64,000 nt of DNA from an uncultured Rhizobium sp. (GTDB taxonomy: Bacteria > Bacteroidota > Bacteroidia > NS11-12g > UBA955): positions 864 through 64,863 of the forward strand of contig CAYPYX010000010.1 in assembly GCA_964415065.1 (NCBI GenBank), written 5' to 3'. A program made the translations under genes and the position numbers. Below the pieces are notes generated by a model, which saw nothing but the letters and a program-made list of their open reading frames with translations, searched no databases and had not been told where the DNA came from. Positions 1 to 64,000 of the stretch are shown piece after piece; within the stretch, counting starts at the first letter, position 1, and the number at the start of each line of letters is the position of its first letter.

Positions 1-1427
1 ATTGTCAAAGTTAGAGTTGAAATTAAAGCAGATAAATCGGCTAGTTCTTTTTTCAATTGCTCTAAAAGGTCAATTCCTTTAAGTTGTTGGGTTAATAATT
101 CTAATTGCATTTCTAAGCCACCTTTGAGAACAAATAAATCATCAATTTTATCATCTCTTGTAGATTGACTTTCGAAAATTGCAATATCTAATTCTTTTTG
201 TTGTATGTTTAATTTCTCTTTCCACTCTGGCAACACTCCACGAAGTTCAACAAGTTTTCTTTCCTTGTTGAGTAGCAAGCCTTCAGATTCTTTTATTTGG
301 AGTTCAATTTCTTGCTTAAGCCTCTTGGCGTGTGTTCTTTCTTCATCGTCCGATAATGGTTGTTTACATAAAAAACAATGTCCTTCAGGAATATTATTTT
401 CAAGAGGGTTCAAGCATTGAGGACAATTTGTAAGGGTTAGCTCCCCCAAAACTTTCTTTGTCAGTATTGAGTTGTCAAGGTCTATAATTCTTTTTTTAAG
501 GGTGTCAATAAAGCTTCTAGAATCAATAATATCTAAGTCAAGTTGATAAACATCAGTTGTCAATTCCCTAAGTTTTTGTTTCAAAGGCATTAACTCTTTT
601 TGTATTTTCTCAACTCTTGTAGCTGATTTTTTTGCAATTTTAAGTGTTTTTGCTGCTTTTGTTTTGGTAATTTCAGCTTGTATTTTATCTAATTCAGCTT
701 TTAGTTTTTCAATTTCTTTGTTCAGGCCTTCAAATGTTGTTGCATTACCTGATCTTGAGTATAGTTTATTTAGGTTGTCAAATTCTCGTTTCTTTTCATC
801 ATAGTCTTTATTTGCTTTTCTTAATGTTAACCTGTCATTATATAGAGAATCGTCATAAATGCCTAATAACATTTCGGATATAGCAAGTCGAATAGCAGGT
901 AAGTCAAAATTTTCTCTCCTAAATAAACATTGAGTTGGCGAATCTTGGTCAATATAAATTAACCTTAAAAGCTGATGTATAGTAATATTATTGTCTGTCT
1001 CACTTCTGGTTTCTGTAAATGAAAGTGCCTTGAATAAAATATTTGTGTAACTCACTCTTTCGTCACTTTGTGAGTATGAAAATGTTTTCCAATTTATTGC
1101 ATCTGTTTTTGCTTCCTCAAAAGTTCCCCAAAAAATACTCATCGGTTGTTTTAAGAAAGTAGTAACTGTTCTCTTTAACGTATAAGTTGCGTTGTTTATA
1201 GAAACCTCAGCAAAAACTTCTTTGCATTTTAATGATTCCGCGTTCCAGTTATTGTAGTCCCCACCTAAAGCATAAAAAATGAAATTTGAAATGGTTGATT
1301 TACCTGAACTGTTTTTGCCACGAATTATATTAACACCTTTATGAAAAACTTCATCGTATGCAACTGAGCCTTGATGTGTCAAAACAACAAGTCGATTTAA
1401 AAATAGGTATGATTTATTTGGGGTCAT
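1..1427 (-). CDS. SMC/Rad50-like ABC ATPase (LmuB / ABC-3C ATPase-like), N-terminal 475 codons; 3' end lies beyond the window
   Basis: Absent from the ORF track because no stop lies in the window. My translation from ATG 1427..1425 stays open to position 1: MTPNKSYLFLNRLVVLTHQGSVAYDEVFHKGVNIIRGKNSSGKSTISNF... Walker A GKNSSGKST at 1293..1319, Q-loop-like YIDQDSP, then a long K/E/L-rich coiled coil with CPQC-x12-CFLC at 366..425. The ATG overlaps the upstream stop (ATGACCCCAAATAA). Confidence 0.85.
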   Translation of the reverse strand, partial: MTPNKSYLFLNRLVVLTHQGSVAYDEVFHKGVNIIRGKNSSGKSTISNFIFYALGGDYNNWNAESLKCKEVFAEVSINNATYTLKRTVTTFLKQPMSIFWGTFEEAKTDAINWKTFSYSQSDERVSYTNILFKALSFTETRSETDNNITIHQLLRLIYIDQDSPTQCLFRRENFDLPAIRLAISEMLLGIYDDSLYNDRLTLRKANKDYDEKKREFDNLNKLYSRSGNATTFEGLNKEIEKLKAELDKIQAEITKTKAAKTLKIAKKSATRVEKIQKELMPLKQKLRELTTDVYQLDLDIIDSRSFIDTLKKRIIDLDNSILTKKVLGELTLTNCPQCLNPLENNIPEGHCFLCKQPLSDDEERTHAKRLKQEIELQIKESEGLLLNKERKLVELRGVLPEWKEKLNIQQKELDIAIFESQSTRDDKIDDLFVLKGGLEMQLELLTQQLKGIDLLEQLKKELADLSALISTLTLT

Positions 1428-1923
1428 ATTTGAATTCTAATAGTCCAGTCCTAGCTTTCCAACCTTTGTCACCAAAGAGAGGTAAGTTAACTAAATCGCT
1501 TGTCACTAATTTTATTACATTCCCCTTTTGATTTGCTAAATCATTGAGTTTTGCTTTTAATGCTTCAGGTATTTCCTTGTCAGTTTTTTTGACTTTGTTT
1601 TTTGACAATAGTTTTGAATCAACAAAACCATAAGATGCAAGACATTTAATGGCTGAAAGTTGATACGTTTTCATTCTTTCAAAAATTTGCTTTTGGTCTG
1701 TAATTTCTTCGTATGGGTTCCTTTTTTCTTTAAAAATATTGTCTTTTAAATGCTTTAAATCTGAGGGGAAAGACATTTCTCTTACTAGGTTTGGGAAAGT
1801 TGTATAGAAATCCCAAATTCGTAATTTGTCAATATGAATTTCGTCCTCTTTGGCATATGAAAGAAGTTGAAGCATCCTGAAAATGCAATTGTATAAATCG
1901 AAGGCAGGATGATATACTAACAT
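1414..1923 (-). CDS. 169-aa helical protein, candidate middle component (LmuC / ABC-3C MC-like)
   Basis: Complete ORF. It starts 4 nt after the upstream stop and overlaps the ATPase start by 14 nt. No enzymatic motif seen. The role is inferred only from its position between the putative effector and the SMC-like ATPase. Confidence 0.7.
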   Translation of the reverse strand: MLVYHPAFDLYNCIFRMLQLLSYAKEDEIHIDKLRIWDFYTTFPNLVREMSFPSDLKHLKDNIFKEKRNPYEEITDQKQIFERMKTYQLSAIKCLASYGFVDSKLLSKNKVKKTDKEIPEALKAKLNDLANQKGNVIKLVTSDLVNLPLFGDKGWKARTGLLEFKYDPK

Positions 1924-1927
1924 ATTT

Positions 1928-2497
1928 TTAAGTCCATTTAATATGACAATTACCAGTTAAAAAGTGTAGCATTCCATTTATGTCGTGAGCCGTAAATCCT
2001 AAATAGTTTTGGTCAAGTTCGTTTAATAAAGAATTTACAAGTCGCTCAGTTATCATTGAATTTATTAGTTGCTCATCTTCGCCTTTCTCCAATAATGGAT
2101 GAATTTCGTTTTCAAAATAGGAAATTACCAAACCTAATAAATGTACGTTAATTTGTTGTGCTGCCTCAGAAAATTGAAATTTATAGAGTTTTCTGTGGTA
2201 ACGTTCTTTTGCTTCAATGGCAAATTCAATAAATCCTTTTCTTCTATTTGCTGCTGTTAATTTTTCTTCAAGTCCAATTACATCATCTTTCTTTTTGTTG
2301 AAGTAGTAATCTAAATCTTCAATAAACGCAGTTAGTTGTTGATCGTTCTCTTGTTCTTGTTTAAACTTTTTAAGCAGAATGCCCATATAGGAAGATTTAG
2401 AGCCAGAAAACTCATAGTTTCTTGACTTGTCAATATTGCCAGCAGCAACGTCTCCGCCAATTTCGCTATTTTCAATAGATATTTTTTCGTGTGGCAT
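1928..2497 (-). CDS. 189-aa helical protein in the effector slot of the ABC-3C/Lamassu-like operon (function unknown)
   Basis: Complete ORF. The N-terminal tag is ISIENSEIGGDVAAGNI and the rest is helical, ending LTGNCHIKWT. No catalytic motif recognised. Tightly linked to its neighbours. Confidence 0.7.
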   Translation of the reverse strand: MPHEKISIENSEIGGDVAAGNIDKSRNYEFSGSKSSYMGILLKKFKQEQENDQQLTAFIEDLDYYFNKKKDDVIGLEEKLTAANRRKGFIEFAIEAKERYHRKLYKFQFSEAAQQINVHLLGLVISYFENEIHPLLEKGEDEQLINSMITERLVNSLLNELDQNYLGFTAHDINGMLHFLTGNCHIKWT

Positions 2498-2503
2498 TTA
2501 TTA

Positions 2504-2680
2504 TTATTTTTTTATGTCTCGTCCAGCAACATCACCACCAATTTTGCTGTCTTTAATATTTACTTTACCTGAGTTTTTATTGCTGGTCTTTTTCATTACA
2601 AATTTAAAGATTACTCCTGCTGCAGTAATTGTAGCAATAACAGCTAAAATTATTTGTGTTACGTTGTCGCTAAAGTTCAT
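2504..2680 (-). CDS. 58-aa single-pass membrane peptide (uncalled, below the track cutoff)
   Basis: My translation: MNFSDNVTQIILAVIATITAAGVIFKFVMKKTSNKNSGKVNIKDSKIGGDVAGRDIKK. ATG at 2680..2678 and TAA at 2506..2504, 6 nt before the next ATG. One TM helix followed by a tail that repeats the IGGDVA motif of the next protein. Confidence 0.6.
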   Translation of the reverse strand: MNFSDNVTQIILAVIATITAAGVIFKFVMKKTSNKNSGKVNIKDSKIGGDVAGRDIKK

Positions 2681-2832
2681 ATTTTAAATTGATTAAATTA
2701 TCTGTGTATGTTGGTTTGTTAAAATTACGGCTAACCTATTTATCTGTGCACCATTGCTTAAATAAATCCAAGCATTTAGCAAATATCCCAACCATTGTAA
2801 ATCTATACAATAAAAAAGGTAAATAAAAACGG

Positions 2833-2861
2833 TAATTATACCCTGTTTTAGGGTATAATTA
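2833..2861 (-). terminator. Hairpin downstream of the HTH_17 gene (putative Rho-independent terminator or operator)
   Basis: Perfect 12-bp stem taattataccct / agggtataatta with loop gtttt. On the minus strand it is followed by the T-rich run ccgtttttatttacctttttt. Confidence 0.5.
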
Positions 2862-2894
2862 ATAGTTGACGTTTAAATAGCATAGCATCTCGAA

Positions 2895-3260
2895 TTAATC
2901 TTCATCTTCCTTCAAGCTCACCATGGCTTGAATCATCCTTTGTATATCTTCCTGGAAAGAACTGACCTTCGGAATTTCAGGAATATGCATCAATCCTTTC
3001 ACTTGATTAACTGCAAAGTAATTCCGTTTATTGATTCTGGTAGGAGTTAGTTTGCCTGCTTTGATGTAATTATCCATGGTGCGTCGACTGACACGAAGCA
3101 TCGCCATCACGTCATAAGTGTCCACCCATTTTGAGGTGAAATCGTCAACAGGATTTTTCAAGCTGTTGATTTCGGCTTGCAAATTTGTGAGCATCGATTT
3201 CAATTCGATGAACTGCTCCAAATTGAAAGTTTTCTGCATTTTTTGCATCCATATCGACAT
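2895..3260 (-). CDS. Helix-turn-helix DNA-binding protein, HTH_17 / excisionase-like (mobile-element type)
   Basis: WVDTYDVMAMLRVSRRTMDNYIKAGKLTPTRINKRNYF matches the MerR-superfamily Xis-like HTH common in Bacteroidota integrative elements. Confidence 0.75.
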   Translation of the reverse strand: MSIWMQKMQKTFNLEQFIELKSMLTNLQAEINSLKNPVDDFTSKWVDTYDVMAMLRVSRRTMDNYIKAGKLTPTRINKRNYFAVNQVKGLMHIPEIPKVSSFQEDIQRMIQAMVSLKEDED

Positions 3261-3470
3261 TTTGAGTGTCAGAAATATGAAAACATTAATAACAAATGAA
3301 TTAGAGCTTAAAAGTTAACAAAATATGTGCAACAAATCACTTTGAGTATAAAGCATGAACATCAAAGGGTTTAGAATATCAAAAAAGTATAAAAATGAGA
3401 TACAAGCTCCAACAGCTTAAATTATTAGTTATATTTAGGTGTTATATCAGCCGTATACTTTCACTTCCAC

Positions 3471-4475
3471 TTAACTCAAAAGATAATTTCTTTTTGTTTG
3501 ATACATCATTAAGTAACCACGCTTATTTGCTTCAGTTAAGAACGAACGGTTTGTTAATACTTCCACGAATGGTTGTTTTTCCAAATACATGGACATTATT
3601 TTTTCGATTCTTTTTTCAGTAACCCCAATGCGTCTCCCAAATTCTTGAAAATCACTTTTATTCGGATGCATGCTTTTCTTATATTGATCGCTTTTAAAAT
3701 CATCGGCAAATAAACCTTTATCTAAAGCAAAATCAGAGTCATCAACATGCAATTTGGTATTCAACAAATCATAAATTGGGCTTAACAGGTAATCGCCTTT
3801 GGATGATTCTAGTAACGAGAAATTTTTCAAGTGCGCATCACCGTTTGAAAATAGAAAGTTGAATAAAACCAATGAAAAATACTTTTCAATTTCGACACGC
3901 CATGCTGATACATATTTTTGAATCAACAAGCCAGCTTCCTCATAACTGAAGTCATACTTAAAATTTGGTCCTGCGTTTTCACTGGTTTTTCCAGCTAAGG
4001 TTGCAAAATCTTCTTTGCCCCATTTTGAGCCATCGGCTTTTAAATCAAAGCGTTTAGTGATGTAAGCTGGCGAACCATTTTTGAAAAATACCATGGCGTT
4101 TTCTGCCGTGTTTAAGCCATATATTTGTTTGGCTATCTGCATCGTTAAATGTTCGTTGGCAGGAACTTGGTCAACTTTTTTTAAATCCCTAGGTATTGGC
4201 TTGAGGATGTATGTGCCTTGTTCTCCTTCCTTAGTTAATCGCAGTATGTTTTTCTCCAGAACAAAACTTAATTTTTCCTGTACACCCGATATGGAAATGC
4301 GCTTGCGATTTTCCATAAAAAGTTCGGCGACTTCTTCATTTTGCTGTGGCTGATCGTAAGACAAAACATGACTTACTTTTTTACCGTTAAATAAATTACG
4401 AAGGCAACTGGGACTGTATGTTGAAAAACCTTCAGCCAATTTTCCAGGACAATAGTGCAATTCTTTTAAATTCAT
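3471..4475 (-). CDS. hipT: HipA-family Ser/Thr kinase toxin lacking N-subdomain 1 (HipT-like)
   Basis: Gly-rich loop RISISGVQEKLS (4287..4295 encodes S61-I-S63) and catalytic motif NGDAHLKNFSLL. At 334 aa it is shorter than full HipA. Its ATG overlaps the upstream stop (ATGA at 4472..4475). Confidence 0.88.
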   Translation of the reverse strand: MNLKELHYCPGKLAEGFSTYSPSCLRNLFNGKKVSHVLSYDQPQQNEEVAELFMENRKRISISGVQEKLSFVLEKNILRLTKEGEQGTYILKPIPRDLKKVDQVPANEHLTMQIAKQIYGLNTAENAMVFFKNGSPAYITKRFDLKADGSKWGKEDFATLAGKTSENAGPNFKYDFSYEEAGLLIQKYVSAWRVEIEKYFSLVLFNFLFSNGDAHLKNFSLLESSKGDYLLSPIYDLLNTKLHVDDSDFALDKGLFADDFKSDQYKKSMHPNKSDFQEFGRRIGVTEKRIEKIMSMYLEKQPFVEVLTNRSFLTEANKRGYLMMYQTKRNYLLS

Positions 4476-4801
4476 ATTGACTTGATTGGTTTTACAGTAA
4501 TAGCACCAATTGTATCGTATTGTGCGGTGGCTGCAAGTAATCCAAAGTGATCTTCCTCGTCAATTCTCAATTGTATGCTTTGTAATTTTCTATTGACACC
4601 TTCACTGAGCATATTGAAAAAAAATGGGAATAAGAATTCGCTCCTGTATTCCTTTTGCGACTTCGGCAGTGTTAAGCTAATAGCAGGATTATTGTCGTCT
4701 ATTAAATACTTCTCGTCGTACTTAAAAATATACTGCTTTCGATTTTCTTCAATGAGCAGTCCTGCCAAAATGCCGTTGCGGTATATTTCTAATGTTCGCA
4801 T
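4472..4801 (-). CDS. hipS: HipA N-terminal domain protein (HipS-like)
   Basis: 109 aa. MRTLEIYRNGILAGLLIEE...YIFKYDEKYL...AISLTLP matches the N-terminal coupling subdomain of HipA, here encoded as a separate gene just upstream of the kinase. Confidence 0.82.
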   Translation of the reverse strand: MRTLEIYRNGILAGLLIEENRKQYIFKYDEKYLIDDNNPAISLTLPKSQKEYRSEFLFPFFFNMLSEGVNRKLQSIQLRIDEEDHFGLLAATAQYDTIGAITVKPIKSI

Positions 4802-4804
4802 TTA

Positions 4805-5014
4805 TTAAGGTTTCTTTTTTACTTGAAAGGTGAGTTCCATTCCCAATACTTCAGCTAATTTATTGATCACATCTAACGAGGGATTACCTTGTCCCTTCTC
4901 TAATTTGTACAAGGTATTAATGCTGATTTGAGCCAATTCAGCCAAGTGAGGTTGGGTTATTTCCAGATCCTTACGTCTGTTTTTAATGACTTTGCCTAAG
5001 TCCGTTGCTAACAT
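4805..5014 (-). CDS. hipB: XRE-family helix-turn-helix transcriptional regulator (HipB-like)
   Basis: 69 aa. LGKVIKNRRKDLEITQPHLAELAQISINTLYKLEKGQGNPSLDVINKLAEVLGMEL is a canonical Cro/C1 HTH. First gene of the three-gene module. Confidence 0.9.
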   Translation of the reverse strand: MLATDLGKVIKNRRKDLEITQPHLAELAQISINTLYKLEKGQGNPSLDVINKLAEVLGMELTFQVKKKP

Positions 5015-5147
5015 TATAATGTGATTTATGAGTCAAAGCTACAAATTTTAATTTAAATACACAATAAAATCACAATATAGTGTGATATTATTGTAACTAA
5101 TCGACAATCAAAGTATAGATACATGCAAAATCACATTATAATGTGTG
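5009..5147. promoter_or_regulatory. Three ATCACA-N6-TGTGAT-type palindromic operators in the hipBST promoter region
   Basis: Site A is acattataatgtgat at 5011..5025 and overlaps the hipB ATG. Site B is atcacaatatagtgtgat at 5069..5086. Site C is atcacattataatgtg at 5130..5145, whose core cacattataatgtg is a perfect palindrome. Centres are about 60 bp apart. Confidence 0.55.
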
Positions 5148-5227
5148 TTGTCCATTCTCACCCATCTCATTATTTTTTCAAGCACCCAATCCCCAATTAA
5201 TTAAATCACTTCAATTAATATTTTTAA

Positions 5228-5911
5228 TTAATTCACAGTTGCTGATTTTGCTTGAAAAACTAGGAAATCAGTATTGCCTCCAGTGCCGAATACGCTAATG
5301 TTGCCTTTGACTAATTTGGGTTTTTTACAAGCCATACAACCCATTTTAACAATGCATTGAGCGCTTATAGTTTGGCCACTTGTTATTGCTGATACATCGC
5401 AATCTGCATTAGGTTCAGAAGAAGCGGATGCATCACAATCACAAACTATTTTAGCATCACCCTCCGAACCAGAAGAACCACCCGATCCCAATTCTGAACA
5501 GACGCGTAACCCTAAATCGGTTTTGAAATAAAGGATATACCAATTGAACTGAGAATCAATGGAATAACTAAAATTTGAATTGTTATTTTCATCCATCTGT
5601 ATGGATTTCCAATTTGAAAAAATATGAGAGGTTTGCAAAATGGAGCCAATTGTGGTAGACTTAGAAATCGAAGCGTTGCCGAATTGATCATAAGTTAGCG
5701 AAATGGTGATTTTTTCAGTCGGATTTTCGCTATTCATAGCAGAAAATTGATGTATTTGACCCGGACTGTACCAAGCGCTATTCGGTGATTCTTTAGAAAA
5801 GGAACTAATAAAAAATAGTACTGGTATCAAAAGATACTTACTTGTTTTTTGATTGGAAGTAATCATTTTAATGCGGTTCATAGAAGCGAATTTGCTGATG
5901 GATTTTTTCAT
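5228..5911 (-). CDS. Hypothetical secreted protein with a Cys-rich C-terminal region
   Basis: Complete ORF with an N-terminal hydrophobic segment. No family recognised. Confidence 0.55.
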   Translation of the reverse strand: MKKSISKFASMNRIKMITSNQKTSKYLLIPVLFFISSFSKESPNSAWYSPGQIHQFSAMNSENPTEKITISLTYDQFGNASISKSTTIGSILQTSHIFSNWKSIQMDENNNSNFSYSIDSQFNWYILYFKTDLGLRVCSELGSGGSSGSEGDAKIVCDCDASASSEPNADCDVSAITSGQTISAQCIVKMGCMACKKPKLVKGNISVFGTGGNTDFLVFQAKSATVN

Positions 5912-6038
5912 ATTATTTTTTTACTACGTCAAGTTCATTAGGATAAGTGTTAAACGAATATAAGTGATTGATTTTTTGTGATATTTTATAATCCTCCCCA
6001 GTTGTTAGACCTAAAAGTTAGTGATGGTAAGCTCATAT

Positions 6039-7007
6039 TTATTCATTCTTAATAAATTTACCTTTAAATTCTTTATTGTCTTTGAATAGAATGATTTGAT
6101 ATATTCCTTGGGGAAGATTGGTTATATTTATTTGATTTTCAAAAGTTACATCAACAACAAGTTGACCAACTGAGTTGTAGATTAAGGCATTTCCAGAAGA
6201 CATACCACGTACCTTCAAAATATTGTTTGTGGGATTAGGGAAAAGCACCGTATGCTGATCACTTATTTCATCAAACGATACACTCCTAATGGTGTCAATT
6301 AAATCGATTATTTCGATTTCATCGCAGTAGTTCTTAATATTCAAATAGTTAAAAGATTCAGTTGCCGCAAATACAACCATTTGATCCTTGTTGCAAACAG
6401 AAATTAATTCTTGCCAAAATGGCGAATTGTGTCTTATAATTCTAAAAGGTATAAGACCATAATTAGACCCTATTCCTTGAGATGCAGAAAATGGTAAAGT
6501 TACTCTGTTATATCCAGATGAAAGAACCGTATAATATTGTGTTCTTCTTATTTGATTGTCGTGGTACTTAACATTTTTAACACTATCAACCAGCAATTGC
6601 CCGCTTGCTGAATGATTGATTTTGAACGTATCGCCTGCGTTCAAGTTAAAATTATAGATAATTAAATTCTTGACTTCAAAAGAATCATCATATGCATTAT
6701 ACAACGTGCCACTAAAAAATACTGTATCTCTTTTCACTTTTAAGAAATATACGTACGATCGCTGGTTCCAATTCCAATCTTTAGATTCATATAAAACTTT
6801 ATAAAAAGTTTCCATTGAGTTTGCGGAATCCAATAGCACAAGTTCTTTTGAGTAAGACGCAAAACTCAACCCCGGTGTAAGTGAGTGAGCATCGCAGTAC
6901 GTATAATAGGTACTGCTATCTAAATAACTATATTGAGCATTTAAATTTTTGTTACAAATGAATGCTATACTAATGCTGAATAACAATTTTATGTATTTCA
7001 TATTCAT
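6039..7007 (-). CDS. T9SS type A sorting-domain secreted protein
   Basis: Signal peptide MNMKYIKLLFSISIAFICNKNLNA. C-terminus LFPNPTNNILKV...LPQGIYQIILF...GKFIKNE matches the Por secretion tail. Confidence 0.8.
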   Translation of the reverse strand: MNMKYIKLLFSISIAFICNKNLNAQYSYLDSSTYYTYCDAHSLTPGLSFASYSKELVLLDSANSMETFYKVLYESKDWNWNQRSYVYFLKVKRDTVFFSGTLYNAYDDSFEVKNLIIYNFNLNAGDTFKINHSASGQLLVDSVKNVKYHDNQIRRTQYYTVLSSGYNRVTLPFSASQGIGSNYGLIPFRIIRHNSPFWQELISVCNKDQMVVFAATESFNYLNIKNYCDEIEIIDLIDTIRSVSFDEISDQHTVLFPNPTNNILKVRGMSSGNALIYNSVGQLVVDVTFENQINITNLPQGIYQIILFKDNKEFKGKFIKNE

Positions 7008-7288
7008 GATGTTTTATTGGAATTAATTGATTACCGTTGAAATTCTACCCATTTCAATCTCTCTTGTTGAGTCATTCATATCGAGTAGCCACAATCAACA
7101 GTATACCTCCAATTCATAACATAGCTTCGCCACCTGAGCTACAAAAAATTAACTCATTACAAAAACATATCGAGTGGAAACCCAATAAAACAAATCTACT
7201 GATTAGAAATTTGAAAAATATAGTGACATGTCACTATATCCCCAGAAAAAATAGGACCGTTAAAAAAGATGAAATTCCAATTCAAACA

Positions 7289-8752
7289 TCAAAACAAATC
7301 ACCGAAATCAAAGCCGTTTTGGATGCGTTCTTTGCCGAGTTTTTGGTGTTCAGCCAGCGACCATAAAACGAATTCCTTCAAGAATAATTTGTCGTGGCCT
7401 GATGCCTCCGGCTGGTAGCTCTTGAGTAAATCTTCCAGCGATTGGATTTTGTTTAATGTCGATTCGTATTCCGATTGTTCGCTGTCGTCGTATAAGAAAA
7501 CACCACCATCGGCAATTAACTCCGCCAGTAATTCATCGTATGGAGTGGATTCGGTCTTCTTGCTCAATTTTTCAATGCGAGGGAAATATGCAGGCATGAG
7601 CGACTTTACCGCAGCACCAATTAATTGAGTCGCTACAAAAGCGGCTCCCTCTTGCTCACCCTCGTAAACCAATTCCACCTTCCCTGTAATAGCAGGGATA
7701 ATTCCCATGAAATCCGATAAACGTACCGAAGTATTCGACTCCCCATTGATCAAAGCACGACGTTCGGCAGTGCTTACCAAGTTTTCTAACATCGAAATAC
7801 TCATACGTGCGCTAACACCGCTTTTGTCGTCTACGTACTCGTTGTCGCGGGCTTCGAAAATAATCTGTTCCAATAAATCTCTGGCCAATTCGGGAATGTA
7901 AACCCGCTGAGATTGCTCCTCGGTTATTTGAGATTCTTGCGCAGAAATTTTACGAGCAATTTCTATGGTTTCTGGATAATGAGTCAGAATTTGTGATCCA
8001 ATTCGATCTTTTAAAGGAGTAACTATGCTTCCGCGATTGGTGTAATCTTCTGGGTTTGCAGTAAATACAAATTGCAAATCCAAGGCCAACCGAAGTTTGA
8101 AACCGCGAATTTGAATGTCGCCTTCTTGTAGGATGTTGAATAAAGCTACCTGAATTCGAGCTTGCAGGTCAGGCAACTCGTTAATTACAAATATGCAACG
8201 ATTGGAACGAGGTATCATCCCAAAATGAATCACACGATCATCCGCATAAGACAATTTCAAATTGGACGCCTTAATGGGGTCAACATCGCCAATTAAGTCT
8301 GCAACGGTAACATCGGGAGTTGCAAGTTTTTCTGTGAAACGATCCGAACGATGCAGCCAAGAAATAGGCGTATCATCGCCTTTTTCTGCCATCAATTCTT
8401 TGGCGAATCGGGATATGGGTTGAAAAGGATCGTCATTGATTTCAGAACCTTGTACGCAAGGAATGTATTCATCCAACAAATTGACCATCAATCGAGCCAG
8501 TCGGGTTTTAGCTTGTCCCCGTAGACCCAGTAAGTTAATGTTATGTCTAGATAAAATAGCACGTTCCAATTCGGGAATAACGGTTTTTTCGAAGCCGTGC
8601 ACACCGGGAAACGAATCCACTCCGTTTTGAATGTTGGCAATCAAATTTTTGCGTAATTCGTCTTTGATGGATTGGTAAGAATACCCCGCTTTTTTCAGTT
8701 CTCCGAATGTTGAAATCATATTATTTAAGTCGTTTTTTTCTGTTGGATTCAT
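7289..8752 (-). CDS. AAA+ ATPase of the Mg-chelatase ChlI / ComM-like type
   Basis: Walker A LLGLRGQAKTRLARL and Walker-B region CIFVINELPDL (Asn where Asp is usual), followed by ALFNILQEGDIQI. An alternative ATG at 8719 would remove the 32-nt overlap with the VWA gene. Confidence 0.82.
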   Translation of the reverse strand: MNPTEKNDLNNMISTFGELKKAGYSYQSIKDELRKNLIANIQNGVDSFPGVHGFEKTVIPELERAILSRHNINLLGLRGQAKTRLARLMVNLLDEYIPCVQGSEINDDPFQPISRFAKELMAEKGDDTPISWLHRSDRFTEKLATPDVTVADLIGDVDPIKASNLKLSYADDRVIHFGMIPRSNRCIFVINELPDLQARIQVALFNILQEGDIQIRGFKLRLALDLQFVFTANPEDYTNRGSIVTPLKDRIGSQILTHYPETIEIARKISAQESQITEEQSQRVYIPELARDLLEQIIFEARDNEYVDDKSGVSARMSISMLENLVSTAERRALINGESNTSVRLSDFMGIIPAITGKVELVYEGEQEGAAFVATQLIGAAVKSLMPAYFPRIEKLSKKTESTPYDELLAELIADGGVFLYDDSEQSEYESTLNKIQSLEDLLKSYQPEASGHDKLFLKEFVLWSLAEHQKLGKERIQNGFDFGDLF

Positions 8753-9869
8753 AATCTTGAAATATCATTTCCCCTAAACCTTTTAAGCCCGTAAAAAAGG
8801 CTTTCCCCTGATTGGCTTCGGTGAATTTATCTACAAATCGTTGAAGGTAAGGGTCTTGGGCAATCATAAAAGTGGTTATAGGGATATGCAATTTTCGTGC
8901 TTGTGCAGCTTGAGTATAACACTGCTCGGTGATGTAGGGGTCTAATCCATTGCTATTCATGTAGTAACGGCCATCGCGTTCTTTAACACAACTGGGCTTA
9001 CCATCCGTAATCATGAAAATCTGTTTGTGTGTATTTTTCTTTCTTCGGAGGATGTCCATAGCGAGCTGAAGTCCCGCAACTGTGTTCGTGTGAAAAGGCC
9101 CAACCTTGAGATAGGGTATGTCTTTGATGGATATTCGCCAAGCATCGTTTCCAAAAACCAAAATATCCAGAGTGTCTTTGGGATAACGCGTGGTAATTAA
9201 TTCTGCCAATGCCATAGCCACTTTTTTGGCTGGAGTGATTCGGTCTTCACCGTATAAAATCATGGAGTGACTGATGTCAATCATCAACACCGTACTCATT
9301 TGACTTTGGTATTGTGAATCTTCTACTACTAGATCGTCTTCGGTTAGTTCAATTTCTGCAGATCCGCTTCTTACGTGAGCGTTTCTGAGACTCTCGGTCA
9401 TGGATATTTTTTCGAGCGCATCACCGAATTGGTAATTGCGATATTCTCCGGTGAGGTCTTCGCCTTGACCTGAAGCTTTGGTTTTGTGGTTGCCGGAACC
9501 ACTTTTGTGAAGATCTCCAAATATTTGTTCTAATGCCGTTTGACGAATGGCTCTTTCCGTTTTGGCGGTAATCCCGAAACCCGATCCCCCGGAATCGTTC
9601 AACTCTTCTCGAATGTATCCGCGTTCTTTCAAATCTTCGATGAAGTCATCGATGGTGTAATTTTCATCCGTAAGTTGATATTCTTTATCCAGTTCTCTTA
9701 ACCAAGCAATGGCTTCATCGAAGTCGCCCGAAGTGTGCGTAATGAGTTCTTTGAAAATATCAAATAAAACATCGAATGGCTCTAAGGATTTAGGTTCAAA
9801 TTCTTTGAAATAAAAACCGCGACTACCAGAAGATGAAATCATGACCTTATCAACGAACATAACCCTCAA
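8721..9869 (-). CDS. VWA domain protein with an intact MIDAS motif, partner of the AAA+ ATPase
   Basis: MIDAS VLMIDISHSM ... MITDGKPS. Sits directly upstream of and overlaps the AAA+ gene. Confidence 0.85.
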   Translation of the reverse strand: MRVMFVDKVMISSSGSRGFYFKEFEPKSLEPFDVLFDIFKELITHTSGDFDEAIAWLRELDKEYQLTDENYTIDDFIEDLKERGYIREELNDSGGSGFGITAKTERAIRQTALEQIFGDLHKSGSGNHKTKASGQGEDLTGEYRNYQFGDALEKISMTESLRNAHVRSGSAEIELTEDDLVVEDSQYQSQMSTVLMIDISHSMILYGEDRITPAKKVAMALAELITTRYPKDTLDILVFGNDAWRISIKDIPYLKVGPFHTNTVAGLQLAMDILRRKKNTHKQIFMITDGKPSCVKERDGRYYMNSNGLDPYITEQCYTQAAQARKLHIPITTFMIAQDPYLQRFVDKFTEANQGKAFFTGLKGLGEMIFQDYESNRKKRLK

Positions 9870-9992
9870 AATGTTTCAAAAACCGTGAAATTTCTGCAAT
9901 AAGACTCTTGGGTATAGTCGATATTCTCATGTCTGCAAATTTTATTCGTGGTTTTGCATAGTTATCCACTTGTAATTATGAAGACTTGAGTA

Positions 9993-10316
9993 ATGGCACT
10001 AATTTGCAAGTTTATGAGTAATTATCACGAAATCACCTTAACAGAAGCGGTGTCTATGACCCATGCTTACCAGAATGATCCTTTGTTTAGTGGTAAAACC
10101 ATTTCCGTTAAAATGGATAATACCGCATTTCAGGAATTGATGTCACAACCCGGCTGTGTGTCACTTCGATCTTATTTTGCTAAAAACAGCAACAACGAAC
10201 TTACTTTAGTTGTAGTTGGGGTGGATGCAAATGGAAATGATATGACTTCCGGTTTGATCATGAATAAAGGGGTTAAATGTCCCGTTGTCTGCCCTGTAGC
10301 TAGTCCTTTGATGTGA
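9993..10316 (+). CDS. Hypothetical small protein
   Basis: ORF only. The likely start is the internal MSNYHEITL. No family recognised. Confidence 0.45.
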   Translation: MALICKFMSNYHEITLTEAVSMTHAYQNDPLFSGKTISVKMDNTAFQELMSQPGCVSLRSYFAKNSNNELTLVVVGVDANGNDMTSGLIMNKGVKCPVVCPVASPLM

Positions 10317-10385
10317 TTTTTTGCTTGAAATAATTAGGATTCGAAAGATTTTTGTTAACAAACTGGATATACTTGTAGTATAGTT

Positions 10386-11006
10386 ATGAAACTAGGCTCT
10401 GTAATCCTTGAAATGTACGTTTTTTTGTTGATAACGCTTGGGGTAACCTGGGCTGTCCCAGCGTGGCGTAATCGGTTGTACATTCAACGAAAAATTAAGA
10501 GTCTGGACCGTTTTTTTATTTTTGGCAGTATTGCATTTGAACTAATTCTTAAAACCTACCGATTTTTACATCTTCCCCCAGCAGATATTGTGGTTTGGAG
10601 TTACGATGTGTTATTTGTTGGGGTGTTAAATGTTTTGGTTTACAAGGATTTACTGCCTGAAAAGAGAATATGGGTGTTTGGCGTACTTTTGGTGTTTTTC
10701 GTTTTAGTTTATTACCTTGGAAGCCATTTGATCTATTGGAATTATATTGTTTTGATTTTAGGTTTCTCTTTTCTGTTGATTCAGAAATTGTTGAATGATG
10801 GGAGGCCCACTTGGAGTTCGTTTTCTTTATTGAGTTATTCGGTTTTGTACATTATAATTTTTATAACAACGATTTTCGATAGCATTGAATTCAATTGGAG
10901 TGAATCAAAATTAATGGATTATTTCGGAATCAATGGGGCCAGTATTTTACTTTTAAACGTGATTATTTTATATGTCAAATCCCGCCGACCAGTTCATATT
11001 AGATAA
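10386..11006 (+). CDS. Polytopic membrane protein, possibly the sensor moiety of the adjacent kinase
   Basis: About six hydrophobic helices. Overlaps the kinase ORF by 35 nt in a different frame. Confidence 0.6.
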   Translation: MKLGSVILEMYVFLLITLGVTWAVPAWRNRLYIQRKIKSLDRFFIFGSIAFELILKTYRFLHLPPADIVVWSYDVLFVGVLNVLVYKDLLPEKRIWVFGVLLVFFVLVYYLGSHLIYWNYIVLILGFSFLLIQKLLNDGRPTWSSFSLLSYSVLYIIIFITTIFDSIEFNWSESKLMDYFGINGASILLLNVIILYVKSRRPVHIR

Positions 11007-11745
11007 CATTTTTGTATTTCTACCTACGGTTGCAGTTGCCACGTCGGCACTGATTTTTGTGTATATAAGTTTCATGTATCAATTGAGAAAGTTGCGGAGA
11101 TTTAAACGAATACAATTCAGCATGGTGGAGGAGGAGCGCAAACGAATTGCCAATGATTTGCATGATTATGTGGGGGGAAGATTGGTGCAAGTGCGTGAGA
11201 AATTGCTTGAAGTTATCCCCGAAATAAAAGATAAAAAAATAGCGGAGGAGGTCAATGAATCCGTGATGAATATTCGTAATTTTCATAACGACATTCGGCA
11301 TTTAGTAGAATACATATATCCCCGAGAAATGATGAAAGGAGATTGGCGGGGAAGCTTTTTGAGGATGGGAGTTGACATGTCCACGAACAAAACTCGAGTG
11401 CAAATTGAAATCGAAGAAGAATTGGAATTGCCTTTAGAAACAGCGAAACAACTATTTTTAATTGTACAAGAAAAAATTACCAATGCGATATCACATGAGC
11501 AACCCAGTCATATTGTTGTTGATATATACACCAGTGATAATGGTGAGAATGGTGTTTTGGAAATGGTATATCAAAGTAAGAAGCATTTAAATGAAGATTA
11601 TAAAGTAAAAACAATTACGGTAAATGGACGAGGATTGTATTCAATTGATGAACGAATTAAGTATATTAGAGGTAAAATAAAGAAATACTTGTTGGGATCT
11701 TATTTGCATGATACCATTGAATTTCCCTTGAATAAAAAGAATTGA
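10972..11745 (+). CDS. Sensor histidine kinase, HisKA_3 (NarL/DesK) type
   Basis: One TM helix, H-box RIANDLHDYVGGRLV, N-box QEKITNAISH, and a G-rich VNGRGLYSIDERI. Confidence 0.85.
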   Translation: MSNPADQFILDNIFVFLPTVAVATSALIFVYISFMYQLRKLRRFKRIQFSMVEEERKRIANDLHDYVGGRLVQVREKLLEVIPEIKDKKIAEEVNESVMNIRNFHNDIRHLVEYIYPREMMKGDWRGSFLRMGVDMSTNKTRVQIEIEEELELPLETAKQLFLIVQEKITNAISHEQPSHIVVDIYTSDNGENGVLEMVYQSKKHLNEDYKVKTITVNGRGLYSIDERIKYIRGKIKKYLLGSYLHDTIEFPLNKKN

Positions 11746-11764
11746 ACTTGACACCTTTAAAAAA

Positions 11765-12409
11765 ATGAATTCAATTACTCAAGTTGAACCCGTTAAGTTG
11801 GTTCTATTAGACGATCATCCCGGCATTTTAGAACTTCTTAAATTGAGAATACATCGTATTGAGCCCAATTCCAGTGTGGTTACTTTTTCAGAAGTGGAGA
11901 ATGCTCTGATGCATATGCTTAAAAATCGACCTGATTTTGTGATCACGGACTTGCATATTCATGTGGGTAAATCGCTTGCACTGCCAAAATACTGTTTTGA
12001 AAACGGTATTCCTTATATGGTTTACACCAGTTATTTACAGTATACGTTGTTGAAATCGTTGGAGGATTTTAACTGTAGAGTTTTTGTAAGCAAATCATCA
12101 TCTACAATGGAATTGGAAGAAGGGTTATTTCATTTGATGCAGCATTTGCCGTACCGATGCAGCAGCACAGGGTTAAAGCAGAATTCGCCGGATTTTATTG
12201 AAGATATTATCCCACAACCCATAGTTACAGAAGCGGAACTGAAGGTACTTCAACTGCTTGTAGATGGTTTGACCACTGCAGAAATATCCGAATCATTGAA
12301 TTTAAGTAAGCATACTATTAAGAATCATTGTACTCATTTAAAAGTAAAAAACTCGTGTACACTACACGAGTTGATCCGAAGGTATATATACTGGCAAACC
12401 AACGGGTAG
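11765..12409 (+). CDS. Response regulator with a LuxR/NarL-type HTH output domain
   Basis: Receiver residues LLDDHP, VITDLHI, VYTS and VSKS. C-terminal TEAELKVLQLLVDGLTTAEISESLNLSKHTIKNH. Confidence 0.9.
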   Translation: MNSITQVEPVKLVLLDDHPGILELLKLRIHRIEPNSSVVTFSEVENALMHMLKNRPDFVITDLHIHVGKSLALPKYCFENGIPYMVYTSYLQYTLLKSLEDFNCRVFVSKSSSTMELEEGLFHLMQHLPYRCSSTGLKQNSPDFIEDIIPQPIVTEAELKVLQLLVDGLTTAEISESLNLSKHTIKNHCTHLKVKNSCTLHELIRRYIYWQTNG

Positions 12410-12459
12410 TTTGCCAGTACATGTACCGATAAACAGGTTATCAGCCTGTTTTATAGCAC

Positions 12460-15400
12460 TCAATGAACAAATTTGCCGGTGGCAAAGGCTGTTTTATCTC
12501 CCTGTTGAAGCTCTATCCGATACAAGGAAATTCCTTTTGAAGGTACTTTTATTTCAGCTCCCGACATGGAATACCAACGAACAGAGATCAAGTTCCAATC
12601 TGAGTTTTCCATAATGAATTTTCCATCAGAAGTAATTTTTACTCCATACGATTCCAAATGATGAACTGAGCTGAAATCCGTAAGTGTTATTGTTTTCGAA
12701 ACAGTGTCATTGCAACCTTGGTTCGTACTAGCAATTAACGACAATGTGTATTCTCCTGGAGTTTTGGGATAAGTGTAAATAAAGGTGTTTTTACTGGATG
12801 TATCCGAAGTGGAACTGGGATCACCTGCATCCCAAAGCCAAGAAATCTTATCATTACCTGCTACATAGGAGTAATTGATTGCTATCAATTGTGCAGCATG
12901 AATATTTAAGGTTGTTGGACTAGTGATTTGCATTATTGCTTTGGGGGATTCCTCCACTCGAAGTGTGAAGTACCCTGTGTCTTGGCACCCTTTTTGTGGA
13001 CCCTCGTAACGAACTCTCCAGTTTCCAGTTGCGATATCAGCAGGTGCATATTGGTTATTTTTTATGGGATGTTTTTCCAGTTCAGGAGCTTTTTTATTCC
13101 AGTTATACGAATCCCAATAGAATCTGCCATCGGTAGCTGGCTTGTTTTCTACGTACACCTGCGCTAATAAGTCGAAATCCGTTTGACCTTGACACATCAA
13201 GGGTGTGCTAAAACTAAGTAGAGGTTCATTTATCACTTCAATTTTTAGTGTATCTGCAAGATAACAACCATTCAAATAATCCTTGAATTCTAATTTAAAT
13301 AGATAGCTTCCATTTCGATTTAATTCGGATTGACTTCCCAAATAAAAACGCTGGTCTGAACTTATTATTTCATTGATGTTAACTCCGTTAGGTGCTTCTA
13401 ATGCCGTCCAAATGGGTTGATGCACTGAGGAATTAGACGGGGTTTTGATTAAAGAGTTCAAGGAAAGAAATCCGGTATTTTGACAAATAGAAGTGTCTAC
13501 GCTTTCGGATTTAACAGGTTGAATAACCGTCCAAATCAGGCTGTCGACTTCACGGCATCCCCAAGAATCTAAATAATGAACAGAGATACTGAGTTCGGCT
13601 TTTCCATTTTTGAATGCTGTAGAAGCAACTTTTTGTGGATCTAATAATAATTTCCCATTATTTGTATCGAGCCAACTGGCAGAATTTATTATTTTGTATT
13701 TGCGCGATGAATGATCTGTCCAACTATTTTTAATATCAATAGTGTTCAAAATGTTGCAACCTGTTGGAAGGGGGGATAATTTGAAATACTCTCTCGGTAA
13801 TTGTTTGTAAATCGAACTATCAGTTGCAAAACAACCAATGGAATCAGTAACCGTGAAGAACCATTTAAACATAGTGTCGGATGTGGTAATAATTCCTTGA
13901 GGTGCCTTGTAAGAAATGTTGCCGTTTTTGAGTTTGTATGAAAATCCAACTAACGACTTCATATTTTGGGTAGAGGTGCTGAAATGAATATCTGTTTTTC
14001 CACAATACAGGCTGTCACCAGTTAAACGAAGTTTGGGTTCGTTGTTGAGAATTACGGTATCGGTTTTAGGAACAAAACCCAATGAGTCATGTGTAATGTA
14101 AGGTGTTACATAATATTCATCGTTGGGGAGTTGTTCAGACAGGTTTTTGGAAGTGAGAAATGCTAATGTGGTGTTGCCTGATTTAGAGGTTACTTGCCAT
14201 TGTATAAAGGCATTCCCGCTGAATTTCTTCAAGAAATTCACTTCAGTAAAAATTCGATTACAGGTAGTATCACGTGATTTGTTTTCGTAGGGAATGGCAG
14301 GTTTTACGCGAACCAAAATTGGGGATACTGTGGTTCCTCTGGGTTGTCCGCTGCTACAATAATTGTCCATGACCAATAAATTGAATGTATGGAAAGGTTT
14401 ATGGGCATGAGATGAATCGGTTTTCCATTTGAAAATATAGGTATTGGGTTTCCCAGGGGTGCTATAAAGCCATGTATTTTTGTACTCGGTTTTTAAAATA
14501 GCTTCTAAATAGGTGCCGGTATCGGGATCGCCAATGGAGAATTCAATTTCAATGGTTTCCCCCGCAACGACAGAAAATTCCTTTCCGATTCGAACATAGG
14601 GATTGTAATTAAATGAACTACCAGATGCAGAACTGAAGAATCTTCCGTTGGAATAATAAGAATGTTGTCCAATTACTACCCATTTGCCTTGTGCATTTTT
14701 TTGTGTTTCGATTATAGAATAGCAGAATAAAGCTCCGTCGCTCGCGTCGTTTTTGTAAAAATACATTTCTCCTGATAGCGTATCGAAATTGAATCCACGA
14801 GGAGGGAAAATATTGCGGCTGGCTTTGGCAAAACCATCCGTAGTGCCAACACCTGTAAAAGTTTTAATAGGCACTGCCACTGAATACTGATTGTTTAAGG
14901 TATATGCCGCATAGGAACTGCCGCTTTGATAGGGTTGTTGAAGTTTATATATAAGACGATCATTTTCTGCATCCATAGCATCTGGGAAATACCGAAACTC
15001 ACCGGCTGAATTATCTCTGGGGATGTGATTTCTGACCATCGGTGCATCATTGCTCATTCTATTTAGTGTCCGAAGTGTATTGTAATACAGGGTCGTGCTG
15101 ATGGTATAACCGTAAGGTGATTTGATGTTGTTGACTAACATACTTAAACTTACTTCCGAACTTCCAATAAACGTAATTTGATCGGATCCATACTTTTTGA
15201 TAAAACTGTCAATGAGAGTATGTGTTTTTAAATTGATAATGGCGGACAAATAATATCTGTAGTTGCCCGAATATGGAATATTACCATTAGCCACTCCTCC
15301 AGGCATACACGTATTGGCATATCCTTTACATAGGGGATCTAAATTGGTAATGGAGTCTTTTTTGAAAAGAGCATTGGACAATTTTACAATGGGGCTTTTT

Positions 15401-15702
15401 CGGTTTTCCATGTTACCAATAAAAAAAGCATATTCCACATTTCTAATCGTATCTAATCCCGAAGAAGTAGAGTTGCAAAATAAATCCCAAATCACGCGGA
15501 TTTTTACACGGTTGGTGTCCAATAATGAACTGTTTATCTGTCCTCCATAAGGTCGATAGTTGGCGGTTAATGAACCAAAAGATGTAACAATTATGAAAAA
15601 AATCAGTAGTGTTTTTTTCATAATTGTTTTTTTCATAATTATTTTTTTTGTAGTTGTTTTAATCATAGGCTGTATTACCTCGTTTTTGATATTGTTTTTC
15701 AA
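12460..15702 (-). CDS. Large secreted surface protein with a PKD-like domain (adhesin-like)
   Basis: 1080-aa ORF. The likely start is M23 or M28 (MKKTLLIFFIIV signal peptide). PKD-like segment WLWDAGDPSS...FIYTYPKTPGEYTLSLIASTNQGCNDTVSKTITL. The C-terminal beta-rich ~80 aa may be a sorting domain. Confidence 0.85.
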   Translation of the reverse strand: MKNNIKNEVIQPMIKTTTKKIIMKKTIMKKTLLIFFIIVTSFGSLTANYRPYGGQINSSLLDTNRVKIRVIWDLFCNSTSSGLDTIRNVEYAFFIGNMENRKSPIVKLSNALFKKDSITNLDPLCKGYANTCMPGGVANGNIPYSGNYRYYLSAIINLKTHTLIDSFIKKYGSDQITFIGSSEVSLSMLVNNIKSPYGYTISTTLYYNTLRTLNRMSNDAPMVRNHIPRDNSAGEFRYFPDAMDAENDRLIYKLQQPYQSGSSYAAYTLNNQYSVAVPIKTFTGVGTTDGFAKASRNIFPPRGFNFDTLSGEMYFYKNDASDGALFCYSIIETQKNAQGKWVVIGQHSYYSNGRFFSSASGSSFNYNPYVRIGKEFSVVAGETIEIEFSIGDPDTGTYLEAILKTEYKNTWLYSTPGKPNTYIFKWKTDSSHAHKPFHTFNLLVMDNYCSSGQPRGTTVSPILVRVKPAIPYENKSRDTTCNRIFTEVNFLKKFSGNAFIQWQVTSKSGNTTLAFLTSKNLSEQLPNDEYYVTPYITHDSLGFVPKTDTVILNNEPKLRLTGDSLYCGKTDIHFSTSTQNMKSLVGFSYKLKNGNISYKAPQGIITTSDTMFKWFFTVTDSIGCFATDSSIYKQLPREYFKLSPLPTGCNILNTIDIKNSWTDHSSRKYKIINSASWLDTNNGKLLLDPQKVASTAFKNGKAELSISVHYLDSWGCREVDSLIWTVIQPVKSESVDTSICQNTGFLSLNSLIKTPSNSSVHQPIWTALEAPNGVNINEIISSDQRFYLGSQSELNRNGSYLFKLEFKDYLNGCYLADTLKIEVINEPLLSFSTPLMCQGQTDFDLLAQVYVENKPATDGRFYWDSYNWNKKAPELEKHPIKNNQYAPADIATGNWRVRYEGPQKGCQDTGYFTLRVEESPKAIMQITSPTTLNIHAAQLIAINYSYVAGNDKISWLWDAGDPSSTSDTSSKNTFIYTYPKTPGEYTLSLIASTNQGCNDTVSKTITLTDFSSVHHLESYGVKITSDGKFIMENSDWNLISVRWYSMSGAEIKVPSKGISLYRIELQQGDKTAFATGKFVH
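15611..15640. repeat. Perfect 15-bp tandem duplication (gtttttttcataatt x2) across the start of the 1080-aa gene
   Basis: Read directly: 15611..15625 equals 15626..15640. On the minus strand this encodes IMKKT IMKKT and duplicates the ATG context. Confidence 0.9.
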
Positions 15703-16043
15703 TTAGTTGCTACCAGTTTTAATGGTACATTAAAACTTGAGTTTTTTGAATCTGTAAAATAGCTCCAAAAAAATTGAATTGCAATAGTACTTTTTACTCA
15801 TTTTTTGGGGCGTTGAATACATTATTGTGACAAATCGGCGGTTTTTGGGCTGTTTTTAGGATGATCTACAGTTGAATTTCTGAAACATGAATAATCTTTC
15901 CAATTGTTTTATTCATAAATTTAGTTCTAGTTGCTGTTCCGATTAGTTAATTGGCTAATTATTAAATAGGGGCAAATTTGTGGGTGAAATCACATTAGTT
16001 ATTCACTCACTGTACTTAATAATTAATGTGCTAAATTTGAATT

Positions 16044-16478
16044 ATGGCTGAAATCAAGACGAAAGTGCATAATGGTGATGTAGTTGAGTTTATACATTCA
16101 TTTGCAGATACAGAAAAGAAAATTGAAGACGCGCTTCAACTTTTAGATTTTATGAAAAAAGTTACTGGTTTTGAAGCCAAAATGTGGGGTCCTTCTATAA
16201 TTGGATTTGGTAAGTACCATTATAAATCCGACAGAAGTAAACAAGAAGGAGATTGGCCTTTGGTTGGATTCTCGCCCCGAAAAGCTGCAATTTCACTCTA
16301 TGTTTACAGCGGGTGCGAAGGACAAGATGAACTTCTTCAACAATTAGGAAAATACAAAATGGGAAAAGGGTGCATCTATGTTAAAAAATTATCCGACATT
16401 AACCTTGAAGCACTTGAAGGACTCGTTTTGTCGAGTATATCCTTCCTCCAAGAAAAATACGGTGTCCAACCAGACTAA
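16044..16478 (+). CDS. DUF1801 (YdhG-like) domain protein
   Basis: VVEFIHSF...KMWGPSIIGFGKYHYKSDRSKQEGDWPLVGFSPRKAAISLYV is typical of DUF1801. Confidence 0.78.
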   Translation: MAEIKTKVHNGDVVEFIHSFADTEKKIEDALQLLDFMKKVTGFEAKMWGPSIIGFGKYHYKSDRSKQEGDWPLVGFSPRKAAISLYVYSGCEGQDELLQQLGKYKMGKGCIYVKKLSDINLEALEGLVLSSISFLQEKYGVQPD

Positions 16479-16622
16479 GCTGGCAGTTTAGTTGGATATA
16501 GTAAAGCATTTAACCGTATTGATTTGGTCGTTCAGTTAAATAAACAACCGAGTGCAGCCTGATTCATCTCAACAGGTAGTTCAGTCCAGCACAGAACAGA
16601 GTTCATCTATACGGATTCATTA

Positions 16623-17546
16623 TTATATTTTGATGATATAATTTAAAACAATACCCGGATTCAATGTGGAGAATGCCGTGCCGCTGCCTGTGTTACCAAT
16701 AGTGCCCGCAGCAGTTACAGTATGATTATGAGTTTCTGAACTGGTATTGATATTTGAAGGCTGAGTGCTGTGCGTATTACTTGAAGTTCTCCAATAGAAG
16801 TTGTTGTCATTGTCAGTAGCTGCACTGATGCCATATCGTGCGTTTCCACCAACACCACCGCTGAAATTTTCAGCGAAATACGCATCGTTGTAATTATGGG
16901 AGTGGGAATTATCTGACGTGGTTACTGACGAACCCGTAAAGGTGTGATTGTGGCTAGGTAAATTGCTAGTAGATAATGTAACAGTCTGATTTCCTCCAAC
17001 TGCTCCAATTGTATTATTTGCATTAATTCCACTGGTCGTAGTTAAACGGTTCGCAGTAGTACCACCCATATTGTCTAATCCAAAAATTGTCCTTCCTCTG
17101 AGATCAGGAATATTGAACGTGGTAGAACCATTGCCAGCGCCAAAACTGGTACTTATGGTTGTGAATAGATTTGAATAGGTGGATCTACTAACCGCCGAAC
17201 CATCGCACAAAAGCCAACCAGAAGGAGCGGTTGTTCCAGCGAATGCCATAATGGTGCCACTCGGTACACCACCAGTTCCTCCACTGGTAAGATTAATCCA
17301 AGAAGATCCAGTATAATAATAAAAACCGGATGTACCGTCGGTCTGAAAAACCAACAATCCTGTAGCAGGATTGGATATACTCGTTCTTTGAGCAGCCGTT
17401 AATCGAGGAGTTAAAAAACCCTTTGAATTGCTGTTAATTTCTAGTTGTGCACTACCATCTGGTGAAGTAGTTCCAATACCAACCTGAGATTGCAATTGGT
17501 TAAATAACAGGGAAATGAATGCGATTAAAGTAAAACGGTGAATCAT
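16623..17546 (-). CDS. Phage tail collar domain protein (MdpB-like), secreted
   Basis: GTIMAFAGTTAPSGWLLCDGSAVSRSTYSNLFTTISTSFGAGNGSTTFNIPDLRGRTIFG is the tail-collar signature. An N-terminal signal peptide is present. Confidence 0.85.
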   Translation of the reverse strand: MIHRFTLIAFISLLFNQLQSQVGIGTTSPDGSAQLEINSNSKGFLTPRLTAAQRTSISNPATGLLVFQTDGTSGFYYYTGSSWINLTSGGTGGVPSGTIMAFAGTTAPSGWLLCDGSAVSRSTYSNLFTTISTSFGAGNGSTTFNIPDLRGRTIFGLDNMGGTTANRLTTTSGINANNTIGAVGGNQTVTLSTSNLPSHNHTFTGSSVTTSDNSHSHNYNDAYFAENFSGGVGGNARYGISAATDNDNNFYWRTSSNTHSTQPSNINTSSETHNHTVTAAGTIGNTGSGTAFSTLNPGIVLNYIIKI

Positions 17547-17664
17547 AGAAGTACATTAAGCTTGCTGCAAAATTAACAACTTGATGCGAAAGGCGTATTT
17601 TAAATTCATTTGTGTTGTGTTATTTTTTGTAACATTCAACATTTAAATCCATTAATTTTACGGA

Positions 17665-18297
17665 ATGGTTTCTAAGTCCAATACGCTGGAAGAGTACTAT
17701 GCACAAGGTTGTGGTAGATGTTCCTTAGGCCCAACTCCAGAATGTAAAGCCAAAAAATGGTTCAATGAGTTTGAATTATTGAGAAGCATCTTGCTCGACT
17801 GTCCTCTGCAGGAAGAAGTAAAATGGGGTTCTCCCACCTATACCTACAACGGTAAAAATATTCTGATTTATGGTGCTTGGAAAGAGGATTGTTCTTTGGG
17901 ATTTTTTAAAGGATCCTTACTTTCAGATCCTGAAGGTGTTCTTGTGAGTCCCGGGCCGAATGCTGAATCGTCTAAATTGCTCCGATTTACCCATGTAGAT
18001 CAAATTCGCGAGCTAGAACCACTCATCAAAGGATTTGTTTATGAAGCAATTGAGTTGGAAAAACAAGGGGCAAAGGTGATTCCAAAGTCAGTAGATGAAT
18101 TGCATTTTCCACAAGAGTTGCTGGATAAATTTGATGAAAATCCAGAATTTAAAGTGGCATTTGATGCTTTAACCCCAGGGAGAAAAAAAGGATTCCTCTT
18201 TCACTTTAATGGCGCTAAGCAATCAGCTACACGCACTTCTCGAATTGAAAAGTGCATGCCTCTGATTTTTGAAGGAAAAGGGTTGCAGGGAATCTAA
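17665..18297 (+). CDS. DUF1801 / YdeI (OmpD-associated) family protein
   Basis: C-terminal FKVAFDALTPGRKKGFLFHFNGAKQSATRTSRIEKCMPLI matches the YdeI tail. Confidence 0.78.
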   Translation: MVSKSNTLEEYYAQGCGRCSLGPTPECKAKKWFNEFELLRSILLDCPLQEEVKWGSPTYTYNGKNILIYGAWKEDCSLGFFKGSLLSDPEGVLVSPGPNAESSKLLRFTHVDQIRELEPLIKGFVYEAIELEKQGAKVIPKSVDELHFPQELLDKFDENPEFKVAFDALTPGRKKGFLFHFNGAKQSATRTSRIEKCMPLIFEGKGLQGI

Positions 18298-18308
18298 TTT
18301 TAGAGAAC

Positions 18309-20222
18309 TTACAATCGACCTTCCTTAATTTCATCCACGATCATTGGATCTAATAATGTTGTGGTATCTCCAATATTACTTAATTCGCCTTCAGCAATTT
18401 TTCGTAGTATTCGTCGCATGATTTTACCACTTCTTGTTTTGGGAAGCCCACTCACGAACTGTATTTTGTCTGGCTTAGCAATGGGACCAATAATTCTGGA
18501 TACTGTTTGAATAATATCCTGACGGGTTAGGTTTTCATCGCCGTGAGTGGCAGTGCAAATCACATATGCATATATGCCTTGTCCCTTGATATCATGAGGA
18601 TATCCAACAACTGCGCTTTCTACAACACCCGCGTGCATATTGATAGCGTTTTCAACCTCTGCAGTACCTATTCGATGACCAGATACATTGAGTACGTCGT
18701 CAACGCGACCGGTGATTCGGTAGAATCCATTTTCATCGCGCAAACAACCATCCCCCGTAAAATATAAATTCTCATAGGTGGAGAAATAGGTTTGGCGACA
18801 GCGTTCGTGGTCGCCATAGGTAGTTCGAATGATTCCTGGCCAAGGGAATTTGATACATAGGTTTCCAGAAACTCCGTTTCCGTGAATTTCTTGTCCGTTT
18901 TCGTCAACTAAAATTGGTTGAATTCCAGGTAAAGGCAGGGTTGCAAACGATGGTTTAGCGGGTGTAATTCCGGCTAAATTGGAAATCATGATTCCTCCGG
19001 TTTCTGTTTGCCACCAGGTATCAACGATAGGTGCGTTGGATTTTCCTATATTTTCATTGTACCAATGCCAAGCTTCTTCATTAATCGGTTCTCCAACGGT
19101 GCCAAGTACTTTGATGGAACTTAGGTGTTTGTTTTTAAGAGGCTCATCCCCAAAACTCATCAACGATCGAATGGCAGTAGGGGCAGTGTAAAGTATATCG
19201 ACTTTGTATTTATCAACGATTTCCCAAAAGCGACCAGCATCTGGCCATGTAGGAATTCCTTCAAACATGAGGGTGGTTGCGCCTGCACTTAAAGGCCCGT
19301 AAACAATATACGAGTGTCCCGTAATCCAGCCAATATCGGCGGTGCAAAAATGAATTTGACCCGGTTGATATTGAAACACATTTACGAAGGTGTAATTGGC
19401 CCAGATCATGTAGCCGGCAGTGGTGTGTACCACGCCTTTGGGTTTGCCCGTAGAGCCGGATGTATACAGTATGAATAATTCATCTTCGGCATCCATTTCT
19501 TCGGCAGGACAAAACGGATTTCCTTGGGTTTCCACTTTTTTAATTTCATCTTCCCACCACATGTCTCTGCCTTTAATCATGCTTACAGGTGTGCGTGTAT
19601 GCGTGCAAACAATAACGGATTTTACGGAAGGGCAGGACATCAAAGCATCATCGATTACGGATTTTAATTCGATGGTTTTATTTCCGCGATGTGCTCCATC
19701 GCAAGTTACAACGGCTACAGCCCCAGCATCTTGAATTCGATCGGATATACTTTGAGCTGAAAATCCCCCGAAAATTACCGAATGGATCGCTCCAATTCGA
19801 GCACAAGCGAGGGTGGCAATCGCTAATTCAGGTATCATTCCCATGTAAATACAAACGCGATCTCCCTTTTGAATGCCATTGTTTTTGAGCACTTGAGCAA
19901 ATTGCATTACTTTAAAATGCAATTCACGGTAGGTAAGCACTCGGTGATGATCTTCAGGATTATTAGGTTCGAAAATAATAGCAGGAACGTCGGCCTTATC
20001 AGCTAAATGCCTATCCAGACAATTTTCTGTTACGTTTAGTTTTCCCCCGGAGAACCATTTAGACTGGGCAGTTCTAAAATCCCAATCCAAAACCGATTCG
20101 TACTTTTTCTTCCAAGTGAAATTTTGAGCAATTTCATCCCAGAATATCTCGGGTTGTTCAACGCTTTTTTTATAGATTTGGTCGTATTCTTCTCTCGACG
20201 TTATTTGATACGGATAGCTCAT
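18309..20222 (-). CDS. acs: Acetyl-CoA synthetase (acetate--CoA ligase)
   Basis: AMP-binding motif LFILYTSGSTGKPKGV, WWQTETGG, and C-terminal LPKTRSGKIMRRILRKIA. Full-length similarity to Acs. The first ATG is at 20222; the track ORF begins at a TTG at 20234. Confidence 0.97.
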   Translation of the reverse strand: MSYPYQITSREEYDQIYKKSVEQPEIFWDEIAQNFTWKKKYESVLDWDFRTAQSKWFSGGKLNVTENCLDRHLADKADVPAIIFEPNNPEDHHRVLTYRELHFKVMQFAQVLKNNGIQKGDRVCIYMGMIPELAIATLACARIGAIHSVIFGGFSAQSISDRIQDAGAVAVVTCDGAHRGNKTIELKSVIDDALMSCPSVKSVIVCTHTRTPVSMIKGRDMWWEDEIKKVETQGNPFCPAEEMDAEDELFILYTSGSTGKPKGVVHTTAGYMIWANYTFVNVFQYQPGQIHFCTADIGWITGHSYIVYGPLSAGATTLMFEGIPTWPDAGRFWEIVDKYKVDILYTAPTAIRSLMSFGDEPLKNKHLSSIKVLGTVGEPINEEAWHWYNENIGKSNAPIVDTWWQTETGGIMISNLAGITPAKPSFATLPLPGIQPILVDENGQEIHGNGVSGNLCIKFPWPGIIRTTYGDHERCRQTYFSTYENLYFTGDGCLRDENGFYRITGRVDDVLNVSGHRIGTAEVENAINMHAGVVESAVVGYPHDIKGQGIYAYVICTATHGDENLTRQDIIQTVSRIIGPIAKPDKIQFVSGLPKTRSGKIMRRILRKIAEGELSNIGDTTTLLDPMIVDEIKEGRL

Positions 20223-20334
20223 GATGTGTTGCAAAAATTAATAATAATTGTTCAAAATACGATTTGGTTATCGCAAATAATGCAAAAAATAAGAGTAAAA
20301 CGTGTAAAAAAGAGACGAAATCCGTAAAAATCAA

Positions 20335-20682
20335 TTACGCTTTTTTAACGAATTCGCTTTTCAATGCCATAGAACCAAAACCGGGTATTTTGCAATCGAT
20401 ATTGTGATCACCGTCTACCAAACGGATATTGGTTACCTTGGTTCCCACTTTAATGGATTTTGAAAATCCTTTTACGGGAAGATCTTTGATAATGGTAACT
20501 GAATCTCCGTTTTGCAAGATATTTCCATTGGAATCTTTTACAACCGGACCATCTTGGTCTTGTGATTCAGAAGAAGCATCTTCGGGATTGAATTCATGGG
20601 CGCATTCTGGACACATCCAAAGGGCGCCAGTAGGATAGGGGTAATCGCATCCGCAATTAGGGCAAATAGGGTCTTGACTCAT
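20335..20682 (-). CDS. phnA: PhnA-family zinc-ribbon protein
   Basis: N-terminal CPNCGC...CPEC zinc ribbon and C-terminal [25 protein letters not shown]...IDCKI...LKSEFVKKA. Confidence 0.9.
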
Positions 20683-20696
20683 AGCTTGAAGTTAAA

Positions 20697-21662
20697 TTAT
20701 AAATATCCCATATTGATCAAATACTGAGCAATATCGGTTTCATCTCTACCAATGGTGGAGTTGAGGGAGTGCATTCGATTGTCTTTGAACGTAAGAATTT
20801 GATAGGAATGAGAGGTGGCTCCTTCAGCTGTAGCCGTACCTACAGTAATTCCAGTTAACAATGAAACGGTATAAGTAGTAACAATAGTTCCATTCTGCGC
20901 CACCGTGCTTTTGGTGATGTTTCCAACGCTTTTGAAGTCCTGTTGTATGTTGGATCCAATTACTTGCACCATGGCGTTTCTATTTCTCTGAACTAGAGCA
21001 TAGTTCGGATTGTTGAATCCGCCTCCATTGTTCATTCCGCCATTGTTTTGCCCTGGGTAACCACCAGATCCGGCTGAATTTCCCATTCCACCAGCAATAA
21101 CAGTAACGCCGGAATGATTTATTTGTGCTTGAGGATGATTGTTAACAATAATAGCCGTCATGAAATTGGGAACAGGATGCATGGCCACAAATTTGTCGCT
21201 AGCATTTTTGTCTAAATATCCATCCACAAAAAGACCGTTTTTTACAATATTTTTTTCGAGGGATGTTCCTATGCCCACCGGAAGCATTCCGCGTTTACCG
21301 GAAGCCGCAAAATAGAATTCGTAGTAGTTTAAATTTTGTGGGTTAGGAGCTTCTTGACTGGAAATGTAGCGTATCCAAACGGCGTCGGTACCATCGAGGT
21401 TTTTTAGAGTACCTTTTATCAAACTGCCTAAGAATTTACTTTCTTCAATGAATATACAAACGGGCTTACCAATGTAAAAAAGGGTGTCGAGACTAACAAC
21501 GGCTTTTTCTTTAGCAATGGATTTTTGAACAGCAATTTCGTGCTTGATTAGTTCCTTTTCAGAGTGTTGAGCTATTAGTGCGTTGCTCATACATCCCCCG
21601 AAAATAAGGAAAAGCAAATGCCAATTTAATGGATAGCGATTCATTTCCCGAAGATACTTCAA
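20697..21662 (-). CDS. Hypothetical secreted protein with a Gly/Asn-rich linker
   Basis: Signal-like N-terminus and the low-complexity stretch GGMGNSAGSGGYPGQNNGGMNNGGGFNNPN. No family recognised. Confidence 0.65.
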   Translation of the reverse strand: MKYLREMNRYPLNWHLLFLIFGGCMSNALIAQHSEKELIKHEIAVQKSIAKEKAVVSLDTLFYIGKPVCIFIEESKFLGSLIKGTLKNLDGTDAVWIRYISSQEAPNPQNLNYYEFYFAASGKRGMLPVGIGTSLEKNIVKNGLFVDGYLDKNASDKFVAMHPVPNFMTAIIVNNHPQAQINHSGVTVIAGGMGNSAGSGGYPGQNNGGMNNGGGFNNPNYALVQRNRNAMVQVIGSNIQQDFKSVGNITKSTVAQNGTIVTTYTVSLLTGITVGTATAEGATSHSYQILTFKDNRMHSLNSTIGRDETDIAQYLINMGYL

Positions 21663-21672
21663 AGCTTTAAAT

Positions 21673-21702
21673 AAAAAAAGGCCGTCGAGTTAACGACGGC
21701 CT
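21673..21702 (-). terminator. Rho-independent terminator after the prx-trx-85aa operon
   Basis: Stem aggccgtcg / cgacggcct with loop agttaa. It is preceded on the plus strand by A7, which is a T-run on the minus strand. Confidence 0.7.
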
Positions 21703-21749
21703 ATACGCTGCAAATAAAATCGATATTATCATGAAAGACAATACGACTT

Positions 21750-22007
21750 TTATTTGTCGATGGAACCAAGAACGCGTTTCATGAATGCATTTAACGCTTC
21801 TTTCTTCTCAACTCCCTCTAAGGTGGATTTATGTACTTCGAGAGCTCCGTACATATTCGAAATCAATTCACCAATCACATCAAGCTCTTCGTCTTTTAGG
21901 GAAGAAAGTTCTGTTAAATGTTCAAGTACCGCGATGGTTTCCTCGATAAAGTCAGCATCGTTATTATCGATGAACTCCGTTAAGTGTTTAATGATCGGTA
22001 GTTTCAT
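21750..22007 (-). CDS. Small acidic helical protein (hypothetical), co-oriented with thioredoxin
   Basis: 85-aa ORF beginning 12 nt after the thioredoxin stop and followed by a terminator. Confidence 0.6.
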   Translation of the reverse strand: MKLPIIKHLTEFIDNNDADFIEETIAVLEHLTELSSLKDEELDVIGELISNMYGALEVHKSTLEGVEKKEALNAFMKRVLGSIDK

Positions 22008-22019
22008 GACAATAATGAA

Positions 22020-22328
22020 TTATGCAATTTTTGAAATAAGTTCACCTAAAACTTCTGCTTTGTTAGTTTGGGTTTGGTCCACTAATTGGCCATCCACAAA
22101 AGCAGCAAACGTTGGTAAATTGGAAACATTGGCTAATTTACGCGATTCAGGATTTTTTTCAGCATCGATGATAACGAAAGTAATGTTATCGTTCTCGCTA
22201 GAATATTTCTTGAATTTCGGTTTCATGATGCGGCAATTTCCGCACCAAGATGCAGAATATTGAACCATCACTTTGGAGTGAGCACCAATTACTTCTTGTA
22301 AGGTATCAGTTTCTAATTCGATCAACAT
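22020..22328 (-). CDS. Thioredoxin-family protein
   Basis: Active site SASWCGNCRIMKP (CxxC) and a length of 102 aa. Confidence 0.9.
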   Translation of the reverse strand: MLIELETDTLQEVIGAHSKVMVQYSASWCGNCRIMKPKFKKYSSENDNITFVIIDAEKNPESRKLANVSNLPTFAAFVDGQLVDQTQTNKAEVLGELISKIA

Positions 22329-22374
22329 AGTTAGCGTTTTTAATTTAGGGTAAGTTAATAAATATTTTTAAAAT

Positions 22375-22403
22375 AACGCCGCAGGATTTTAATCTGCGGC
22401 GTT
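22375..22403 (-). terminator. Intergenic hairpin between the peroxiredoxin and thioredoxin genes (terminator or attenuator)
   Basis: 10-bp stem aacgccgcag / ctgcggcgtt with loop gattttaat. The flanking T-run is weak. Confidence 0.45.
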
Positions 22404-22426
22404 TGAGTTTTGGTTGAATGTGTTTA

Positions 22427-23065
22427 TTAGTGTTGGCTCAAGTATCCAGCTACTCCATCGCGGGTTGCAGACATAGCGTCTTTACCTTCTTCCCAATTGG
22501 CAGGACAAACTTCACCTTTAGTTTGAACGTGAGTGAATGCATCGATCAAACGAAGGTATTCATTAACGTTTCTGCCTAATGGCATGTGATTTACACTTTC
22601 GTGAAATACTGTGCCAGTCTCATCGATCAAGTATGTAGCGCGGAAAGTAACGTTAGAACCGGTGTATAAAACGGTATCTAATTCTTCGTTGTATTCGGAA
22701 GATTGGATGTCTAAAATATCCAATACACTTGAAAGATTGCGGTTGGTATCTGCCAAAATTGGGTAAGTTACACCTTCAATTCCGCCGTTGTCTTTTGCTG
22801 TATTTAACCAAGCAAAGTGAACTTCATTGGTGTCGCAAGATGCACCAATTACGATGGTGTTGCGTTTTTCGAATTCCGCTAATGCCGCTTGAAAAGCGTG
22901 CAATTCAGTTGGACAAACGAAAGTGAAATCTTTAGGATACCAGAATAACAATACTTTTTTGTTGTTTTTGGTAGCTTCTTCAAATACGTTGATGGACAAA
23001 TTGTCGCCCATGTGATCGATCGCGTCTACTGCGATATTTGGGAATTTTTTTCCTACAATTGACAT
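22427..23065 (-). CDS. Typical 2-Cys peroxiredoxin (AhpC/Prx1 family)
   Basis: Peroxidatic motif DFTFVCPTE and resolving GEVCPANW. ATG at 23065 (MSIVGKKFP); the track ORF extends to a TTG at 23095. Confidence 0.93.
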   Translation of the reverse strand: MSIVGKKFPNIAVDAIDHMGDNLSINVFEEATKNNKKVLLFWYPKDFTFVCPTELHAFQAALAEFEKRNTIVIGASCDTNEVHFAWLNTAKDNGGIEGVTYPILADTNRNLSSVLDILDIQSSEYNEELDTVLYTGSNVTFRATYLIDETGTVFHESVNHMPLGRNVNEYLRLIDAFTHVQTKGEVCPANWEEGKDAMSATRDGVAGYLSQH

Positions 23066-23221
23066 TGTTTTATGATTTAATTTATTTTGGTGCAAAAATA
23101 CAAAAACCTCCTGTCAATATGTGTGACTTTTGTGCCAAATTCGTTGGAATAACATAAAACAAACGACGAACGATTAACAGCTACTTAGTTGCCGGAGTTC
23201 ACAGCAGATGAATTGCAGGAA

Positions 23222-23938
23222 TCAAAAGTTAGGGTCAGTCATCATAAGTCCTTCTACGTACTTGGAAGATTTGGATGTTTGCAGAGGGATCAAGTCGTCG
23301 ATAATAGGTGAATTAGAAGGAGATTTCAATTCAATGATAGCGTATTCTTGATTTTGATGTTTTAACTGAGTTTGGCAATTATAGAAACTTAAATCTGTAT
23401 CGATAGTTACTCTAACTGACTCAGAGACATCCATGAAATATCTTCGGAGATATCGGTTAATGAGAGAGGGTTGATGCTGAACAACTTCCAGAAATAAAGT
23501 GTTGGATTCGTTGATAAGCTTTTGCTCAAATTGTTGAAATAAACCTTGTACTTCACCTAAGTTATTCCAATGAAAGTTTCCCAGTTTTTGTGAAAACTTT
23601 TGATTTACGTCGTCGATTTTGTCTTTGTATTCAGCGGTTACATTGATGTCTCCAAATGCTTGGCCGTACCAGCGAAAACGAAGTTTAGTTCGTTCGCTAA
23701 ATCCCTCCACATTGTCGTTTAGATGTTCCATGTCTAATTTGTCGCAATACAAATTATTGATCCATCTGGGATGATAAATGGGAGAGCACCCATGAGCTAA
23801 GAGAAGCGTTTCTATACGGTCAATTTCTTGTAAGGGTACTGTGAATTTACGTTCAAAACGATGTTCGGTTTTGAACGCCTTTTGTTCAAATGGATTTAAC
23901 CATGAACGTAATTTGGACAGAGAGAACGAAATTGCCAT
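23222..23938 (-). CDS. VTC-domain (CYTH/TTM-like polyphosphate polymerase domain) protein
   Basis: FERKFTVP..., TKLRFRWYG, YAIIELKSP and SKSSKYVEGL follow the alternating basic/acidic beta-strand pattern of the VTC/CYTH tunnel fold. Starts 3 nt after the upstream stop. Confidence 0.75.
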   Translation of the reverse strand: MAISFSLSKLRSWLNPFEQKAFKTEHRFERKFTVPLQEIDRIETLLLAHGCSPIYHPRWINNLYCDKLDMEHLNDNVEGFSERTKLRFRWYGQAFGDINVTAEYKDKIDDVNQKFSQKLGNFHWNNLGEVQGLFQQFEQKLINESNTLFLEVVQHQPSLINRYLRRYFMDVSESVRVTIDTDLSFYNCQTQLKHQNQEYAIIELKSPSNSPIIDDLIPLQTSKSSKYVEGLMMTDPNF

Positions 23939-23941
23939 GGT

Positions 23942-26248
23942 TTATCCTTTTTTTGTTGCCCTACCGAATTGCTTTCCGTATAACATAGATTCAACATCTT
24001 TGACCCACTTGATTTTTTTGCCTCGATGTCGGATTTTGGATTTTTTCTGAATAAGGTAATTGACGGAGTTAATATCAAAATCAGCGGTGAAATGAGCTTG
24101 ACCGTATTCTGGTTTCTTTTGAAACACTGCAATATTTAAATCGTTGTTTTCTAGTGTATTTTGATATAGGTTCAAATCCGATTGGTCTTTGCTGACAAAA
24201 GCAATTGCTGAATTTCGAATGGTATTTTTCAGTGCACGAAAGGCACTTCGTTCACCACAGGAAATGGCCTTATCATGGATGTTGGTGAATTCATTGTGAT
24301 GAATGTCCATATCGCTACCGGAGCCATCAACTCCGTCGTTGCCTATTTCTTCGAACCGATTATTGCGGACAACACCATTCGAAAAATCTGAGTCAAAGGC
24401 ATCGCTTAACACATCATGAAAATAGGAATTTTCAATTATAAAGTTTTTGCAGTCAAAAATGTTGAGTATATCATCTCCCAAGCGATTGTTAGAAAACTCA
24501 CAATAGTTGATACGAACAATTTTGCTACGATGAATGGTCAGACCTGCAGGCGTGTTGTGAATACCGTTCGATAAACTGGAAAATCCCTCAAATTGGGTAT
24601 GAGTAAGATTGCAAATTTCTGGAGATTGGAAAAATAGCGATGCGCGGGCTTCATCATTTACACTAAATTTAATTGGAGAACCAGCTGTGCCCATCGATTC
24701 CAAATTTCCCCAAACGTACAATACGGAGTTTTTACCTGTAAACCGGACCTGAGTTCCAGGTTGAATTTTTAACGTTGTGTTTTGGGGGATGTTTACAACG
24801 CCATTGATGATTTTATTTCCGCTCCAGATGATGGTGTTAGGTGTAGGGTTAGGAGTTTCATTTAAAGCGAATGAAAATTTTTGAATCGCTGTATTTGAGG
24901 CTGTATTTGGCGCATTGAATAACTCACAACGATGTGATAATTGAGATTTGACTTCATTGAATTCACTCAATTGATTTATCGACATTCCTGTAAATGCGGT
25001 TTTAAATTGTCCGTTTTCTATTTTTTCATTGAGAGATTTGCTGACTATCAATACATATTTATCCAGTAAATCAAATGTATTTTTATCGTGCTTTATGAGC
25101 CATTCAAAATAATTAGAAACAAAATTTGGCTGGCTATGTGAAATACTGTCTCTAAAAAATTGAATATGGTATTTGTAATGTTCAAATCGCTTTTGACGAG
25201 TAAAGTTTCGAGAATCTATAGTGGCAGACAATCGATTATCAGGACCTACTTCACGCAATAACGGTTCAAATGTGTGATTTACTGGATTGTAATACCAATG
25301 TAAGTTAATGTCCACCAAATGATGCCAAGATTTCATAACCACACCAATCGCGAATACCCCTAAGAATTTAGTTTTATCAATTTTTGGGAAGAGTTCTTCG
25401 TGGTCTTTGTTGAATAGTCGAGAAATATACTTCCGGATATTTTCAGTTTTTACAGAATCGTCGAGCTCAACATTAAATTCCAGGTCGATATTCTTTTCTT
25501 CCAAACCCGGTAAATGTTTAAGGGGGCCAGCAAAACCTTTTTCGAAAATGACTGATTCTCTGCGTTGATTACGTTCTATTAAATATTTACCTAAATCATC
25601 CTCGCGCAATAAATACATGGGTTTTTGTTTGCGAAATTGAACAATAACTGGAGTATAACGAATTTGAATGCCCTGGAAAAGCTCGTGGTATAATTCATTC
25701 GCTAGAGGATCAACAATGTAATTTCGAGTACCTGGAACTAGTAGGTTAATGGCTTTTTCTCCGAAAAGTCGATTGTCGCCATTTAGTTTCAATTTCATAG
25801 AAAAGTAGTCGAACCCCGAATGATGGTCGCTCCACATACCCGTCATGGAAATTTTGGATTTCATCCATTTTGGATTTTCCGCATTTACATATTTAACCCG
25901 ACAACTGTACTTGTCTTTTTTCTCTGTCCACGGAGATCCGTCTAAATTATGATAATTTCTAAACTGTCGATTCCATTCTGCTGTCATTTCTGAAAAACGA
26001 TTGGGTGGCATGTCGATTTTCAGAGTATCTGGAACCGGTTGAGAGGTCACATTGGAATTATTTGCGAAATAATCTTTCAATAGCCAACCTTTATGGATTA
26101 AATCGTGGTCAAATCCTTTTTGTATAAGTTGAGTAATGTGCAGGTTGTAACGACTCACTGATAATACCTCAAGCAATAAAAATCCCCCGAGAATCAATAT
26201 GATGATCAATCTGTTGGACGACTTTTGAATGTTTTTGCGGAAATTCAT
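23942..26248 (-). CDS. Membrane-anchored CotH-like protein fused to right-handed beta-helix repeats
   Basis: N-terminal TM LIIILILGGFLLLEVL. The central region (NLHWYYNPVNHTFEPLLREV) resembles CotH. The C-terminal third has NNRFEEIGNDGVDGSGSDMDIHHNEFTNIHDKAIS beta-helix repeats. The CotH call leans partly on the known CotH/VTC/DUF4956 gene context. Confidence 0.6.
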   Translation of the reverse strand: MNFRKNIQKSSNRLIIILILGGFLLLEVLSVSRYNLHITQLIQKGFDHDLIHKGWLLKDYFANNSNVTSQPVPDTLKIDMPPNRFSEMTAEWNRQFRNYHNLDGSPWTEKKDKYSCRVKYVNAENPKWMKSKISMTGMWSDHHSGFDYFSMKLKLNGDNRLFGEKAINLLVPGTRNYIVDPLANELYHELFQGIQIRYTPVIVQFRKQKPMYLLREDDLGKYLIERNQRRESVIFEKGFAGPLKHLPGLEEKNIDLEFNVELDDSVKTENIRKYISRLFNKDHEELFPKIDKTKFLGVFAIGVVMKSWHHLVDINLHWYYNPVNHTFEPLLREVGPDNRLSATIDSRNFTRQKRFEHYKYHIQFFRDSISHSQPNFVSNYFEWLIKHDKNTFDLLDKYVLIVSKSLNEKIENGQFKTAFTGMSINQLSEFNEVKSQLSHRCELFNAPNTASNTAIQKFSFALNETPNPTPNTIIWSGNKIINGVVNIPQNTTLKIQPGTQVRFTGKNSVLYVWGNLESMGTAGSPIKFSVNDEARASLFFQSPEICNLTHTQFEGFSSLSNGIHNTPAGLTIHRSKIVRINYCEFSNNRLGDDILNIFDCKNFIIENSYFHDVLSDAFDSDFSNGVVRNNRFEEIGNDGVDGSGSDMDIHHNEFTNIHDKAISCGERSAFRALKNTIRNSAIAFVSKDQSDLNLYQNTLENNDLNIAVFQKKPEYGQAHFTADFDINSVNYLIQKKSKIRHRGKKIKWVKDVESMLYGKQFGRATKKG

Positions 26249-26365
26249 CGTGTTTTAATGAGGAGATGAGTGGTACTTTACAGGTGGATAAAAAGTTAGT
26301 GGTGTAGGTTTACACACTCCAATCTAGTTGTATGGGAGGCTAATTTAACCAACCGAAAAACTAGG

Positions 26366-27040
26366 TTATGCGTTGGATGTAGAGATTTTAACTAGTGGGT
26401 TTTGTACGTTGAAGTCGGTCAAAATCTGATTTACTTGAGAAACAGTTTGTAAACTAGCGTCTTGTAATTTGAATAACAAACGGTAATTGGAGTGATTTGA
26501 ATTTTCGTAGTTAGAAAGCGCAGTTACTGCAGGGATTTCTGAGATTTTTGACATGCAAGATTCTGCTTTTGTTGATTCTGACTCCGTGAACGTAATTAAT
26601 AAAAAGTCGGAATGCAATCGCTCCGATTTTACCGCACCTTTAAATCTAAAGATGGACACCAATGTAAACACAGCAACACATAAAGTCGAAATGATGAATT
26701 GTTCAGCGGCCAAAGAAATAGCTATAGCGGTTAGTCCTAAAAGGAAAATGATTTGCTCTGGTTCTTTAATCGCTGTACGAAAGCGAATGATTGATAATGC
26801 ACCAACCAATCCTAAACTTAGTGCTAATGATGATTTTATGGTAGTAATGATCAGATATATGGATAAAGAAAAGAACAGAAAGTTAGATGCGAACAGTGTT
26901 CTGTTGGACGTAACCAAAGCGTAATTTTTGAATAAAAGTTGAAAAACTACGGTGTAAATAATAAGTAACACAAGTCCCAGGCTGAAATTGGCATAATTAA
27001 CGGAACTGAGTAATTGAGTATTTTGAAATAACTGATCCAT
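26366..27040 (-). CDS. DUF4956-like membrane protein
   Basis: Four or five TM helices with the hallmark LSIIRFRTAIKEPEQIIF, then a soluble ~85-aa tail. Confidence 0.75.
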   Translation of the reverse strand: MDQLFQNTQLLSSVNYANFSLGLVLLIIYTVVFQLLFKNYALVTSNRTLFASNFLFFSLSIYLIITTIKSSLALSLGLVGALSIIRFRTAIKEPEQIIFLLGLTAIAISLAAEQFIISTLCVAVFTLVSIFRFKGAVKSERLHSDFLLITFTESESTKAESCMSKISEIPAVTALSNYENSNHSNYRLLFKLQDASLQTVSQVNQILTDFNVQNPLVKISTSNA

Positions 27041-27094
27041 GACGTTTTAAGTCGTCAAAAATAATTAAATCATCATTATAAATTAATATTATGA

Positions 27095-27979
27095 TTAAAT
27101 TCCTGTGTTTTTGATTTTTTGAAAATACAATTTTTTAATGATAGCATCGGCCAATCCGACTTTTGGAACCAGTATATCATTGCAATTGGACCACTTCATT
27201 ACACTTAGGTAAATGTGCATGGCAGGAACAATTACATTGGCTCTATCTTCTCGAATATTGAATTGGTGTATGCGTTCTTCAATGGGTAAGGGAGCCATAT
27301 TTTGGTGTAATTGTTTAATGAAATTGCGACTCAAAGGCTTTCCTTCTTTTTGTTTTGAAATGGAGAATATTTTATTTATGTTTCCCCCGCTTCCCACCAA
27401 TTGTAAATTGGCAGATTGTGCTACGTGAGTTTTAACAAATGATTTCATTGCTTGCCAAGCATCATCGTAATTTAATTGATTCAAAATACGAATAGTGCCT
27501 ACGTTGAATGATTGTTTAGCCACTATGGCTGTGTCGTTAAAAAGGGTTAATTCCGTACTTCCTCCACCAACATCGATAAATAATTGCTGACCGGTATTAA
27601 TGGTATGATTTTCCAGCAGGATTCCTGCTTCTTCGTCTCCAGAAATAATATCGATTTCGATCTTCGTTTTCTTGCGTATGGTTTTTTTGATTTTGGAGCC
27701 ATTTTTGGCATCCCTCATTGCTGAAGTAGCGCAGGCTCGGTAATGTTCCACTTTGTAAATTTCCATCAGATTTTTAAAGACCTGCATGGTTTGGATGAAC
27801 ATTTTAATCTTTTCGGGGGATATGAAACCGGTTTCGAAGACATCAAAACCCAATTGTAATGGAATTCTGACCAGATTGAGTTTGGTGAAATCGGTATCGG
27901 TTCCAGTGCCGTATGGATCTGCCTTCATGATGAGTAGGCGTGCGGCATTGGAACCAATATCGATACTTGCGAGAATCAC
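27095..27979 (-). CDS. ppx: Ppx/GppA-family exopolyphosphatase (short form)
   Basis: N-terminal ASIDIGSNAARLLI, and DVGGGSTEL and GSGGN phosphate-binding loops of the ASKHA fold. Confidence 0.87.
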   Translation of the reverse strand: MILASIDIGSNAARLLIMKADPYGTGTDTDFTKLNLVRIPLQLGFDVFETGFISPEKIKMFIQTMQVFKNLMEIYKVEHYRACATSAMRDAKNGSKIKKTIRKKTKIEIDIISGDEEAGILLENHTINTGQQLFIDVGGGSTELTLFNDTAIVAKQSFNVGTIRILNQLNYDDAWQAMKSFVKTHVAQSANLQLVGSGGNINKIFSISKQKEGKPLSRNFIKQLHQNMAPLPIEERIHQFNIREDRANVIVPAMHIYLSVMKWSNCNDILVPKVGLADAIIKKLYFQKIKNTGI

Positions 27980-28113
27980 AGTTAGGGTTTGAGATTAAAT
28001 ATTCTCCAAATAAACACCATGTCTGCGACTTTGTGCGGTATTTCTGTATTATTTTTTATTAACAATACTTGATTTTAAGGTGCAACTTTAAATAATACTT
28101 TTAGATGTATAAA

Positions 28114-28803
28114 TTAAAAAACTTCAGAGATAGAAGACGAAAACTGAAATGCATCTTGTATCATGTAGTAGTTTTCTGGATCGATGCAAGCTGAATATGC
28201 ATATTTTGCAAATTCAACACGGCTACTTTCAAAACTAAACACCAACAGCATTTCTCTGATTTGCCAAGAACTTAAAGAGTTGCTATTTGCAATGTTTTTG
28301 GCCAAAATTAATCGGTCAGAATCGAATGCAGCTGATTTTAATATATTTAAGGATCCATAAAAATGATTGTAATCCATTGCTACAGGTCCACAATCTCTAT
28401 GACCACCTTGAAAGTTACAAGATATTGCAGGACAATTTCGAATGGCCGCCGGTTTGCAAGCTCTGGGTGAACGAGGTTGATTTACATGGTTACAATGATT
28501 GGGAGAACACGAATTGCCGTGGTTGCAAACTCTAGGTTGTGGATTGCATATTCCACAAGCCGCAACTCGGTTTCTTCCATGCTTGGAACACGAAGGATAA
28601 ACGGCAGCGTTTTGCTGATGGTTGCAATTCGATGAATGATTGCATGATGATTGTTGATGTCCATCAGAATGATGTGAATGATTTCCTGCCTGAATTTTAA
28701 CTTGTACTTTAACGTTGGAAGAGGACGAATGGTGGTGGCGTTGAGCTGATGCAATAGAAAAAGACATCAAAGAAATCATGCCGAGTAGAATTGAGTTTTT
28801 CAT
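28114..28803 (-). CDS. Secreted DUF4476-domain protein with a His/Cys/Asn-rich N-terminal half
   Basis: Signal peptide. The region from HHHSSSSN through many CNH/CxxC-like repeats comes first. The C-terminus FDSDRLILAKNI...SWQIREMLLVFSFESSRVEFAKYAY is DUF4476-like. Confidence 0.75.
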   Translation of the reverse strand: MKNSILLGMISLMSFSIASAQRHHHSSSSNVKVQVKIQAGNHSHHSDGHQQSSCNHSSNCNHQQNAAVYPSCSKHGRNRVAACGICNPQPRVCNHGNSCSPNHCNHVNQPRSPRACKPAAIRNCPAISCNFQGGHRDCGPVAMDYNHFYGSLNILKSAAFDSDRLILAKNIANSNSLSSWQIREMLLVFSFESSRVEFAKYAYSACIDPENYYMIQDAFQFSSSISEVF

Positions 28804-28945
28804 GGTGTAGCCTCCTTTTTGTTAATTGTTTTGTTGTTTGATTTTCAAAATTCAAAAAGCGTGCCACGATTTTGGATATAGCGTTCGTCGAAAAAATGAA
28901 TCGACCAAATGAAAATATTTAATGACACAATAAAAAAGATTAATT

Positions 28946-29293
28946 TTGCCTTATTGGATGCTTAAAAGTCTGAGAAAATATCGCTTCTTATTAGCCATTT
29001 TAGGGCTTTTCTCAGTGTCTTTTGGGTACGTAAATATCTCTAAAAATCACGTTTCAAATCCCATAGTTCAAATCGAAGAAGTAGAGTTCGAAGAGGCGAA
29101 TTTAGAGGGTTTGGCGGATATTGGGTTCGAGTTTTTTACTTCGCTTTTCACCGTACTTATCGTAGCCGGTTTTAAGGCTCCAATAAACACCTTGTTAAAG
29201 CGACTGAAATTTGAATTCATCAATCAAATAGCTCAGTCCATTCGTGCCATTGGACATTTCCTGCGTTTTCATCAAATCAAGTTAGGATTTTAA
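28946..29293 (+). CDS. Small hypothetical membrane protein
   Basis: ORF whose likely ATG is at 28958 (MLKSLRKYRFLLAILGLF). A good hairpin terminator follows, which supports transcription. Confidence 0.5.
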   Translation: MPYWMLKSLRKYRFLLAILGLFSVSFGYVNISKNHVSNPIVQIEEVEFEEANLEGLADIGFEFFTSLFTVLIVAGFKAPINTLLKRLKFEFINQIAQSIRAIGHFLRFHQIKLGF

Positions 29294-29315
29294 TTTGCAA
29301 CCGAATTGAAAAGAG

Positions 29316-29352
29316 TTCCAGATTTTCAAAACTAATCTGGAAGTTTCTTTTT
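29316..29352 (+). terminator. Rho-independent terminator
   Basis: 9-bp stem ttccagatt / aatctggaa with loop ttcaaaact, followed by gtttcttttt. Confidence 0.65.
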
Positions 29353-29404
29353 AATCATCAGCTCTCCTTAAAGGAGGGTCAAACTAGGACCTAGTTGTGA
29401 ATCT

Positions 29405-31063
29405 ATGGTCTCAGTATTTTGCTCAAAATACTATTTGATTCAAATGAAAAACGAAAAACAAATTAAACATATATCGCTCCCCGCGGAAGGTTTCGCTGGG
29501 TTGAAGCAAAATTTTAGTTCCGATTTTATGTCGGGATTTTTTATATTCTTGTTGGCTTTGCCACTGAGTTTAGGAATTTCAAAAGCAAGTGAGTTTCCTG
29601 CAATTATGGGACTGATTACAGCCATGATTGGTGGAGTAGTGGTGTCATGGATTGCTGGATCGCGATTAACAATTAAGGGTCCAGCTGCAGGGTTAATTGT
29701 AATTGTAGCGGGTGCAGTAGCCGAATTCGGTAAAGGAGATGCCTTGTTGGGTTGGAAATTGGCATTGGGCGCCATTTTTGTTGCAAGCATCATTCAAATA
29801 TTATTCGGTTTAATTCGCTTAGGATCGTTGGTGGATTTTTTCCCACTGAGTGCAATTCACGGAATGTTGGCTGCCATCGGAATTATTATTATCAGTAAAC
29901 AGGCGCATCAAATATTTGGAGTTACCCCCAAAGACAGTTTAGGGCATGTTTTGTCTGAACCCATAGATTTAATTCGGGCCATCCCTAAAAGTATGATTCT
30001 CGCAGATCACAATTCCCTGATAATTGGTGTAGTAAGCTTGCTTATTGTGTTTTTATGGCCATTGGTGAAGCATCCCATACTTAAAAAAGTGCCAAGTCCA
30101 ATTTTGGTTTTAGGGGTTGCTATTCCACTATCCAAAGGTATACATTTGGATCCTAAGTACTTGATTCATTTCGGAGATGATTTAATTCATACATTGAAAA
30201 TTAACATTCAATTTGGAGGAATGACAGAGACTGGAACCTTTATTAAATATGTACTCATGTTCGCACTGGTGGGAAGTTTGGAAAGTTTATTAACGGTAAA
30301 AGCAGTAGATGCGATGGATCCATTTCGCAGAAAGTCCAATGCTAATAAAGATTTGATAGCCGTTGGTATCGGTAATATGATTAGTTCAATTTTGGGTGGT
30401 TTGCCTATGATTTCTGAAGTAGCTCGAAGCAGTGCAAACGTTAATAATGGTGCAAAAACGCGATTTGCTAACTTTTGGCATGGGGCACTGATGTTATTGT
30501 TTTTGCTATTTGATCTTGAATTCTCTGATTTGATACCTCAAGGAGCATTGGCTGCATTGCTTATTGGAGTAGGCGTGAAATTAGCTAGTCCGAAAGAGTT
30601 TGGTCGCATGGCAAAAATAGGTCCTGAGCAGTTGGCTGTATTTATCACTACCATTGTTGTAACTCTCTTGACGGATTTGCTCTTAGGTATTTTTGCAGGA
30701 ATTGTGATAAAAATTATTCTTCAAACCATTTTAGGTGCACCGTTGAAATCCGCATTTAAATTGGATTATGAACAAAGGGGTAATGTATTATATGTAAAAA
30801 AAGCAGCTGTATTTTCCAATTGGTTGAAATTAAATAAAATAATTGCAAGTTTTAATCAAAAGGATATCTATAAGTTGGATTTTTCACAATGCAGAATAAT
30901 TGATCATACGGTACAGGAAAATCTACACCATTTGATTCGAGAGTTTGAAAATTCGGGTGGATTGTTGGAAGTAACTGGAGTGGATGATATGAAATACACT
31001 TCCAAGTCTAAACACCATATGTCTACACGGTATCGTTCTCGTAGAACCGTTGTTTCACAGTAA
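29405..31063 (+). CDS. SulP-family inorganic anion transporter with a C-terminal STAS domain (BicA-like candidate)
   Basis: SulP core (FLLALPLSLGISKASEFPAIMGLITAMIGGVV..., ESLLTVKAVD) and a STAS-like tail. The likely ATG is at 29444 (MKNEKQ). Confidence 0.92.
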   Translation: MVSVFCSKYYLIQMKNEKQIKHISLPAEGFAGLKQNFSSDFMSGFFIFLLALPLSLGISKASEFPAIMGLITAMIGGVVVSWIAGSRLTIKGPAAGLIVIVAGAVAEFGKGDALLGWKLALGAIFVASIIQILFGLIRLGSLVDFFPLSAIHGMLAAIGIIIISKQAHQIFGVTPKDSLGHVLSEPIDLIRAIPKSMILADHNSLIIGVVSLLIVFLWPLVKHPILKKVPSPILVLGVAIPLSKGIHLDPKYLIHFGDDLIHTLKINIQFGGMTETGTFIKYVLMFALVGSLESLLTVKAVDAMDPFRRKSNANKDLIAVGIGNMISSILGGLPMISEVARSSANVNNGAKTRFANFWHGALMLLFLLFDLEFSDLIPQGALAALLIGVGVKLASPKEFGRMAKIGPEQLAVFITTIVVTLLTDLLLGIFAGIVIKIILQTILGAPLKSAFKLDYEQRGNVLYVKKAAVFSNWLKLNKIIASFNQKDIYKLDFSQCRIIDHTVQENLHHLIREFENSGGLLEVTGVDDMKYTSKSKHHMSTRYRSRRTVVSQ

Positions 31064-31078
31064 AATCGTTCGGGATTT

Positions 31079-33670
31079 ATGAAACAAGAAAATGAAATTG
31101 AGAACAAATACTTGTCTCAAATCAGACATTTATTGCCCAGTCAGGCACCATTGAAAGATTTTGTGCATCATAATACACTTCATCACTTTCAGGAATTACC
31201 GTTTTTAAACGCTATCGAGACGTATTTTCAAGAGCTAGGTATCAAAAATATTTACGATTTAAAAACGTATTTAGACTGGTTTAATCAAGGTGTAATTTCT
31301 AGAGATGCTTTGACTTTTGTCCTTTCTAGAGATAAAAACAAGAAACACTACACTGTAGACCAGTGGGTAGATTATACTCGAAATCAAATTGAAATTTACG
31401 AGAATCAGTTGCAATGGCACCCTAAAGTGAAAACCTTGAAGGGTTTGTGGAAGCGTAAATTGAACTTGGATGTTGATGCGGTTGTGTATCCAGTTTTATT
31501 TCGTTGGATTTCCAATTATATGGATCAAGGAATTTCAGAATTGGAAAACGAACTGTGGAGCGAGGGCTTGTGGGCGGATTTCAAAACTATTAATAAACAG
31601 AGTTTCGTATCTGTATTAAAGCATCCCCATTCTAAATGGATACTGGAGGAAAGCCAGAGTCCAGAATCAGCTTTGAATACACTTTTGAATGAGTTAGTGG
31701 GAGATGAGTCGCTGGGATTTGAATATTTGAAAGAGCAACAACTCATGCATCCAGGTTGGTCAGGGTTGGTTTCAGTGGTAGAACAGAATCCTCGACATTT
31801 GATTTTGCCTCGAAAAGTTCGATTGGTTGAGTTTATAGCTATTGAATTATTATTGGAATTTGACTTTTTGGTGTCTCACGTTAAAAAGGGAACTTCGTTC
31901 AAATTGTGTGATTTATTGGATACCGAATTTGTTCAACTTTCAACAGGTCCAAAGCCGGATTTTTCTACAGAAAATATTTGGCAATTAGCTTTCGAATGGA
32001 CCTACTATTCAACCGTAATTAATCAAATTCAAACCAGCACTTTAAGTAGTTCTCAGAAAGAGAATTCCGGTTCATTTGCAACATATCAAGCGCTTTTTTG
32101 CATCGATGATCGCGAGGGAAGTTTGCGAAGTCATCTAGAGGAAATATCCGATAATTCAGTTCAGACTTTTGGAATACCGGGATTTTTTGGGATTGAATTT
32201 TATTACCAAGGATTGGGAATGGTACACGCTTCCAAAAGTTGTCCTGCGCCAGTTACTCCTCACGTATTGATTAAGGAGCAACATCCAAATTCACATCGAT
32301 TGAACAACCAAAATCGGTTGAAACAGAATGATTCGAGCCAGGTACCAATAAACGAGCAAAATCAGAATGCTTCAAGCACAAGGAATACGTCCCCCGAAAA
32401 AATAAAAAATGACCCAATTCTTCATCGAAATACGCATAAATCGATTCACGGAATAATGGGTTCCATAGGGCTCGGATTTGCAGCAGGATATAGATTGGTA
32501 AAGCAAATGGTTCAACCACAAATGAATCATTATGTTGCGAGTTCAGCCTCTTTTATGAATCCCGAGTCAAAATTGACGTTGTTGCACATGGGCGTTTTTG
32601 AAAATGGACTGCAAGTCGGATTTACACTTGAGGAATTGCTGGTTAGGGCGGAGAATATGCTTCGAAGTATAGATTTGACACAAAATTTTGCTTCTTTGGT
32701 GTATTTGATTGGTCACGGAGCCAGTTCAATTAACAATCCTCATTATGCGGCGTACGATTGCGGTGCTTGTAGTGGTAGACCAGGTTCAGTTAATGCCAGG
32801 CTGATGGCGATGGTGTTGAATTTGCCTGAAATTAGATTGGGTTTAAAGCAAAAAGGTATAGAGATACCTGAAACTACTCGTTTCATCGGTGCTCTACACG
32901 ATACCACACGCGATGAAATTCAGTTCTACGATTTACATCGAATGCCATCGGATCGGTTGTATGAACACGGAAAATTTCAAGATTGGGTTGAAAATGCACT
33001 GCTGTATAATTCCGCTGAAAGGTCTCTTGCCTTTACTAATATGAACAGTGTTTTTCATAAATCAGCACTGAAAAATAAGCAGGGTGTTTCCAAAGAGACA
33101 TTGAAACAAATCCATCAAGAGGTTTTAAAACGAAGTCTTCGATTGTTTGAAACTCGTCCAGAATACAATCATGCAACGAATGCCTTGTGTGTTATTGGAA
33201 ATCGCAGTTTAACGCAACATGTAGATTTAGATCGCAGGGCTTTTCTGCAGTCGTATAATCCATTTTCGGATCAAGATGGTTCTATTCTACATTCCATCAT
33301 GAAGGCCGCTGTTCCCGTTTGTGGCGGAATTAATTTGGAGTATTACTTTTCAAAAGTAAGTCCCGATCAAATGGGAGCAGGTAGTAAGCTTCCGCACAAC
33401 GTAAATGGACTTTTAGGCGTATCAAATGGTGTTGAAGGCGATTTGAGAACGGGTTTGCCAGCTCAAATGGTGGAAATTCATGATGCCATACGATTGTTAA
33501 TGGTTATTCAACAATCACCAGAAATACTGGAACAAATTTTAAATCAAGATTCTGTTTTGAAAGAGTGGTTTGAAAATGAATGGATGCATTTACTCGTAAT
33601 TCATCCAATCTCGGGAGCAAGTTATTATTATTCTAACGGATCTTTTGTTAACTATTTAATAGAAAAATAG
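31079..33670 (+). CDS. dabA: DabA (DUF2309) inorganic-carbon transporter subunit
   Basis: N-terminal LKDFVHHNTLHHF. Putative Zn ligands are FCIDDRE (Cys341 at 32099..32101 and Asp343) and GHGASSINNPHYAAYDCGACSG (His546 at 32714 and Cys561 at 32759). Motif GLLGVSNGVEGDLRTGLP is present. Its stop is 1 nt from the DabB start. Confidence 0.92.
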   Translation: MKQENEIENKYLSQIRHLLPSQAPLKDFVHHNTLHHFQELPFLNAIETYFQELGIKNIYDLKTYLDWFNQGVISRDALTFVLSRDKNKKHYTVDQWVDYTRNQIEIYENQLQWHPKVKTLKGLWKRKLNLDVDAVVYPVLFRWISNYMDQGISELENELWSEGLWADFKTINKQSFVSVLKHPHSKWILEESQSPESALNTLLNELVGDESLGFEYLKEQQLMHPGWSGLVSVVEQNPRHLILPRKVRLVEFIAIELLLEFDFLVSHVKKGTSFKLCDLLDTEFVQLSTGPKPDFSTENIWQLAFEWTYYSTVINQIQTSTLSSSQKENSGSFATYQALFCIDDREGSLRSHLEEISDNSVQTFGIPGFFGIEFYYQGLGMVHASKSCPAPVTPHVLIKEQHPNSHRLNNQNRLKQNDSSQVPINEQNQNASSTRNTSPEKIKNDPILHRNTHKSIHGIMGSIGLGFAAGYRLVKQMVQPQMNHYVASSASFMNPESKLTLLHMGVFENGLQVGFTLEELLVRAENMLRSIDLTQNFASLVYLIGHGASSINNPHYAAYDCGACSGRPGSVNARLMAMVLNLPEIRLGLKQKGIEIPETTRFIGALHDTTRDEIQFYDLHRMPSDRLYEHGKFQDWVENALLYNSAERSLAFTNMNSVFHKSALKNKQGVSKETLKQIHQEVLKRSLRLFETRPEYNHATNALCVIGNRSLTQHVDLDRRAFLQSYNPFSDQDGSILHSIMKAAVPVCGGINLEYYFSKVSPDQMGAGSKLPHNVNGLLGVSNGVEGDLRTGLPAQMVEIHDAIRLLMVIQQSPEILEQILNQDSVLKEWFENEWMHLLVIHPISGASYYYSNGSFVNYLIEK

Positions 33671-33671
33671 A

Positions 33672-35543
33672 ATGGGAATACTAAATAATTTTATTTTAAT
33701 TCCCATTTTGGGATGGGTGATAAGTTTGTTGTGGCAGAGAAAAAGTGAAAAGTTAATTTCCAATACAGCATTGCTAACATTGTTGTTGCAGTTGTTGATT
33801 TTTCCTGTGTTGATTTATACCTGGTGGTTAACTTCAGAAAAATGGATAAGTCTCTTCGATTTTACGCTATACAATTCAGGCGATTATTCATTTAACTTCA
33901 GTTTGTATTTCGATAAAATATCGGCAGTTTTCTCTTTAGTGGGAATACTTTTGAGCTTAATAGTGGTATTCTATACTTCCAAGTATTTACATGGAGAACC
34001 GGGGTATAAACGCTTTTTTAACACCATTCAGCTGTTTTTTGTGGGATATAATTTCGTCATCTTTGGAGGAAATTACGAAACGGTTTTTATAGGTTGGGAA
34101 ATTCTTGGAATTAGTTCATTTTTATTGATTGCTTTTTATCGTGAACGTTATCTTCCGGTTAAAAACGCCGTAAAAGTATTCTTTATTTATCGGATTGGGG
34201 ATGTAGGGTTTATTTTAGCCATGTGGCTTAGTCATCATGCTTGGCATAGCAACATCAATTTTGCCCATTTGAATCATGTAGATTTTGTGCGAGATCATTT
34301 ACAGGAAAGCGCAGGGGTTGGAGTTGCAGTTGGCTTGTTATTCTTTTTGGTAGCGATGGGTAAAAGTGCGTTGTTTCCATTTTCGAGTTGGCTTCCACGA
34401 GCAATGGAAGGGCCAACGCCGTCTTCGGCAATTTTCTACGGTTCTTTGTCTGTGCATTTAGGAGCTTTTTTGATGCTACGTACTTTGCCTATTGTTTTGC
34501 AAGAACCAATGGTTCAAGCTTTTATGATTATGGTTGGAGCAATTACTTCGTTAGTTGGACATTATACAGCAAAGTATCAGTCCACCATTAAATCGCAAGT
34601 TGCTTATGGTTCTTTATCCCAAATTGGTTTGATTTTTATTGAGATTGCATTGGGTTGGGTGGATTTGGCGTTGCTCCATTTTGTTGGAAATGCTTTGTTG
34701 AGAACCTACCAATTGTTAGTGAGCCCTTCATCAGTTGTCTATTTAATTCGAAAACAACATCGTTCCAGTCTTCCCGAAAAGCAGCACTCTCAATTTCTGA
34801 ATCGGTGGAATTACACAATGTATGTTTTGAGTCTTAAAGAATTCTATATGGAGCAAATTCAATATGGATTACTCTGGTATCCATTTAAACAATGCGGTCG
34901 ATGGTTGAATAAAGTCGATAAACGATATTTTGTGAGTGTAGGTGTAGTGTTGATGGGGTTGTTTAGTGTGGATTTCTTTGGACTTACTGAGTATTCTCCT
35001 GATTGGTGGTTGTCAATAAATCAACACTTATCTCTGGTTTTAGCGATATTTGCATTGTCTTTGGTGCTATTTGCATTTGGCAACTATAAAAATTCTCTTT
35101 TTTCTTGGATATCAATTTCGTTGAGCCATTTGTTCATTGCATTGAGCGTACTCGTAAAGTCTAAAGGATTTTTAGGGGATGTGGAAATTTACTTAAGTGG
35201 AATTTTTATAGCCTCAATTATGGGAATAATCGTATTGAGATACATTCAAAAACAGCATAATATTCGGTTAAATCACCACTGGGGATTATTTCAATTTTTT
35301 CCCAAGTTATCGGTTTTCTTCTTGGTGATTTCACTGATGATGACTGGTTTTCCAATAACTCCAACTTTCCTAGGGGAAGATCTAATGTTTACCCATTTGC
35401 AAACGAATGAGCCTTTGTTGGCTTCAATCATTGCACTCACATTAATAATCGACGGATTGGTAATTGTTCGTATATATTCTAGGTTGTTTTTTGTAATTAC
35501 CCGTGATGAAAACAACCGAAATAAATTTTATAAAAATGCTTAG
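33672..35543 (+). CDS. dabB: DabB, NuoL/MnhA-like proton-conducting membrane subunit
   Basis: Proton_antipo_M features WEILGISSFLLIAFY, SALFPFSSWLPRAMEGPTPSSAIFYGSLSVHLGAFL and VAYGSLSQIGLIF. Tightly coupled to dabA. Confidence 0.9.
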   Translation: MGILNNFILIPILGWVISLLWQRKSEKLISNTALLTLLLQLLIFPVLIYTWWLTSEKWISLFDFTLYNSGDYSFNFSLYFDKISAVFSLVGILLSLIVVFYTSKYLHGEPGYKRFFNTIQLFFVGYNFVIFGGNYETVFIGWEILGISSFLLIAFYRERYLPVKNAVKVFFIYRIGDVGFILAMWLSHHAWHSNINFAHLNHVDFVRDHLQESAGVGVAVGLLFFLVAMGKSALFPFSSWLPRAMEGPTPSSAIFYGSLSVHLGAFLMLRTLPIVLQEPMVQAFMIMVGAITSLVGHYTAKYQSTIKSQVAYGSLSQIGLIFIEIALGWVDLALLHFVGNALLRTYQLLVSPSSVVYLIRKQHRSSLPEKQHSQFLNRWNYTMYVLSLKEFYMEQIQYGLLWYPFKQCGRWLNKVDKRYFVSVGVVLMGLFSVDFFGLTEYSPDWWLSINQHLSLVLAIFALSLVLFAFGNYKNSLFSWISISLSHLFIALSVLVKSKGFLGDVEIYLSGIFIASIMGIIVLRYIQKQHNIRLNHHWGLFQFFPKLSVFFLVISLMMTGFPITPTFLGEDLMFTHLQTNEPLLASIIALTLIIDGLVIVRIYSRLFFVITRDENNRNKFYKNA

Positions 35544-37011
35544 TAAAAGAACCATATTCCATTTAATCCTGATTGCCTTTTTAGGGGTCTTTGCCGAAAA
35601 TTTGAATGCAGAAACTCGAGTTTCCAACATATCTCCTGCTAATTCAAAGTCACCCTATCCAACGTTGAATTTTACATTTTTGAATCAAACTTGGTTGCGC
35701 TTTTCTCAAAATAATGAAGGAACACTTCGTCTGGGAGAATCGGCCTTGAACACTTTAGACATTGGGTTGAGAAGAACACGTTTCCAGTTGTTCGGAAATG
35801 TACATCCTCGGGTTTTTTATTATTTGCAAGTGGGACAAAATAATTTCAATTCCATGTATAACATTGGAAGTAATCGTAAAAATGCTGTTTTTATTCATGA
35901 CGCAATTACAGAGTACCAAGTTACCCAAACCAATGCACTGAAAATAGGTGGTGGATTGGGAATTGCCAACGGTTTGTCGCGCTTTTCTCAGCCGTCTATA
36001 GGTACGATTGCAACCATGGATGTCCCCGTTTTTGCCCAAGCTACCGTAGATCAAATCGATCAATTTTCCCGAAAATTGAGTGTGTACGCTCGTGGTCAAT
36101 TGGGTAAATTTGATTACCGTTTTGTTCTCAGCGATCCTTTTCCTATTAGCAGTAATGGTTCAACCTTACCTTCAATTTCTAAAAATGCTCAGTTCAGTCC
36201 CCTAAAACACCAAAAACAACTTCAAACCTACTTGATGTATCAGTTTTTTGATCAGGAGGGACATACAACGCCCTATATGACTGGTAATTATTTGGGAACG
36301 AAGAAAGTGTGGAACATCGCTTTTGGGGCGATTTATCAACCCGATGCAATGTATCGCTTGGGGAACTTTGGAGACACAATTTTTGAGGATATGAAGCTAT
36401 TTTGTGTGGAATCATTTATGGACATACCCATGAATAATCAGTCAGCATTACATGCATATTTGGGGTATTTTAATTTAAATTATGGTTCGAATTATTTGAG
36501 AATGAATGGGATTATGAACCCTGCAAATTCGTCGAACTTAGTTGGGTTGACGAAGGATGTGGGGCCTCAATATGGAAATAGTTTGCCTATGTTTGGTACG
36601 GGACAATCCATCTATTCGGAAGTACATTATTTACTTCCCCAAAGAAGCAAAAGGATAGAAGTTTCGAATGTGGTTTCTTCTTCAAAAGATGTGCCTGCCA
36701 CAGCGGGAAATAAAGATGTATCTTCTTCAACAAATGCAGGAGCTGCGGCAAATTCAGCAACTGCTTCACATGCAATTGTCCCAACGCGATATGGGGTTTA
36801 TGCATCCGTTAATTGGTCAAAATACGATCGGTTGAATTCCGTTTCAACTCTTGAAAGTCATGTAGGATTAAATTGTTTTATACAAGGCCACCAAGGAAAG
36901 TTAAGTTTGGATGTAGCCAATCGTCCACAAGTTTTGGTTTTCAATAATTCAATTGATCGAGGTTCCAATTTATGGCAAGCCGTTCTGCAATACCAGATTT
37001 TTTTGAATTAA
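35503..37011 (+). CDS. Putative outer-membrane porin
   Basis: The likely start is ATG 35536 (MLSKRTIFHLILIAFLGVFAENLNA signal peptide). Alternating beta-strand composition throughout and a C-terminal ...VLQYQIFLN. The porin role is inferred, not matched to a family. Confidence 0.65.
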   Translation: MMKTTEINFIKMLSKRTIFHLILIAFLGVFAENLNAETRVSNISPANSKSPYPTLNFTFLNQTWLRFSQNNEGTLRLGESALNTLDIGLRRTRFQLFGNVHPRVFYYLQVGQNNFNSMYNIGSNRKNAVFIHDAITEYQVTQTNALKIGGGLGIANGLSRFSQPSIGTIATMDVPVFAQATVDQIDQFSRKLSVYARGQLGKFDYRFVLSDPFPISSNGSTLPSISKNAQFSPLKHQKQLQTYLMYQFFDQEGHTTPYMTGNYLGTKKVWNIAFGAIYQPDAMYRLGNFGDTIFEDMKLFCVESFMDIPMNNQSALHAYLGYFNLNYGSNYLRMNGIMNPANSSNLVGLTKDVGPQYGNSLPMFGTGQSIYSEVHYLLPQRSKRIEVSNVVSSSKDVPATAGNKDVSSSTNAGAAANSATASHAIVPTRYGVYASVNWSKYDRLNSVSTLESHVGLNCFIQGHQGKLSLDVANRPQVLVFNNSIDRGSNLWQAVLQYQIFLN

Positions 37012-37036
37012 ATTGATTAAAACAATAAATGTGTTA

Positions 37037-37067
37037 ATGTGAACTCTCGTTATTTGAGAGTTCACAT
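37037..37067. terminator. Hairpin between convergent genes (putative bidirectional terminator)
   Basis: Perfect 12-bp stem atgtgaactctc / gagagttcacat with loop gttattt. Confidence 0.55.
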
Positions 37068-37085
37068 TTGACACCAATCATTTTA

Positions 37086-39158
37086 TTAGTGATATTCCTT
37101 GTTTTGAAGGTATTTGTATATTTCTAATTGTGATCTAAACTCTACGGATTCTATAGATTCCGGAGTGAAGTATTCATTATTTTGAATGTTATTTAGAACA
37201 CGTGCCTTAACATTTTCTTTAAGTTGAATCTCCATTATGTCGATTAGCTCTTGTGAAAATGTTTTTGAAACGATTGGACAAGTCACCTCAACACGATGAT
37301 CGAGATTTCGAACCATCCAATCAGCCGAAGATATGTAAACGATGGGATCGTTATTGTTATTGAAAATAATTACTCGGGCATGTTCTAAATATTCGTCAAC
37401 AATGCTGATGCCTCGAATGTCTTTCTTAAATGCTTTTTGATGCGTCGTGGCCGTGCAAATTCCGCGAACAACCATATCGACTTGCACTCCACTTCGAGCC
37501 GCTTTATAGAGAGATTCAATTAGAGTTGGGTCAACCAATGAATTTAATTTTACTAAAATTCTTCGTTGGCTCTTTCTGCGTTTTATTTCTTTTTCGATTT
37601 GTTGAATGAAATGATTTCGGGTATTAAAAGGGCTTGTAATTAGTGTTTTACACGATTTTATTTTATCGAGGGATGGGTGTTCTGATTCTAAGCAATCGAA
37701 GATCTTATTAATATCCTGAATTATGGACGATTTGGAGGTCATCAACATGTGGTCGCCGTACAATTGTGCAGTACCTTCATGAAAATTACCGGTAGAAATA
37801 AATGCATATTGTAAGGTTTTATTGAATTCACGTTTTTTAATCACGCATAATTTGGCATGAACTTTCATGTTGGGTACTCCAACGTAAACTTTAATACCTT
37901 CTTCTTCTAATATACTCTTCCATTTTAAATTGGCTTCTTCATCAAAACGTGCTTTTAATTCAATAACAACTGATACCGTTTTGCCATTGCGAACGGCATT
38001 AAGAAGTGCATTAATTACTTTGGAATTCTTAGCCAGACGGTATACGGTAATTCGAATGCTTTGAACAAACGGATCAATGGCAGCTTCCCTCAATAAATCG
38101 ATCACAGAATCAAAACTGTGATAAGGGAAATGCAGCATAACGTCCCGATTTTGAATCACATCCATAATTCTGCAGGGTTGTTTTAATAATGGATGCACAA
38201 AAGGTTTAGGACGGTATTTTATATCGTGAAATACCTCTTTGGGGAAATCCATAAACGCTTTGAAATTATGAATTCTTCCTCCCGCAATGAGGTCAGCTTT
38301 TTTATCGAGATTCAGTCTGCGCGTAAGGTAATCCAATAATTGGGGGTCGATTCGTTTGTCGTATACGAAACGCGTGGCTTTCCCTTTACTACGTTTCTTT
38401 AAATTCTTTTCTAATTCGGTAATAATGTTTGAATTGAAGCCGTTGTCTAAGTCCATTTCAGCATCTCGAGTCAATTTAATTACGTGACTTTTAAAGCGAT
38501 CAAATCCAAACGGAGCAAACAAGAATTTTAAATTATAGCGAATAACATCCTCCAACATAATGATATGTGTTTCATTTTTGGGGGATGGAAGTATGATGAA
38601 TCGAGGAATATGTTGCTCTGGAACTTCAATGAGTGCATATCGTTGCAACATAGGATTGTTGGTGTTGCCAAGTAAACATGCTAAATAAATTGAACGGTCG
38701 CGCAACATTGGAGCATGTGGCATACTTTCGATCATTAAGGGAACAATTTGGCTACGAACTCGTTCTTCAAAGTAATTCTCAACCCATGTTTTTTGATCTT
38801 TGCTTAATTCTCGTTCATTTTTTAGGTAAATTTTATATTTAGTACCTAATTCTCGGATGATTTGTGCAAACGTTTTGTCGAAAGCACTTTGAAGTTTAAT
38901 GACTTCTTCGTGAATTTGGCTTAAAATGCGTTCTGGATTTTCTTCTAAATGAATTTTAGCAGTTTGTTTGTTGAGCTTAACCATTTTGTTCAGAGTTCCA
39001 ACACGAACGCGGAAAAACTCATCTAAGTTATTGGAGAATATCCCTAAAAAACGCAATCTGTTATACAAGTGAACTTCATTATCCTGCGCCTCTTGCATTA
39101 CTCTCTGGTTAAACGATAACCAACTTATGTCCCGAATGATTTTTTTCACTGCATGCAA
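37086..39158 (-). CDS. ppk: Polyphosphate kinase 1
   Basis: RDISWLSFNQRVMQEA, NRLRFLGIFSNNLDEFFRVRV and two PLD-like HxK motifs (VHAKLCVI; EHARVIIF). 690 aa. Confidence 0.96.
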   Translation of the reverse strand: MHAVKKIIRDISWLSFNQRVMQEAQDNEVHLYNRLRFLGIFSNNLDEFFRVRVGTLNKMVKLNKQTAKIHLEENPERILSQIHEEVIKLQSAFDKTFAQIIRELGTKYKIYLKNERELSKDQKTWVENYFEERVRSQIVPLMIESMPHAPMLRDRSIYLACLLGNTNNPMLQRYALIEVPEQHIPRFIILPSPKNETHIIMLEDVIRYNLKFLFAPFGFDRFKSHVIKLTRDAEMDLDNGFNSNIITELEKNLKKRSKGKATRFVYDKRIDPQLLDYLTRRLNLDKKADLIAGGRIHNFKAFMDFPKEVFHDIKYRPKPFVHPLLKQPCRIMDVIQNRDVMLHFPYHSFDSVIDLLREAAIDPFVQSIRITVYRLAKNSKVINALLNAVRNGKTVSVVIELKARFDEEANLKWKSILEEEGIKVYVGVPNMKVHAKLCVIKKREFNKTLQYAFISTGNFHEGTAQLYGDHMLMTSKSSIIQDINKIFDCLESEHPSLDKIKSCKTLITSPFNTRNHFIQQIEKEIKRRKSQRRILVKLNSLVDPTLIESLYKAARSGVQVDMVVRGICTATTHQKAFKKDIRGISIVDEYLEHARVIIFNNNNDPIVYISSADWMVRNLDHRVEVTCPIVSKTFSQELIDIMEIQLKENVKARVLNNIQNNEYFTPESIESVEFRSQLEIYKYLQNKEYH

Positions 39159-39310
39159 AATTATTGATGTAAATTTAATACTTGTATTAACTGTGTGTTA
39201 AAGTAATGTTTTGGAGGTGAAAAGAATTGAGGTGTGGCTTGGTTAAACTAATTTAGTATAATTTATGTCTAGGAGTCGGGTTTTGGGTGAATAGTGAGTC
39301 TGAAATGCTT

Positions 39311-39340
39311 AAAATAAAAAAGGCCACCTCCCCGTGGCCC
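39311..39340 (-). terminator. Rho-independent terminator after the TonB-dependent receptor gene
   Basis: Stem ggccac / gtggcc with loop ctcccc. An A-run on the plus strand gives TTTTTATTTT on the minus strand. Confidence 0.7.
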
Positions 39341-39371
39341 TTTTAATCATTCTCTCTATTAAGCGATCAAC

Positions 39372-42300
39372 TTACAAACTGTAAGAGAATTTCACGGAAA
39401 TGTTGGTGCCAGGATTCAATCGTGTAAAATACTGATTCTGAGCATTGAATGAACTGAATATTTGTTCTCTCTTGTCGTTCAATAAATTACTTACTTTAAC
39501 ACCTAAATCCATTTTGTTCTGTGGACCAAATTTGATGTTGGCATTGAAATTTAAACTATGAAAAGGTACACTGTAAACGTCTGTGTTGTTAGAAAATCCG
39601 ACAAATTGCAGGGTTGGACCTTGAACGTTGTAAAACATACCCGCATCCACAGTTTTCTTTTTGTTGGTGTAAGATAATCCTCCATTGATAATGTAAGGAG
39701 CTTGTCCAGCCATAGCGCGATTTCTATCGATAATTTGACCAGTACGAGCACTGTTTTTTCTGGATAAGTATTCTGATTCGGTGATGTTAATGCGAGATTC
39801 AGTGATGGTTAAATTGGTATTAAATGACCATTGTTTAAGAATATCGCTGATGATCGATAATTGTTGACGCAATTCAAATTCTGCACCCAGTATTGTTGCA
39901 TTACCTACATTTCGCGGTTGAAAACTTCCCGCATCTGCCAAAAACTGCACAATTTCGATTGGGTCTTTTAATGTTTTATAAAATACACCTGCAGAAATCA
40001 TGTTTCCTGATTTTTGGAAACTTTCCCAACGAATGTCAAAATTATTGATATGAGTAGATCTCAAGTCACCATTCCATAATGTATCTTTCCCTCCATTGGT
40101 TGTTTCTACTGCCTTTCCACCGATGAAAGTTCTACCCGTGATTGGGTCGAGTATTTCAGCATACGACATCTCTTTTAACGATGGACGAGCAATGGTTCGA
40201 GCATACGAAATACGTATGTTAGCATTTTTAGAGATGCTATACATAGCGTTAGCAGTTGGAAACAAGTTAACATCGTTGATTACTCTTTCATTTTGGTAAT
40301 CAATGGTTTTTAATTGATTGATCCCTGTGTAAAGTTGTGTGTATTGCTCTGCTCTTAATCCAACAACAGTTTTCAATAAAGGTGAAATTTGAACTTCTTG
40401 AGTAGCGTATGCGGCGCTGTAATGTACTTGAGATTGGAACTTGTTAGGATTAACCACTTGTCCATTTTTGATGAACATGGCATCATATCTCACACCATTT
40501 TTATTGGTTGAAGACACCAAATTGGATTCGTTAAATATTTCATTGGGATCTCCAGAAAATTTGGTATCACCAACCGTAACTTGAAAGTTGCGAATATCAA
40601 AACTTCTGTTTTTGTAGGTATATGCTAAGCCCATACCTAATTTGCCTTTTTTACCTAATAAGCGTACTTCTTTAGAAACATCCAAACGATTTGCAACATT
40701 GTATTCGGTAAGATCTCTCCAGATACGTTCTGGTTTACCCACCTCAGTTGAAATAACATTGTCGGGATCTCTGAATCGAGTAAAGCGAATATCGGGATCC
40801 GAAATGTTAGAACGTGTTGGAGCAATTTTCCAATCAATTTTAGTTTTTCCTTTATTGCGGGAATGAGTACCTGCAATTAATATGTTGGTTAGGCTTCTTT
40901 GATTGTATTCCAAATTGTTTTGATTGGCCTCCCAGTTTGCACCTAAATTCGTATTTCTGAAGTAAAATTGACCCGCTTTAGACTCTCCATTTTGAATGTG
41001 TAGGACGTTCAATCTGTATTTATCATTATTTGATTTTAAAGCCAAACCACCCAAAGCACCTAATAAAACATTATTGCTTCCATAATTTCCTGTTTGACGC
41101 TCTAAGGCAGTTAATTCCATGTTTTCCGGATTGGGATCCTTAGCGTATAAATTAAATTCTGCACCTTCGTAAAACTCCGTTTCATTTTTGTAAGTCAACG
41201 ATGCTTGATATCCTAACGTGTATTTTTTGTTCAATTTCTTCTGATTCGCGTAAGAAATTCCCATGCTTAAATTCAAGAAACTGGTTTTTTGCTCAGCTCC
41301 CATAGTCGGGTTGAACTTCCTAGTGATTGCCTGAAATTCTTGTCCTTTAGTTCCATTAGGATTAATTAAAAAATCCGTGTAAGAAGGTATTTGGCTATTG
41401 TTGTCTGTGGGAATGTCGCGACTTCCATTATCAAATCCCAAAAAGTCAGTAGAGCTTCCTTTATAGGTTAAATAATTGGATTTTAAGTTCATGTTGGGAT
41501 TGTATCCCAATCCAAAATTTACACTCCAGTTCCTTTTTTCGGGAAAGTCTTTTGTTGCAATATCCACAACGCCACCAGTGAAATCCGCTGGTAAGTCAGC
41601 CGTAAACGTTTTAGATACTACAATATTGTCGATTACATTGGTCGGAAATAAATCCATTTGTATCGTATTTCTATCAGGATCCAAACCGGGTATATCTACT
41701 CCGTTTAACGTAGTTTTTGTATAACGATCACCCAATCCACGTACAAATACGTATTTACCTCCTTCAACAGATACTCCAGTAACACGCGACATAGCAGAAG
41801 CGGCATCACCATCGCCAATGCGTTTGAAGTTGGCTGCAGAAATACCGTCAATCATATTCGGAGCAATTTTCTTAGCTGTTAAAAGTGCTTCTTCATTATT
41901 TTTTACGGATTTAACGGAGATTTTTACTTCTTCCATTCCCTCAACGGCTGATTCAAGCTTAATATCGCCTAGGGGATTGGTTTCATTTGGACTGATGGTT
42001 ATATCAGTAATTGAAATTGTATTGAAACCTTCCGCTGAAACTCTGAGCGTATATGAACCAGGAGTTGCTTGGATTTCGAATTTGCCATCTAGGTCGGAAG
42101 TGGTTTTTATTGTTTTTTCGGGAGATGGTATTTCAGATCTAACGGATTCTGAACTTTCAGAATTGGAATTGGATACGGGAATAAGTTCAACTTCGGCATT
42201 TTGAACTTTTTTAGCAGTTGTGCTTTCGATAATTCGCCCACGGATAATTCCATTCTTGAGATTTTCAGCCAGGTTTAATGGGGAATTTGTTGTGTTTTCA

Positions 42301-42395
42301 GTTGAAATAGCGTTGGAGGATTGTGCTGAAATTCTATTTTGAACTGAACTTGCCAAGGTTAACAAGGCTAATGTGATAATTCTATTGGTTTGCAT
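39372..42395 (-). CDS. TonB-dependent receptor with an N-terminal carboxypeptidase-regulatory-like domain
   Basis: Signal peptide, GIIRGRIIES...AEVELIP CarboxypepD_reg-like segment, plug region VSVEGGKYVFVRGLGDRYTKTTLNG, and terminal ...NISVKFSYSL. Confidence 0.93.
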   Translation of the reverse strand: MQTNRIITLALLTLASSVQNRISAQSSNAISTENTTNSPLNLAENLKNGIIRGRIIESTTAKKVQNAEVELIPVSNSNSESSESVRSEIPSPEKTIKTTSDLDGKFEIQATPGSYTLRVSAEGFNTISITDITISPNETNPLGDIKLESAVEGMEEVKISVKSVKNNEEALLTAKKIAPNMIDGISAANFKRIGDGDAASAMSRVTGVSVEGGKYVFVRGLGDRYTKTTLNGVDIPGLDPDRNTIQMDLFPTNVIDNIVVSKTFTADLPADFTGGVVDIATKDFPEKRNWSVNFGLGYNPNMNLKSNYLTYKGSSTDFLGFDNGSRDIPTDNNSQIPSYTDFLINPNGTKGQEFQAITRKFNPTMGAEQKTSFLNLSMGISYANQKKLNKKYTLGYQASLTYKNETEFYEGAEFNLYAKDPNPENMELTALERQTGNYGSNNVLLGALGGLALKSNNDKYRLNVLHIQNGESKAGQFYFRNTNLGANWEANQNNLEYNQRSLTNILIAGTHSRNKGKTKIDWKIAPTRSNISDPDIRFTRFRDPDNVISTEVGKPERIWRDLTEYNVANRLDVSKEVRLLGKKGKLGMGLAYTYKNRSFDIRNFQVTVGDTKFSGDPNEIFNESNLVSSTNKNGVRYDAMFIKNGQVVNPNKFQSQVHYSAAYATQEVQISPLLKTVVGLRAEQYTQLYTGINQLKTIDYQNERVINDVNLFPTANAMYSISKNANIRISYARTIARPSLKEMSYAEILDPITGRTFIGGKAVETTNGGKDTLWNGDLRSTHINNFDIRWESFQKSGNMISAGVFYKTLKDPIEIVQFLADAGSFQPRNVGNATILGAEFELRQQLSIISDILKQWSFNTNLTITESRINITESEYLSRKNSARTGQIIDRNRAMAGQAPYIINGGLSYTNKKKTVDAGMFYNVQGPTLQFVGFSNNTDVYSVPFHSLNFNANIKFGPQNKMDLGVKVSNLLNDKREQIFSSFNAQNQYFTRLNPGTNISVKFSYSL

Positions 42396-42469
42396 TATTT
42401 GATCGCTTTTTTAGGGGAGGAAAGAGAAATTTTATCTAGTGATATGAATAATGGGAGAGTTAGAAATAC

Positions 42470-42502
42470 CCCAAAGCAGCAAGTAAAACTCGCTGCTTTG
42501 GG
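42470..42502 (-). terminator. Intergenic hairpin between the lipoprotein and receptor genes
   Basis: 11-bp stem cccaaagcagc / gctgctttggg. The T-run on the minus strand is weak, so it may be an RNA-processing or attenuation element instead. Confidence 0.4.
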
Positions 42503-42562
42503 ATGTTTCATTATTATTTATTTCTAATCAATTTTGTTGACAACAATGAAAATAAATGAAAA

Positions 42563-43777
42563 TTAAGGTACTAAGTTGCCTGCTTTTTCTGTCCAAGACC
42601 AACCAGTGAACGCGCTCAACGTTGCACCAACTGTGTTAGAACCAGCGTTAACCGCTTTAGCATGTGCATCTGTTCCACTTTTGAAAATCTTGGTTAGGTC
42701 AGTCAACGTAGTAGTTACTTCTAGGTTTGCAAATTTCAATGTACCAGCGGTGAAGTTAGGTGCAGTTGCTGCATCCAAGCTGAAATCACCACGTCCATCT
42801 GTTGCAGGATCGGGGAATCCAAAGAAGTAAATATTTTCAAAAGTACCTTGAGCATTTGAACGGAAATCTGCTAATTCAGCAACAGAAGATCCTTTAACCC
42901 AACCATTTTTAACGGTGTGAGCTGCAATCATTGATCCTTCTGGACCGTCGATTTCTAAAGCGTGATCTGTGTTAGGTCCACATACTACTACGAAGTTATC
43001 CAAAGTACCAGCCCAAGCTTGGTCTGTATCGATTGCATCGTCGCCAGCATTCCAAACAACTGCATTTTTAACACTTACAGTTCCACCAAAGAACTCGATT
43101 CCATCGTCTTGGTTTCCGATAACTTCAACATTTTCGATAACAGTACCTGAACCAACACCACCCAAAGTGATACCGTTGATTTCGTTACCTTCACCGATAT
43201 TAGCACCACCGTGACGAACAGATACGTATTTTATCACACCTGAGTTGTCGTCAGAAACGTTTCCACCATAGAAACCGTTAGGATCTGTTGGAGGAATACC
43301 TTCGATTACCGTTTCAGTGATATCACCTTTCAAAGAAGCAGGAGCTTTTCCTAAGATGATTAAACCACCCCACAAACCGTCAAATCCAGCATCTAAGTTT
43401 GGAGAAGAAATTTCACCAGATTTTATTTCGTCAGCAACGGAAGTGAAAATAATCGGAGCTGAAGCAGTTCCTTCTGCCATCAATTTAGCACCACGAGCAA
43501 TGATTAACGCAGTTGCGTTAGCACCTGTACCTGCTTGAGCTTTGATAACCGTACCTGGTTCAATGGTTAAGGTTGCACCGCTAGTTACAGCAATACGGCC
43601 AGCAAGAACGTAGTTCTTGTCTTTTGTCCAAGTAGTGTTTGATGTGATGTTCGCACTGATGATTACATCCGACGAGTTGTTGTTGTTGTTGTTTGTTGGT
43701 TCATCAGAACATGCTCCGAAGAACAAAGTAGCAGAAGTCATTGCAACGGCTACCAAAATTGAATTGAATTTTTTCAT
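42563..43777 (-). CDS. Surface lipoprotein with beta-helix-like repeats, partner of the TonB-dependent receptor
   Basis: Lipobox LFFGAC then SDEPTNNNNNNSS linker. Repeated G-x-G/N-rich beta segments. Sits upstream of and co-oriented with the receptor. Not SusD-like. Confidence 0.78.
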   Translation of the reverse strand: MKKFNSILVAVAMTSATLFFGACSDEPTNNNNNNSSDVIISANITSNTTWTKDKNYVLAGRIAVTSGATLTIEPGTVIKAQAGTGANATALIIARGAKLMAEGTASAPIIFTSVADEIKSGEISSPNLDAGFDGLWGGLIILGKAPASLKGDITETVIEGIPPTDPNGFYGGNVSDDNSGVIKYVSVRHGGANIGEGNEINGITLGGVGSGTVIENVEVIGNQDDGIEFFGGTVSVKNAVVWNAGDDAIDTDQAWAGTLDNFVVVCGPNTDHALEIDGPEGSMIAAHTVKNGWVKGSSVAELADFRSNAQGTFENIYFFGFPDPATDGRGDFSLDAATAPNFTAGTLKFANLEVTTTLTDLTKIFKSGTDAHAKAVNAGSNTVGATLSAFTGWSWTEKAGNLVP

Positions 43778-44061
43778 AGAGTTTGTTTCTATTTCCTACT
43801 GCAAAGGACATATAGCTACATTAACTCAATGTTAACCGGGTATTATTTTGAATTTTTATTTATGTGTTTTATGTTAACTATAAATTAACACTAGAGAAAG
43901 ATTGATTTTTTAAAATGTTAAAAATCAATTAAATAATTATTTATTGAGATTGAATCGAGTGTATTGCAATTGTAAATTTCATGTTTAATTTGAGTTGTTG
44001 ATTAGATTTAGAATCAAACTACAATTGACATTTTGATGACAATGAGTTAATCTTAGCGCCA

Positions 44062-44844
44062 TTAGCTCATACCAAAACCTACAGTTGGCATACTTTGGAC
44101 TTCGGCGGTAACTTTTTGTTCCGGTTGAATAAATGCAGCTGAAGTTGCTGCACCAGCCAAAACGTAGTATCCTTTTTTCAGGGGGATGTTAAATTGTTGT
44201 GCAAGTCGAGTTGCTGCGGCAAGTGATCTCCAAGGATTGTCTAAAATATCGTTGGAATTCCCTTTTTCAACGGATTCTCCATTAATCTTCAATTCAATCG
44301 GTAGATTCAATAATGGTGTACTTGGGTCAAGTTTTACACCAATACAAAAACCGGCTGAAGAACAATTGTCGGCAACCACATCTTCTAATGAGAATTTGAA
44401 GTTTTTATATCGCGAATCAATCAACTCAATTGCTGGACAAACAGCTTCAACATAATTTTTCACCTCATCTTCGGAAAGAACCGAATTAATGTCCTCCGAT
44501 AAAATGAAACAAATTTCGGGCTCCACTCTGGGATGAATGAATTGGCTACGTTGGATGGTTTGACCTTCATTGATCCACATATCTTGGGTTAAAATACCAA
44601 TAATCATATCGCTAACACCCATTTGCTGCATTTTGGCTTCGGAAGTAAAGCCCATCTTTACTCCAATTATTGGAGAGCCAGAATCCACTCGATGTTGAAT
44701 TAAATTCTGCTGGATTTGATATGCTTCAGTAAGCGTAATCGCTTGATTTGAAGAAATTTGATTTATAGGTTCTGCTTGTGTTGCTGCTTGATGTAAGCTG
44801 TTTGCCAATTCAGAAATCTTGCTGATATTAGAATTATTAGTCAC
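44062..44844 (-). CDS. 2-oxopent-4-enoate hydratase / 4-oxalocrotonate decarboxylase family protein
   Basis: LTEAYQIQQNLIQHRVDSGSPIIGVKMGFTSEAKMQQMG...HPRVEPEICFIL. The track ORF extends to 44976 but that N-terminus has no homology-like features. An in-frame GTG at 44844 (VTNNSNISKISELA) gives about 260 aa and removes the divergent overlap. Confidence 0.82.
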   Translation of the reverse strand: MTNNSNISKISELANSLHQAATQAEPINQISSNQAITLTEAYQIQQNLIQHRVDSGSPIIGVKMGFTSEAKMQQMGVSDMIIGILTQDMWINEGQTIQRSQFIHPRVEPEICFILSEDINSVLSEDEVKNYVEAVCPAIELIDSRYKNFKFSLEDVVADNCSSAGFCIGVKLDPSTPLLNLPIELKINGESVEKGNSNDILDNPWRSLAAATRLAQQFNIPLKKGYYVLAGAATSAAFIQPEQKVTAEVQSMPTVGFGMS

Positions 44845-44946
44845 ACAACAAAATTCGGTATTTTTGGCGAATTGCGATGAATATCCTGAGATATTCGTTG
44901 AAGATACTCCTTGAGAGTTCGTATTTTTGAAGTGAATTTCAAGAAT

Positions 44947-45738
44947 ATGAACCAAACAAGCACTGTAATAGAACAAGCAGCTAATTTACTACAACAATCA
45001 CATGAAGCCAAAGTTCCATGCGCTCCTATAAGAGAGCTTATTGGAGAAACAGATCTTGCAACAGCTTATGCAATACAAGACTATAATGTTGAAAAGGAAC
45101 TGGCAAAAGGACGTTCTATTTCGGGTTTAAAAATTGGATTGACCTCTTTCGCAGTTCAAAAACAGTTAGGTGTGGATCAACCCGATTATGGCGTGATTTG
45201 GGCGGATACTGAAGTTAAAAATTTCGGAAATGTTGCATGGCAAGAATTATTACAGCCCAAAGCTGAAGCAGAAATTGCTTTTTTACTAGGACAAGATATC
45301 CCCCAAAAACTCGAAAATACAGCAGAGCTTTTGCCTTATTTAGAAGGTATGTGCGCTGCCATTGAGATTGTTGGTTCTCGAGTAGAGAATTGGAATATTC
45401 GGATAACAGACACAGTGGCTGATAATGCATCTGCGAGTCACTACGTATTGGAAAATCAATGGCGATCACTTCAGGGTTTTGATTTTGAGGGATGCAAAAT
45501 GCAGTTATTTAAGAATAACGAAGTTGTTTCAACAGGGCAAGGTTCGGCATGTATGGGAAATCCATTAAATGCGGTTTTGTGGTTAGTTAATACTATGGTT
45601 GAATTGAATCGACCGCTGAAAAAAGGGTATGTTTTATTGTCTGGAGCGCTTGGACCTATGGCCCCTATGCAGCCCGATGACGAGTTTCGAGCTGAAATTG
45701 AAGGTTTGGGGGAAGTGGGTTTTTCGGTAAAAAAATAA
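44947..45738 (+). CDS. 2-keto-4-pentenoate hydratase (MhpD/DmpE-like)
   Basis: AYAIQDYNVEKELAKGRSISGLKIGLTSFAVQKQLGVDQPDYGVIW...PKAEAEIAFLL. ATG at 44947 (MNQTSTVIEQAANLL). Confidence 0.87.
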   Translation: MNQTSTVIEQAANLLQQSHEAKVPCAPIRELIGETDLATAYAIQDYNVEKELAKGRSISGLKIGLTSFAVQKQLGVDQPDYGVIWADTEVKNFGNVAWQELLQPKAEAEIAFLLGQDIPQKLENTAELLPYLEGMCAAIEIVGSRVENWNIRITDTVADNASASHYVLENQWRSLQGFDFEGCKMQLFKNNEVVSTGQGSACMGNPLNAVLWLVNTMVELNRPLKKGYVLLSGALGPMAPMQPDDEFRAEIEGLGEVGFSVKK

Positions 45739-45741
45739 ATT

Positions 45742-46668
45742 ATGTCGAACAAAAAACATAAAGTAGCCATCATCGGGTCAGGAAATATTGGCACCGATTT
45801 AATGATTAAAATTCTTCGATACTCAGATGTATTAGAAATGGGTATAATGGTGGGAATTGATCCCGCATCAGACGGATTAGCTCGAGCATCTAGAATGGGA
45901 GTAGCGACTACTTCGGAAGGTATAGATGGATTGATCAATAGTGAAGTTTGGCCGGAAATCGATTTTGTTTTTGATGCTACAAGTGCAAAGGCACATATAA
46001 TCAACAATGAGAAAATTTCACAATTCCCAGGTAAACGTATCATAGATTTAACACCTGCAGCAATTGGTCCTTTTATGATTCCGCCTGTTAATTTTAATGA
46101 ACTTTCTAATTCGGCAAACGTAAATATGGTAACATGTGGAGGACAAGCAACCATACCTATTGTTGCAGCGGTTTCTCGAGTAGCCAAAGTGTATTACGGT
46201 GAAATTGTAGCGAGTATTTCATCCAAATCTGCTGGGCCTGGAACCAGAGCCAATATTGATGAATTTACGGAAACTACATCCCACGGAATAGAAAAAGTTG
46301 GAGGGGCACAGAAAGGAAAAGCAATCATCGTATTGAATCCAGCAGAACCACCATTGGTGATGCGAGATACCGTTTTCACTTTAAGTGAAATGGCCGATAA
46401 AGAAGCTATTCGAAATAGCATTCACGAGATGGTACTTGAAGTTCAAAAGTACGTTCCAGGATACAAACTACATCAAGAGGTTCAATTTGAAGAGATTACA
46501 GAACCTGTGTTTATCGAAGGAGTGGGACATGTTTCGGGATTGAAAACCATGGTATTACTTCAAGTAACTGGTGCTGGTCATTATTTGCCTGATTACGCAG
46601 GTAATTTAGATATAATGACAAGCGCGGCTAAAGCTACTGCAGAACGAATGGTTCAAAATTGGGGTTGA
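45742..46668 (+). CDS. dmpF: Acetaldehyde dehydrogenase (acetylating)
   Basis: [34 protein letters not shown] (catalytic Cys), and [17 protein letters not shown]. Confidence 0.95.
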
Positions 46669-46783
46669 TTTTCCTAGGAGGAAAGATTGGGATTTGATTT
46701 TGAAAATGAATTTGTTAAATAGGCTGTGAATTTGTGATCTGGTAAGATTGAAAATTGATGGGCTGAAAATATAAAAAAAGATA

Positions 46784-47818
46784 ATGACACAAAAACTTTA
46801 TATACAAGATGTTACGTTGAGGGATGGTCAACATGCAATTCGGCATAAATACACGATTGAACAAGTTCGGGAAATTGCACGTGCTTTGGAAGCGGCAAAA
46901 GTAGATGCTGTAGAAGTGGCACACGGTGATGGTTTAGCTGGTGGTAGTTTTAATTATGGTTTTGGTTCGCATACCGATTGGGATTGGATTGAAGCTGTGG
47001 GAAAGGAACTATCGCATGCAAAATTAACTACCTTGTTATTGCCGGGAATTGGAACGATTGATGATTTGAAGAGAGCTCGAGATTTAGGGGTTCAGTCTGT
47101 TCGAATTGCAACCCATTGTACTGAAGCTGATATTTCTGCTCAACACATTGATGCTGCTCGAAAGCTGGGAATGGACGTTGCAGGTTTTCTCATGATGGCC
47201 CATATGAATTCTCCCGAGAAATTAGCCGAACAGGCGAAATTGATGGAAAGTTACGGTGCTCATTGTGTATATGTAACCGATTCAGCGGGTGCGTTATTGC
47301 CAGACGACGTTAGAGATAGAATGCTGGCATTTAAATCGGTTTTATTGGCAGAAACGGAAATTGGAATTCATTGTCATCATAACTTATCTTTGGGTGTAGC
47401 TAATACCATAGTTGCAATGCAGCATGGAGCAAAAAGATTAGATGCTTCTTTAGCAGGAATGGGAGCAGGTGCGGGAAATGCTCCTTTGGAAGTACTAATT
47501 GCCGTTTTAAATAAAATGGGTGCTAATCATGGATCTGACTTGTATGCATTGATGGACGCAGCGGATGATTTAATAAGACCACTGCAAGTTCGTCCTGTAC
47601 GTGTGGATCGCGAAACATTATCCTTGGGGTATGCAGGTGTGTATTCTAGTTTTCTACTGCATGCAGAAAAAGCAGGTAAGCATTATGGCATTGATACCAG
47701 AACGATTTTAGAAGAATTAGGTCGTCGTAAAATGGTAGGTGGTCAAGAAGATATGATCGTAGATGTGGCTTTGGATCTGATGAAGTCAAATAAATTTTCG
47801 ACGGGGGATACAAAATGA
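46784..47818 (+). CDS. dmpG: 4-hydroxy-2-oxovalerate aldolase
   Basis: [41 protein letters not shown] and [17 protein letters not shown]. Confidence 0.95.
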
Positions 47819-47855
47819 TAATGTGAAAGTCATAATTTTGCAAATTGAAATAACT

Positions 47856-48503
47856 ATGAAAAATACAATTTCATTAAAATCATTGGCCATTCTTTTTGGA
47901 GGAGCCATGTTCTTTACGAGCTGCATTAACTCAAAAGAGGCTTACGACAAATCTAAGTTGTCTGGTTTTGTAGCCAATCAAACCACTGATTTGATCGCTA
48001 AGAATCAAAAAACTACCGACAATTCAGGTATTGAAAAGAAATTATCTGAAGTAGAAACCCGCGTAAACGCATTGGATGCGAACAACGAAAAAGCGGCTAA
48101 ATTGGTTGCTGAATTGGAAAAGAAAATGGACGATTTAGAAACGTTGGAAAAAGAATCCAAAGCGGAGTTCGAACGTTCAAACAATGCAGTAGTTTTCTTT
48201 GAATTAGGCTCTGCTCAGTTATCTACTGCTGGAATGCAAGAGCTTTATCGCTGGAAATCGGCTTTAGACAAGAGCAAATCAGCTTACAATTACAACGTGA
48301 ATTTATTTGCATCCGCGGACAAAACAGGTAATGCTAAAGTAAATGATAAGCTAAGAGCAAAAAGAGCAGATGCTGTGAAAAACTTCTTAGTGAATGTATT
48401 GGGAGTTACTGCACCAATTCAAGTTACCACAACTCAACCTTCTTTCTCTAAAGAGAACACGGTTGATCGTCGTGTGATGATCAGCATCAGCATCAATAAT
48501 TAA
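47856..48503 (+). CDS. OmpA-family protein (lipoprotein-like, coiled-coil plus OmpA_C-like domain)
   Basis: MKNTISLKSLAILFGGAMFFTSC lipobox. C-terminal VVFFELGSAQLS...NDKLRAKRADAVKNFLV. Confidence 0.85.
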   Translation: MKNTISLKSLAILFGGAMFFTSCINSKEAYDKSKLSGFVANQTTDLIAKNQKTTDNSGIEKKLSEVETRVNALDANNEKAAKLVAELEKKMDDLETLEKESKAEFERSNNAVVFFELGSAQLSTAGMQELYRWKSALDKSKSAYNYNVNLFASADKTGNAKVNDKLRAKRADAVKNFLVNVLGVTAPIQVTTTQPSFSKENTVDRRVMISISINN

Positions 48504-48646
48504 TTTCAGAGTATTTCTGATAATTGAATAGTGTTTTAAATTGTTGAATACATAAAATAGATTTAGTAAAATATTGCACTTAATCCATTTAGCAGCAAAT
48601 TTGAAATTGCATTAGTTTTGGAAATACAATTTATATGATATTAAAG

Positions 48647-48674
48647 AAAAAGGGGAGCTTGCTCCCCTTTTTTT
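48647..48674 (+). terminator. Rho-independent terminator after the OmpA-family gene
   Basis: Stem ggggag / ctcccc with loop cttg, followed by T7. An A-rich run upstream would allow bidirectional use. Confidence 0.7.
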
Positions 48675-48720
48675 ATGAAATAAATTGCTGAACTTTGATC
48701 CTATTAACTTGTTAACGATC

Positions 48721-51700
48721 ATGATCAGAATGAAATTCTTGTTTTGTGCACTATTTAGTTTAAGTACTTTCAGTTTAAGTAATGCCCAAGTTAGGCAAGC
48801 TCCCACAACTAAATCCAAAACAAACTCTCAGAATATCCCCGAAAAAACAAAAAATAACCCTTCTCGAACAAATCAGTCAACTACTCAAAAAACCAGAATA
48901 AATCCAACCCAATCAATCATGCCTTTACTCGATGTCGAACGGCCAGTAAAAGGTTTACCTGTTGGGGAGGGTGTAGATGCCTTTGAAGTAGAAGGAGACG
49001 CTTTTGCAATTAGACAGCGTCAAGCAAAAGACTACAAACAATACGTAAATCCATTTATAGGTACTGGTGGGCATGGACATACTTTTCCTGGTGCTGTAGC
49101 GCCGTTCGGAATGGTGCAGCTAAGTCCTGATACTCGAAATGATGCTTCATGGGATGCTTGTGGCGGTTATTATTACAATGATTCAACTATTTTAGGATTC
49201 TCACACACCCATTTAAGTGGCACGGGTGTGTCGGATTTAGGAGATATATTGTTCCAGCCTACGGATGGTCCGAAATTTGATCCCAAAGAATACAGAGAAG
49301 CCTATTTACATCGCGATGAAGTGGCAACGCCAGGTTATTACAGCGTGCGATACCGCAGAACACGTATAAGAACTGAATTGACCGCATCAGATTACACCGG
49401 TATTCAGAGATATGAATTTTCCAATCCCAATGAAGCATGGGTGATTATAGATTTGGAACACCGCGATCAACTTTTGTCTTTTTCCTTGGATTTAGAGAAT
49501 TTTAAACCGGGTTCCGATATTGAAGACCAAGGAATTTATCGCATCAGAGGCCACAGACAAAGCAAGGCATGGGCAAATAATCAATGGGTCTTTTTTGTGA
49601 CTGAATTTTCTCAACCTATATTGAAATTTCAATACAATGAAAATAAAACCAAATTAGCTTTGTGCTTTAGGAAATCGGTTATACCAAATATCGATAATAG
49701 CGATGGACGATTCCCTCAAATCCCGGAAAAGAAGTTTTTAGACATTCGAAGTAATTCAGCCTTTACGTTAGAAGTAAGAACAACTATATCATTTACTTCT
49801 TTAGAAGGTGCTGAAAAAAATGAACAATTTACATTGAATCAGCTTAATGAAAAATTGATGCAATTTCGGGGACCAAAAGGTATGGGCGATGATATGTCGC
49901 CTTTTCAATTTGTGAAAGTAGAAAATAAAAACTGGTCGGAAGAATACATAAATATATTGGGGAATTCCGGAAATGAGATTTCCAAAAGCGTATCGAATCA
50001 GAAGTTACCCATAAATTATTTCGAATTGATGAAAAAATCCACAGAAATCAATTGGAATAGTGAATTGAGTAGAATTAAAGTGGATTTCAATTTGTATCAA
50101 AATGAAAACGGCTCGCTGCAAAATTTAGTTAATTTTTATACCGCTCTATATCACACATTTATTCATCCTTCTTTAGCTTCAGATTGTGATGGGAATTATC
50201 GTGGTAGAGATCAGAAACTGCATACGGCAAGTCATCGTGTTTATCATGTGTTTTCGTTGTGGGACACCTACAGAACGCTGCATCCATTATTGACATTAGT
50301 TCAGCGTAAACGTACCCGGGAATTTGTACGTAGCATGTTGTTGCAATACAAAGACGGAGGGAAATTACCAGTTTGGGAATTAGGGTCGTGTGAAACCAAT
50401 TGTATGATTGGCTTTCACAGTGTGCCTGTGATCGCTGAAGCGCTGGCTAAAGGAATTGATCTACAATTGGACGGTACGGATGGACTGACTGAAGAACTTT
50501 TAGTTAAGGCAATAATGGAAAGTAGCAACGGAAAGGAATTGTCGTATCAATATGCTATTCCCACAGCGCACGAATTATTAACCATTTATAATTTGAAATT
50601 AGGTTATATGGATGTACTCAAAGAAGCAGAATCGGTTTCAAAAACTTTAGAATACGCGTATGACGATTTTTGCACTAGGAGAGTTTTAGAGTTATTAGAC
50701 GGTTTTGAATCTTCTACGGGGGATGTGTATTCAGGAAAATATGATTCTTTAGTCCGCGAATTAAAGCGCCGAGAAAATCGCTGGATGAATTTATACGATT
50801 CAGAGAGTAAATCTTTTAGACCTAAGCATAATGGGCAGTTTTTAAGTCCTTTCCAACGCAATGAAGTCAATAATCATTACACGGAAGCAAATGCTTGGCA
50901 ATATTCACTTGCGGTGCAGCACAATGTTTTGGGATTATTTCAAGTGTATGGTGGATACAACGGTTTTAAAACACATTTAGATACGTTGTTTTATGGCTCA
51001 AGTAAAACCTCCGGAAGGGAACAGGCGGACATTTCAGGTTTAATTGGACAATATGCACACGGAAATGAACCCAGTCACCACATGACTTATCTTTACAACT
51101 ATTTAAATCGAAAGGATCAGACTCAGAAAATTCTTTGGAATATTTATAGCAATTTCTATAAAAACAGCCCAGACGGATTAATTGGAAATGAAGATTGTGG
51201 GCAAATGAGTGCTTGGTATGTAATGTCTGCTTTAGGAATATATCCGGTAGCACCTGGTACGAATCAGTATGAATTGGGATTGCCGTTGTTTCCCAGAGTA
51301 CAATTATTTACAGAACAGGGTGATACTTTTACTTTTTCGAGGGATAAAGCCACGGAAAATGAATTGTGGTTTATGTACAACGGTTTGAACCCGATGCATT
51401 TTGAATTAAATACGGATGGTGATTTAGAGAAATATCTAAAGAAGTTTGAAAATAGTAGTCAAACAGTAAAGCAATTCACAGAAACAGAATTTTACAAGAA
51501 GAATAAGGAGGAGCTATTTTATCATTCTACTTACGTACCTAGAATTGGTTATCACTATTTAGAAATATTTAAAGAGGTTAAGTTTAAACGGGTTAAAAGT
51601 ATTTCACCGAATGCAGATGAAATTAGGGGTATAGAAAAACAATTTCATGAACTGATTTCGTTGAATAGTGCCATTTCGAATATATCTGACGAAATAGCAA

Positions 51701-52716
51701 TTCGGGCTGAAATAACATCCCCCAGAAAGGTAAAAAAAGGTGAGCGTTATACCGTTGACATCAAGCCAGTTGATATGCTGAACGCAGTCAATATGACGGA
51801 TAGATTAAATGGTGGTATGGAGCGGGGTATTAATTTAGGTACTGAGCAAAAAAAGAGTTTAGATGGTGTTGAGTTAAATCAGTCTAGAATGGGATTGCAT
51901 GTTTTTGTCCGATTAATGAATGAATCTATTAATAATCATTCTTCATTTTCTGGAAGAACATTGCCTGGACAATTTACACAGATATATGTATTGTCTTTAT
52001 CTGATACTGCGGTGCGTTTGAATTTAACGGGTCCTGCGTTGATTTGGGCTGCGTATGGAGATACGGCAGTGAATTCGATAACGAGATTAAATTATACTGC
52101 CAGTTATGTGTATGAACAGCCAAATAATTACGAGGTGATTTCGATTACTGGGAAATACAATCCTCAATATTCGGGAGGTGGGGATCAGGCGTTAATTGAT
52201 GGTGTTTTGGGAAGTGAAGAATGGCGAGCAGGAGGATGGCAAGGGTATCAAAGTCAGGACTTTGAATGTGTGATTGATTTAAAAGAATTAACCGAAATTA
52301 AGTATTTGGGAATTCGTTTTCTTGCCGATCAACGAGCATGGATATTCGAACCTAAAGACGTCGAATTTTATTATTCTGAAGACGGAAAAGAGTATAAATT
52401 GTTCAATAGGTTTGATTTTAGAGGTCTGATTAGGGAAGAAACAGTGATTGTTCCTTTAGTTTTGGGAAAGGGTGATGCCTCAGGCTTACGGCAACAACCT
52501 GATTCCAGCGTGAATGGATTTTCTGGAGGGATTAAGTTGTCCAAAAAGAAAAGGCACAAACATAAAGATCAAAAGATCACGGCTCGATATATAAAGGTTA
52601 AGGCAAAGAATTTCGGCAAATTACCCCCTAGGCATCCAGGTTATGAATACAATGGTGAAGCGTTTATTTTCGTGGATGAGATTCTAATTAACCCAGAGGT
52701 AATGGAATTGTTGTAA
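48721..52716 (+). CDS. GH92 alpha-mannosidase with a C-terminal F5/8 type C (discoidin) domain
   Basis: YVNPFIGTGGHGHTFPGAVAPFGMVQLSPDT, FSHTHLSGTG and GNEDCGQMSAWYV are GH92 hallmarks. A discoidin-like tail (WRAGGWQGYQ...ARYIKVKAKN) is present. ATG at 48721 (MIRMKFLF signal peptide); the track start at 48685 is a TTG. Confidence 0.93.
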   Translation: MIRMKFLFCALFSLSTFSLSNAQVRQAPTTKSKTNSQNIPEKTKNNPSRTNQSTTQKTRINPTQSIMPLLDVERPVKGLPVGEGVDAFEVEGDAFAIRQRQAKDYKQYVNPFIGTGGHGHTFPGAVAPFGMVQLSPDTRNDASWDACGGYYYNDSTILGFSHTHLSGTGVSDLGDILFQPTDGPKFDPKEYREAYLHRDEVATPGYYSVRYRRTRIRTELTASDYTGIQRYEFSNPNEAWVIIDLEHRDQLLSFSLDLENFKPGSDIEDQGIYRIRGHRQSKAWANNQWVFFVTEFSQPILKFQYNENKTKLALCFRKSVIPNIDNSDGRFPQIPEKKFLDIRSNSAFTLEVRTTISFTSLEGAEKNEQFTLNQLNEKLMQFRGPKGMGDDMSPFQFVKVENKNWSEEYINILGNSGNEISKSVSNQKLPINYFELMKKSTEINWNSELSRIKVDFNLYQNENGSLQNLVNFYTALYHTFIHPSLASDCDGNYRGRDQKLHTASHRVYHVFSLWDTYRTLHPLLTLVQRKRTREFVRSMLLQYKDGGKLPVWELGSCETNCMIGFHSVPVIAEALAKGIDLQLDGTDGLTEELLVKAIMESSNGKELSYQYAIPTAHELLTIYNLKLGYMDVLKEAESVSKTLEYAYDDFCTRRVLELLDGFESSTGDVYSGKYDSLVRELKRRENRWMNLYDSESKSFRPKHNGQFLSPFQRNEVNNHYTEANAWQYSLAVQHNVLGLFQVYGGYNGFKTHLDTLFYGSSKTSGREQADISGLIGQYAHGNEPSHHMTYLYNYLNRKDQTQKILWNIYSNFYKNSPDGLIGNEDCGQMSAWYVMSALGIYPVAPGTNQYELGLPLFPRVQLFTEQGDTFTFSRDKATENELWFMYNGLNPMHFELNTDGDLEKYLKKFENSSQTVKQFTETEFYKKNKEELFYHSTYVPRIGYHYLEIFKEVKFKRVKSISPNADEIRGIEKQFHELISLNSAISNISDEIAIRAEITSPRKVKKGERYTVDIKPVDMLNAVNMTDRLNGGMERGINLGTEQKKSLDGVELNQSRMGLHVFVRLMNESINNHSSFSGRTLPGQFTQIYVLSLSDTAVRLNLTGPALIWAAYGDTAVNSITRLNYTASYVYEQPNNYEVISITGKYNPQYSGGGDQALIDGVLGSEEWRAGGWQGYQSQDFECVIDLKELTEIKYLGIRFLADQRAWIFEPKDVEFYYSEDGKEYKLFNRFDFRGLIREETVIVPLVLGKGDASGLRQQPDSSVNGFSGGIKLSKKKRHKHKDQKITARYIKVKAKNFGKLPPRHPGYEYNGEAFIFVDEILINPEVMELL

Positions 52717-53452
52717 CATACATTCCTTTGTCGCGTATCTTGGCAATTCTCATGTGAATCCAGTAAAAGGCGGCAAAATGGAGTAATACGGCAAATTCCA
52801 AGCCCAAAATATACCAAGGCCACTCGCCGATGATAAACGGGTTTTGTGCATCTGGTTTTTGAGCAATGAACATGTAATTTGAGTTTAACAAGTAGTTAAT
52901 TAATCCAATTATTGGTAAGGTTAATTGTGTGTAACCCATAACTTTTAGCCAAGAGTGTTTACGCGGTGTGAAATTGAGACGGTAAGTAGCGTAAATACCT
53001 GTAATAATCACACCAGCGTGAGCTATTCCGTATTCCCAATGATTATAAATAGATGCACCATCGGTTATTTCAGGAGTTAAAAATGAGTGAATAGCGCCAG
53101 CTGACCAGAAAATGAGGAATTCATACGCCCATTGTTTTTTATTTAGTAATACAATAACACTAAGAATAGTTGAAAATGAACATAAGTGTAAGGGAAGGTG
53201 TACTTCTTTTTGCCAAATACCTGAGTAAAGGGCGTAAATCTGATTAAATATAAAATTAGAAATTAGAATTCCTGCGAGGATAGGGGTTATGATTTTTTTA
53301 GATTTTTCTGTTTTGGAAAAATACAATATTACAGCGGTACCTAGAATTAAGCCAATGTTAAGATAAATCCATGCTGGGGAACCTATTGCAATTGTATGGT
53401 GAAGTGCATTTCTGTCCATGAGTCTGAATATGAGTAAATTAAAGTTGGGCAA
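52688..53452 (-). CDS. Polytopic membrane protein (possibly YwaF/TMEM164-like)
   Basis: About seven TM helices with HLPLHLCSFS. Its 3' end overlaps the convergent GH92 gene by 29 nt. The family assignment is tentative. Confidence 0.7.
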   Translation of the reverse strand: MPNFNLLIFRLMDRNALHHTIAIGSPAWIYLNIGLILGTAVILYFSKTEKSKKIITPILAGILISNFIFNQIYALYSGIWQKEVHLPLHLCSFSTILSVIVLLNKKQWAYEFLIFWSAGAIHSFLTPEITDGASIYNHWEYGIAHAGVIITGIYATYRLNFTPRKHSWLKVMGYTQLTLPIIGLINYLLNSNYMFIAQKPDAQNPFIIGEWPWYILGLEFAVLLHFAAFYWIHMRIAKIRDKGMYVTTIPLPLG

Positions 53453-53674
53453 TATAGTAAAAATGAATTTAAATTCAAGTGGCGCAAAATAATTTCTAAA
53501 TGAATATGCAATGGTAAACCCAGTTGAATTATATGAGCTATTGACCCATAATCAGAAAAATAGAGGATATATGCATCAATTTAGCATATTAACATTCTGT
53601 ATAATTGGTAGTTTAGGTTCAAGGATAATGAAACTTTGAATAATACACCATACATTTCCGATCGATTTAAATGA

Positions 53675-53702
53675 CAAAAAAAGGCCACCTTTCGGGTGGC
53701 CT
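53675..53702 (-). terminator. Rho-independent terminator after the 59-aa mini-protein gene
   Basis: Stem aggccacc / ggtggcct with loop tttcg. An A8 run on the plus strand gives a T-run on the minus strand. Lies 24 nt past the stop at 53726. Confidence 0.75.
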
Positions 53703-53725
53703 CTATACAATTTGAATTAATTTTA

Positions 53726-53905
53726 TTATTTGTTTTTGTTCTTCAAACGGTAAACACCATAAGCAATGGCTGAACCTACTACAGAAACAATACCACCATC
53801 TACAGGAACCTGCAAATCTGGATCATCAGGAACACCTTGTGCGAAAACGGCTTTAGTTGAAATGGCAAGTGCTACAAGGAGGAAAAGTTTAAAATTCTTT
53901 TTCAT
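53726..53905 (-). CDS. 59-aa mini-protein: signal peptide plus a PEP/PID-CTERM-like sorting tail (uncalled)
   Basis: My translation: MKKNFKLFLLVALAISTKAVFAQGVPDDPDLQVPVDGGIVSVVGSAIAYGVYRLKNKNK. It has a Sec signal with a VFA-Q site, a P-V-D-G-G motif, a TM helix and a basic cluster. ATG at 53905 and TAA at 53726..53728. A terminator follows. Confidence 0.65.
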   Translation of the reverse strand: MKKNFKLFLLVALAISTKAVFAQGVPDDPDLQVPVDGGIVSVVGSAIAYGVYRLKNKNK

Positions 53906-53941
53906 AATGCGAATATAATTATTTTTTTATTGTTTTACAAA

Positions 53942-56752
53942 TTATTTGATTTGGATCATTTTGGTGCTAACGCCAAGATTAGTATTAAGTTGAATCAAAT
54001 AGATTCCCGGAGTTAAGTTAGTTGCGTCAATCGAATTGTTCATATTCATTTTGCCTTTAGAAATAATCTTTCCGTCAATTCCAAGAATTAAATAGTTTGA
54101 AATACTCATACTTCCATTCGTTGCAACTTGAATATTCCCATCGATACTGGGGTTAGGGTAAAGAACAACTTGTTCTTGCCAGTTTGTAGTTGTAGTGCTT
54201 GCGCTTTTATCTATTCCAGTGAAGATTAAGTCAAATCGGGTTGATGTGTTTGCACCCGTTTCAGCAATAGAGTAATTATAAATAAAGTTGTCAGTTACTG
54301 TATTCAGCTTGCCTGTGTGCTTATCTAAAAGTTGAACGGTATAGTTAGAATTTCCTGAAGAGCAATAATTAAAAACTAAACGAAGGTTTTTGGATCCGTC
54401 TTTAGGGTAAGCCACTTTTAAAGCTTGAGTATATGTTTGACCAACAGAAGCAAGTTTTGCTTTTCTATCGATTGAATACCAATTGCCATTACTTGAAATG
54501 GATCCAATTCCTAAATAACCAGCATAAAACTTAGGAACATCAGCAAAATCATCTCCATTGGTAATATCTGATTGTTCCAAATCAAATTTCATTTCAAATC
54601 CGTCTTGTTCAACAGCAGAGTCTTCTTGATAACGCATTTGGATTTTTAATTCATCACATGAAATTTCATTTAATTCTTGAACACCAAAATGCTTTGTAAT
54701 AGAACGCGAATAAGGAGTTTTTATATCTTCTGTGAAGGACAAAGTTGCATTGTTGTTTCTAGCGAAAACGAAGAACGCTGAGCCAGGAGCAGCAAATCGA
54801 GCGCGGCCTGAAGCACCATTGGTGTTACCCGTGAAATGAGCCGCACCACTACGACCTGGAGTACCTGCAGATGAGCTGTCCCAAGTGTTATATGTTTTGG
54901 AAATAGCATCGTAAAAATAGAAACGAGGATAAATGGAGTTTTTATTAGTTCCTGATTCGTACAAAGCTCTTAAATTAATGGTTGATGGATATGGATTTCC
55001 GACTAAATTAGCTCCATTTAACGAAGTGTTAGCACCAGATGTTAGATTAAGAGTTACCGATGTGTTTCCAGTATGTAATTGACCTTTGAAGTCAATTGGT
55101 GTTGAGTTGGCTGCAATAGAGGTATCACCTAGTCCCCAATCTGCATTTTTAGTTCCGCGATAGAAAATTAAAGCACCTTGACCTAAGGACAACGTATTAC
55201 CTGAAGTGGTAGATTTAACTGAACTCCAGTTTTGAGTAGACTGATTCCAAAGGAATACAGATGATTTACAATATGAGCACTTAGTTGTGAATGAGTCTTG
55301 ATTGTCACCCAAATCGTCAACGTTTCCTGTTAAATGGATGTTGTCTGCAAACTGTGATAAACGGGTACCGTTGGCCAATGGAATTCCATAAGCTCTGTAG
55401 GCTCTTCTCGTCGAATTGTAAATTTCAAATAAAACTCCACCAGTAATTGAACTTGTTGAAGGTAAAGCAGCTAATTGTCCATAAGCATTTGTAATAGCTT
55501 TTTCTGCCCATTTGAACTGCAAATTAGGAATCCAACTATTGAACTGAGCTTCTGAGTTCCCAGCTGGAGAATTTGAAACTAATGTAGTGTTTGGGTTGAT
55601 TTTTAAAACTGAAAACAACGGTAAAGTGCGATTTAAAGTAAAGGTGCTAACTGTTGAACCAACACCATTTCCAATTTCAACATTCATCAATGAATCGATA
55701 TATAAAATTCCACCTGTACCATTTAGAGATTGTGCTCTTCCATCCAGATATAATGTGTTGGTTGCAGATGGTTTGAATGATAAGGATCCACCTACCGTGT
55801 GAATATTGCCACTTAATCGATGTGTTCCACTACCAATAAATTCTACAATACCGTTAGAAGTAGTTACGCGGCCATTCATGTCAAGCGTATTTGTTCCTGC
55901 TACATTGATGGATAGTTTTGAAGATGAAATTCCGTTTTGACTTGCAGAAGGACCAGAAAAGCGAGCGAAAGAATTGGTATCCAATATGAAATCATGTCCA
56001 TCCAAATTCGATCCAGTAGCACCAATTTGCCAATTGGCAGCATTGGTAGTACATTTAAAATCTACGTGGTTGTAGGGTTTAATGATGAATTGTCCAATTT
56101 GTTCGGTTACACCCGATATATCAATGGTGGTTTTCTGGATATTGGTGAAATCCCCCAAGTCTACCAATAAAATATCATCCACTGCCGGAGTAGTTCTTAC
56201 TGGACTCCAGTTGTTGTCTCTATCATATGTAGAATCCACCCCAGATGTTCCCACCCAGGTGTAAACACCTTTATTTGTAACTTGTATTGAAGCATTGATG
56301 GTAAAGGATGGCGTAAAAGAAGAACAGTTACCCCCAACTCCAATATACACCGAAGTGGTAAAAGTACCTGTTGATGTTGGCACGAATCTTAATTTTACAG
56401 TTTCAGTCGTTCTCGCACCGCCGTTGTGAGGGACCTGAGCTGCTCTACAAAATTTTTGCCATCCATTAGATCCAGAAGAACCAAATAGTACTTCCCATCC
56501 TGTATTACCTGAAGATTCAGAAAATAACAATTTATCATTCCCAGAAAAATTTTCATAAGTTACTAAAATGGTTTTCTCAATGGTTGTGCCAGCAGTTGTG
56601 GATGTAATCCACTCCAAGCCGTAGGTATTGTTAGCTGTGGCAGATGTGGCGCCGTTAGCTACAACACTTACAATGTTGCCCGCTTTTGAAAACGTGAATG
56701 CACAAAGCACCAAAAGTGTAGAAGCTAACTGCTTGAAAAATTTATGTTTCAT
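53942..56752 (-). CDS. Large T9SS type A sorting-domain surface protein
   Basis: Signal peptide, long beta-rich body, and C-terminus VVLYPNPSIDGNIQV...LTPGIYLIQLNTNLGVSTKMIQIK. Confidence 0.85.
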   Translation of the reverse strand: MKHKFFKQLASTLLVLCAFTFSKAGNIVSVVANGATSATANNTYGLEWITSTTAGTTIEKTILVTYENFSGNDKLLFSESSGNTGWEVLFGSSGSNGWQKFCRAAQVPHNGGARTTETVKLRFVPTSTGTFTTSVYIGVGGNCSSFTPSFTINASIQVTNKGVYTWVGTSGVDSTYDRDNNWSPVRTTPAVDDILLVDLGDFTNIQKTTIDISGVTEQIGQFIIKPYNHVDFKCTTNAANWQIGATGSNLDGHDFILDTNSFARFSGPSASQNGISSSKLSINVAGTNTLDMNGRVTTSNGIVEFIGSGTHRLSGNIHTVGGSLSFKPSATNTLYLDGRAQSLNGTGGILYIDSLMNVEIGNGVGSTVSTFTLNRTLPLFSVLKINPNTTLVSNSPAGNSEAQFNSWIPNLQFKWAEKAITNAYGQLAALPSTSSITGGVLFEIYNSTRRAYRAYGIPLANGTRLSQFADNIHLTGNVDDLGDNQDSFTTKCSYCKSSVFLWNQSTQNWSSVKSTTSGNTLSLGQGALIFYRGTKNADWGLGDTSIAANSTPIDFKGQLHTGNTSVTLNLTSGANTSLNGANLVGNPYPSTINLRALYESGTNKNSIYPRFYFYDAISKTYNTWDSSSAGTPGRSGAAHFTGNTNGASGRARFAAPGSAFFVFARNNNATLSFTEDIKTPYSRSITKHFGVQELNEISCDELKIQMRYQEDSAVEQDGFEMKFDLEQSDITNGDDFADVPKFYAGYLGIGSISSNGNWYSIDRKAKLASVGQTYTQALKVAYPKDGSKNLRLVFNYCSSGNSNYTVQLLDKHTGKLNTVTDNFIYNYSIAETGANTSTRFDLIFTGIDKSASTTTTNWQEQVVLYPNPSIDGNIQVATNGSMSISNYLILGIDGKIISKGKMNMNNSIDATNLTPGIYLIQLNTNLGVSTKMIQIK

Positions 56753-57000
56753 AGATTTGAAGATTCTAAGTAGGGTTTAAATCAAATACAAAAATAGTAT
56801 GATTTTGTTAATTTCATGGTCGATTTTGAGATTACTTATGTTTTAATTGTCACATTGTGTCATATGTATAAGATTCATGTACTTGGGTTAAAATTTCTTC
56901 ATGATTTCAATGAGTTAGGATTTAGCAAATTGAAAGATCAAAAAATAATGGTTACAAAGAATGTTACATCTCGGATTCTAATGTAGTCCTTAAGTTCAGA

Positions 57001-57393
57001 TTAATTGACACTGTTCAAATTCTCCCAAAATTCAACGGCTCTTCTTGTATGGGGAATTACAATTGTGCCACCTACAATATTTGCTACAGCTAAAATTTCA
57101 AATAGTTCCTCCGTTGATGTATGTTGTTCATAACATTTTTCTAAATGATATTTTACGCAGTCATCACAGCGTAGGACCAAAGAAGCAACCAATCCCAACA
57201 TTTCTTTTGTTTTTACATCTAAAGCGCCCGGAGAATAGGTTTGAGTATCTAGGTTGAAAAGTCTTTTCAAAACCAGATTGTCTGAATTGAGAATTTTCTC
57301 ATTCATTTTCGCTCGATATTCATTGAATTCAGTTACAGCAGCATTTTTGTTTGTCATGTTCTTGGGATGGTTATTTTGTTTATTGAGATACAA
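57001..57393 (-). CDS. Carboxymuconolactone decarboxylase (AhpD-like) family protein
   Basis: KEMLGLVASLVLRCDDCVKYHLEKC is the CMD-domain CxxC helix. Confidence 0.87.
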   Translation of the reverse strand: MYLNKQNNHPKNMTNKNAAVTEFNEYRAKMNEKILNSDNLVLKRLFNLDTQTYSPGALDVKTKEMLGLVASLVLRCDDCVKYHLEKCYEQHTSTEELFEILAVANIVGGTIVIPHTRRAVEFWENLNSVN

Positions 57394-57503
57394 ATTAAAA
57401 AAATATTTTCAATTTTTCTTGGAAGATAAAAGGAATATCGTATTTTTGCAGTCCCGTTTAAGAATACACATTGATTTATTAATGCGTATACATTAAGCAA
57501 AAA

Positions 57504-57576
57504 GGTATCGTAGCTCAGTTGGTAGAGCAAAGGACTGAAAATCCTTGTGTCGGCGGTTCGATTCCGTCCGATACCA
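57504..57576 (+). tRNA. tRNA-Phe(GAA): tRNA-Phe (anticodon GAA)
   Basis: Hand-folded cloverleaf: GGTATCG TA GCTC AGTTGGTA GAGC A AAGGA CTGAAAA TCCTT GTGTC GGCGG TTCGATT CCGTC CGATACC A. CCA is not encoded. Confidence 0.95.
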
Positions 57577-57580
57577 CAAA

Positions 57581-57607
57581 AAGGCCACCCATGAGGTGGC
57601 TTTTTTT
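57581..57607 (+). terminator. Rho-independent terminator after tRNA-Phe
   Basis: Stem gccacc / ggtggc with loop catga, followed by T7. Confidence 0.8.
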
Positions 57608-57639
57608 ATGTCCTTTTCGAATGTTTTGTATAACTTTGA

Positions 57640-58080
57640 TTGATGTCTGAAAATAAAATTTATCCTTGCTTATGGTTTAATCAACAGGCTAGAGCAGCAG
57701 CGGATTGGTATGTTGCGATTTTTGAAGAATCTAAAATAGTAACAGATAATGGCCTGGTAGTGATATTTGAAATTAGAGGAACAAAAATTATGGCCCTGAA
57801 CGGAGGTCCAGAATTTCAATTCAATGAATCCATTTCAATGGTGGTGAATTGTGAAAACCAAGAGGAAGTAGATAAATACTGGTATGCCCTTATTTCCAAT
57901 GGTGGGATAGAAAGTCAGTGTGGTTGGTTGAAAGACAAGTTTGGGGTTTCTTGGCAAATTGTCCCAAAGGAATTAGGGGAATGGATAGGAAATCCCGATC
58001 CAGAAGTTCGAAACTATGCAATTTCGTCTCTAATGAAGATGAAAAGGATAATTATTGAAGATTTAAAGTATTCTGGTTAG
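57640..58080 (+). CDS. VOC-superfamily protein (PhnB / 3-demethylubiquinone-9 3-methyltransferase-like domain)
   Basis: KIYPCLWFNQQARAAADWYVAIFEESKI...CGWLKDKFGVSWQIVP is typical of this family. Confidence 0.85.
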   Translation: MMSENKIYPCLWFNQQARAAADWYVAIFEESKIVTDNGLVVIFEIRGTKIMALNGGPEFQFNESISMVVNCENQEEVDKYWYALISNGGIESQCGWLKDKFGVSWQIVPKELGEWIGNPDPEVRNYAISSLMKMKRIIIEDLKYSG

Positions 58081-58094
58081 CATCAAACGTTTTT

Positions 58095-58134
58095 GTTATA
58101 CCGCAGTTGGAATTGTTATACTGCAGTTGGAATT
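58095..58134. repeat. 2 x 20-nt tandem direct repeat between convergent genes
   Basis: gttataccgcagttggaatt (58095..58114) and gttatactgcagttggaatt (58115..58134) differ by one mismatch. Confidence 0.9.
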
Positions 58135-58136
58135 AT

Positions 58137-58583
58137 TTAATGTAGACTTCTATACTTTATCCAGAAGGGTAGCAAAGCCATGGGGAAGTATGCCAAGCCC
58201 AAATCTGCTAAAATAAACCACCAGGGAGAAGGTATCATAAATACCATAGATAATCCACCTAAAAAGAATAACCCTCCGACAATTAGTGAACGGATGAATA
58301 ATGCTTGTCGCTCCTTAAAGAAAAATAATAAAACCAAAGCACTGACGAGTGTGCCCAGTGCATGTGCAAGAAACGGCATAATAAAATGCTTAGGTTGCAT
58401 TAATTCAGCTGCTGCTTTTAACCCTGCTTCAGTTGTAAAGTCCGCACCAGTTGGCGGTGGAATTACAGTAGGGCTTATTTCAATAATTTTACCGTTTACA
58501 AATGCTCCAATAAACAAAGCAATAATTACGTAAAGACTATTTTTGATTAAATTGATCAAATGTGTTTTTTTAGGTTGACTCAT
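58137..58583 (-). CDS. Hypothetical membrane protein (four TM helices)
   Basis: ORF with hydrophobic helices. No family recognised. Confidence 0.6.
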   Translation of the reverse strand: MSQPKKTHLINLIKNSLYVIIALFIGAFVNGKIIEISPTVIPPPTGADFTTEAGLKAAAELMQPKHFIMPFLAHALGTLVSALVLLFFFKERQALFIRSLIVGGLFFLGGLSMVFMIPSPWWFILADLGLAYFPMALLPFWIKYRSLH

Positions 58584-58657
58584 TGAAATGCTAAATTAGA
58601 AAGCGAATATACTGAATTCAAGATGAACTTAAATCAAGCTAAGTTGTTCTTTAATCT

Positions 58658-59110
58658 ATGAAACGACTTGAATTTGTTCAGGAACTGCCAATTACCTTAG
58701 AAGAAGCGTGGAAGTTTTTTTCTTCACCCAAGAATTTGAATGAAATCACCCCTGAAGATATGGTGTTCAAAATCACTTCAAATCCGCCAGAAGAAATGTA
58801 TCCTGGCTTGTTTATAACTTACAAAATTTCACCTTTTTTAGGAATACAAATGGATTGGTGCACTGAAATAACTCACGTTATAGATCGTCGGTATTTTGTA
58901 GATGAACAAAGAAAAGGTCCCTATAATATTTGGCATCATGAACACCATTTTGAAGAAATTCCAGGTGGAGTGAGAATGACAGATATTCTTCACTATGACA
59001 TAGGTAAGGGAATATTAGGAATTATTGCAGGTAAACTGTTTGTGGATCAAAAAGTGAAGGGTATTTTTGATTATCGTTACAAAAAGTTACAAAAATTATA
59101 TTCGAACTAG
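58658..59110 (+). CDS. SRPBCC-superfamily (cyclase/dehydrase-like) protein
   Basis: MKRLEFVQELPITLEEAWKFFSSPKNLNEITP... and WHHEHHFEE match the SRPBCC ligand-binding fold family. Confidence 0.78.
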   Translation: MKRLEFVQELPITLEEAWKFFSSPKNLNEITPEDMVFKITSNPPEEMYPGLFITYKISPFLGIQMDWCTEITHVIDRRYFVDEQRKGPYNIWHHEHHFEEIPGGVRMTDILHYDIGKGILGIIAGKLFVDQKVKGIFDYRYKKLQKLYSN

Positions 59111-59228
59111 CCCTAAACCGGGTTTTCAAGTTTTTAGATCAATCAATTATAGAGTACTTTTGTTGCACTATCCTATTCAACCGCTGATTTAGATTTTAAT
59201 TGAAAAGTTAAAATCAGAACGAATCAGA

Positions 59229-59837
59229 ATGCGAAAGTTGATGGTTGTTAAACTTATGAATCTTAATTATTTCTTTTCCAATCTCAAAAAAAGCACTTTT
59301 GACCAAATGAACAGCGGTCAAAAAATCTTTTTGAAGAATACAGCTATTTCCATTTTCTTGTGGATACTTATTGCTGATTGGTTAGTTATTCATAATTTTT
59401 TAATTGAAAATTTAGCTAAAGCTTCAGCTTTAGCTGTTGAGTTTTTTACGGGTGAGAGGCCTACCATATTTTGTTTTAATAAACCAAATGGTGGTGGGGA
59501 GATTTTAAGCAATGTAAAAGATGCTCGGGGATATGTAAGGATTGGTTCTCCATGTGATGCTTGGGAACTGTATTACCTTGGTGTTGCATTTATATGGGTT
59601 TTCCCTCAAGGCACGTGGAAACGGAAATTGATGTATTCCTTAATAATTCTTTTCGTTTTATATGTAACCAACATATTACGCGTTGCTGGTTTATTCCAAA
59701 TTTCAAAGGATCATCCCGATTGGTTTCATGTTTTCCATAAGACCATTTTTCAGTTTGTTGTATATGCTATCATGTTTATTGTATGGATTTTTTATTTGAG
59801 AAAAGCGAAACAAAGAGAATTCTCCGCAAAAGCGTAA
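59229..59837 (+). CDS. xrtF: Exosortase family protein XrtF
   Basis: Polytopic. Exosortase-type Cys...Arg...His spacing: GSPCDAWE, then ~45 aa, then TNILRVAG, then ~20 aa, then WFHVFHKTIF. The size and Bacteroidota context fit XrtF. The start codon is uncertain. Confidence 0.72.
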   Translation: MRKLMVVKLMNLNYFFSNLKKSTFDQMNSGQKIFLKNTAISIFLWILIADWLVIHNFLIENLAKASALAVEFFTGERPTIFCFNKPNGGGEILSNVKDARGYVRIGSPCDAWELYYLGVAFIWVFPQGTWKRKLMYSLIILFVLYVTNILRVAGLFQISKDHPDWFHVFHKTIFQFVVYAIMFIVWIFYLRKAKQREFSAKA

Positions 59838-60238
59838 AATATATCTTAGTGATCTGGTTGTTATTTGTTGGCTACGGATGGTTCAACAAGTATATGTTTG
59901 ATAGTTTTCATAAAGGTGGCATTTTCTCATGGCAACCTATGCGATTTATTATGCGAGAAATCGCTGTTTATGGCATCGGATGGATTGGTTATCATTTTGT
60001 CCATAAATATCTCAATCAACCTTTAAGAGTTCAATATTGGTTAATTCTTGCGGTGCTGGATGTGTATTGTGTAGTTGTTGCATTTTTTCGATTTAGCGTA
60101 GTCGACAATGCGTTTATGTTCAAAGCATACGATCAGGTATTGAGTTTGATAACTTCGCCTTTGTATTTTATTTTTTTTCTAGCCTATAGCCTGGTGTTCC
60201 AAATGGAAGATAAACCTAAAGCTGAGCAAAATTCTTAA
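59783..60238 (+). CDS. Exosortase F system-associated membrane protein (candidate)
   Basis: About 150-aa multi-TM protein immediately after XrtF, overlapping it by 55 nt. The call rests on the known obligate pairing of XrtF with such a gene. Confidence 0.55.
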   Translation: MDFLFEKSETKRILRKSVKYILVIWLLFVGYGWFNKYMFDSFHKGGIFSWQPMRFIMREIAVYGIGWIGYHFVHKYLNQPLRVQYWLILAVLDVYCVVVAFFRFSVVDNAFMFKAYDQVLSLITSPLYFIFFLAYSLVFQMEDKPKAEQNS

Positions 60239-60303
60239 TTCGATTATTCTGAGATTTAGTTAAGTTTTATCAAAAAAATGGCCTGGACATTGTACATTGC
60301 AAT

Positions 60304-61425
60304 GTGAATTTTCTCAAGACCACGGACTGTTTGAAATTAATTCCTTCAAAAACAACGCTCATTATTGCTGTTTTATGTCTCTCAAATCCTATTTGCAGCC
60401 AATCTTTTATTGATGCAAAATTATTATACGGGAAAATGGTCCCCCATTCGATTTATACTGAACCTTTAGCGGCAACAGTTTCAGGTATTCAATTGGATGC
60501 AGATTGGGAAATCCCTATAGAACGTCGTCCTATTTATCAAAAAAAGAAGAAGTATTATAGTCAACCGCATTTGGGTGTATCATTGCTAGCAATGGACATG
60601 GGAATTCGTACTACGGGTTCACAATTTGGTATGGCTGTATCCGTGGGTGGAATTCGTCCTTTTTCAGACAAATTTGGCATTAGATGGCGTTTTGCACACG
60701 GTATCTCATACCTTACAGAAAAATACGATACGAGTATGGAGCCAATTAATTATGGCATAGGTTCCCATATTAACTATATGGGTGTACTAACCGGAGAGTT
60801 CCGATTTAAATTCACGCAATATTTAGGTATGAATCTGGGTTTGAATCTGACCCATTGCTCCAATGGGAATTATAAAAAGCCCAATGTTGGACTCAATGCA
60901 ATAAATGGCAGTTTTGGCTTGTCATATTCACCCCATTCAAATCGCACTGAGGGAAAAAGATTATATCGGCTTAAGCATAAGTATTTTGCGTATCCCTATT
61001 CTTTGGGTGTAAAATTTGCTATTCGCGAACACTCATTGGAATTTCCACAACCATCAGCAATTTGGATATTTGATTTTAATTATCGAGTCCAAAAAAACGC
61101 AAATGGTTATTGGGATTACGGCATAGAATTATTTTCAGATCCTAATTACTATTGGGATCAATTTGGGAATTTGTACGGGGTAGAAGCAAAAGATACAAGA
61201 GAAGTAGCTCTTAAGGTAGGGAAGGTATTTTTATTTGGGCGATTAGGACTGCGTTTTGATTTAGGTTATTATGCCTTGAAACCAGTGCATAGCGATAAGC
61301 CTTTGTTTTATAATGGATTGGGATGGGATTACAGATTGTCTCAGAATTGGATACTCCGAAACCGAATAAAAGCTCACTTGAATAAAGCTGATTTTATGGA
61401 ATGGGGTTTGAGTTATATTTGGTGA
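60304..61425 (+). CDS. Acyloxyacyl hydrolase (PagL-like lipid A deacylase family)
   Basis: Beta-barrel-like composition with LTHCSNGNYKKPNVGLN (PagL-type H-x-S-N-G catalytic motif). GTG start at 60304. Confidence 0.72.
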   Translation: MNFLKTTDCLKLIPSKTTLIIAVLCLSNPICSQSFIDAKLLYGKMVPHSIYTEPLAATVSGIQLDADWEIPIERRPIYQKKKKYYSQPHLGVSLLAMDMGIRTTGSQFGMAVSVGGIRPFSDKFGIRWRFAHGISYLTEKYDTSMEPINYGIGSHINYMGVLTGEFRFKFTQYLGMNLGLNLTHCSNGNYKKPNVGLNAINGSFGLSYSPHSNRTEGKRLYRLKHKYFAYPYSLGVKFAIREHSLEFPQPSAIWIFDFNYRVQKNANGYWDYGIELFSDPNYYWDQFGNLYGVEAKDTREVALKVGKVFLFGRLGLRFDLGYYALKPVHSDKPLFYNGLGWDYRLSQNWILRNRIKAHLNKADFMEWGLSYIW

Positions 61426-61626
61426 AAGAAGATTAGATAAAAATTGATCCCTTATCGATCCAACCCAATCAAATACACTCCAATACAATTGGAATTTTCT
61501 TTATTCATTCAAGTGTATTTATTCAATGAGTGAATTTATTCAATTTATTGTATTTGTCAAATTTAGTTACCAATTTGACCCATCTTAAAATGTGAAATAC
61601 AATAACATTGGTTGGGATTATTCCAA

Positions 61627-62310
61627 CTAGAAACGAACTCCTAAGCGAATTCCACTACTTCCCATTCCAAGTGAACCAAACGATGATAATTTCGTTTCGG
61701 TAGTAACACCTGAACGTGTAGACCAAACTTGTTGGTAACCATTAAACACACGTCCATAACCAAACGTTACTTCTGCACCTACAAAAATATTTTTTAATAA
61801 ATAGTAATCTGCACCAAATACGGCTCCTGCGCCCCAACCGAAACTTCCCGAAATATAATTGGTAAACAAGTCGCCTTGAGAATATACAAAACCATTGTAT
61901 GTATTAGTTCCTTCTTGAGAAGAACCTCCCGTTTGTATTTCTGCAACTAATCCCAAATATGGGGATAATTTATCGGTTCCCTTAAAATGGTGTTCAGCTC
62001 CAATTCCCCAATTTAGATTCCAAGTAGATTGAGTTAATGTACCATAATCATCCATAGCATTGTTGTAAATGCGACTTGAATTTTGGAATAAACTCGCTGC
62101 GATCTCAGTTCTTACTGCAAGATTAGGATTTAAAAAGTAGCGATATTTAATACTAGGTGCATCTAAAGTAATGGGCGCTGATCCAACTTGAAAGTTTAAA
62201 TTAACTTCTAAACTGTGTTTTTCAGTTTCTGGTTTGTTGATTTGAGCTTTTGATTTCATTGAAAATAAAGTCATCGCAACAAGCACAAGGGTAAATGATT
62301 TAGTTTTCAT
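61627..62310 (-). CDS. Outer-membrane beta-barrel protein (OMP_b-brl type)
   Basis: Signal peptide ending KSKAQ, alternating beta strands, and C-terminal SGIRLGVRF. Confidence 0.8.
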   Translation of the reverse strand: MKTKSFTLVLVAMTLFSMKSKAQINKPETEKHSLEVNLNFQVGSAPITLDAPSIKYRYFLNPNLAVRTEIAASLFQNSSRIYNNAMDDYGTLTQSTWNLNWGIGAEHHFKGTDKLSPYLGLVAEIQTGGSSQEGTNTYNGFVYSQGDLFTNYISGSFGWGAGAVFGADYYLLKNIFVGAEVTFGYGRVFNGYQQVWSTRSGVTTETKLSSFGSLGMGSSGIRLGVRF

Positions 62311-62375
62311 ATATTTTGTTTTCGGGGATAAATAGCTCTCAATTTACTATAATTTGTAAAAATAGATATTTTAAA

Positions 62376-63299
62376 TTAAAATTTATAGCCTAATCGGATG
62401 CCTTTAGAATAGGTTAAATGACCCTCAAATCCACCACCTGAGTAGAATCCATCTTGACTTTCAATGACAGTTCCTGCAGTGACTCTTTTGCCGGTATAAT
62501 CAGATTTTCGATTAGAAACACCAACCATAAGTTCAGCGCCAATATAAAATTGTGAATTCAGGTAATAATCCATGCCCAGTACACCGTTTATGAATAGAGC
62601 ACTTTCGGTTAATGATTTTTCATAGTTGTAACCTTGTGCGAAGTTTATTCCGTCTTTACTATTATTTGCACGAGTAGATTCTTTATCGTATAACCCCCCA
62701 ATTTCAAATCCTATGTAGGAATTAATTCTATTTGTGTGGTTGTAGTGCTCTTCAATTCCTCCCGCTATTAATAGTTGTTGACGGTCATATTTTACTTCTG
62801 CTCGAATGGTTTTATTCGGACTGATATCGTTTAAGTCGTTTTTTATGATTCCCGAAAATCTAACGCGATACGCACGTTTGTTGCTGTAAAAATATCTAGC
62901 TTTGAATTCGTCTACTCCAATACCAATCCCAGAGTTACCAATGTTAACCAATGCTTCAATATTATAATTTCCCTTTTTTTGTTTAGTGATTACTAAACTT
63001 GGATTGGAAATTGGTTGAATCAAAGTTGTTGGATTTGTTGATGCGGCGTTAGGTGGAGTAGTGACTGAAGAATTTGTGTTTATGGAGGATGTGTTTATTC
63101 CTGTACCACTTGGAATTACTTGAGTACTATTGTTTGAGGAAGTACCTAAAATGCTCGAATTCGGCTTAGTTGTAGAGGTAGAATTAGCCGGTTTGGATTC
63201 ATTCTCGGAGCCGGGTCGACGGATTTGTGCCGTTAATGAAGAATAAGAAGTAATACATCCCCAGAAAACTAAGAAATGGAGATTTTTTTTGAAGCTCAT
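62376..63299 (-). CDS. Outer-membrane beta-barrel protein with an S/T/N/P-rich N-terminal linker
   Basis: Signal peptide, ~100-aa low-complexity region (SSNNSTQVIPSGTGINTSSINTNSSVTTPPNAAST), and a barrel ending KGIRLGYKF. Looks like a paralogue of the neighbouring gene. Confidence 0.8.
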   Translation of the reverse strand: MSFKKNLHFLVFWGCITSYSSLTAQIRRPGSENESKPANSTSTTKPNSSILGTSSNNSTQVIPSGTGINTSSINTNSSVTTPPNAASTNPTTLIQPISNPSLVITKQKKGNYNIEALVNIGNSGIGIGVDEFKARYFYSNKRAYRVRFSGIIKNDLNDISPNKTIRAEVKYDRQQLLIAGGIEEHYNHTNRINSYIGFEIGGLYDKESTRANNSKDGINFAQGYNYEKSLTESALFINGVLGMDYYLNSQFYIGAELMVGVSNRKSDYTGKRVTAGTVIESQDGFYSGGGFEGHLTYSKGIRLGYKF

Positions 63300-63344
63300 A
63301 GTATTACAAAGGTAGTAATTTATATTTAATCGTATTTTTGAGGA

Positions 63345-63986
63345 TTGATGGCGCCAATTAACACAATTTGCTCAATATTATTAAGGAAACTTTTAGTTCC
63401 CTTTGGACTAATTGCTTTGTTGTATACAAATGAACTTCAAGCTCAAAATAAATGGTCTCTGTCAGATAGTTTTCGAATTTATACTCAGTTAAAACCTGAG
63501 TTTTCCGCTGGTTTGGATAGTCGACATTCATACATCACAGGAACGGCAATCAATATATTTGGAGCCAGAGCAGGAGCGGATTATAAAAAGTTGGCTTTTT
63601 ACGGCGGGCTATATGGTACAGCATTTCAGGATGAGCGATCGAATTCATACCATTATTTTTATTTAAGCGGACAAACGGAGTACCGATGGTTTAAAACCTA
63701 TAAATGGTTGTTACTTCAAACTGTACAACTGGGAGTTGGTAGTGCCGACTTGAAATTACTTCAACCCAATGGTGAGCATAAGTTCGTATCCAATTTAATC
63801 ATTCCCATTGAAACTGGGGTTATGTCGAGTTACCGAGTTTGGAAATATGTGGGTGTTTCAGCAGGTGTAGGGGCCCGATTCTCATTAATCCCAGGAACTT
63901 TTTTTTCATCTTCATATTACACATTTGGCGTGGTATTTTACCCCGATGAGATTATGAAAACCTACGAAAAGCTTTCGCATAAATAG
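63345..63986 (+). CDS. Hypothetical secreted, beta-rich protein
   Basis: Signal-like N-terminus LIALLYTNELQAQ and a Gly/Tyr-rich beta pattern. No family recognised. Confidence 0.55.
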   Translation: MMAPINTICSILLRKLLVPFGLIALLYTNELQAQNKWSLSDSFRIYTQLKPEFSAGLDSRHSYITGTAINIFGARAGADYKKLAFYGGLYGTAFQDERSNSYHYFYLSGQTEYRWFKTYKWLLLQTVQLGVGSADLKLLQPNGEHKFVSNLIIPIETGVMSSYRVWKYVGVSAGVGARFSLIPGTFFSSSYYTFGVVFYPDEIMKTYEKLSHK

Positions 63987-64000
63987 TCAATACTATTTAA

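What the first reader, a model, noticed from the sequence alone, without database searches (positions are those of the whole stretch)
29405..37011. SulP - DabA - DabB - porin: a complete envelope-spanning inorganic-carbon uptake cassette in a likely heterotroph
DabA (DUF2309) and DabB (NuoL/MnhA-like) form the energy-coupled carbonic-anhydrase-type DAB pump (Desmarais et al. 2019). This DabA keeps the beta-CA-like ligand pattern: C341-I-D343 in FCIDDRE, and H546 and C561 in GHG...DCGAC, with the His-to-Cys spacing of 15 expected for the family. dabA and dabB are 1 nt apart. A SulP/STAS transporter sits immediately upstream; this is the family of the cyanobacterial bicarbonate transporter BicA. 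A 502-aa porin-like OMP sits immediately downstream. Two different inner-membrane Ci systems plus a dedicated outer-membrane channel in one string is unusual. The gene order (A before B) also differs from the commonly drawn dabB-dabA. DabA carries an N/Q/S-rich low-complexity stretch (about 32280..32440).
Basis: partly seen in the sequence, partly recalled or inferred. Interest (0 to 1): 0.68.

Follow-up and report, generated by a model that had tools for sequence, protein, structure and literature searches.

The report
Bacteroidota bicarbonate uptake gene cluster
A freshwater Bacteroidota bacterium carries a tightly packed string of genes for a SulP anion transporter, a divergent form of the DabAB CO2-trapping pump and an outer-membrane porin, and the same genes recur together, in shuffled order, in many relatives, which points to an undescribed inorganic-carbon supply module in non-photosynthetic bacteria.

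Summary
sulP (29444-31063), dabA (31079-33670), dabB (33672-35543) and a porin gene (35536-37011) lie head to tail with gaps of 15, 1 and -8 nt. DabA matches Pfam DabA at E=1e-201. C341, D343, H546 and C561 align exactly with the zinc-site residues of the solved DAB2 structure (PDB 9rd0).

The 491-aa protein is predicted to be an outer-membrane beta-barrel, distantly related to the OprO/OprP anion porins.

The linkage is not chance. In DabA-anchored loci of at least 15 kb, DabB follows DabA in 34/34, a SulP is nearby in 25/34, this porin in 11/34 and a beta-carbonic anhydrase in 8/34, with the gene order shuffled. A close relative has deleted dabAB, leaving a scar, but keeps sulP-porin under purifying selection. 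Another has swapped the dabA-dabB-porin block by recombination.

New here: Bacteroidota DabAB is a distinct subtype. It has His for the conserved Leu658 and no finger Glu444. Its DabB carries E143/Y256/N340/R344 plus a NuoM-like GFPITPTFxGED motif, and the gene order is A then B.

That SulP carries bicarbonate and that the porin serves it are inferences. DAB in heterotrophs is already known. The cassette is typical of this phylum, not unusual.

The parts
28958..29293 (+). orf111: small predicted membrane protein upstream of sulP; a possible accessory component
   Evidence: It is conserved in the clade, with dN/dS 0.12-0.15 against L002 and L082. It has no Pfam hit. It carries two in-frame stops in L001, the relative that has deleted dabAB. 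No homology could be shown to the small ORFs found upstream of dabA in other lineages (hhalign probability 0.4%).
29444..31063 (+). sulP: SulP/SLC26-family anion transporter (539 aa); candidate bicarbonate transporter
   Evidence: PF00916 at E=4e-60. The closest solved structure is the BicA membrane domain 6ki1. It falls below the BicA and DauA equivalog cut-offs. A SulP lies within 9 kb of dabA in 44/80 DabA-anchored loci, and in 25/34 of those at least 15 kb long.
31079..33670 (+). dabA: cytoplasmic beta-carbonic-anhydrase-like subunit of the DAB complex (863 aa)
   Evidence: PF10070 at E=1e-201. PDB 9rd0_A at E=5e-58 with the single sequence and 7e-84 with a profile.
32099..32113 (+). Codons for C341 (zinc ligand) and the D343-R345 dyad
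   Evidence: These align with C351, D353 and R355 of DabA2. The roles of the residues are taken from PMC13144422.
32714..32761 (+). Codons for H546 to C561 (zinc ligands, spacing 15)
   Evidence: These align with H524 and C539.
32279..32389 (+). N/Q/S-rich low-complexity insertion in DabA (aa 401-437), just before the membrane 'finger'
   Evidence: It is present only in the window, P0122 and P0123, and is hypervariable among them. It is absent from P0124, P0125 and all other Bacteroidota DabA examined.
32441..32518 (+). DabA membrane 'finger' region (aa 455-480, SIHGIMGSIGLGFAAGYRLVKQMVQP); it lacks the Glu444 equivalent
   Evidence: hhalign and MAFFT place G461 at the position of the invariant Glu444. 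The other Bacteroidota sequences have L, I or F at that aligned column.
33170..33172 (+). H698 codon: His where classical DabA has the strictly conserved Leu658
   Evidence: The position is invariant in 26 Bacteroidota sequences.
33672..35543 (+). dabB: NuoL/Mrp-like membrane subunit (623 aa), about 70-170 aa longer than classical DabB
   Evidence: PF00361 and PF00662. E. coli NuoL scores 138 bits and DabB2 scores 103 bits. E143, Y256, N340 and R344 stand in place of I151, H260, H343 and K347 of DabB2.
35346..35381 (+). GFPITPTFLGED motif (aa 559-570) in DabB, a NuoM/ND4 TM12-like broken-helix motif
   Evidence: The C-terminal 155 aa match ND4/NuoM at E=9e-9, with this motif aligned. The motif is absent from all six classical DabB sequences examined.
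35536..37011 (+). Porin: predicted outer-membrane beta-barrel (491 aa), a distant Porin_O_P relative
   Evidence: The AlphaFold2 model is all-beta, with pLDDT 70.6 and pTM 0.71. Foldseek top hits are DcaP, MOMP, PorB, OprO, OprP and OmpF (E from 5e-10 to 1e-8). Porin_O_P scores 15.3 bits here, while relatives pass the 20.9-bit cut-off. The gene overlaps dabB by 8 nt.
37037..37067 (.). Perfect 12-bp hairpin between the convergent porin and ppk1 genes; a likely bidirectional terminator that ends the cassette
   Evidence: ATGTGAACTCTC-7 nt-GAGAGTTCACAT, read from the sequence. This is an inference. The consensus terminator scan did not list it because it has no T-run.
31000..37200 (.). Recombination block: dabA-dabB-porin exchanged as a unit relative to the close relative L002
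   Evidence: Nucleotide identity to L002 is mostly 84-97% in the flanks and 52-79% inside the block, with sharp edges. dS in the flanks is 0.26-0.73, but it is saturated inside the block. L002 DabA and DabB are closer to L082 than to the window, although the L002 flanks are closer to the window.

Best explanation
This is a chromosomal inorganic-carbon supply module of a heterotrophic freshwater Bacteroidota bacterium. It is built from two separable parts.

Part 1 is an anion route. The OprO/OprP-like outer-membrane porin lets bicarbonate into the periplasm, and the SulP transporter carries it across the inner membrane.

Part 2 is DabAB. CO2 that diffuses into the cell is hydrated at the DabA zinc site. 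Hydration is coupled to cation flow through DabB, so bicarbonate is trapped in the cytoplasm.

Together they would keep cytoplasmic bicarbonate high enough for bicarbonate-dependent carboxylases when external CO2 is low.

The four genes are probably co-transcribed. The dabAB part is dispensable and is exchanged or lost between close relatives.

What is shown: gene identities, conserved zinc-site residues, the predicted barrel fold, recurrent linkage, purifying selection, and the deletion and recombination variants.

What is inferred: the substrate of SulP and of the porin, co-transcription, the coupling ion, and the physiological role.
For: Gene identities.

The zinc ligands, the Asp-Arg dyad and the H585, D590 and R653 equivalents are conserved.

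The genes are tightly packed, with gaps of 15, 1 and -8 nt.

Linkage from the DabA side. Among 80 DabA-anchored loci, DabB is present in 75, SulP in 44, the porin in 16, a cytoplasmic beta-carbonic anhydrase (PF00484) in 10, and a second outer-membrane-type protein (DUF2490) in 7. Among the 34 loci of at least 15 kb the counts are 34, 25, 11, 8 and 3.

Linkage from the porin side. Among 80 porin-anchored loci, the only recurrent partners across lineages are SulP (24), DabB (17) and DabA (15).

Gene order is shuffled between lineages: SulP-A-B-porin, A-B-SulP-porin, A-B-porin-SulP, and porin-SulP divergent from A-B. Selection therefore acts on linkage, not on inherited order.

SulP and the porin are directly adjacent on the same strand in 22 of the 39 loci that have both.

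Natural deletion. L001 keeps an 87-nt dabB scar but has intact sulP and porin genes, with dN/dS of 0.025 and 0.054.

dabA, dabB and the porin gene are under purifying selection: dN/dS is 0.045-0.07 for dabB and the porin, and dN is 0.24 with saturated dS for dabA.

Some members of the porin family pass the Pfam cut-off for the anion-specific Porin_O_P family.
Against: - No experiment on any member of this subtype was found.
- SulP substrates are diverse. This SulP scores far below the BicA equivalog cut-off and has Glu where BicA has Asp258.
- Two thirds of the porin family members are not next to SulP or DAB, so the porin may be a general porin.
- This DabAB differs from the only characterised DAB at residues whose mutation abolished DAB2 function (H260, H343, K347 and Glu444; PMC13144422). 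Its activity and coupling therefore cannot be assumed.
- The consensus promoter and terminator scans gave no information.
- In L002 dabA carries a frameshift, so the pump is clearly dispensable.
Confidence: 0.6

Rival explanations
1. SulP is not a bicarbonate importer. Instead it is an anion/bicarbonate exchanger or a bicarbonate exporter that works with DabAB. DabAB would make cytoplasmic bicarbonate plus a proton. SulP would then use or export the bicarbonate, either to drive uptake of another anion that enters through the porin (such as sulfate) or to retain protons for pH homeostasis in alkaline water.
For: SLC26/SulP members include anion/bicarbonate exchangers; chloride anion exchanger and pendrin structures are among the hits. 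A cytoplasmic beta-carbonic anhydrase next to dabA in 10 loci fits bicarbonate/CO2 interconversion for purposes other than accumulation. DabB belongs to the Mrp/NuoL cation-translocating family.
Against: sulP-porin is kept under purifying selection after dabAB was deleted in L001, so SulP does not depend on DabAB. No second-substrate gene, for example one for sulfate assimilation, recurs in the neighbourhoods.
Confidence: 0.17
2. The porin, and perhaps SulP, belongs to the surrounding polyphosphate and phosphate neighbourhood (VTC, DUF4956, ppx, ppk1) and serves phosphate uptake. On this view its position next to dabAB is incidental.
For: The porin family is a distant branch of the phosphate-selective Porin_O_P family. 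In the window the cassette sits between ppx and ppk1, with VTC and DUF4956 genes nearby. ppk1 is also near DAB or SulP in L041, L100, L114 and L143.
Against: ppk1 is near the porin in only 3 of 80 porin-anchored loci and near dabA in 5 of 80 DabA-anchored loci. SulP is the partner in 24 and 44. The porin gene overlaps dabB by 8 nt. dabA-dabB-porin recombine as one block whose edges exclude ppk1.
Confidence: 0.08
3. The Bacteroidota-type DabAB is not an inorganic-carbon pump at all. It would be a DabA/NuoL-like complex with a different activity, for example an ungated carbonic anhydrase anchored to a cation channel, or a cation transporter regulated by CO2.
For: There are correlated substitutions at mechanistically tested sites: His for Leu658, no Glu444, and Y, N and R for H260, H343 and K347. 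E143 is restored and a TM12-like motif is retained. The protein is more similar to NuoL than to DabB2.
Against: The zinc site and the Asp-Arg dyad are invariant. The full-length Pfam DabA match is very strong. Pairing of dabA with a PF00361 gene is strict (75/80). Linkage to SulP and beta-carbonic anhydrase points to inorganic carbon.
Confidence: 0.1

Closest known systems
DAB2 (DabA2/DabB2) of Halothiobacillus neapolitanus: an energy-coupled vectorial carbonic anhydrase (10.1101/476713; structure PDB 9rd0, PMC13144422)
   Same: - Two-gene unit of a PF10070 protein with a PF00361 membrane protein.
- Cys-His-Cys zinc site with an Asp-Arg dyad.
- H585, D590 and R653 equivalents are present.
- DabB keeps the R182/D185 and K235 ion pair, K310 and H339.
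   Different: - Gene order is A then B, not B then A.
- DabA has H698 for Leu658, E346 for Ser356, P367 for Ala376, and no Glu444 in the finger.
- DabB is 620-626 aa, against 455-551 aa.
- DabB has E143 for Ile151, Y256 for His260, N340 for His343 and R344 for Lys347, and keeps a NuoM-like GFPITPTFxGED motif.
- There is no LysR neighbour. Instead the unit is linked to SulP, a porin and beta-carbonic anhydrase.
MpsAB of Staphylococcus aureus (a DAB homologue proposed to be a Na+/bicarbonate system in a heterotroph)
   Same: A DAB-type system in a non-autotroph. It is thought to supply bicarbonate in place of carbonic anhydrase (as summarised in PMC13144422).
   Different: MpsAB was not compared at the sequence level here. 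It comes from a Gram-positive host with no outer membrane, so it has no porin partner. From my own knowledge its gene order is mpsA (the B-like gene) then mpsB.
BicA and other SulP-type bicarbonate transporters of cyanobacteria and sulfur-oxidising Proteobacteria (PMC10880623)
   Same: A SulP family membrane domain. The BicA membrane domain is the best solved match (6ki1). The Thr262 equivalent is conserved.
   Different: The protein reaches only 118 bits against the BicA equivalog cut-off of 880. It has Glu in place of BicA Asp258. No Pfam STAS match is found. The host is a heterotroph.
OprP/OprO (Pfam Porin_O_P): anion-specific outer-membrane porins of Pseudomonas
   Same: A predicted beta-barrel porin fold. 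OprO and OprP are among the top Foldseek hits. Family members pass the Porin_O_P cut-off.
   Different: Sequence similarity is marginal: 15.3 bits for the window protein and about 10% identity in the structural alignments. The genomic partners are SulP and DAB, not pst or pho genes. Selectivity is unknown.
Cyanobacterial NDH-1(3/4) CupA/CupB CO2-uptake complexes
   Same: The concept is the same: CO2 hydration coupled to a NuoL/NdhF-type membrane subunit to trap bicarbonate.
   Different: The catalytic subunit is unrelated, and the membrane subunit is part of a large NDH-1 complex. The NdhF3 model scores only 107 bits against a cut-off of 589.

Membership tests
DAB (DabA/DabB) inorganic-carbon pump | DabA: full-length match to Pfam PF10070 | tested here: met
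   E=1.2e-201, 672 bits, profile positions 2-747 of 747.
DAB (DabA/DabB) inorganic-carbon pump | Adjacent PF00361 (NuoL/Mrp-like) membrane partner gene | tested here: met
   dabB starts 1 nt after dabA and has PF00361 and PF00662. The pairing is seen in 75 of 80 related loci.
DAB (DabA/DabB) inorganic-carbon pump | Zinc site Cys351/His524/Cys539 plus the Asp353-Arg355 dyad | tested here: met
   C341, H546, C561, D343 and R345 align exactly.
DAB (DabA/DabB) inorganic-carbon pump | Leu658 in place of the beta-carbonic-anhydrase Gln/His (reported as strictly conserved in 150 DabA2 homologues) | tested here: not met
   The window has H698, which is invariant in 26 Bacteroidota DabA sequences.
DAB (DabA/DabB) inorganic-carbon pump | Glu444 at the tip of the DabA membrane finger (essential in DAB2) | tested here: not met
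   The aligned column holds G in the window and L, I or F in other Bacteroidota sequences, and no acidic residue lies in the finger. Glu is invariant in 25 proteobacterial sequences and in 5 plasmid or archaeal sequences. The alignment in this segment is less certain than elsewhere.
DAB (DabA/DabB) inorganic-carbon pump | DabB proton-path residues S256, H260, K310, S316, H339, H343 and K347, and a non-acidic residue at position 151 | tested here: not met
   S252, K307 and H336 are kept. Y256, N340 and R344 replace H260, H343 and K347. G313 replaces S316 (S in most relatives). E143 replaces I151.
DAB (DabA/DabB) inorganic-carbon pump | Energy-coupled inorganic-carbon accumulation; rescue of carbonic-anhydrase-free E. 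coli | not testable with these tools
   This needs an experiment.
SulP/SLC26 anion transporters | Sulfate_transp membrane domain (PF00916) | tested here: met
   E=4e-60, profile positions 1-379 of 380.
SulP/SLC26 anion transporters | C-terminal STAS domain (PF01740) | tested here: inconclusive
   There is no Pfam STAS hit at E<=10. The NCBIfam DauA model aligns to residue 526. The L013 homologue has a STAS hit.
BicA-type bicarbonate transporter | Reaches the NCBIfam BicA equivalog score | tested here: not met
   117.8 bits against a cut-off of 880.
Porin_O_P (OprO/OprP) anion porins | Pfam PF07396 at the gathering score | tested here: not met
   The window protein scores 15.3 bits against 20.9. 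The relatives P0021 (22.8) and P0096 (25.6) pass.
Outer-membrane beta-barrel porins (general) | Signal peptide, all-beta barrel fold and C-terminal beta-signal | tested here: met
   The N-terminus is hydrophobic and ends in LNA. The model has about 16-18 strands and its best PDB matches are porins. The family ends in QYQIFF, but the window clade ends in IFLN.

The most novel reading that the evidence does not exclude
Bacteroidota may possess a previously undescribed three-layer bicarbonate acquisition system in which an OprP-like outer-membrane porin is a bicarbonate channel working with a SulP importer. Their DabAB would be a mechanistically distinct second type of vectorial carbonic anhydrase. 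In this type the membrane-embedded coupling charge has moved from the DabA finger (Glu444) to a retained NuoM-like TM12 Glu-Asp in DabB, and the active site regains the canonical beta-carbonic-anhydrase His.
Probability: 0.3. Interest if true: 0.72.

Novelty: new variant of a known kind. Interest (0 to 1): 0.58.

Why it matters
DAB pumps are being engineered into crops and industrial microbes, and their coupling mechanism has only just been proposed from one structure. A natural second subtype that changes exactly the residues proposed to gate catalysis and relay protons gives a ready-made test of that model.

How bicarbonate crosses the outer membrane of Gram-negative bacteria is largely ignored; a 2024 review of inorganic-carbon toolkits does not mention porins at all. 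A porin family that is repeatedly linked to bicarbonate-type transporters offers a concrete candidate.

The cluster also suggests that abundant freshwater and soil Bacteroidota invest in active inorganic-carbon supply for heterotrophic carboxylation, which bears on dark carbon fixation budgets.

Tried and rejected
1. An exact look-up of the window DabA found nothing. The near-identical P0121 did locate the source contig JACCEA010360643.1, which belongs to a metagenome WGS set.

2. Sigma-70 promoter and intrinsic-terminator scans gave no excess over shuffled sequence, as expected for Bacteroidota. A single TAnnTTTG motif lies at 28941, but such a motif is expected by chance about 12% of the time, so it is not used as evidence.

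3. I tested whether orf111 is homologous to the 124-130-aa ORFs upstream of dabA in L100, L143 and others. hhalign gave a probability of 0.4%, so this was rejected.

4. I looked for a carbonic-anhydrase domain in the roughly 200-aa C-terminal extension of the long SulP proteins of L013 and L053. There was no Pfam hit.

5. A polyphosphate link for the porin is weak across loci.

6. Rapid decay or pseudogenisation as the reason for the low DabA identity to close relatives was rejected. dN/dS is low, and the pattern is a sharp-edged recombination block.

7. Several literature searches for DAB with SulP and a porin in Bacteroidota returned nothing relevant, and short terms matched unrelated words. 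Absence from this library does not prove that nothing has been published.

8. Rfam found only a tRNA in the window, and no riboswitch near the cassette.


Full report
**What is in the window**

Four + strand ORFs fill 29405-37011. Pfam gives:
- Sulfate_transp for the first (E=5e-60);
- DabA (PF10070) for the second (E=1e-201, the whole profile);
- Proton_antipo_M and Proton_antipo_N for the third;
- nothing for the fourth.

NCBIfam places the third protein nearest NuoL. It gives the fourth only a weak hit to the porin ExtI.

Gene callers on a near-identical public contig use ATG 29444 for sulP (539 aa) and ATG 35536 for the porin (491 aa). The spacings are then 15 nt, 1 nt and an 8-nt overlap. 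A perfect 12-bp hairpin (37037-37067) lies between the porin gene and the convergent ppk1.

**Zinc site**

The PDB now holds the cryo-EM structure of H. neapolitanus DAB2 (9rd0; PMC13144422). In that structure zinc is bound by Cys351, His524, Cys539 and a water molecule. The water is held by an Asp353-Arg355 dyad.

The window protein aligns C341, H546, C561, D343 and R345 to these residues. The ligand assignment is therefore correct. The one refinement is that the Asp is second-shell rather than a ligand.

**The fourth protein**

Its relatives number at least 1889 and come from Bacteroidota, for example Niastella, Longitalea and Microscillaceae. Locus titles from the genome scan add Aquirufa, Saprospiraceae and Haliscomenobacter.

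Most members end in QYQIFF. A few pass the Pfam cut-off for Porin_O_P, while the window protein scores 15.3 bits against a cut-off of 20.9.

An AlphaFold2 model built on 26 sequences is all-beta (pLDDT 70.6, pTM 0.71). Its best PDB matches are outer-membrane porins, including OprO and OprP. The refuting condition that it is not an outer-membrane barrel is not met, within the limits of prediction.

**Is the linkage more than chance?**

I anchored on the porin in one genome per species and on DabA in metagenome contigs.

Counts for the two sets of loci:

| Neighbour | 80 porin-anchored loci | 80 DabA-anchored loci | 34 DabA-anchored loci of at least 15 kb |
|---|---|---|---|
| SulP | 24 | 44 | 25 |
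| DabA | 15 | anchor | anchor |
| DabB | 17 | 75 | 34 |
| Porin | anchor | 16 | 11 |
| Cytoplasmic beta-carbonic anhydrase | 0 | 10 | 8 |
| DUF2490 (signal-peptide-bearing, outer-membrane type) | 1 | 7 | 3 |

- In the porin-anchored set, all other neighbours are lineage-specific and unrelated, such as GH3, aconitase and a Na/Ca exchanger.
- In the DabA-anchored set, DabB always lies downstream of DabA.
- With a few SulP genes per genome of about 4 Mb, a SulP would lie within 9 kb of a given gene in roughly 1-2% of cases. This is my rough estimate, not a computed value.
- Orders differ between lineages: SulP-A-B-porin; A-B-SulP-porin; A-B-porin-SulP; porin-SulP divergent from A-B.
- SulP and the porin are directly adjacent on one strand in 22 of the 39 loci that have both.

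Shuffled but persistent linkage, plus a canonical carbonic anhydrase as a further partner, is the main argument that the module deals with inorganic carbon.

**Natural variants in the window's own clade**

The source is a metagenome contig. A 272-kb contig is 99% identical to it.

*L002: block exchange.*
- Against L002, nucleotide identity is mostly 84-97% in both flanks. It drops to 52-79% exactly over dabA-dabB-porin (31000-37200).
- dS is 0.26-0.73 in the flanks and saturated inside the block. dN/dS stays at 0.045-0.07.
- L002 DabA and DabB are closer to those of L082 (79% and 90%) than to the window's (69.5% and 79%). Its flanks are nevertheless closer to the window.
- I read this as replacement of the block by homologous recombination.

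*L001: deletion of dabAB.*
- L001 has Ppk1 97% identical to the window's, and its sulP and porin genes are 150 nt apart.
- That gap retains an 87-nt remnant of the dabB 3' end with stop codons. dabAB was therefore deleted there.
- sulP and the porin remain under purifying selection (dN/dS 0.025 and 0.054).
- The small upstream orf111 has two in-frame stops.

*Other points.* L002 dabA carries a frameshift, which may be real or an assembly error. The cassette thus consists of a stable sulP-porin pair and a dispensable, exchangeable dabAB.

**A distinct DAB subtype**

I compared 8 Bacteroidota pairs with H. neapolitanus DAB2 and with five plasmid-borne pairs from Halorientalis, Azospirillum, Pantoea, Salinivibrio and Phaeobacter.

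All six non-Bacteroidota loci are B then A, and none has a SulP or porin gene nearby. A LysR gene lies upstream in the five bacterial loci; the Halorientalis locus has an Lrp/AsnC regulator nearby instead.

The alignments give this split:

| Feature | Classical type | Bacteroidota type |
|---|---|---|
| DabA, DAB2 position 356 | Ser | E346 |
| DabA, position 376 | Ala | P367 (Ala in L056) |
| DabA, position 444 (finger) | Glu | no acidic residue in the finger |
| DabA, position 656 | Trp | Tyr or Leu |
| DabA, position 658 | Leu | H698 |
| DabB length | 455-551 aa | 620-626 aa |
| DabB, position 151 | non-acidic | E143 |
| DabB, position 260 | His | Y256 |
| DabB, position 343 | His | N340 |
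| DabB, position 347 | Lys | R344 |
| DabB C-terminal GFPI(T/S)PTFxGED motif | absent | present in 7 of 8 pairs; L013 has GQD |

The C-terminal motif aligns to the TM12 Glu motif of ND4/NuoM and to K399/D400 of NuoL.

The DAB2 paper reports the following:
- Leu658 is strictly conserved in 150 homologues.
- E444A, E444Q, H260A, H343A and K347A abolish or strongly impair function.
- Glu444 of the DabA finger takes the place of NuoL K399/D400.

In the Bacteroidota type the DabB subunit keeps that acidic pair and the finger has none. This fits a relocated coupling charge, but that reading is an inference from alignment only. The finger alignment is the least certain segment.

The window's own sub-clade adds further changes: a hypervariable N/Q/S-rich insertion of about 32 aa before the finger, and loss of a C-terminal tail of about 25 aa.

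**SulP**

The best solved match is the BicA membrane domain (77 bits), only slightly ahead of SLC26A11. The protein is far below the BicA and DauA equivalog cut-offs.

BicA Asp258 aligns with Glu, and Thr262 with Thr. Those residue roles are recalled from the literature, so this is a lead only. Substrate assignment rests on genomic context.

**Context and organism**

The window contains T9SS C-terminal sorting domains, a TonB-dependent receptor, GH92, acetyl-CoA synthetase and meta-cleavage genes. It contains no RuBisCO or carboxysome gene. This fits a heterotrophic Bacteroidota.

The cassette is embedded among polyphosphate genes (VTC, DUF4956, ppx, ppk1). That association is confined to a few lineages.

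**Comparison with the literature**

DabA homologues in heterotrophs and in genomes without RuBisCO were already noted by the discoverers. They suggested a role in supplying bicarbonate to carboxylases.

A 2024 review of inorganic-carbon toolkits covers DAC, SulP and SbtA in autotrophs. It mentions neither porins nor the outer membrane nor Bacteroidota.

I found no description of the SulP-DAB-porin linkage or of the Bacteroidota DAB subtype. My searches were limited.

**Verdict**

The components are known kinds. The recurrent outer-membrane partner and the divergent DabAB subtype are new variants worth experimental follow-up.

Noticed in passing
window 31000-37200 compared with L002: There is a sharp-edged drop in nucleotide identity, from mostly 84-97% to 52-79%, exactly over dabA-dabB-porin. 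dS is saturated inside the block and 0.26-0.73 outside it. The DabA and DabB similarities conflict with those of the flanks. This indicates that the block was replaced by recombination.
   Followed up: yes
L001 9853-10000 (between sulP and the porin gene): An 87-nt remnant of the dabB 3' end, with stop codons, shows that dabAB was deleted in this close relative. sulP and the porin gene stay intact.
   Followed up: yes
window 28958-29293; L001 7762-8082: orf111 is a small ORF with two predicted hydrophobic segments. It is conserved in the clade (dN/dS 0.12-0.15) but has two in-frame stops in L001, the relative that lacks dabAB. It may be an accessory DAB component.
   Followed up: partly
L002 5581-5898 and 5868-8108: dabA is split by a frameshift near codons 82-95. 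This is either a pseudogene or a MAG assembly error.
   Followed up: partly
L121, L124, L125, L126, L136, L140, L142, L153, L161 (for example L124 8345-8986): Cytoplasmic beta-carbonic anhydrase genes (PF00484, no signal peptide) of two subtypes lie close to dabA, and often immediately upstream of it, in other Bacteroidota lineages.
   Followed up: partly
L100, L131, L134, L143, L156 (for example L134 6226-7017): A DUF2490 protein with a signal peptide, likely an outer-membrane protein, follows DabA-DabB-SulP in lineages that lack the 450-aa porin nearby. It may be an alternative outer-membrane partner.
   Followed up: no
window 23222-27979 and 37086-39158: The cassette is flanked by a polyphosphate gene neighbourhood: VTC domain protein, a 768-aa protein with no Pfam hit, DUF4956, exopolyphosphatase and ppk1. 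ppk1 is also near DAB in L041, L100, L114 and L143.
   Followed up: partly
window 29383-29395 and 29316-29342: The palindrome ACTAGGACCTAGT lies about 50 nt upstream of the sulP start. It is partly conserved in L002 and L001. A 9-bp hairpin followed by a T-run lies after orf111. These are a possible operator and an attenuator or terminator.
   Followed up: partly
window 36997-37011 (porin C-terminus): The porins of the window clade end in ...QYQIFLN. The rest of the family ends in the aromatic ...QYQIFF. The window clade also carries a low-complexity loop insertion of about 45 aa (porin aa about 373-413, low pLDDT).
   Followed up: no
window 1414-4475: ABC-3C system components (MC5 and CTD9 domains) and a HipA-like kinase gene lie here. 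They are probably a defence or toxin-antitoxin island.
   Followed up: no
window 16623-17546: A protein with a phage tail collar domain lies next to a 1080-aa PKD-domain protein, in an otherwise chromosomal context.
   Followed up: no
L013 7490-9709; L053 5953-8196: These SulP homologues carry a C-terminal extension of about 200 aa that has no Pfam match.
   Followed up: partly

Follow-up and report, generated by a model that had tools for sequence, protein, structure and literature searches.

Several sorting systems in which a membrane enzyme handles a C-terminal signal have been defined. The PEP-CTERM/XrtA (EpsH) system is the one reportedly described by Haft et al. in 2006. In the archaeosortase A/PGF-CTERM and rhombosortase/GlyGly-CTERM systems, the C-terminal transmembrane (TM) anchor of the substrate is removed and a lipid-type moiety takes its place; to our knowledge, nothing comparable has been shown for any exosortase of Bacteroidota. 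The PID-CTERM class is known solely from database models, its members being entered in public records as "hypothetical protein" or missed as genes, and a literature search returned no experimental or published description of any PID-CTERM or XrtX system, nor anything relevant on XrtY. From the NCBIfam numbering we take XrtX to be the cognate sortase of PID-CTERM, a pairing for which the only test here is locus L022 (see below), where the sortase itself scores below the model cutoff. Mutants of XrtF of Flavobacterium johnsoniae (Fjoh_1448/1449) share a colonisation and biofilm phenotype with porU, porV and porZ mutants (PMC10936215; PMC12188702).

Here we analyse a stretch of 64,000 nucleotides (hereafter the window) which contains a gene of 59 codons and an exosortase gene (Table 1). 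We consider it probable that the encoded mini-protein is a pre-pro-peptide serving as the dedicated, probably sole, substrate of this neighbouring XrtX-related exosortase.

Table 1. Features of the mini-gene locus, with positions counted from the first letter of the window.
Feature	Position	Strand	Evidence or remark
TMEM164-family integral-membrane acyltransferase, first gene past the terminator (context only)	52688..53452	-	TIGR02206 113 bits, PF14808 138 bits
Intrinsic terminator closing the putative adhesin/mini-protein transcription unit	53680..53704	-	Hairpin scan
Mini-gene of 59 codons and a stop codon, encoding a precursor with a tail of the PID-CTERM class	53726..53905	-	Translation, NF046080, orthologues, PF28310, selection
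Basic, predicted cytoplasmic cluster RLKNKNK, residues 53-59	53729..53749	-	Translation, alignment
Predicted Gly/Ala/Ser-rich TM helix IVSVVGSAIAYGVY, residues 39-52, with conserved YG pair	53750..53791	-	Hydropathy, position-wise conservation
PVDGG signature motif, residues 34-38 (the PID of PID-CTERM)	53792..53806	-	NF046080 match begins here
Mature spacer QGVPDDPDLQV, residues 23-33, acidic, Pro-rich	53807..53839	-	Alignments, pN/pS
Predicted Sec signal peptide MKKNFKLFLLVALAISTKAVFA, residues 1-22	53840..53905	-	Sequence and hydropathy
T9SS cargo of type A (936 aa); its place beside the mini-gene is conserved	53942..56752	-	CTD matches, BLAST, profile A7
SRPBCC/START-like protein of 150 aa, encoded immediately before the exosortase	58658..59110	+	PF03364 22.2 bits (gathering cutoff 23.4)
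Exosortase, XrtX-related unnamed clade	59256..59837	+	ORF opens at 59229; conserved start is Met10
151-aa polytopic membrane partner	59783..60238	+	55-nt overlap with the exosortase gene
373-aa PagL-domain outer-membrane protein, last gene of the conserved exosortase cluster	60304..61425	+	PF09411 32.3 bits (gathering cutoff 23)

The mini-gene and its C-terminal tail

Exact retranslation of the minus-strand ORF yields the 59-aa sequence quoted in the original prediction, MKKNFKLFLLVALAISTKAVFAQGVPDDPDLQVPVDGGIVSVVGSAIAYGVYRLKNKNK. By inspection and hydropathy, its N-terminus has a basic n-region, a hydrophobic core and V-F-A at positions -3 to -1. Cleavage by signal peptidase I after V-F-A is predicted to leave an N-terminal Gln on the mature protein; an Ala-Gln junction at the end of the signal peptide is present in 93 of the 120 family members tallied (the best 120 of 722 related proteins). 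The mature spacer of 11 residues is almost without variation inside the clade (QG.P..DPDLQV). It is followed by the motif PVDGG, of which P, D, G and G are invariant in alignment A6, and then, according to the hydropathy profile, by the helix IVSVVGSAIAYGVY and RLKNKNK.

This tail aligns with all positions (1-25 of 25) of the NCBIfam model NF046080 (PID-CTERM; E = 3.4e-5, 23.6 bits). PVDGG occupies model positions 1-5, with Val in place of Ile as in 77 of 120 relatives. The score lies under the model cutoff of 26 bits, as do those of four orthologues (21-23.9 bits), all of which are also full-length matches; canonical PID-CTERM members score 45.7-48 bits. Pfam PF28310 is recorded, flagged as "weak", for homologues 66-98% identical to the window protein, which itself has no match to it at E <= 1. 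NF046080 was the only model reported at E <= 1, leaving the PEP-CTERM models unmatched, and the mini-protein contains no PEP motif. The tripartite tail had been assigned to the exosortase sorting-signal class with both PEP-CTERM and PID-CTERM models in view. Judged by its sequence, it is a sorting signal of that class and of PID-CTERM type, in a sub-threshold variant matched end to end; the PEP-CTERM half of the expectation is not borne out.

A precursor so reduced had been presented as if it were a rarity. On the contrary, none of the best 120 among the 722 related proteins found is shorter than 40 or longer than 94 aa, which makes the mini-protein format the rule for this family, and 119 of these 120 carry P[VIF]DGG (77 PVDGG, 42 PIDGG). 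A position-wise tally of the same 120 sequences reveals a highly conserved TM helix, including its YG pair. Sub-families that keep the tail have very different spacers (QAGFDDDVVDV and GPHSPGGDPGG, among others), whose length ranges from 2 to 28 residues with a median of 12. Regular-expression scans found a PID-like tail only in the mini-protein throughout the six-frame translation of the 64-kb window, and only in mini-proteins throughout the loci fetched (about 20 kb around each gene). A scan of viral contigs with the mini-protein profile gave no match.

Many freshwater Bacteroidia MAGs and metagenomes contain orthologues 56-98% identical to the window mini-protein; identity to the mini-protein of L022 is 29%. 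At least 13 different DNA versions retain the ORF, and the gene is under purifying selection (pN 0.015-0.27 against pS 0.28-0.66). Between the window and locus L009, 23 differences are synonymous and 4 non-synonymous. The pN/pS ratio is about 0.2 for the mature part and the tail; the signal peptide is the least conserved region (pN 0.35-0.47), which is typical of signal peptides. The 59-residue ORF is thus a real conserved gene under selection, left uncalled or named "hypothetical", as had been proposed, and the conservation anticipated in relatives is present. Its length under the usual cutoffs, and its annotation as nothing other than "hypothetical protein" wherever it is named, would also suit a chance ORF inside the 3' untranslated region of the adhesin gene upstream. 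The likelihood of this is practically nil. The number of DNA versions and the selection figures, with pN/pS far below 1, refute it; moreover, the ORF is conserved across lineages whose neighbouring proteins share just 23-45% identity, its reading frame survives a two-codon indel, and it remains in locus L013, where the adhesin gene is absent. The full-length PID-CTERM match, the uniqueness of the tail in the window, the conservation and the mostly synonymous changes all argue for more than chance. No mini-gene was found by tblastn in L015 (a short contig), in L021 (4.8 kb on one side of the exosortase) or in L016. The 10 kb around the L016 exosortase contain none, but there is a record of a 59-aa homologue (P0170) whose longest contig equals that of L016 in length (76,593 bp) and which probably sits on this contig past the 10-kb flank.

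The exosortase cluster and its linkage to the mini-gene

The sole exosortase gene of the window lies 5.3 kb from the mini-gene on the opposite strand. Its product passes the exosortase superfamily model TIGR04178 (52.7 bits, cutoff 23), and C100, N139 (of an Asn-x-x-Arg motif), R142 and H161 are invariant in 16 clade sequences. The best-matching model is XrtX (NF046081) with 77.3 bits against a cutoff of 170, over model positions 13-165 of 168; members of the clade score 72-90 bits. XrtF (TIGR04128) comes second with 48.7 bits against a cutoff of 90, a cutoff missed by all orthologues tested. The window exosortase falls inside a separate BLAST cluster of 19 sequences. The 150 nearest representatives include true XrtX proteins (at least 170 bits; best E-value 1.2e-57), and ten of the 150 match XrtF at E <= 1e-25, so that the clades are related. 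A sequence search of the PDB with the exosortase profile identified no solved relative. A metagenome scan with alignment A5 comprised at least ten loci.

The 151-aa membrane protein is conserved downstream of the exosortase in L001, L016, L035 and L037 (BLAST E-values 1e-8 to 1e-29); in L022 this place is taken by an analogous gene of 137 aa. The 151-aa protein belongs to no family of Pfam or NCBIfam (E <= 1 for NCBIfam), hence it has no match to an XrtF-associated protein. The PagL-domain gene keeps its position in L009, L010, L011, L013 and L016, and the clade-conserved SRPBCC/START-like gene is found at the orthologous position in L016, L009 and L003. These two genes of the cluster hint weakly at a lipid acceptor.

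The original prediction placed an XrtF locus 5.3 kb from the mini-gene. The distance is correct; the XrtF label does not stand, the window protein being nearer to XrtX. The literature describes XrtF as a Bacteroidota exosortase with unknown targets (PMC12188702, PMC10936215), and some points do speak for XrtF as the enzyme acting on this peptide: XrtF is the second-best model, its clade is related to that of the window protein, and the same PVDGG tail subtype exists in other genomes where the sortase is not visible. With the window protein and every tested orthologue far under the TIGR04128 cutoff, a partner matching no NCBIfam model and a single exosortase in the window, we regard this assignment as highly improbable.

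The link between the peptide and the neighbouring exosortase, as originally proposed, is upheld by synteny in relatives. An exosortase lies within 10 kb of the mini-gene in the window, L001/L003, L009-L011, L013, L014, L017-L020, L024, L026, L027 and L031. Two further loci show direct adjacency. In L035, whose exosortase is 36% identical to that of the window, the mini-gene ends 4 nt upstream of the exosortase gene. In L022, the gene for a canonical PID-CTERM mini-protein (45.7 bits) is followed after 80 nt by that of an XrtX-like exosortase (134 bits), with its 137-aa partner next. The position of the mini-gene directly upstream of an exosortase and partner in both loci supports a substrate-sortase pairing. 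The tail subtype also follows the sortase clade: PVDGG-I.TVVGSAIAYG accompanies the window clade, and PIDGG-ISLLVAAGIGYG the XrtX-like type of L022. Linkage is common rather than universal: for four of seven mini-protein queries (P0212, P0231, P0250 and P0274), no exosortase was found within 10 kb. The 180-190-aa genes close to the distant mini-genes of L038, L043 and L045, examined as candidates, are not exosortases.

The adjacent adhesin-type gene and a proposed processing route

The mini-gene lies downstream of the 936-aa T9SS cargo ORF with a gap of 36 nt, confirmed by coordinates. The cargo protein has a type A T9SS C-terminal domain (CTD; TIGR04183 34.5 bits, cutoff 23; PF18962 31.7 bits, cutoff 27). 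Its C-terminal region of about 450 aa (about residues 410-855), together with the CTD, appears from sequence comparison to be of the RemA/RemZ adhesin type. BLAST of the 936-aa protein against the neighbours of distant mini-genes gave E-values of 1e-14 to 1e-21 over about 500 aa, and profile A7, which includes the window protein, matches RemA (8gl6_D, E = 7.6e-19) and RemZ (8gl8_D, E = 5.5e-18) in the PDB with shared motifs. The link to RemA is transitive, through BLAST intermediates: the window sequence by itself and the profile of its own clade (A8) gave CTD matches only, and a PDB sequence search with the 936-aa protein alone returned no RemA/RemZ match. Like this protein, RemA and RemZ of F. 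johnsoniae (PDB 8GL6, 8GL8; PMC10994853) carry a type A T9SS CTD; the region of about 400 aa before it, with the motifs LIGNPYPS, AGQAFFV, F(T/S)E..K and DRF, appears to be shared, and the N-terminal halves are unrelated. A literature search on Fjoh_0802-0809 produced nothing relevant.

The original prediction used the T9SS gene as mere evidence of transcription and missed its link to the mini-gene, of which it is a conserved partner, apparently of RemA/RemZ type. In 615 kb, every match to the RemA-like core domain adjoins a mini-gene or, in L016, lies at the edge of the locus, and five of the six divergent mini-protein sub-families have a RemA-like gene beside the mini-gene. The mini-gene travels with the window exosortase clade and with the RemA/RemZ-like adhesin gene over deep divergence. 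The repeated adjacency to genes for T9SS adhesins is unexpected and points to a possible link between two sorting systems, exosortase and type IX secretion, so far studied apart.

The strong terminator announced after the mini-gene is also present: a 10-bp G+C-rich hairpin followed by a T-run (-16.9 kcal/mol, z = -3.4), with its stem starting 21 nt, and the GGCCACC core 24 nt, past the stop codon. T-run hairpins differing in stem sequence follow the mini-gene in 12 of the 15 loci checked. The exceptions are L041 and the two loci L022 and L035, in which the exosortase gene comes next, in operon with the mini-gene. Past the terminator, the TMEM164-family gene adjoins the mini-gene in L009-L013, and does so with one gene between in L001.

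In another role, the mini-protein would stay uncut. Once freed of its signal peptide, it would be a bitopic inner-membrane micro-protein with 16 residues exposed to the periplasm, a single TM helix and a basic tail, and would assist, chaperone or regulate the RemA-like adhesin or its T9SS export. Immediate adjacency of the mini-gene to the RemA-like gene is at least as regular as its adjacency to the exosortase gene. Several mini-genes have a RemA-like neighbour or none, with no exosortase within 10 kb, and the high conservation of the helix and YG pair is as expected for a functional helix rather than a discarded anchor. A conserved sorting helix is, however, also normal in sortase substrates. 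The match of the whole tail to a sorting-signal model, the operons of mini-gene, exosortase and partner in L035 and L022, and the correspondence of tail subtype and sortase clade lead us to hold this role unlikely.

For the dedicated exosortase substrate that we favour, the following route is proposed. The mini-gene would be transcribed with or just after the RemA-like adhesin gene, transcription ending at the hairpin; co-transcription is suggested by the 36-nt gap, the lack of a terminator in between and the conserved terminator downstream. The precursor would be exported by Sec and cut by signal peptidase I after VFA, exposing Gln23, which by the "Q-rule" of Bacteroidota is predicted to cyclise to pyroglutamate. 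The Gly/Ala-rich helix would then hold the peptide in the inner membrane, RLKNKNK remaining on the cytoplasmic side. The last step follows the example of archaeosortase A/PGF-CTERM and rhombosortase/GlyGly-CTERM: the exosortase, in which Cys, Arg and His are conserved, may act together with the 151-aa membrane partner to recognise PVDGG plus the helix and cut near the motif, so that an acidic peptide of about 11-14 residues, QGVPDDPDLQV(PVD), would be transferred or released.

Were the exosortase a plain protease, it would free the short acidic peptide into the periplasm or the surrounding medium, where the peptide would act as a signal rather than be attached to an acceptor. A nearly invariant mature segment is what one expects of a ligand. 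The segment differs strongly between sub-families that all keep the tail, no receptor or export genes are linked, and the known relatives ArtA and rhombosortase attach their substrates instead of releasing them; we give this version very little credence.

Turning back to the sortase substrate, a further and rather doubtful step would be that the exosortase and type IX secretion pathways are functionally coupled, the processed mini-peptide, perhaps on a lipid or glycan, being a dedicated surface anchor or partner of the RemA/RemZ-type adhesin. RemA-type CTDs confer surface anchoring through an unknown anchor (PMC12618676). Such coupling, if true, would explain this mode of anchoring, the match between the xrtF phenotype of F. 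johnsoniae and those of porU, porV and porZ (PMC10936215), and the recurrence over deep divergence of a four-gene module of adhesin, mini-protein, exosortase and partner. Extended further, this reading would make mini-proteins of the PVDGG/PIDGG kind possible candidates for the substrates still missing for XrtF-like sortases throughout Bacteroidota.

Comparison with described sorting systems

The locus offers a concrete substrate-sortase pair open to genetic testing, with a substrate so small that its processed form should be easily found by mass spectrometry. Both halves of the system score under the curated cutoffs, and automated annotation will therefore not name it.

Like PEP-CTERM/XrtA, the window system combines a three-part C-terminal signal, made up of a motif, a TM helix and basic residues, with a polytopic Cys/Arg/His enzyme. 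It differs in having neither a PEP motif nor a PEP-CTERM model match at E <= 1, one tiny substrate in the window instead of many large ones, and no EPS locus around the sortase. The archaeosortase A and rhombosortase systems differ in motif, enzyme or host, and they act on large proteins. The XrtF system resembles the window in that a Bacteroidota exosortase of similar size is accompanied by a small membrane protein, co-transcribed in the case of XrtF; in contrast, with 48.7 bits against a cutoff of 90, the window sortase falls short of the XrtF model, and no NCBIfam model matches its partner.

The closest likeness is to PID-CTERM/XrtX (NF046080, PF28310, NF046081). Both consist of a mini-protein with signal peptide, spacer, P-[IV]-D-G-G, Gly/Ala-rich helix with YG and basic cluster, encoded at or near a small exosortase (about 190 aa) which is followed by a membrane protein of about 140-150 aa. 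The window differs in its sub-cutoff scores (tail 23.6 against 26 bits, sortase 77 against 170 bits), in the tail subtype (PVDGG-I.[ST]VVGSAIAYG.Y, not PIDGG-ISLLVAAGIGYG.K), in a sortase with a BLAST cluster of its own and in a split operon, the mini-gene lying 5.3 kb off on the opposite strand. We infer that the locus, with its putative processing, is a sub-threshold variant of this database-curated, unpublished system.

Conservation of the mini-gene

The 59-residue mini-protein is the exact translation of a minus-strand ORF, and the original prediction was right in reading it as a signal peptide followed by a tripartite sorting tail. [quoted passage not shown] A scan of the gap between the 936-aa gene and the mini-gene detected no terminator-like site.

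Features of the window and of related loci (L-numbers: DNA loci of relatives fetched around mini-genes or sortases)
Feature	Position	Strand	Basis
Mini-protein ORF, 59 residues	53726..53905	-	translation
Sec-type signal peptide, ending V-F-A	mini-protein residues 1-22		sequence and hydropathy
Spacer QGVPDDPDLQV	mini-protein residues 23-33		
PVDGG motif	mini-protein residues 34-38		
Gly/Ala/Ser-rich hydrophobic helix	mini-protein residues 39-52		
RLKNKNK	mini-protein residues 53-59		
Terminator hairpin	53704..53680		terminator scan
Adhesin-type T9SS cargo gene	53942..56752	-	
TMEM164-family acyltransferase gene	52688-53452	-	
GH92 gene	48685-52716		
Four-gene sortase cluster	58658-61425	+	
Exosortase ORF	59229..59837	+	
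Membrane partner gene	59783..60238	+	
Tandem mini-genes, L043	9711-10186		
Tandem mini-genes, L044	6076-6551		
Rearranged adhesin genes, L001	3909-4526, 4804-7869		
Rearranged adhesin gene, L020	4891-7962		
Zinc-ribbon-like gene, L034	561-761		

A word-indexed search returned six close homologues (59-61 aa), and contig look-ups with genome and metagenome scans yielded 13 distinct DNA versions of the mini-gene, their sources being MAGs of uncultured freshwater Bacteroidia and metagenome assemblies. The contig JACCDW010148441.1 carries an identical mini-protein and an exosortase 99% identical to that of the window. By the Nei-Gojobori method, the window and L009 mini-genes show 23 synonymous and 4 non-synonymous differences, with pS of 0.28-0.66 and pN of 0.015-0.27 over all pairs; the signal peptide evolves fastest, the mature part and tail having pN/pS of about 0.2. 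Purifying selection is strong, and conservation of the ORF in relatives, a check set in advance, was found in these 13 versions. In 12 of the 15 loci examined, the mini-gene is followed by such a hairpin and T-run, with unrelated stem sequences, the exceptions being L022 and L035, where the exosortase gene comes directly next, and L041. The mini-gene is a real gene.

The gene of a TMEM164-family integral-membrane acyltransferase adjoins the mini-gene in L009-L013, even where the adhesin-type gene is missing (L013), and lies near it in L001 with one inserted gene between; its 3' end overlaps a convergent 1343-aa GH92 gene by 29 nt. The gene content of L014, L017 and L019-L021, together with the 37% G+C of the related window, is indicative of an uncultured Bacteroidia lineage from fresh water.

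Class of the sorting tail

The proposed assignment of the tail held: residues 33-57 match all 25 positions of the PID-CTERM model NF046080 (E = 3.4e-5), with a score of 23.6 bits that falls slightly short of the curated 26-bit cutoff. Four orthologues score 21-23.9 bits. The Pfam family PF28310 (PID_CTERM) is on record for close homologues, flagged as weak, and the window mini-protein had no match in a local Pfam copy. In a six-frame scan its tail was the sole PID-like one of the 64-kb window.

Searching with a profile built from seven mini-proteins gave 722 clusters at E <= 10. The lengths of the top-scoring 120 all fall within 40-94 aa (median 63), so that a signal peptide plus tail is the norm for the class, and the earlier description of an unusual mini-protein overstated its rarity. 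Among these 120 sequences P[VIF]DGG is present in 119 and an Ala-Gln junction precedes the spacer (median 12 residues) in 93. Two tail subtypes were distinguished: PVDGG-I(F/V)(T/S)VVGSAIAYG(V/I)Y, scoring 19-24 bits and including the window mini-protein, and the canonical PIDGG-ISLLVAAGIGYG(A/I)K, scoring 45.7-48 bits. Where named publicly, these proteins are "hypothetical protein", and a literature search found no publication mentioning PID-CTERM or XrtX.

L043 and L044 each carry two tandem 61-aa canonical mini-genes (48 bits for the one copy tested) downstream of a peptidase S46 gene, with no sortase or RemA-like gene within 10 kb. In other organisms (L038-L040, L045-L046) the mini-proteins combine another spacer, QAGFDDDVVDV, with the same PVDGG-IFTVVGSAIAYG tail subtype; no sortase lies within 10 kb of these mini-genes, and XrtF is one possibility for the exosortase of these genomes.

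The exosortase and its linkage to the mini-gene

The window encodes one exosortase only. It passes the generic exosortase/archaeosortase signature TIGR04178 (52.7 bits, cutoff 23), and its best-scoring model is XrtX (NF046081; 77.3 bits along almost all of the model, cutoff 170). The original prediction had called it XrtF, a name not borne out by the 48.7 bits obtained with TIGR04128 (cutoff 90). All orthologues and clade members tested behave likewise, with 72-90 bits for XrtX. An exhaustive HMMER search against 1.84 billion representatives gave 855 relatives at E <= 1e-3, of which only 8 reach E <= 1e-30; among the 150 nearest representatives, the models XrtX, XrtF and XrtY are matched at E <= 1e-25 by 116, 10 and 1, respectively. 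BLAST clustering places the window sortase in a 19-member clade apart from a 105-member XrtX-like cluster. Cys100, Asn139, Arg142 and His161 are invariant in 16 clade members, and the aligned, conserved start is Met10 (59256), probably the actual start instead of 59229.

The sortase gene overlaps by 55 nt (59783-59837) that of a 151-aa polytopic membrane partner, which is conserved within the clade and matches no curated Pfam or NCBIfam family. Similar overlaps in L016 (43 nt), L035 (49 nt) and L022 (14 nt) suggest that the two are translationally coupled. The conserved cluster encodes, in order, a START/SRPBCC-like protein (150 aa), the exosortase, the partner and a PagL-domain outer-membrane protein (373 aa; PF09411, 32.3 bits). 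A PagL-domain gene also lies 8 kb from the mini-gene in L041, with no sortase in view. In L034, a contig of only 1.5 kb, a 66-aa Cys-rich zinc-ribbon-like protein stands directly upstream of the sortase (clade member P0014), in place of the mini-protein.

Within the clade, mini-gene and sortase gene are separated by 2-10 kb in the window, L001/L003, L009-L011, L013, L014, L017-L020, L024, L026, L027 and L031. In L016, whose contig probably carries the mini-protein homologue P0170, neither 10-kb flank contains the mini-gene. The most telling loci are L035 and L022, both ordered adhesin, mini-protein, sortase, partner. In L035, whose sortase is only 36% identical to that of the window, the gene of an obvious mini-protein orthologue (…YAQGTPNQDPDLQVPVDGGIFSVVGGAIAYG…) stops 4 nt short of the sortase gene, and a 150-aa partner follows; in L022 a gap of 80 nt separates the gene of an 80-aa canonical mini-protein from that of an XrtX-like sortase (134 bits) downstream, which is accompanied by a 137-aa membrane protein. 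These orders indicate a general module of mini-protein, sortase and partner, which in the window lineage is split into two divergent units. In four more distant mini-protein sub-families no sortase lies within 10 kb of the mini-gene. Substrate genes are commonly remote from their sortase genes. The linkage is frequent, not universal, and this leaves room for doubt.

Adhesin coupling, proposed mechanism and known systems

The large genes that adjoin widely differing mini-genes share homology extending well past the T9SS CTD (23-31% identity across some 500 residues, E 1e-14 to 1e-37): those of the window (936 aa), L009 (932), L017 (940), L018 (935), L041 (1084), L039 (1298), L022 (797) and L001 (1021), and a truncated L035 ORF. 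A profile of the common region matches Flavobacterium johnsoniae RemA (PDB 8gl6_D residues 965-1425, E 7.6e-19) and RemZ (8gl8_D, E 5.5e-18), with aligned motifs LIGNPYPS, AGQAFFV, FTE..K and DRF. RemZ is a RemA homologue and type A T9SS substrate (PMC10994853). Since PDB searches with the window protein alone or its own-clade profile matched only CTDs, the relationship to RemA is transitive. No Pfam or NCBIfam model covers the roughly 400-aa region before the CTD.

The adhesin-type gene is adjacent to the mini-gene in five of six sub-families sampled. It recurs across divergent loci (window, L001, L009, L017-L020, L022, L035, L039, L041) and is absent from L013, L038, L043/L044 and L045/L046. 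Among all ORFs in 615 kb (window and loci), every match to a core-region HMM lacking the CTD adjoins a mini-gene, except one at the edge of L016; all loci having been fetched around mini-genes or sortases, this result measures adjacency, not genome-wide specificity. One sub-lineage (L001, L020) retains only a 205-aa C-terminal piece of the upstream gene, which shares 64% identity with residues 731-934 of the L018 protein; a full-length paralogue (1021 aa) is encoded instead on the downstream side of the mini-gene.

The mini-gene is conserved, selected and terminator-flanked, with a PID-CTERM-class tail, and is linked to an XrtX-related sortase clade that retains its catalytic residues. We consider it likely that the mini-protein is a substrate of this sortase. 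The main rival, in which the peptide is not cleaved and serves the adhesin as a micro-membrane protein, appears rather improbable. As a sortase substrate, the mini-protein would be exported by Sec, and cleavage by SPase I would expose Gln23, probably cyclised under the Bacteroidota Q-rule, on which cyclisation of N-terminal Gln is expected. The C-terminal helix would anchor it, sortase and partner would recognise and cut near PVDGG, and an acidic peptide of about 11-14 residues might be transferred to an acceptor by analogy with ArtA/PGF-CTERM and rhombosortase/GlyGly-CTERM, which serve as models for peptide transfer. The PagL-domain, START-like and TMEM164-type neighbours hint weakly at lipid chemistry.

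In F. johnsoniae, mutants of xrtF and of Fjoh_1449 have the same colonisation, biofilm and zorb phenotype as porU, porV and porZ mutants (PMC10936215), and the CTD of RemA provides attachment to the cell surface through an anchor not yet identified (PMC12618676). The recurrent coupling to adhesin genes fits both reports and supports a link between exosortase and type IX sorting pathways, which is speculative but testable and, as it stands, unlikely.

An XrtF system, whose model failed, and PEP-CTERM were both rejected for the window locus. The closest known system is PID-CTERM/XrtX of NCBIfam and Pfam, a kind already curated, yet unpublished and experimentally uncharacterised. The window locus works alike, but both its halves score below the curated thresholds, the tail being a distinct subtype and the sortase a distinct clade. 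What is new is that the mini-gene is recurrently coupled to RemA/RemZ-type T9SS adhesin genes.
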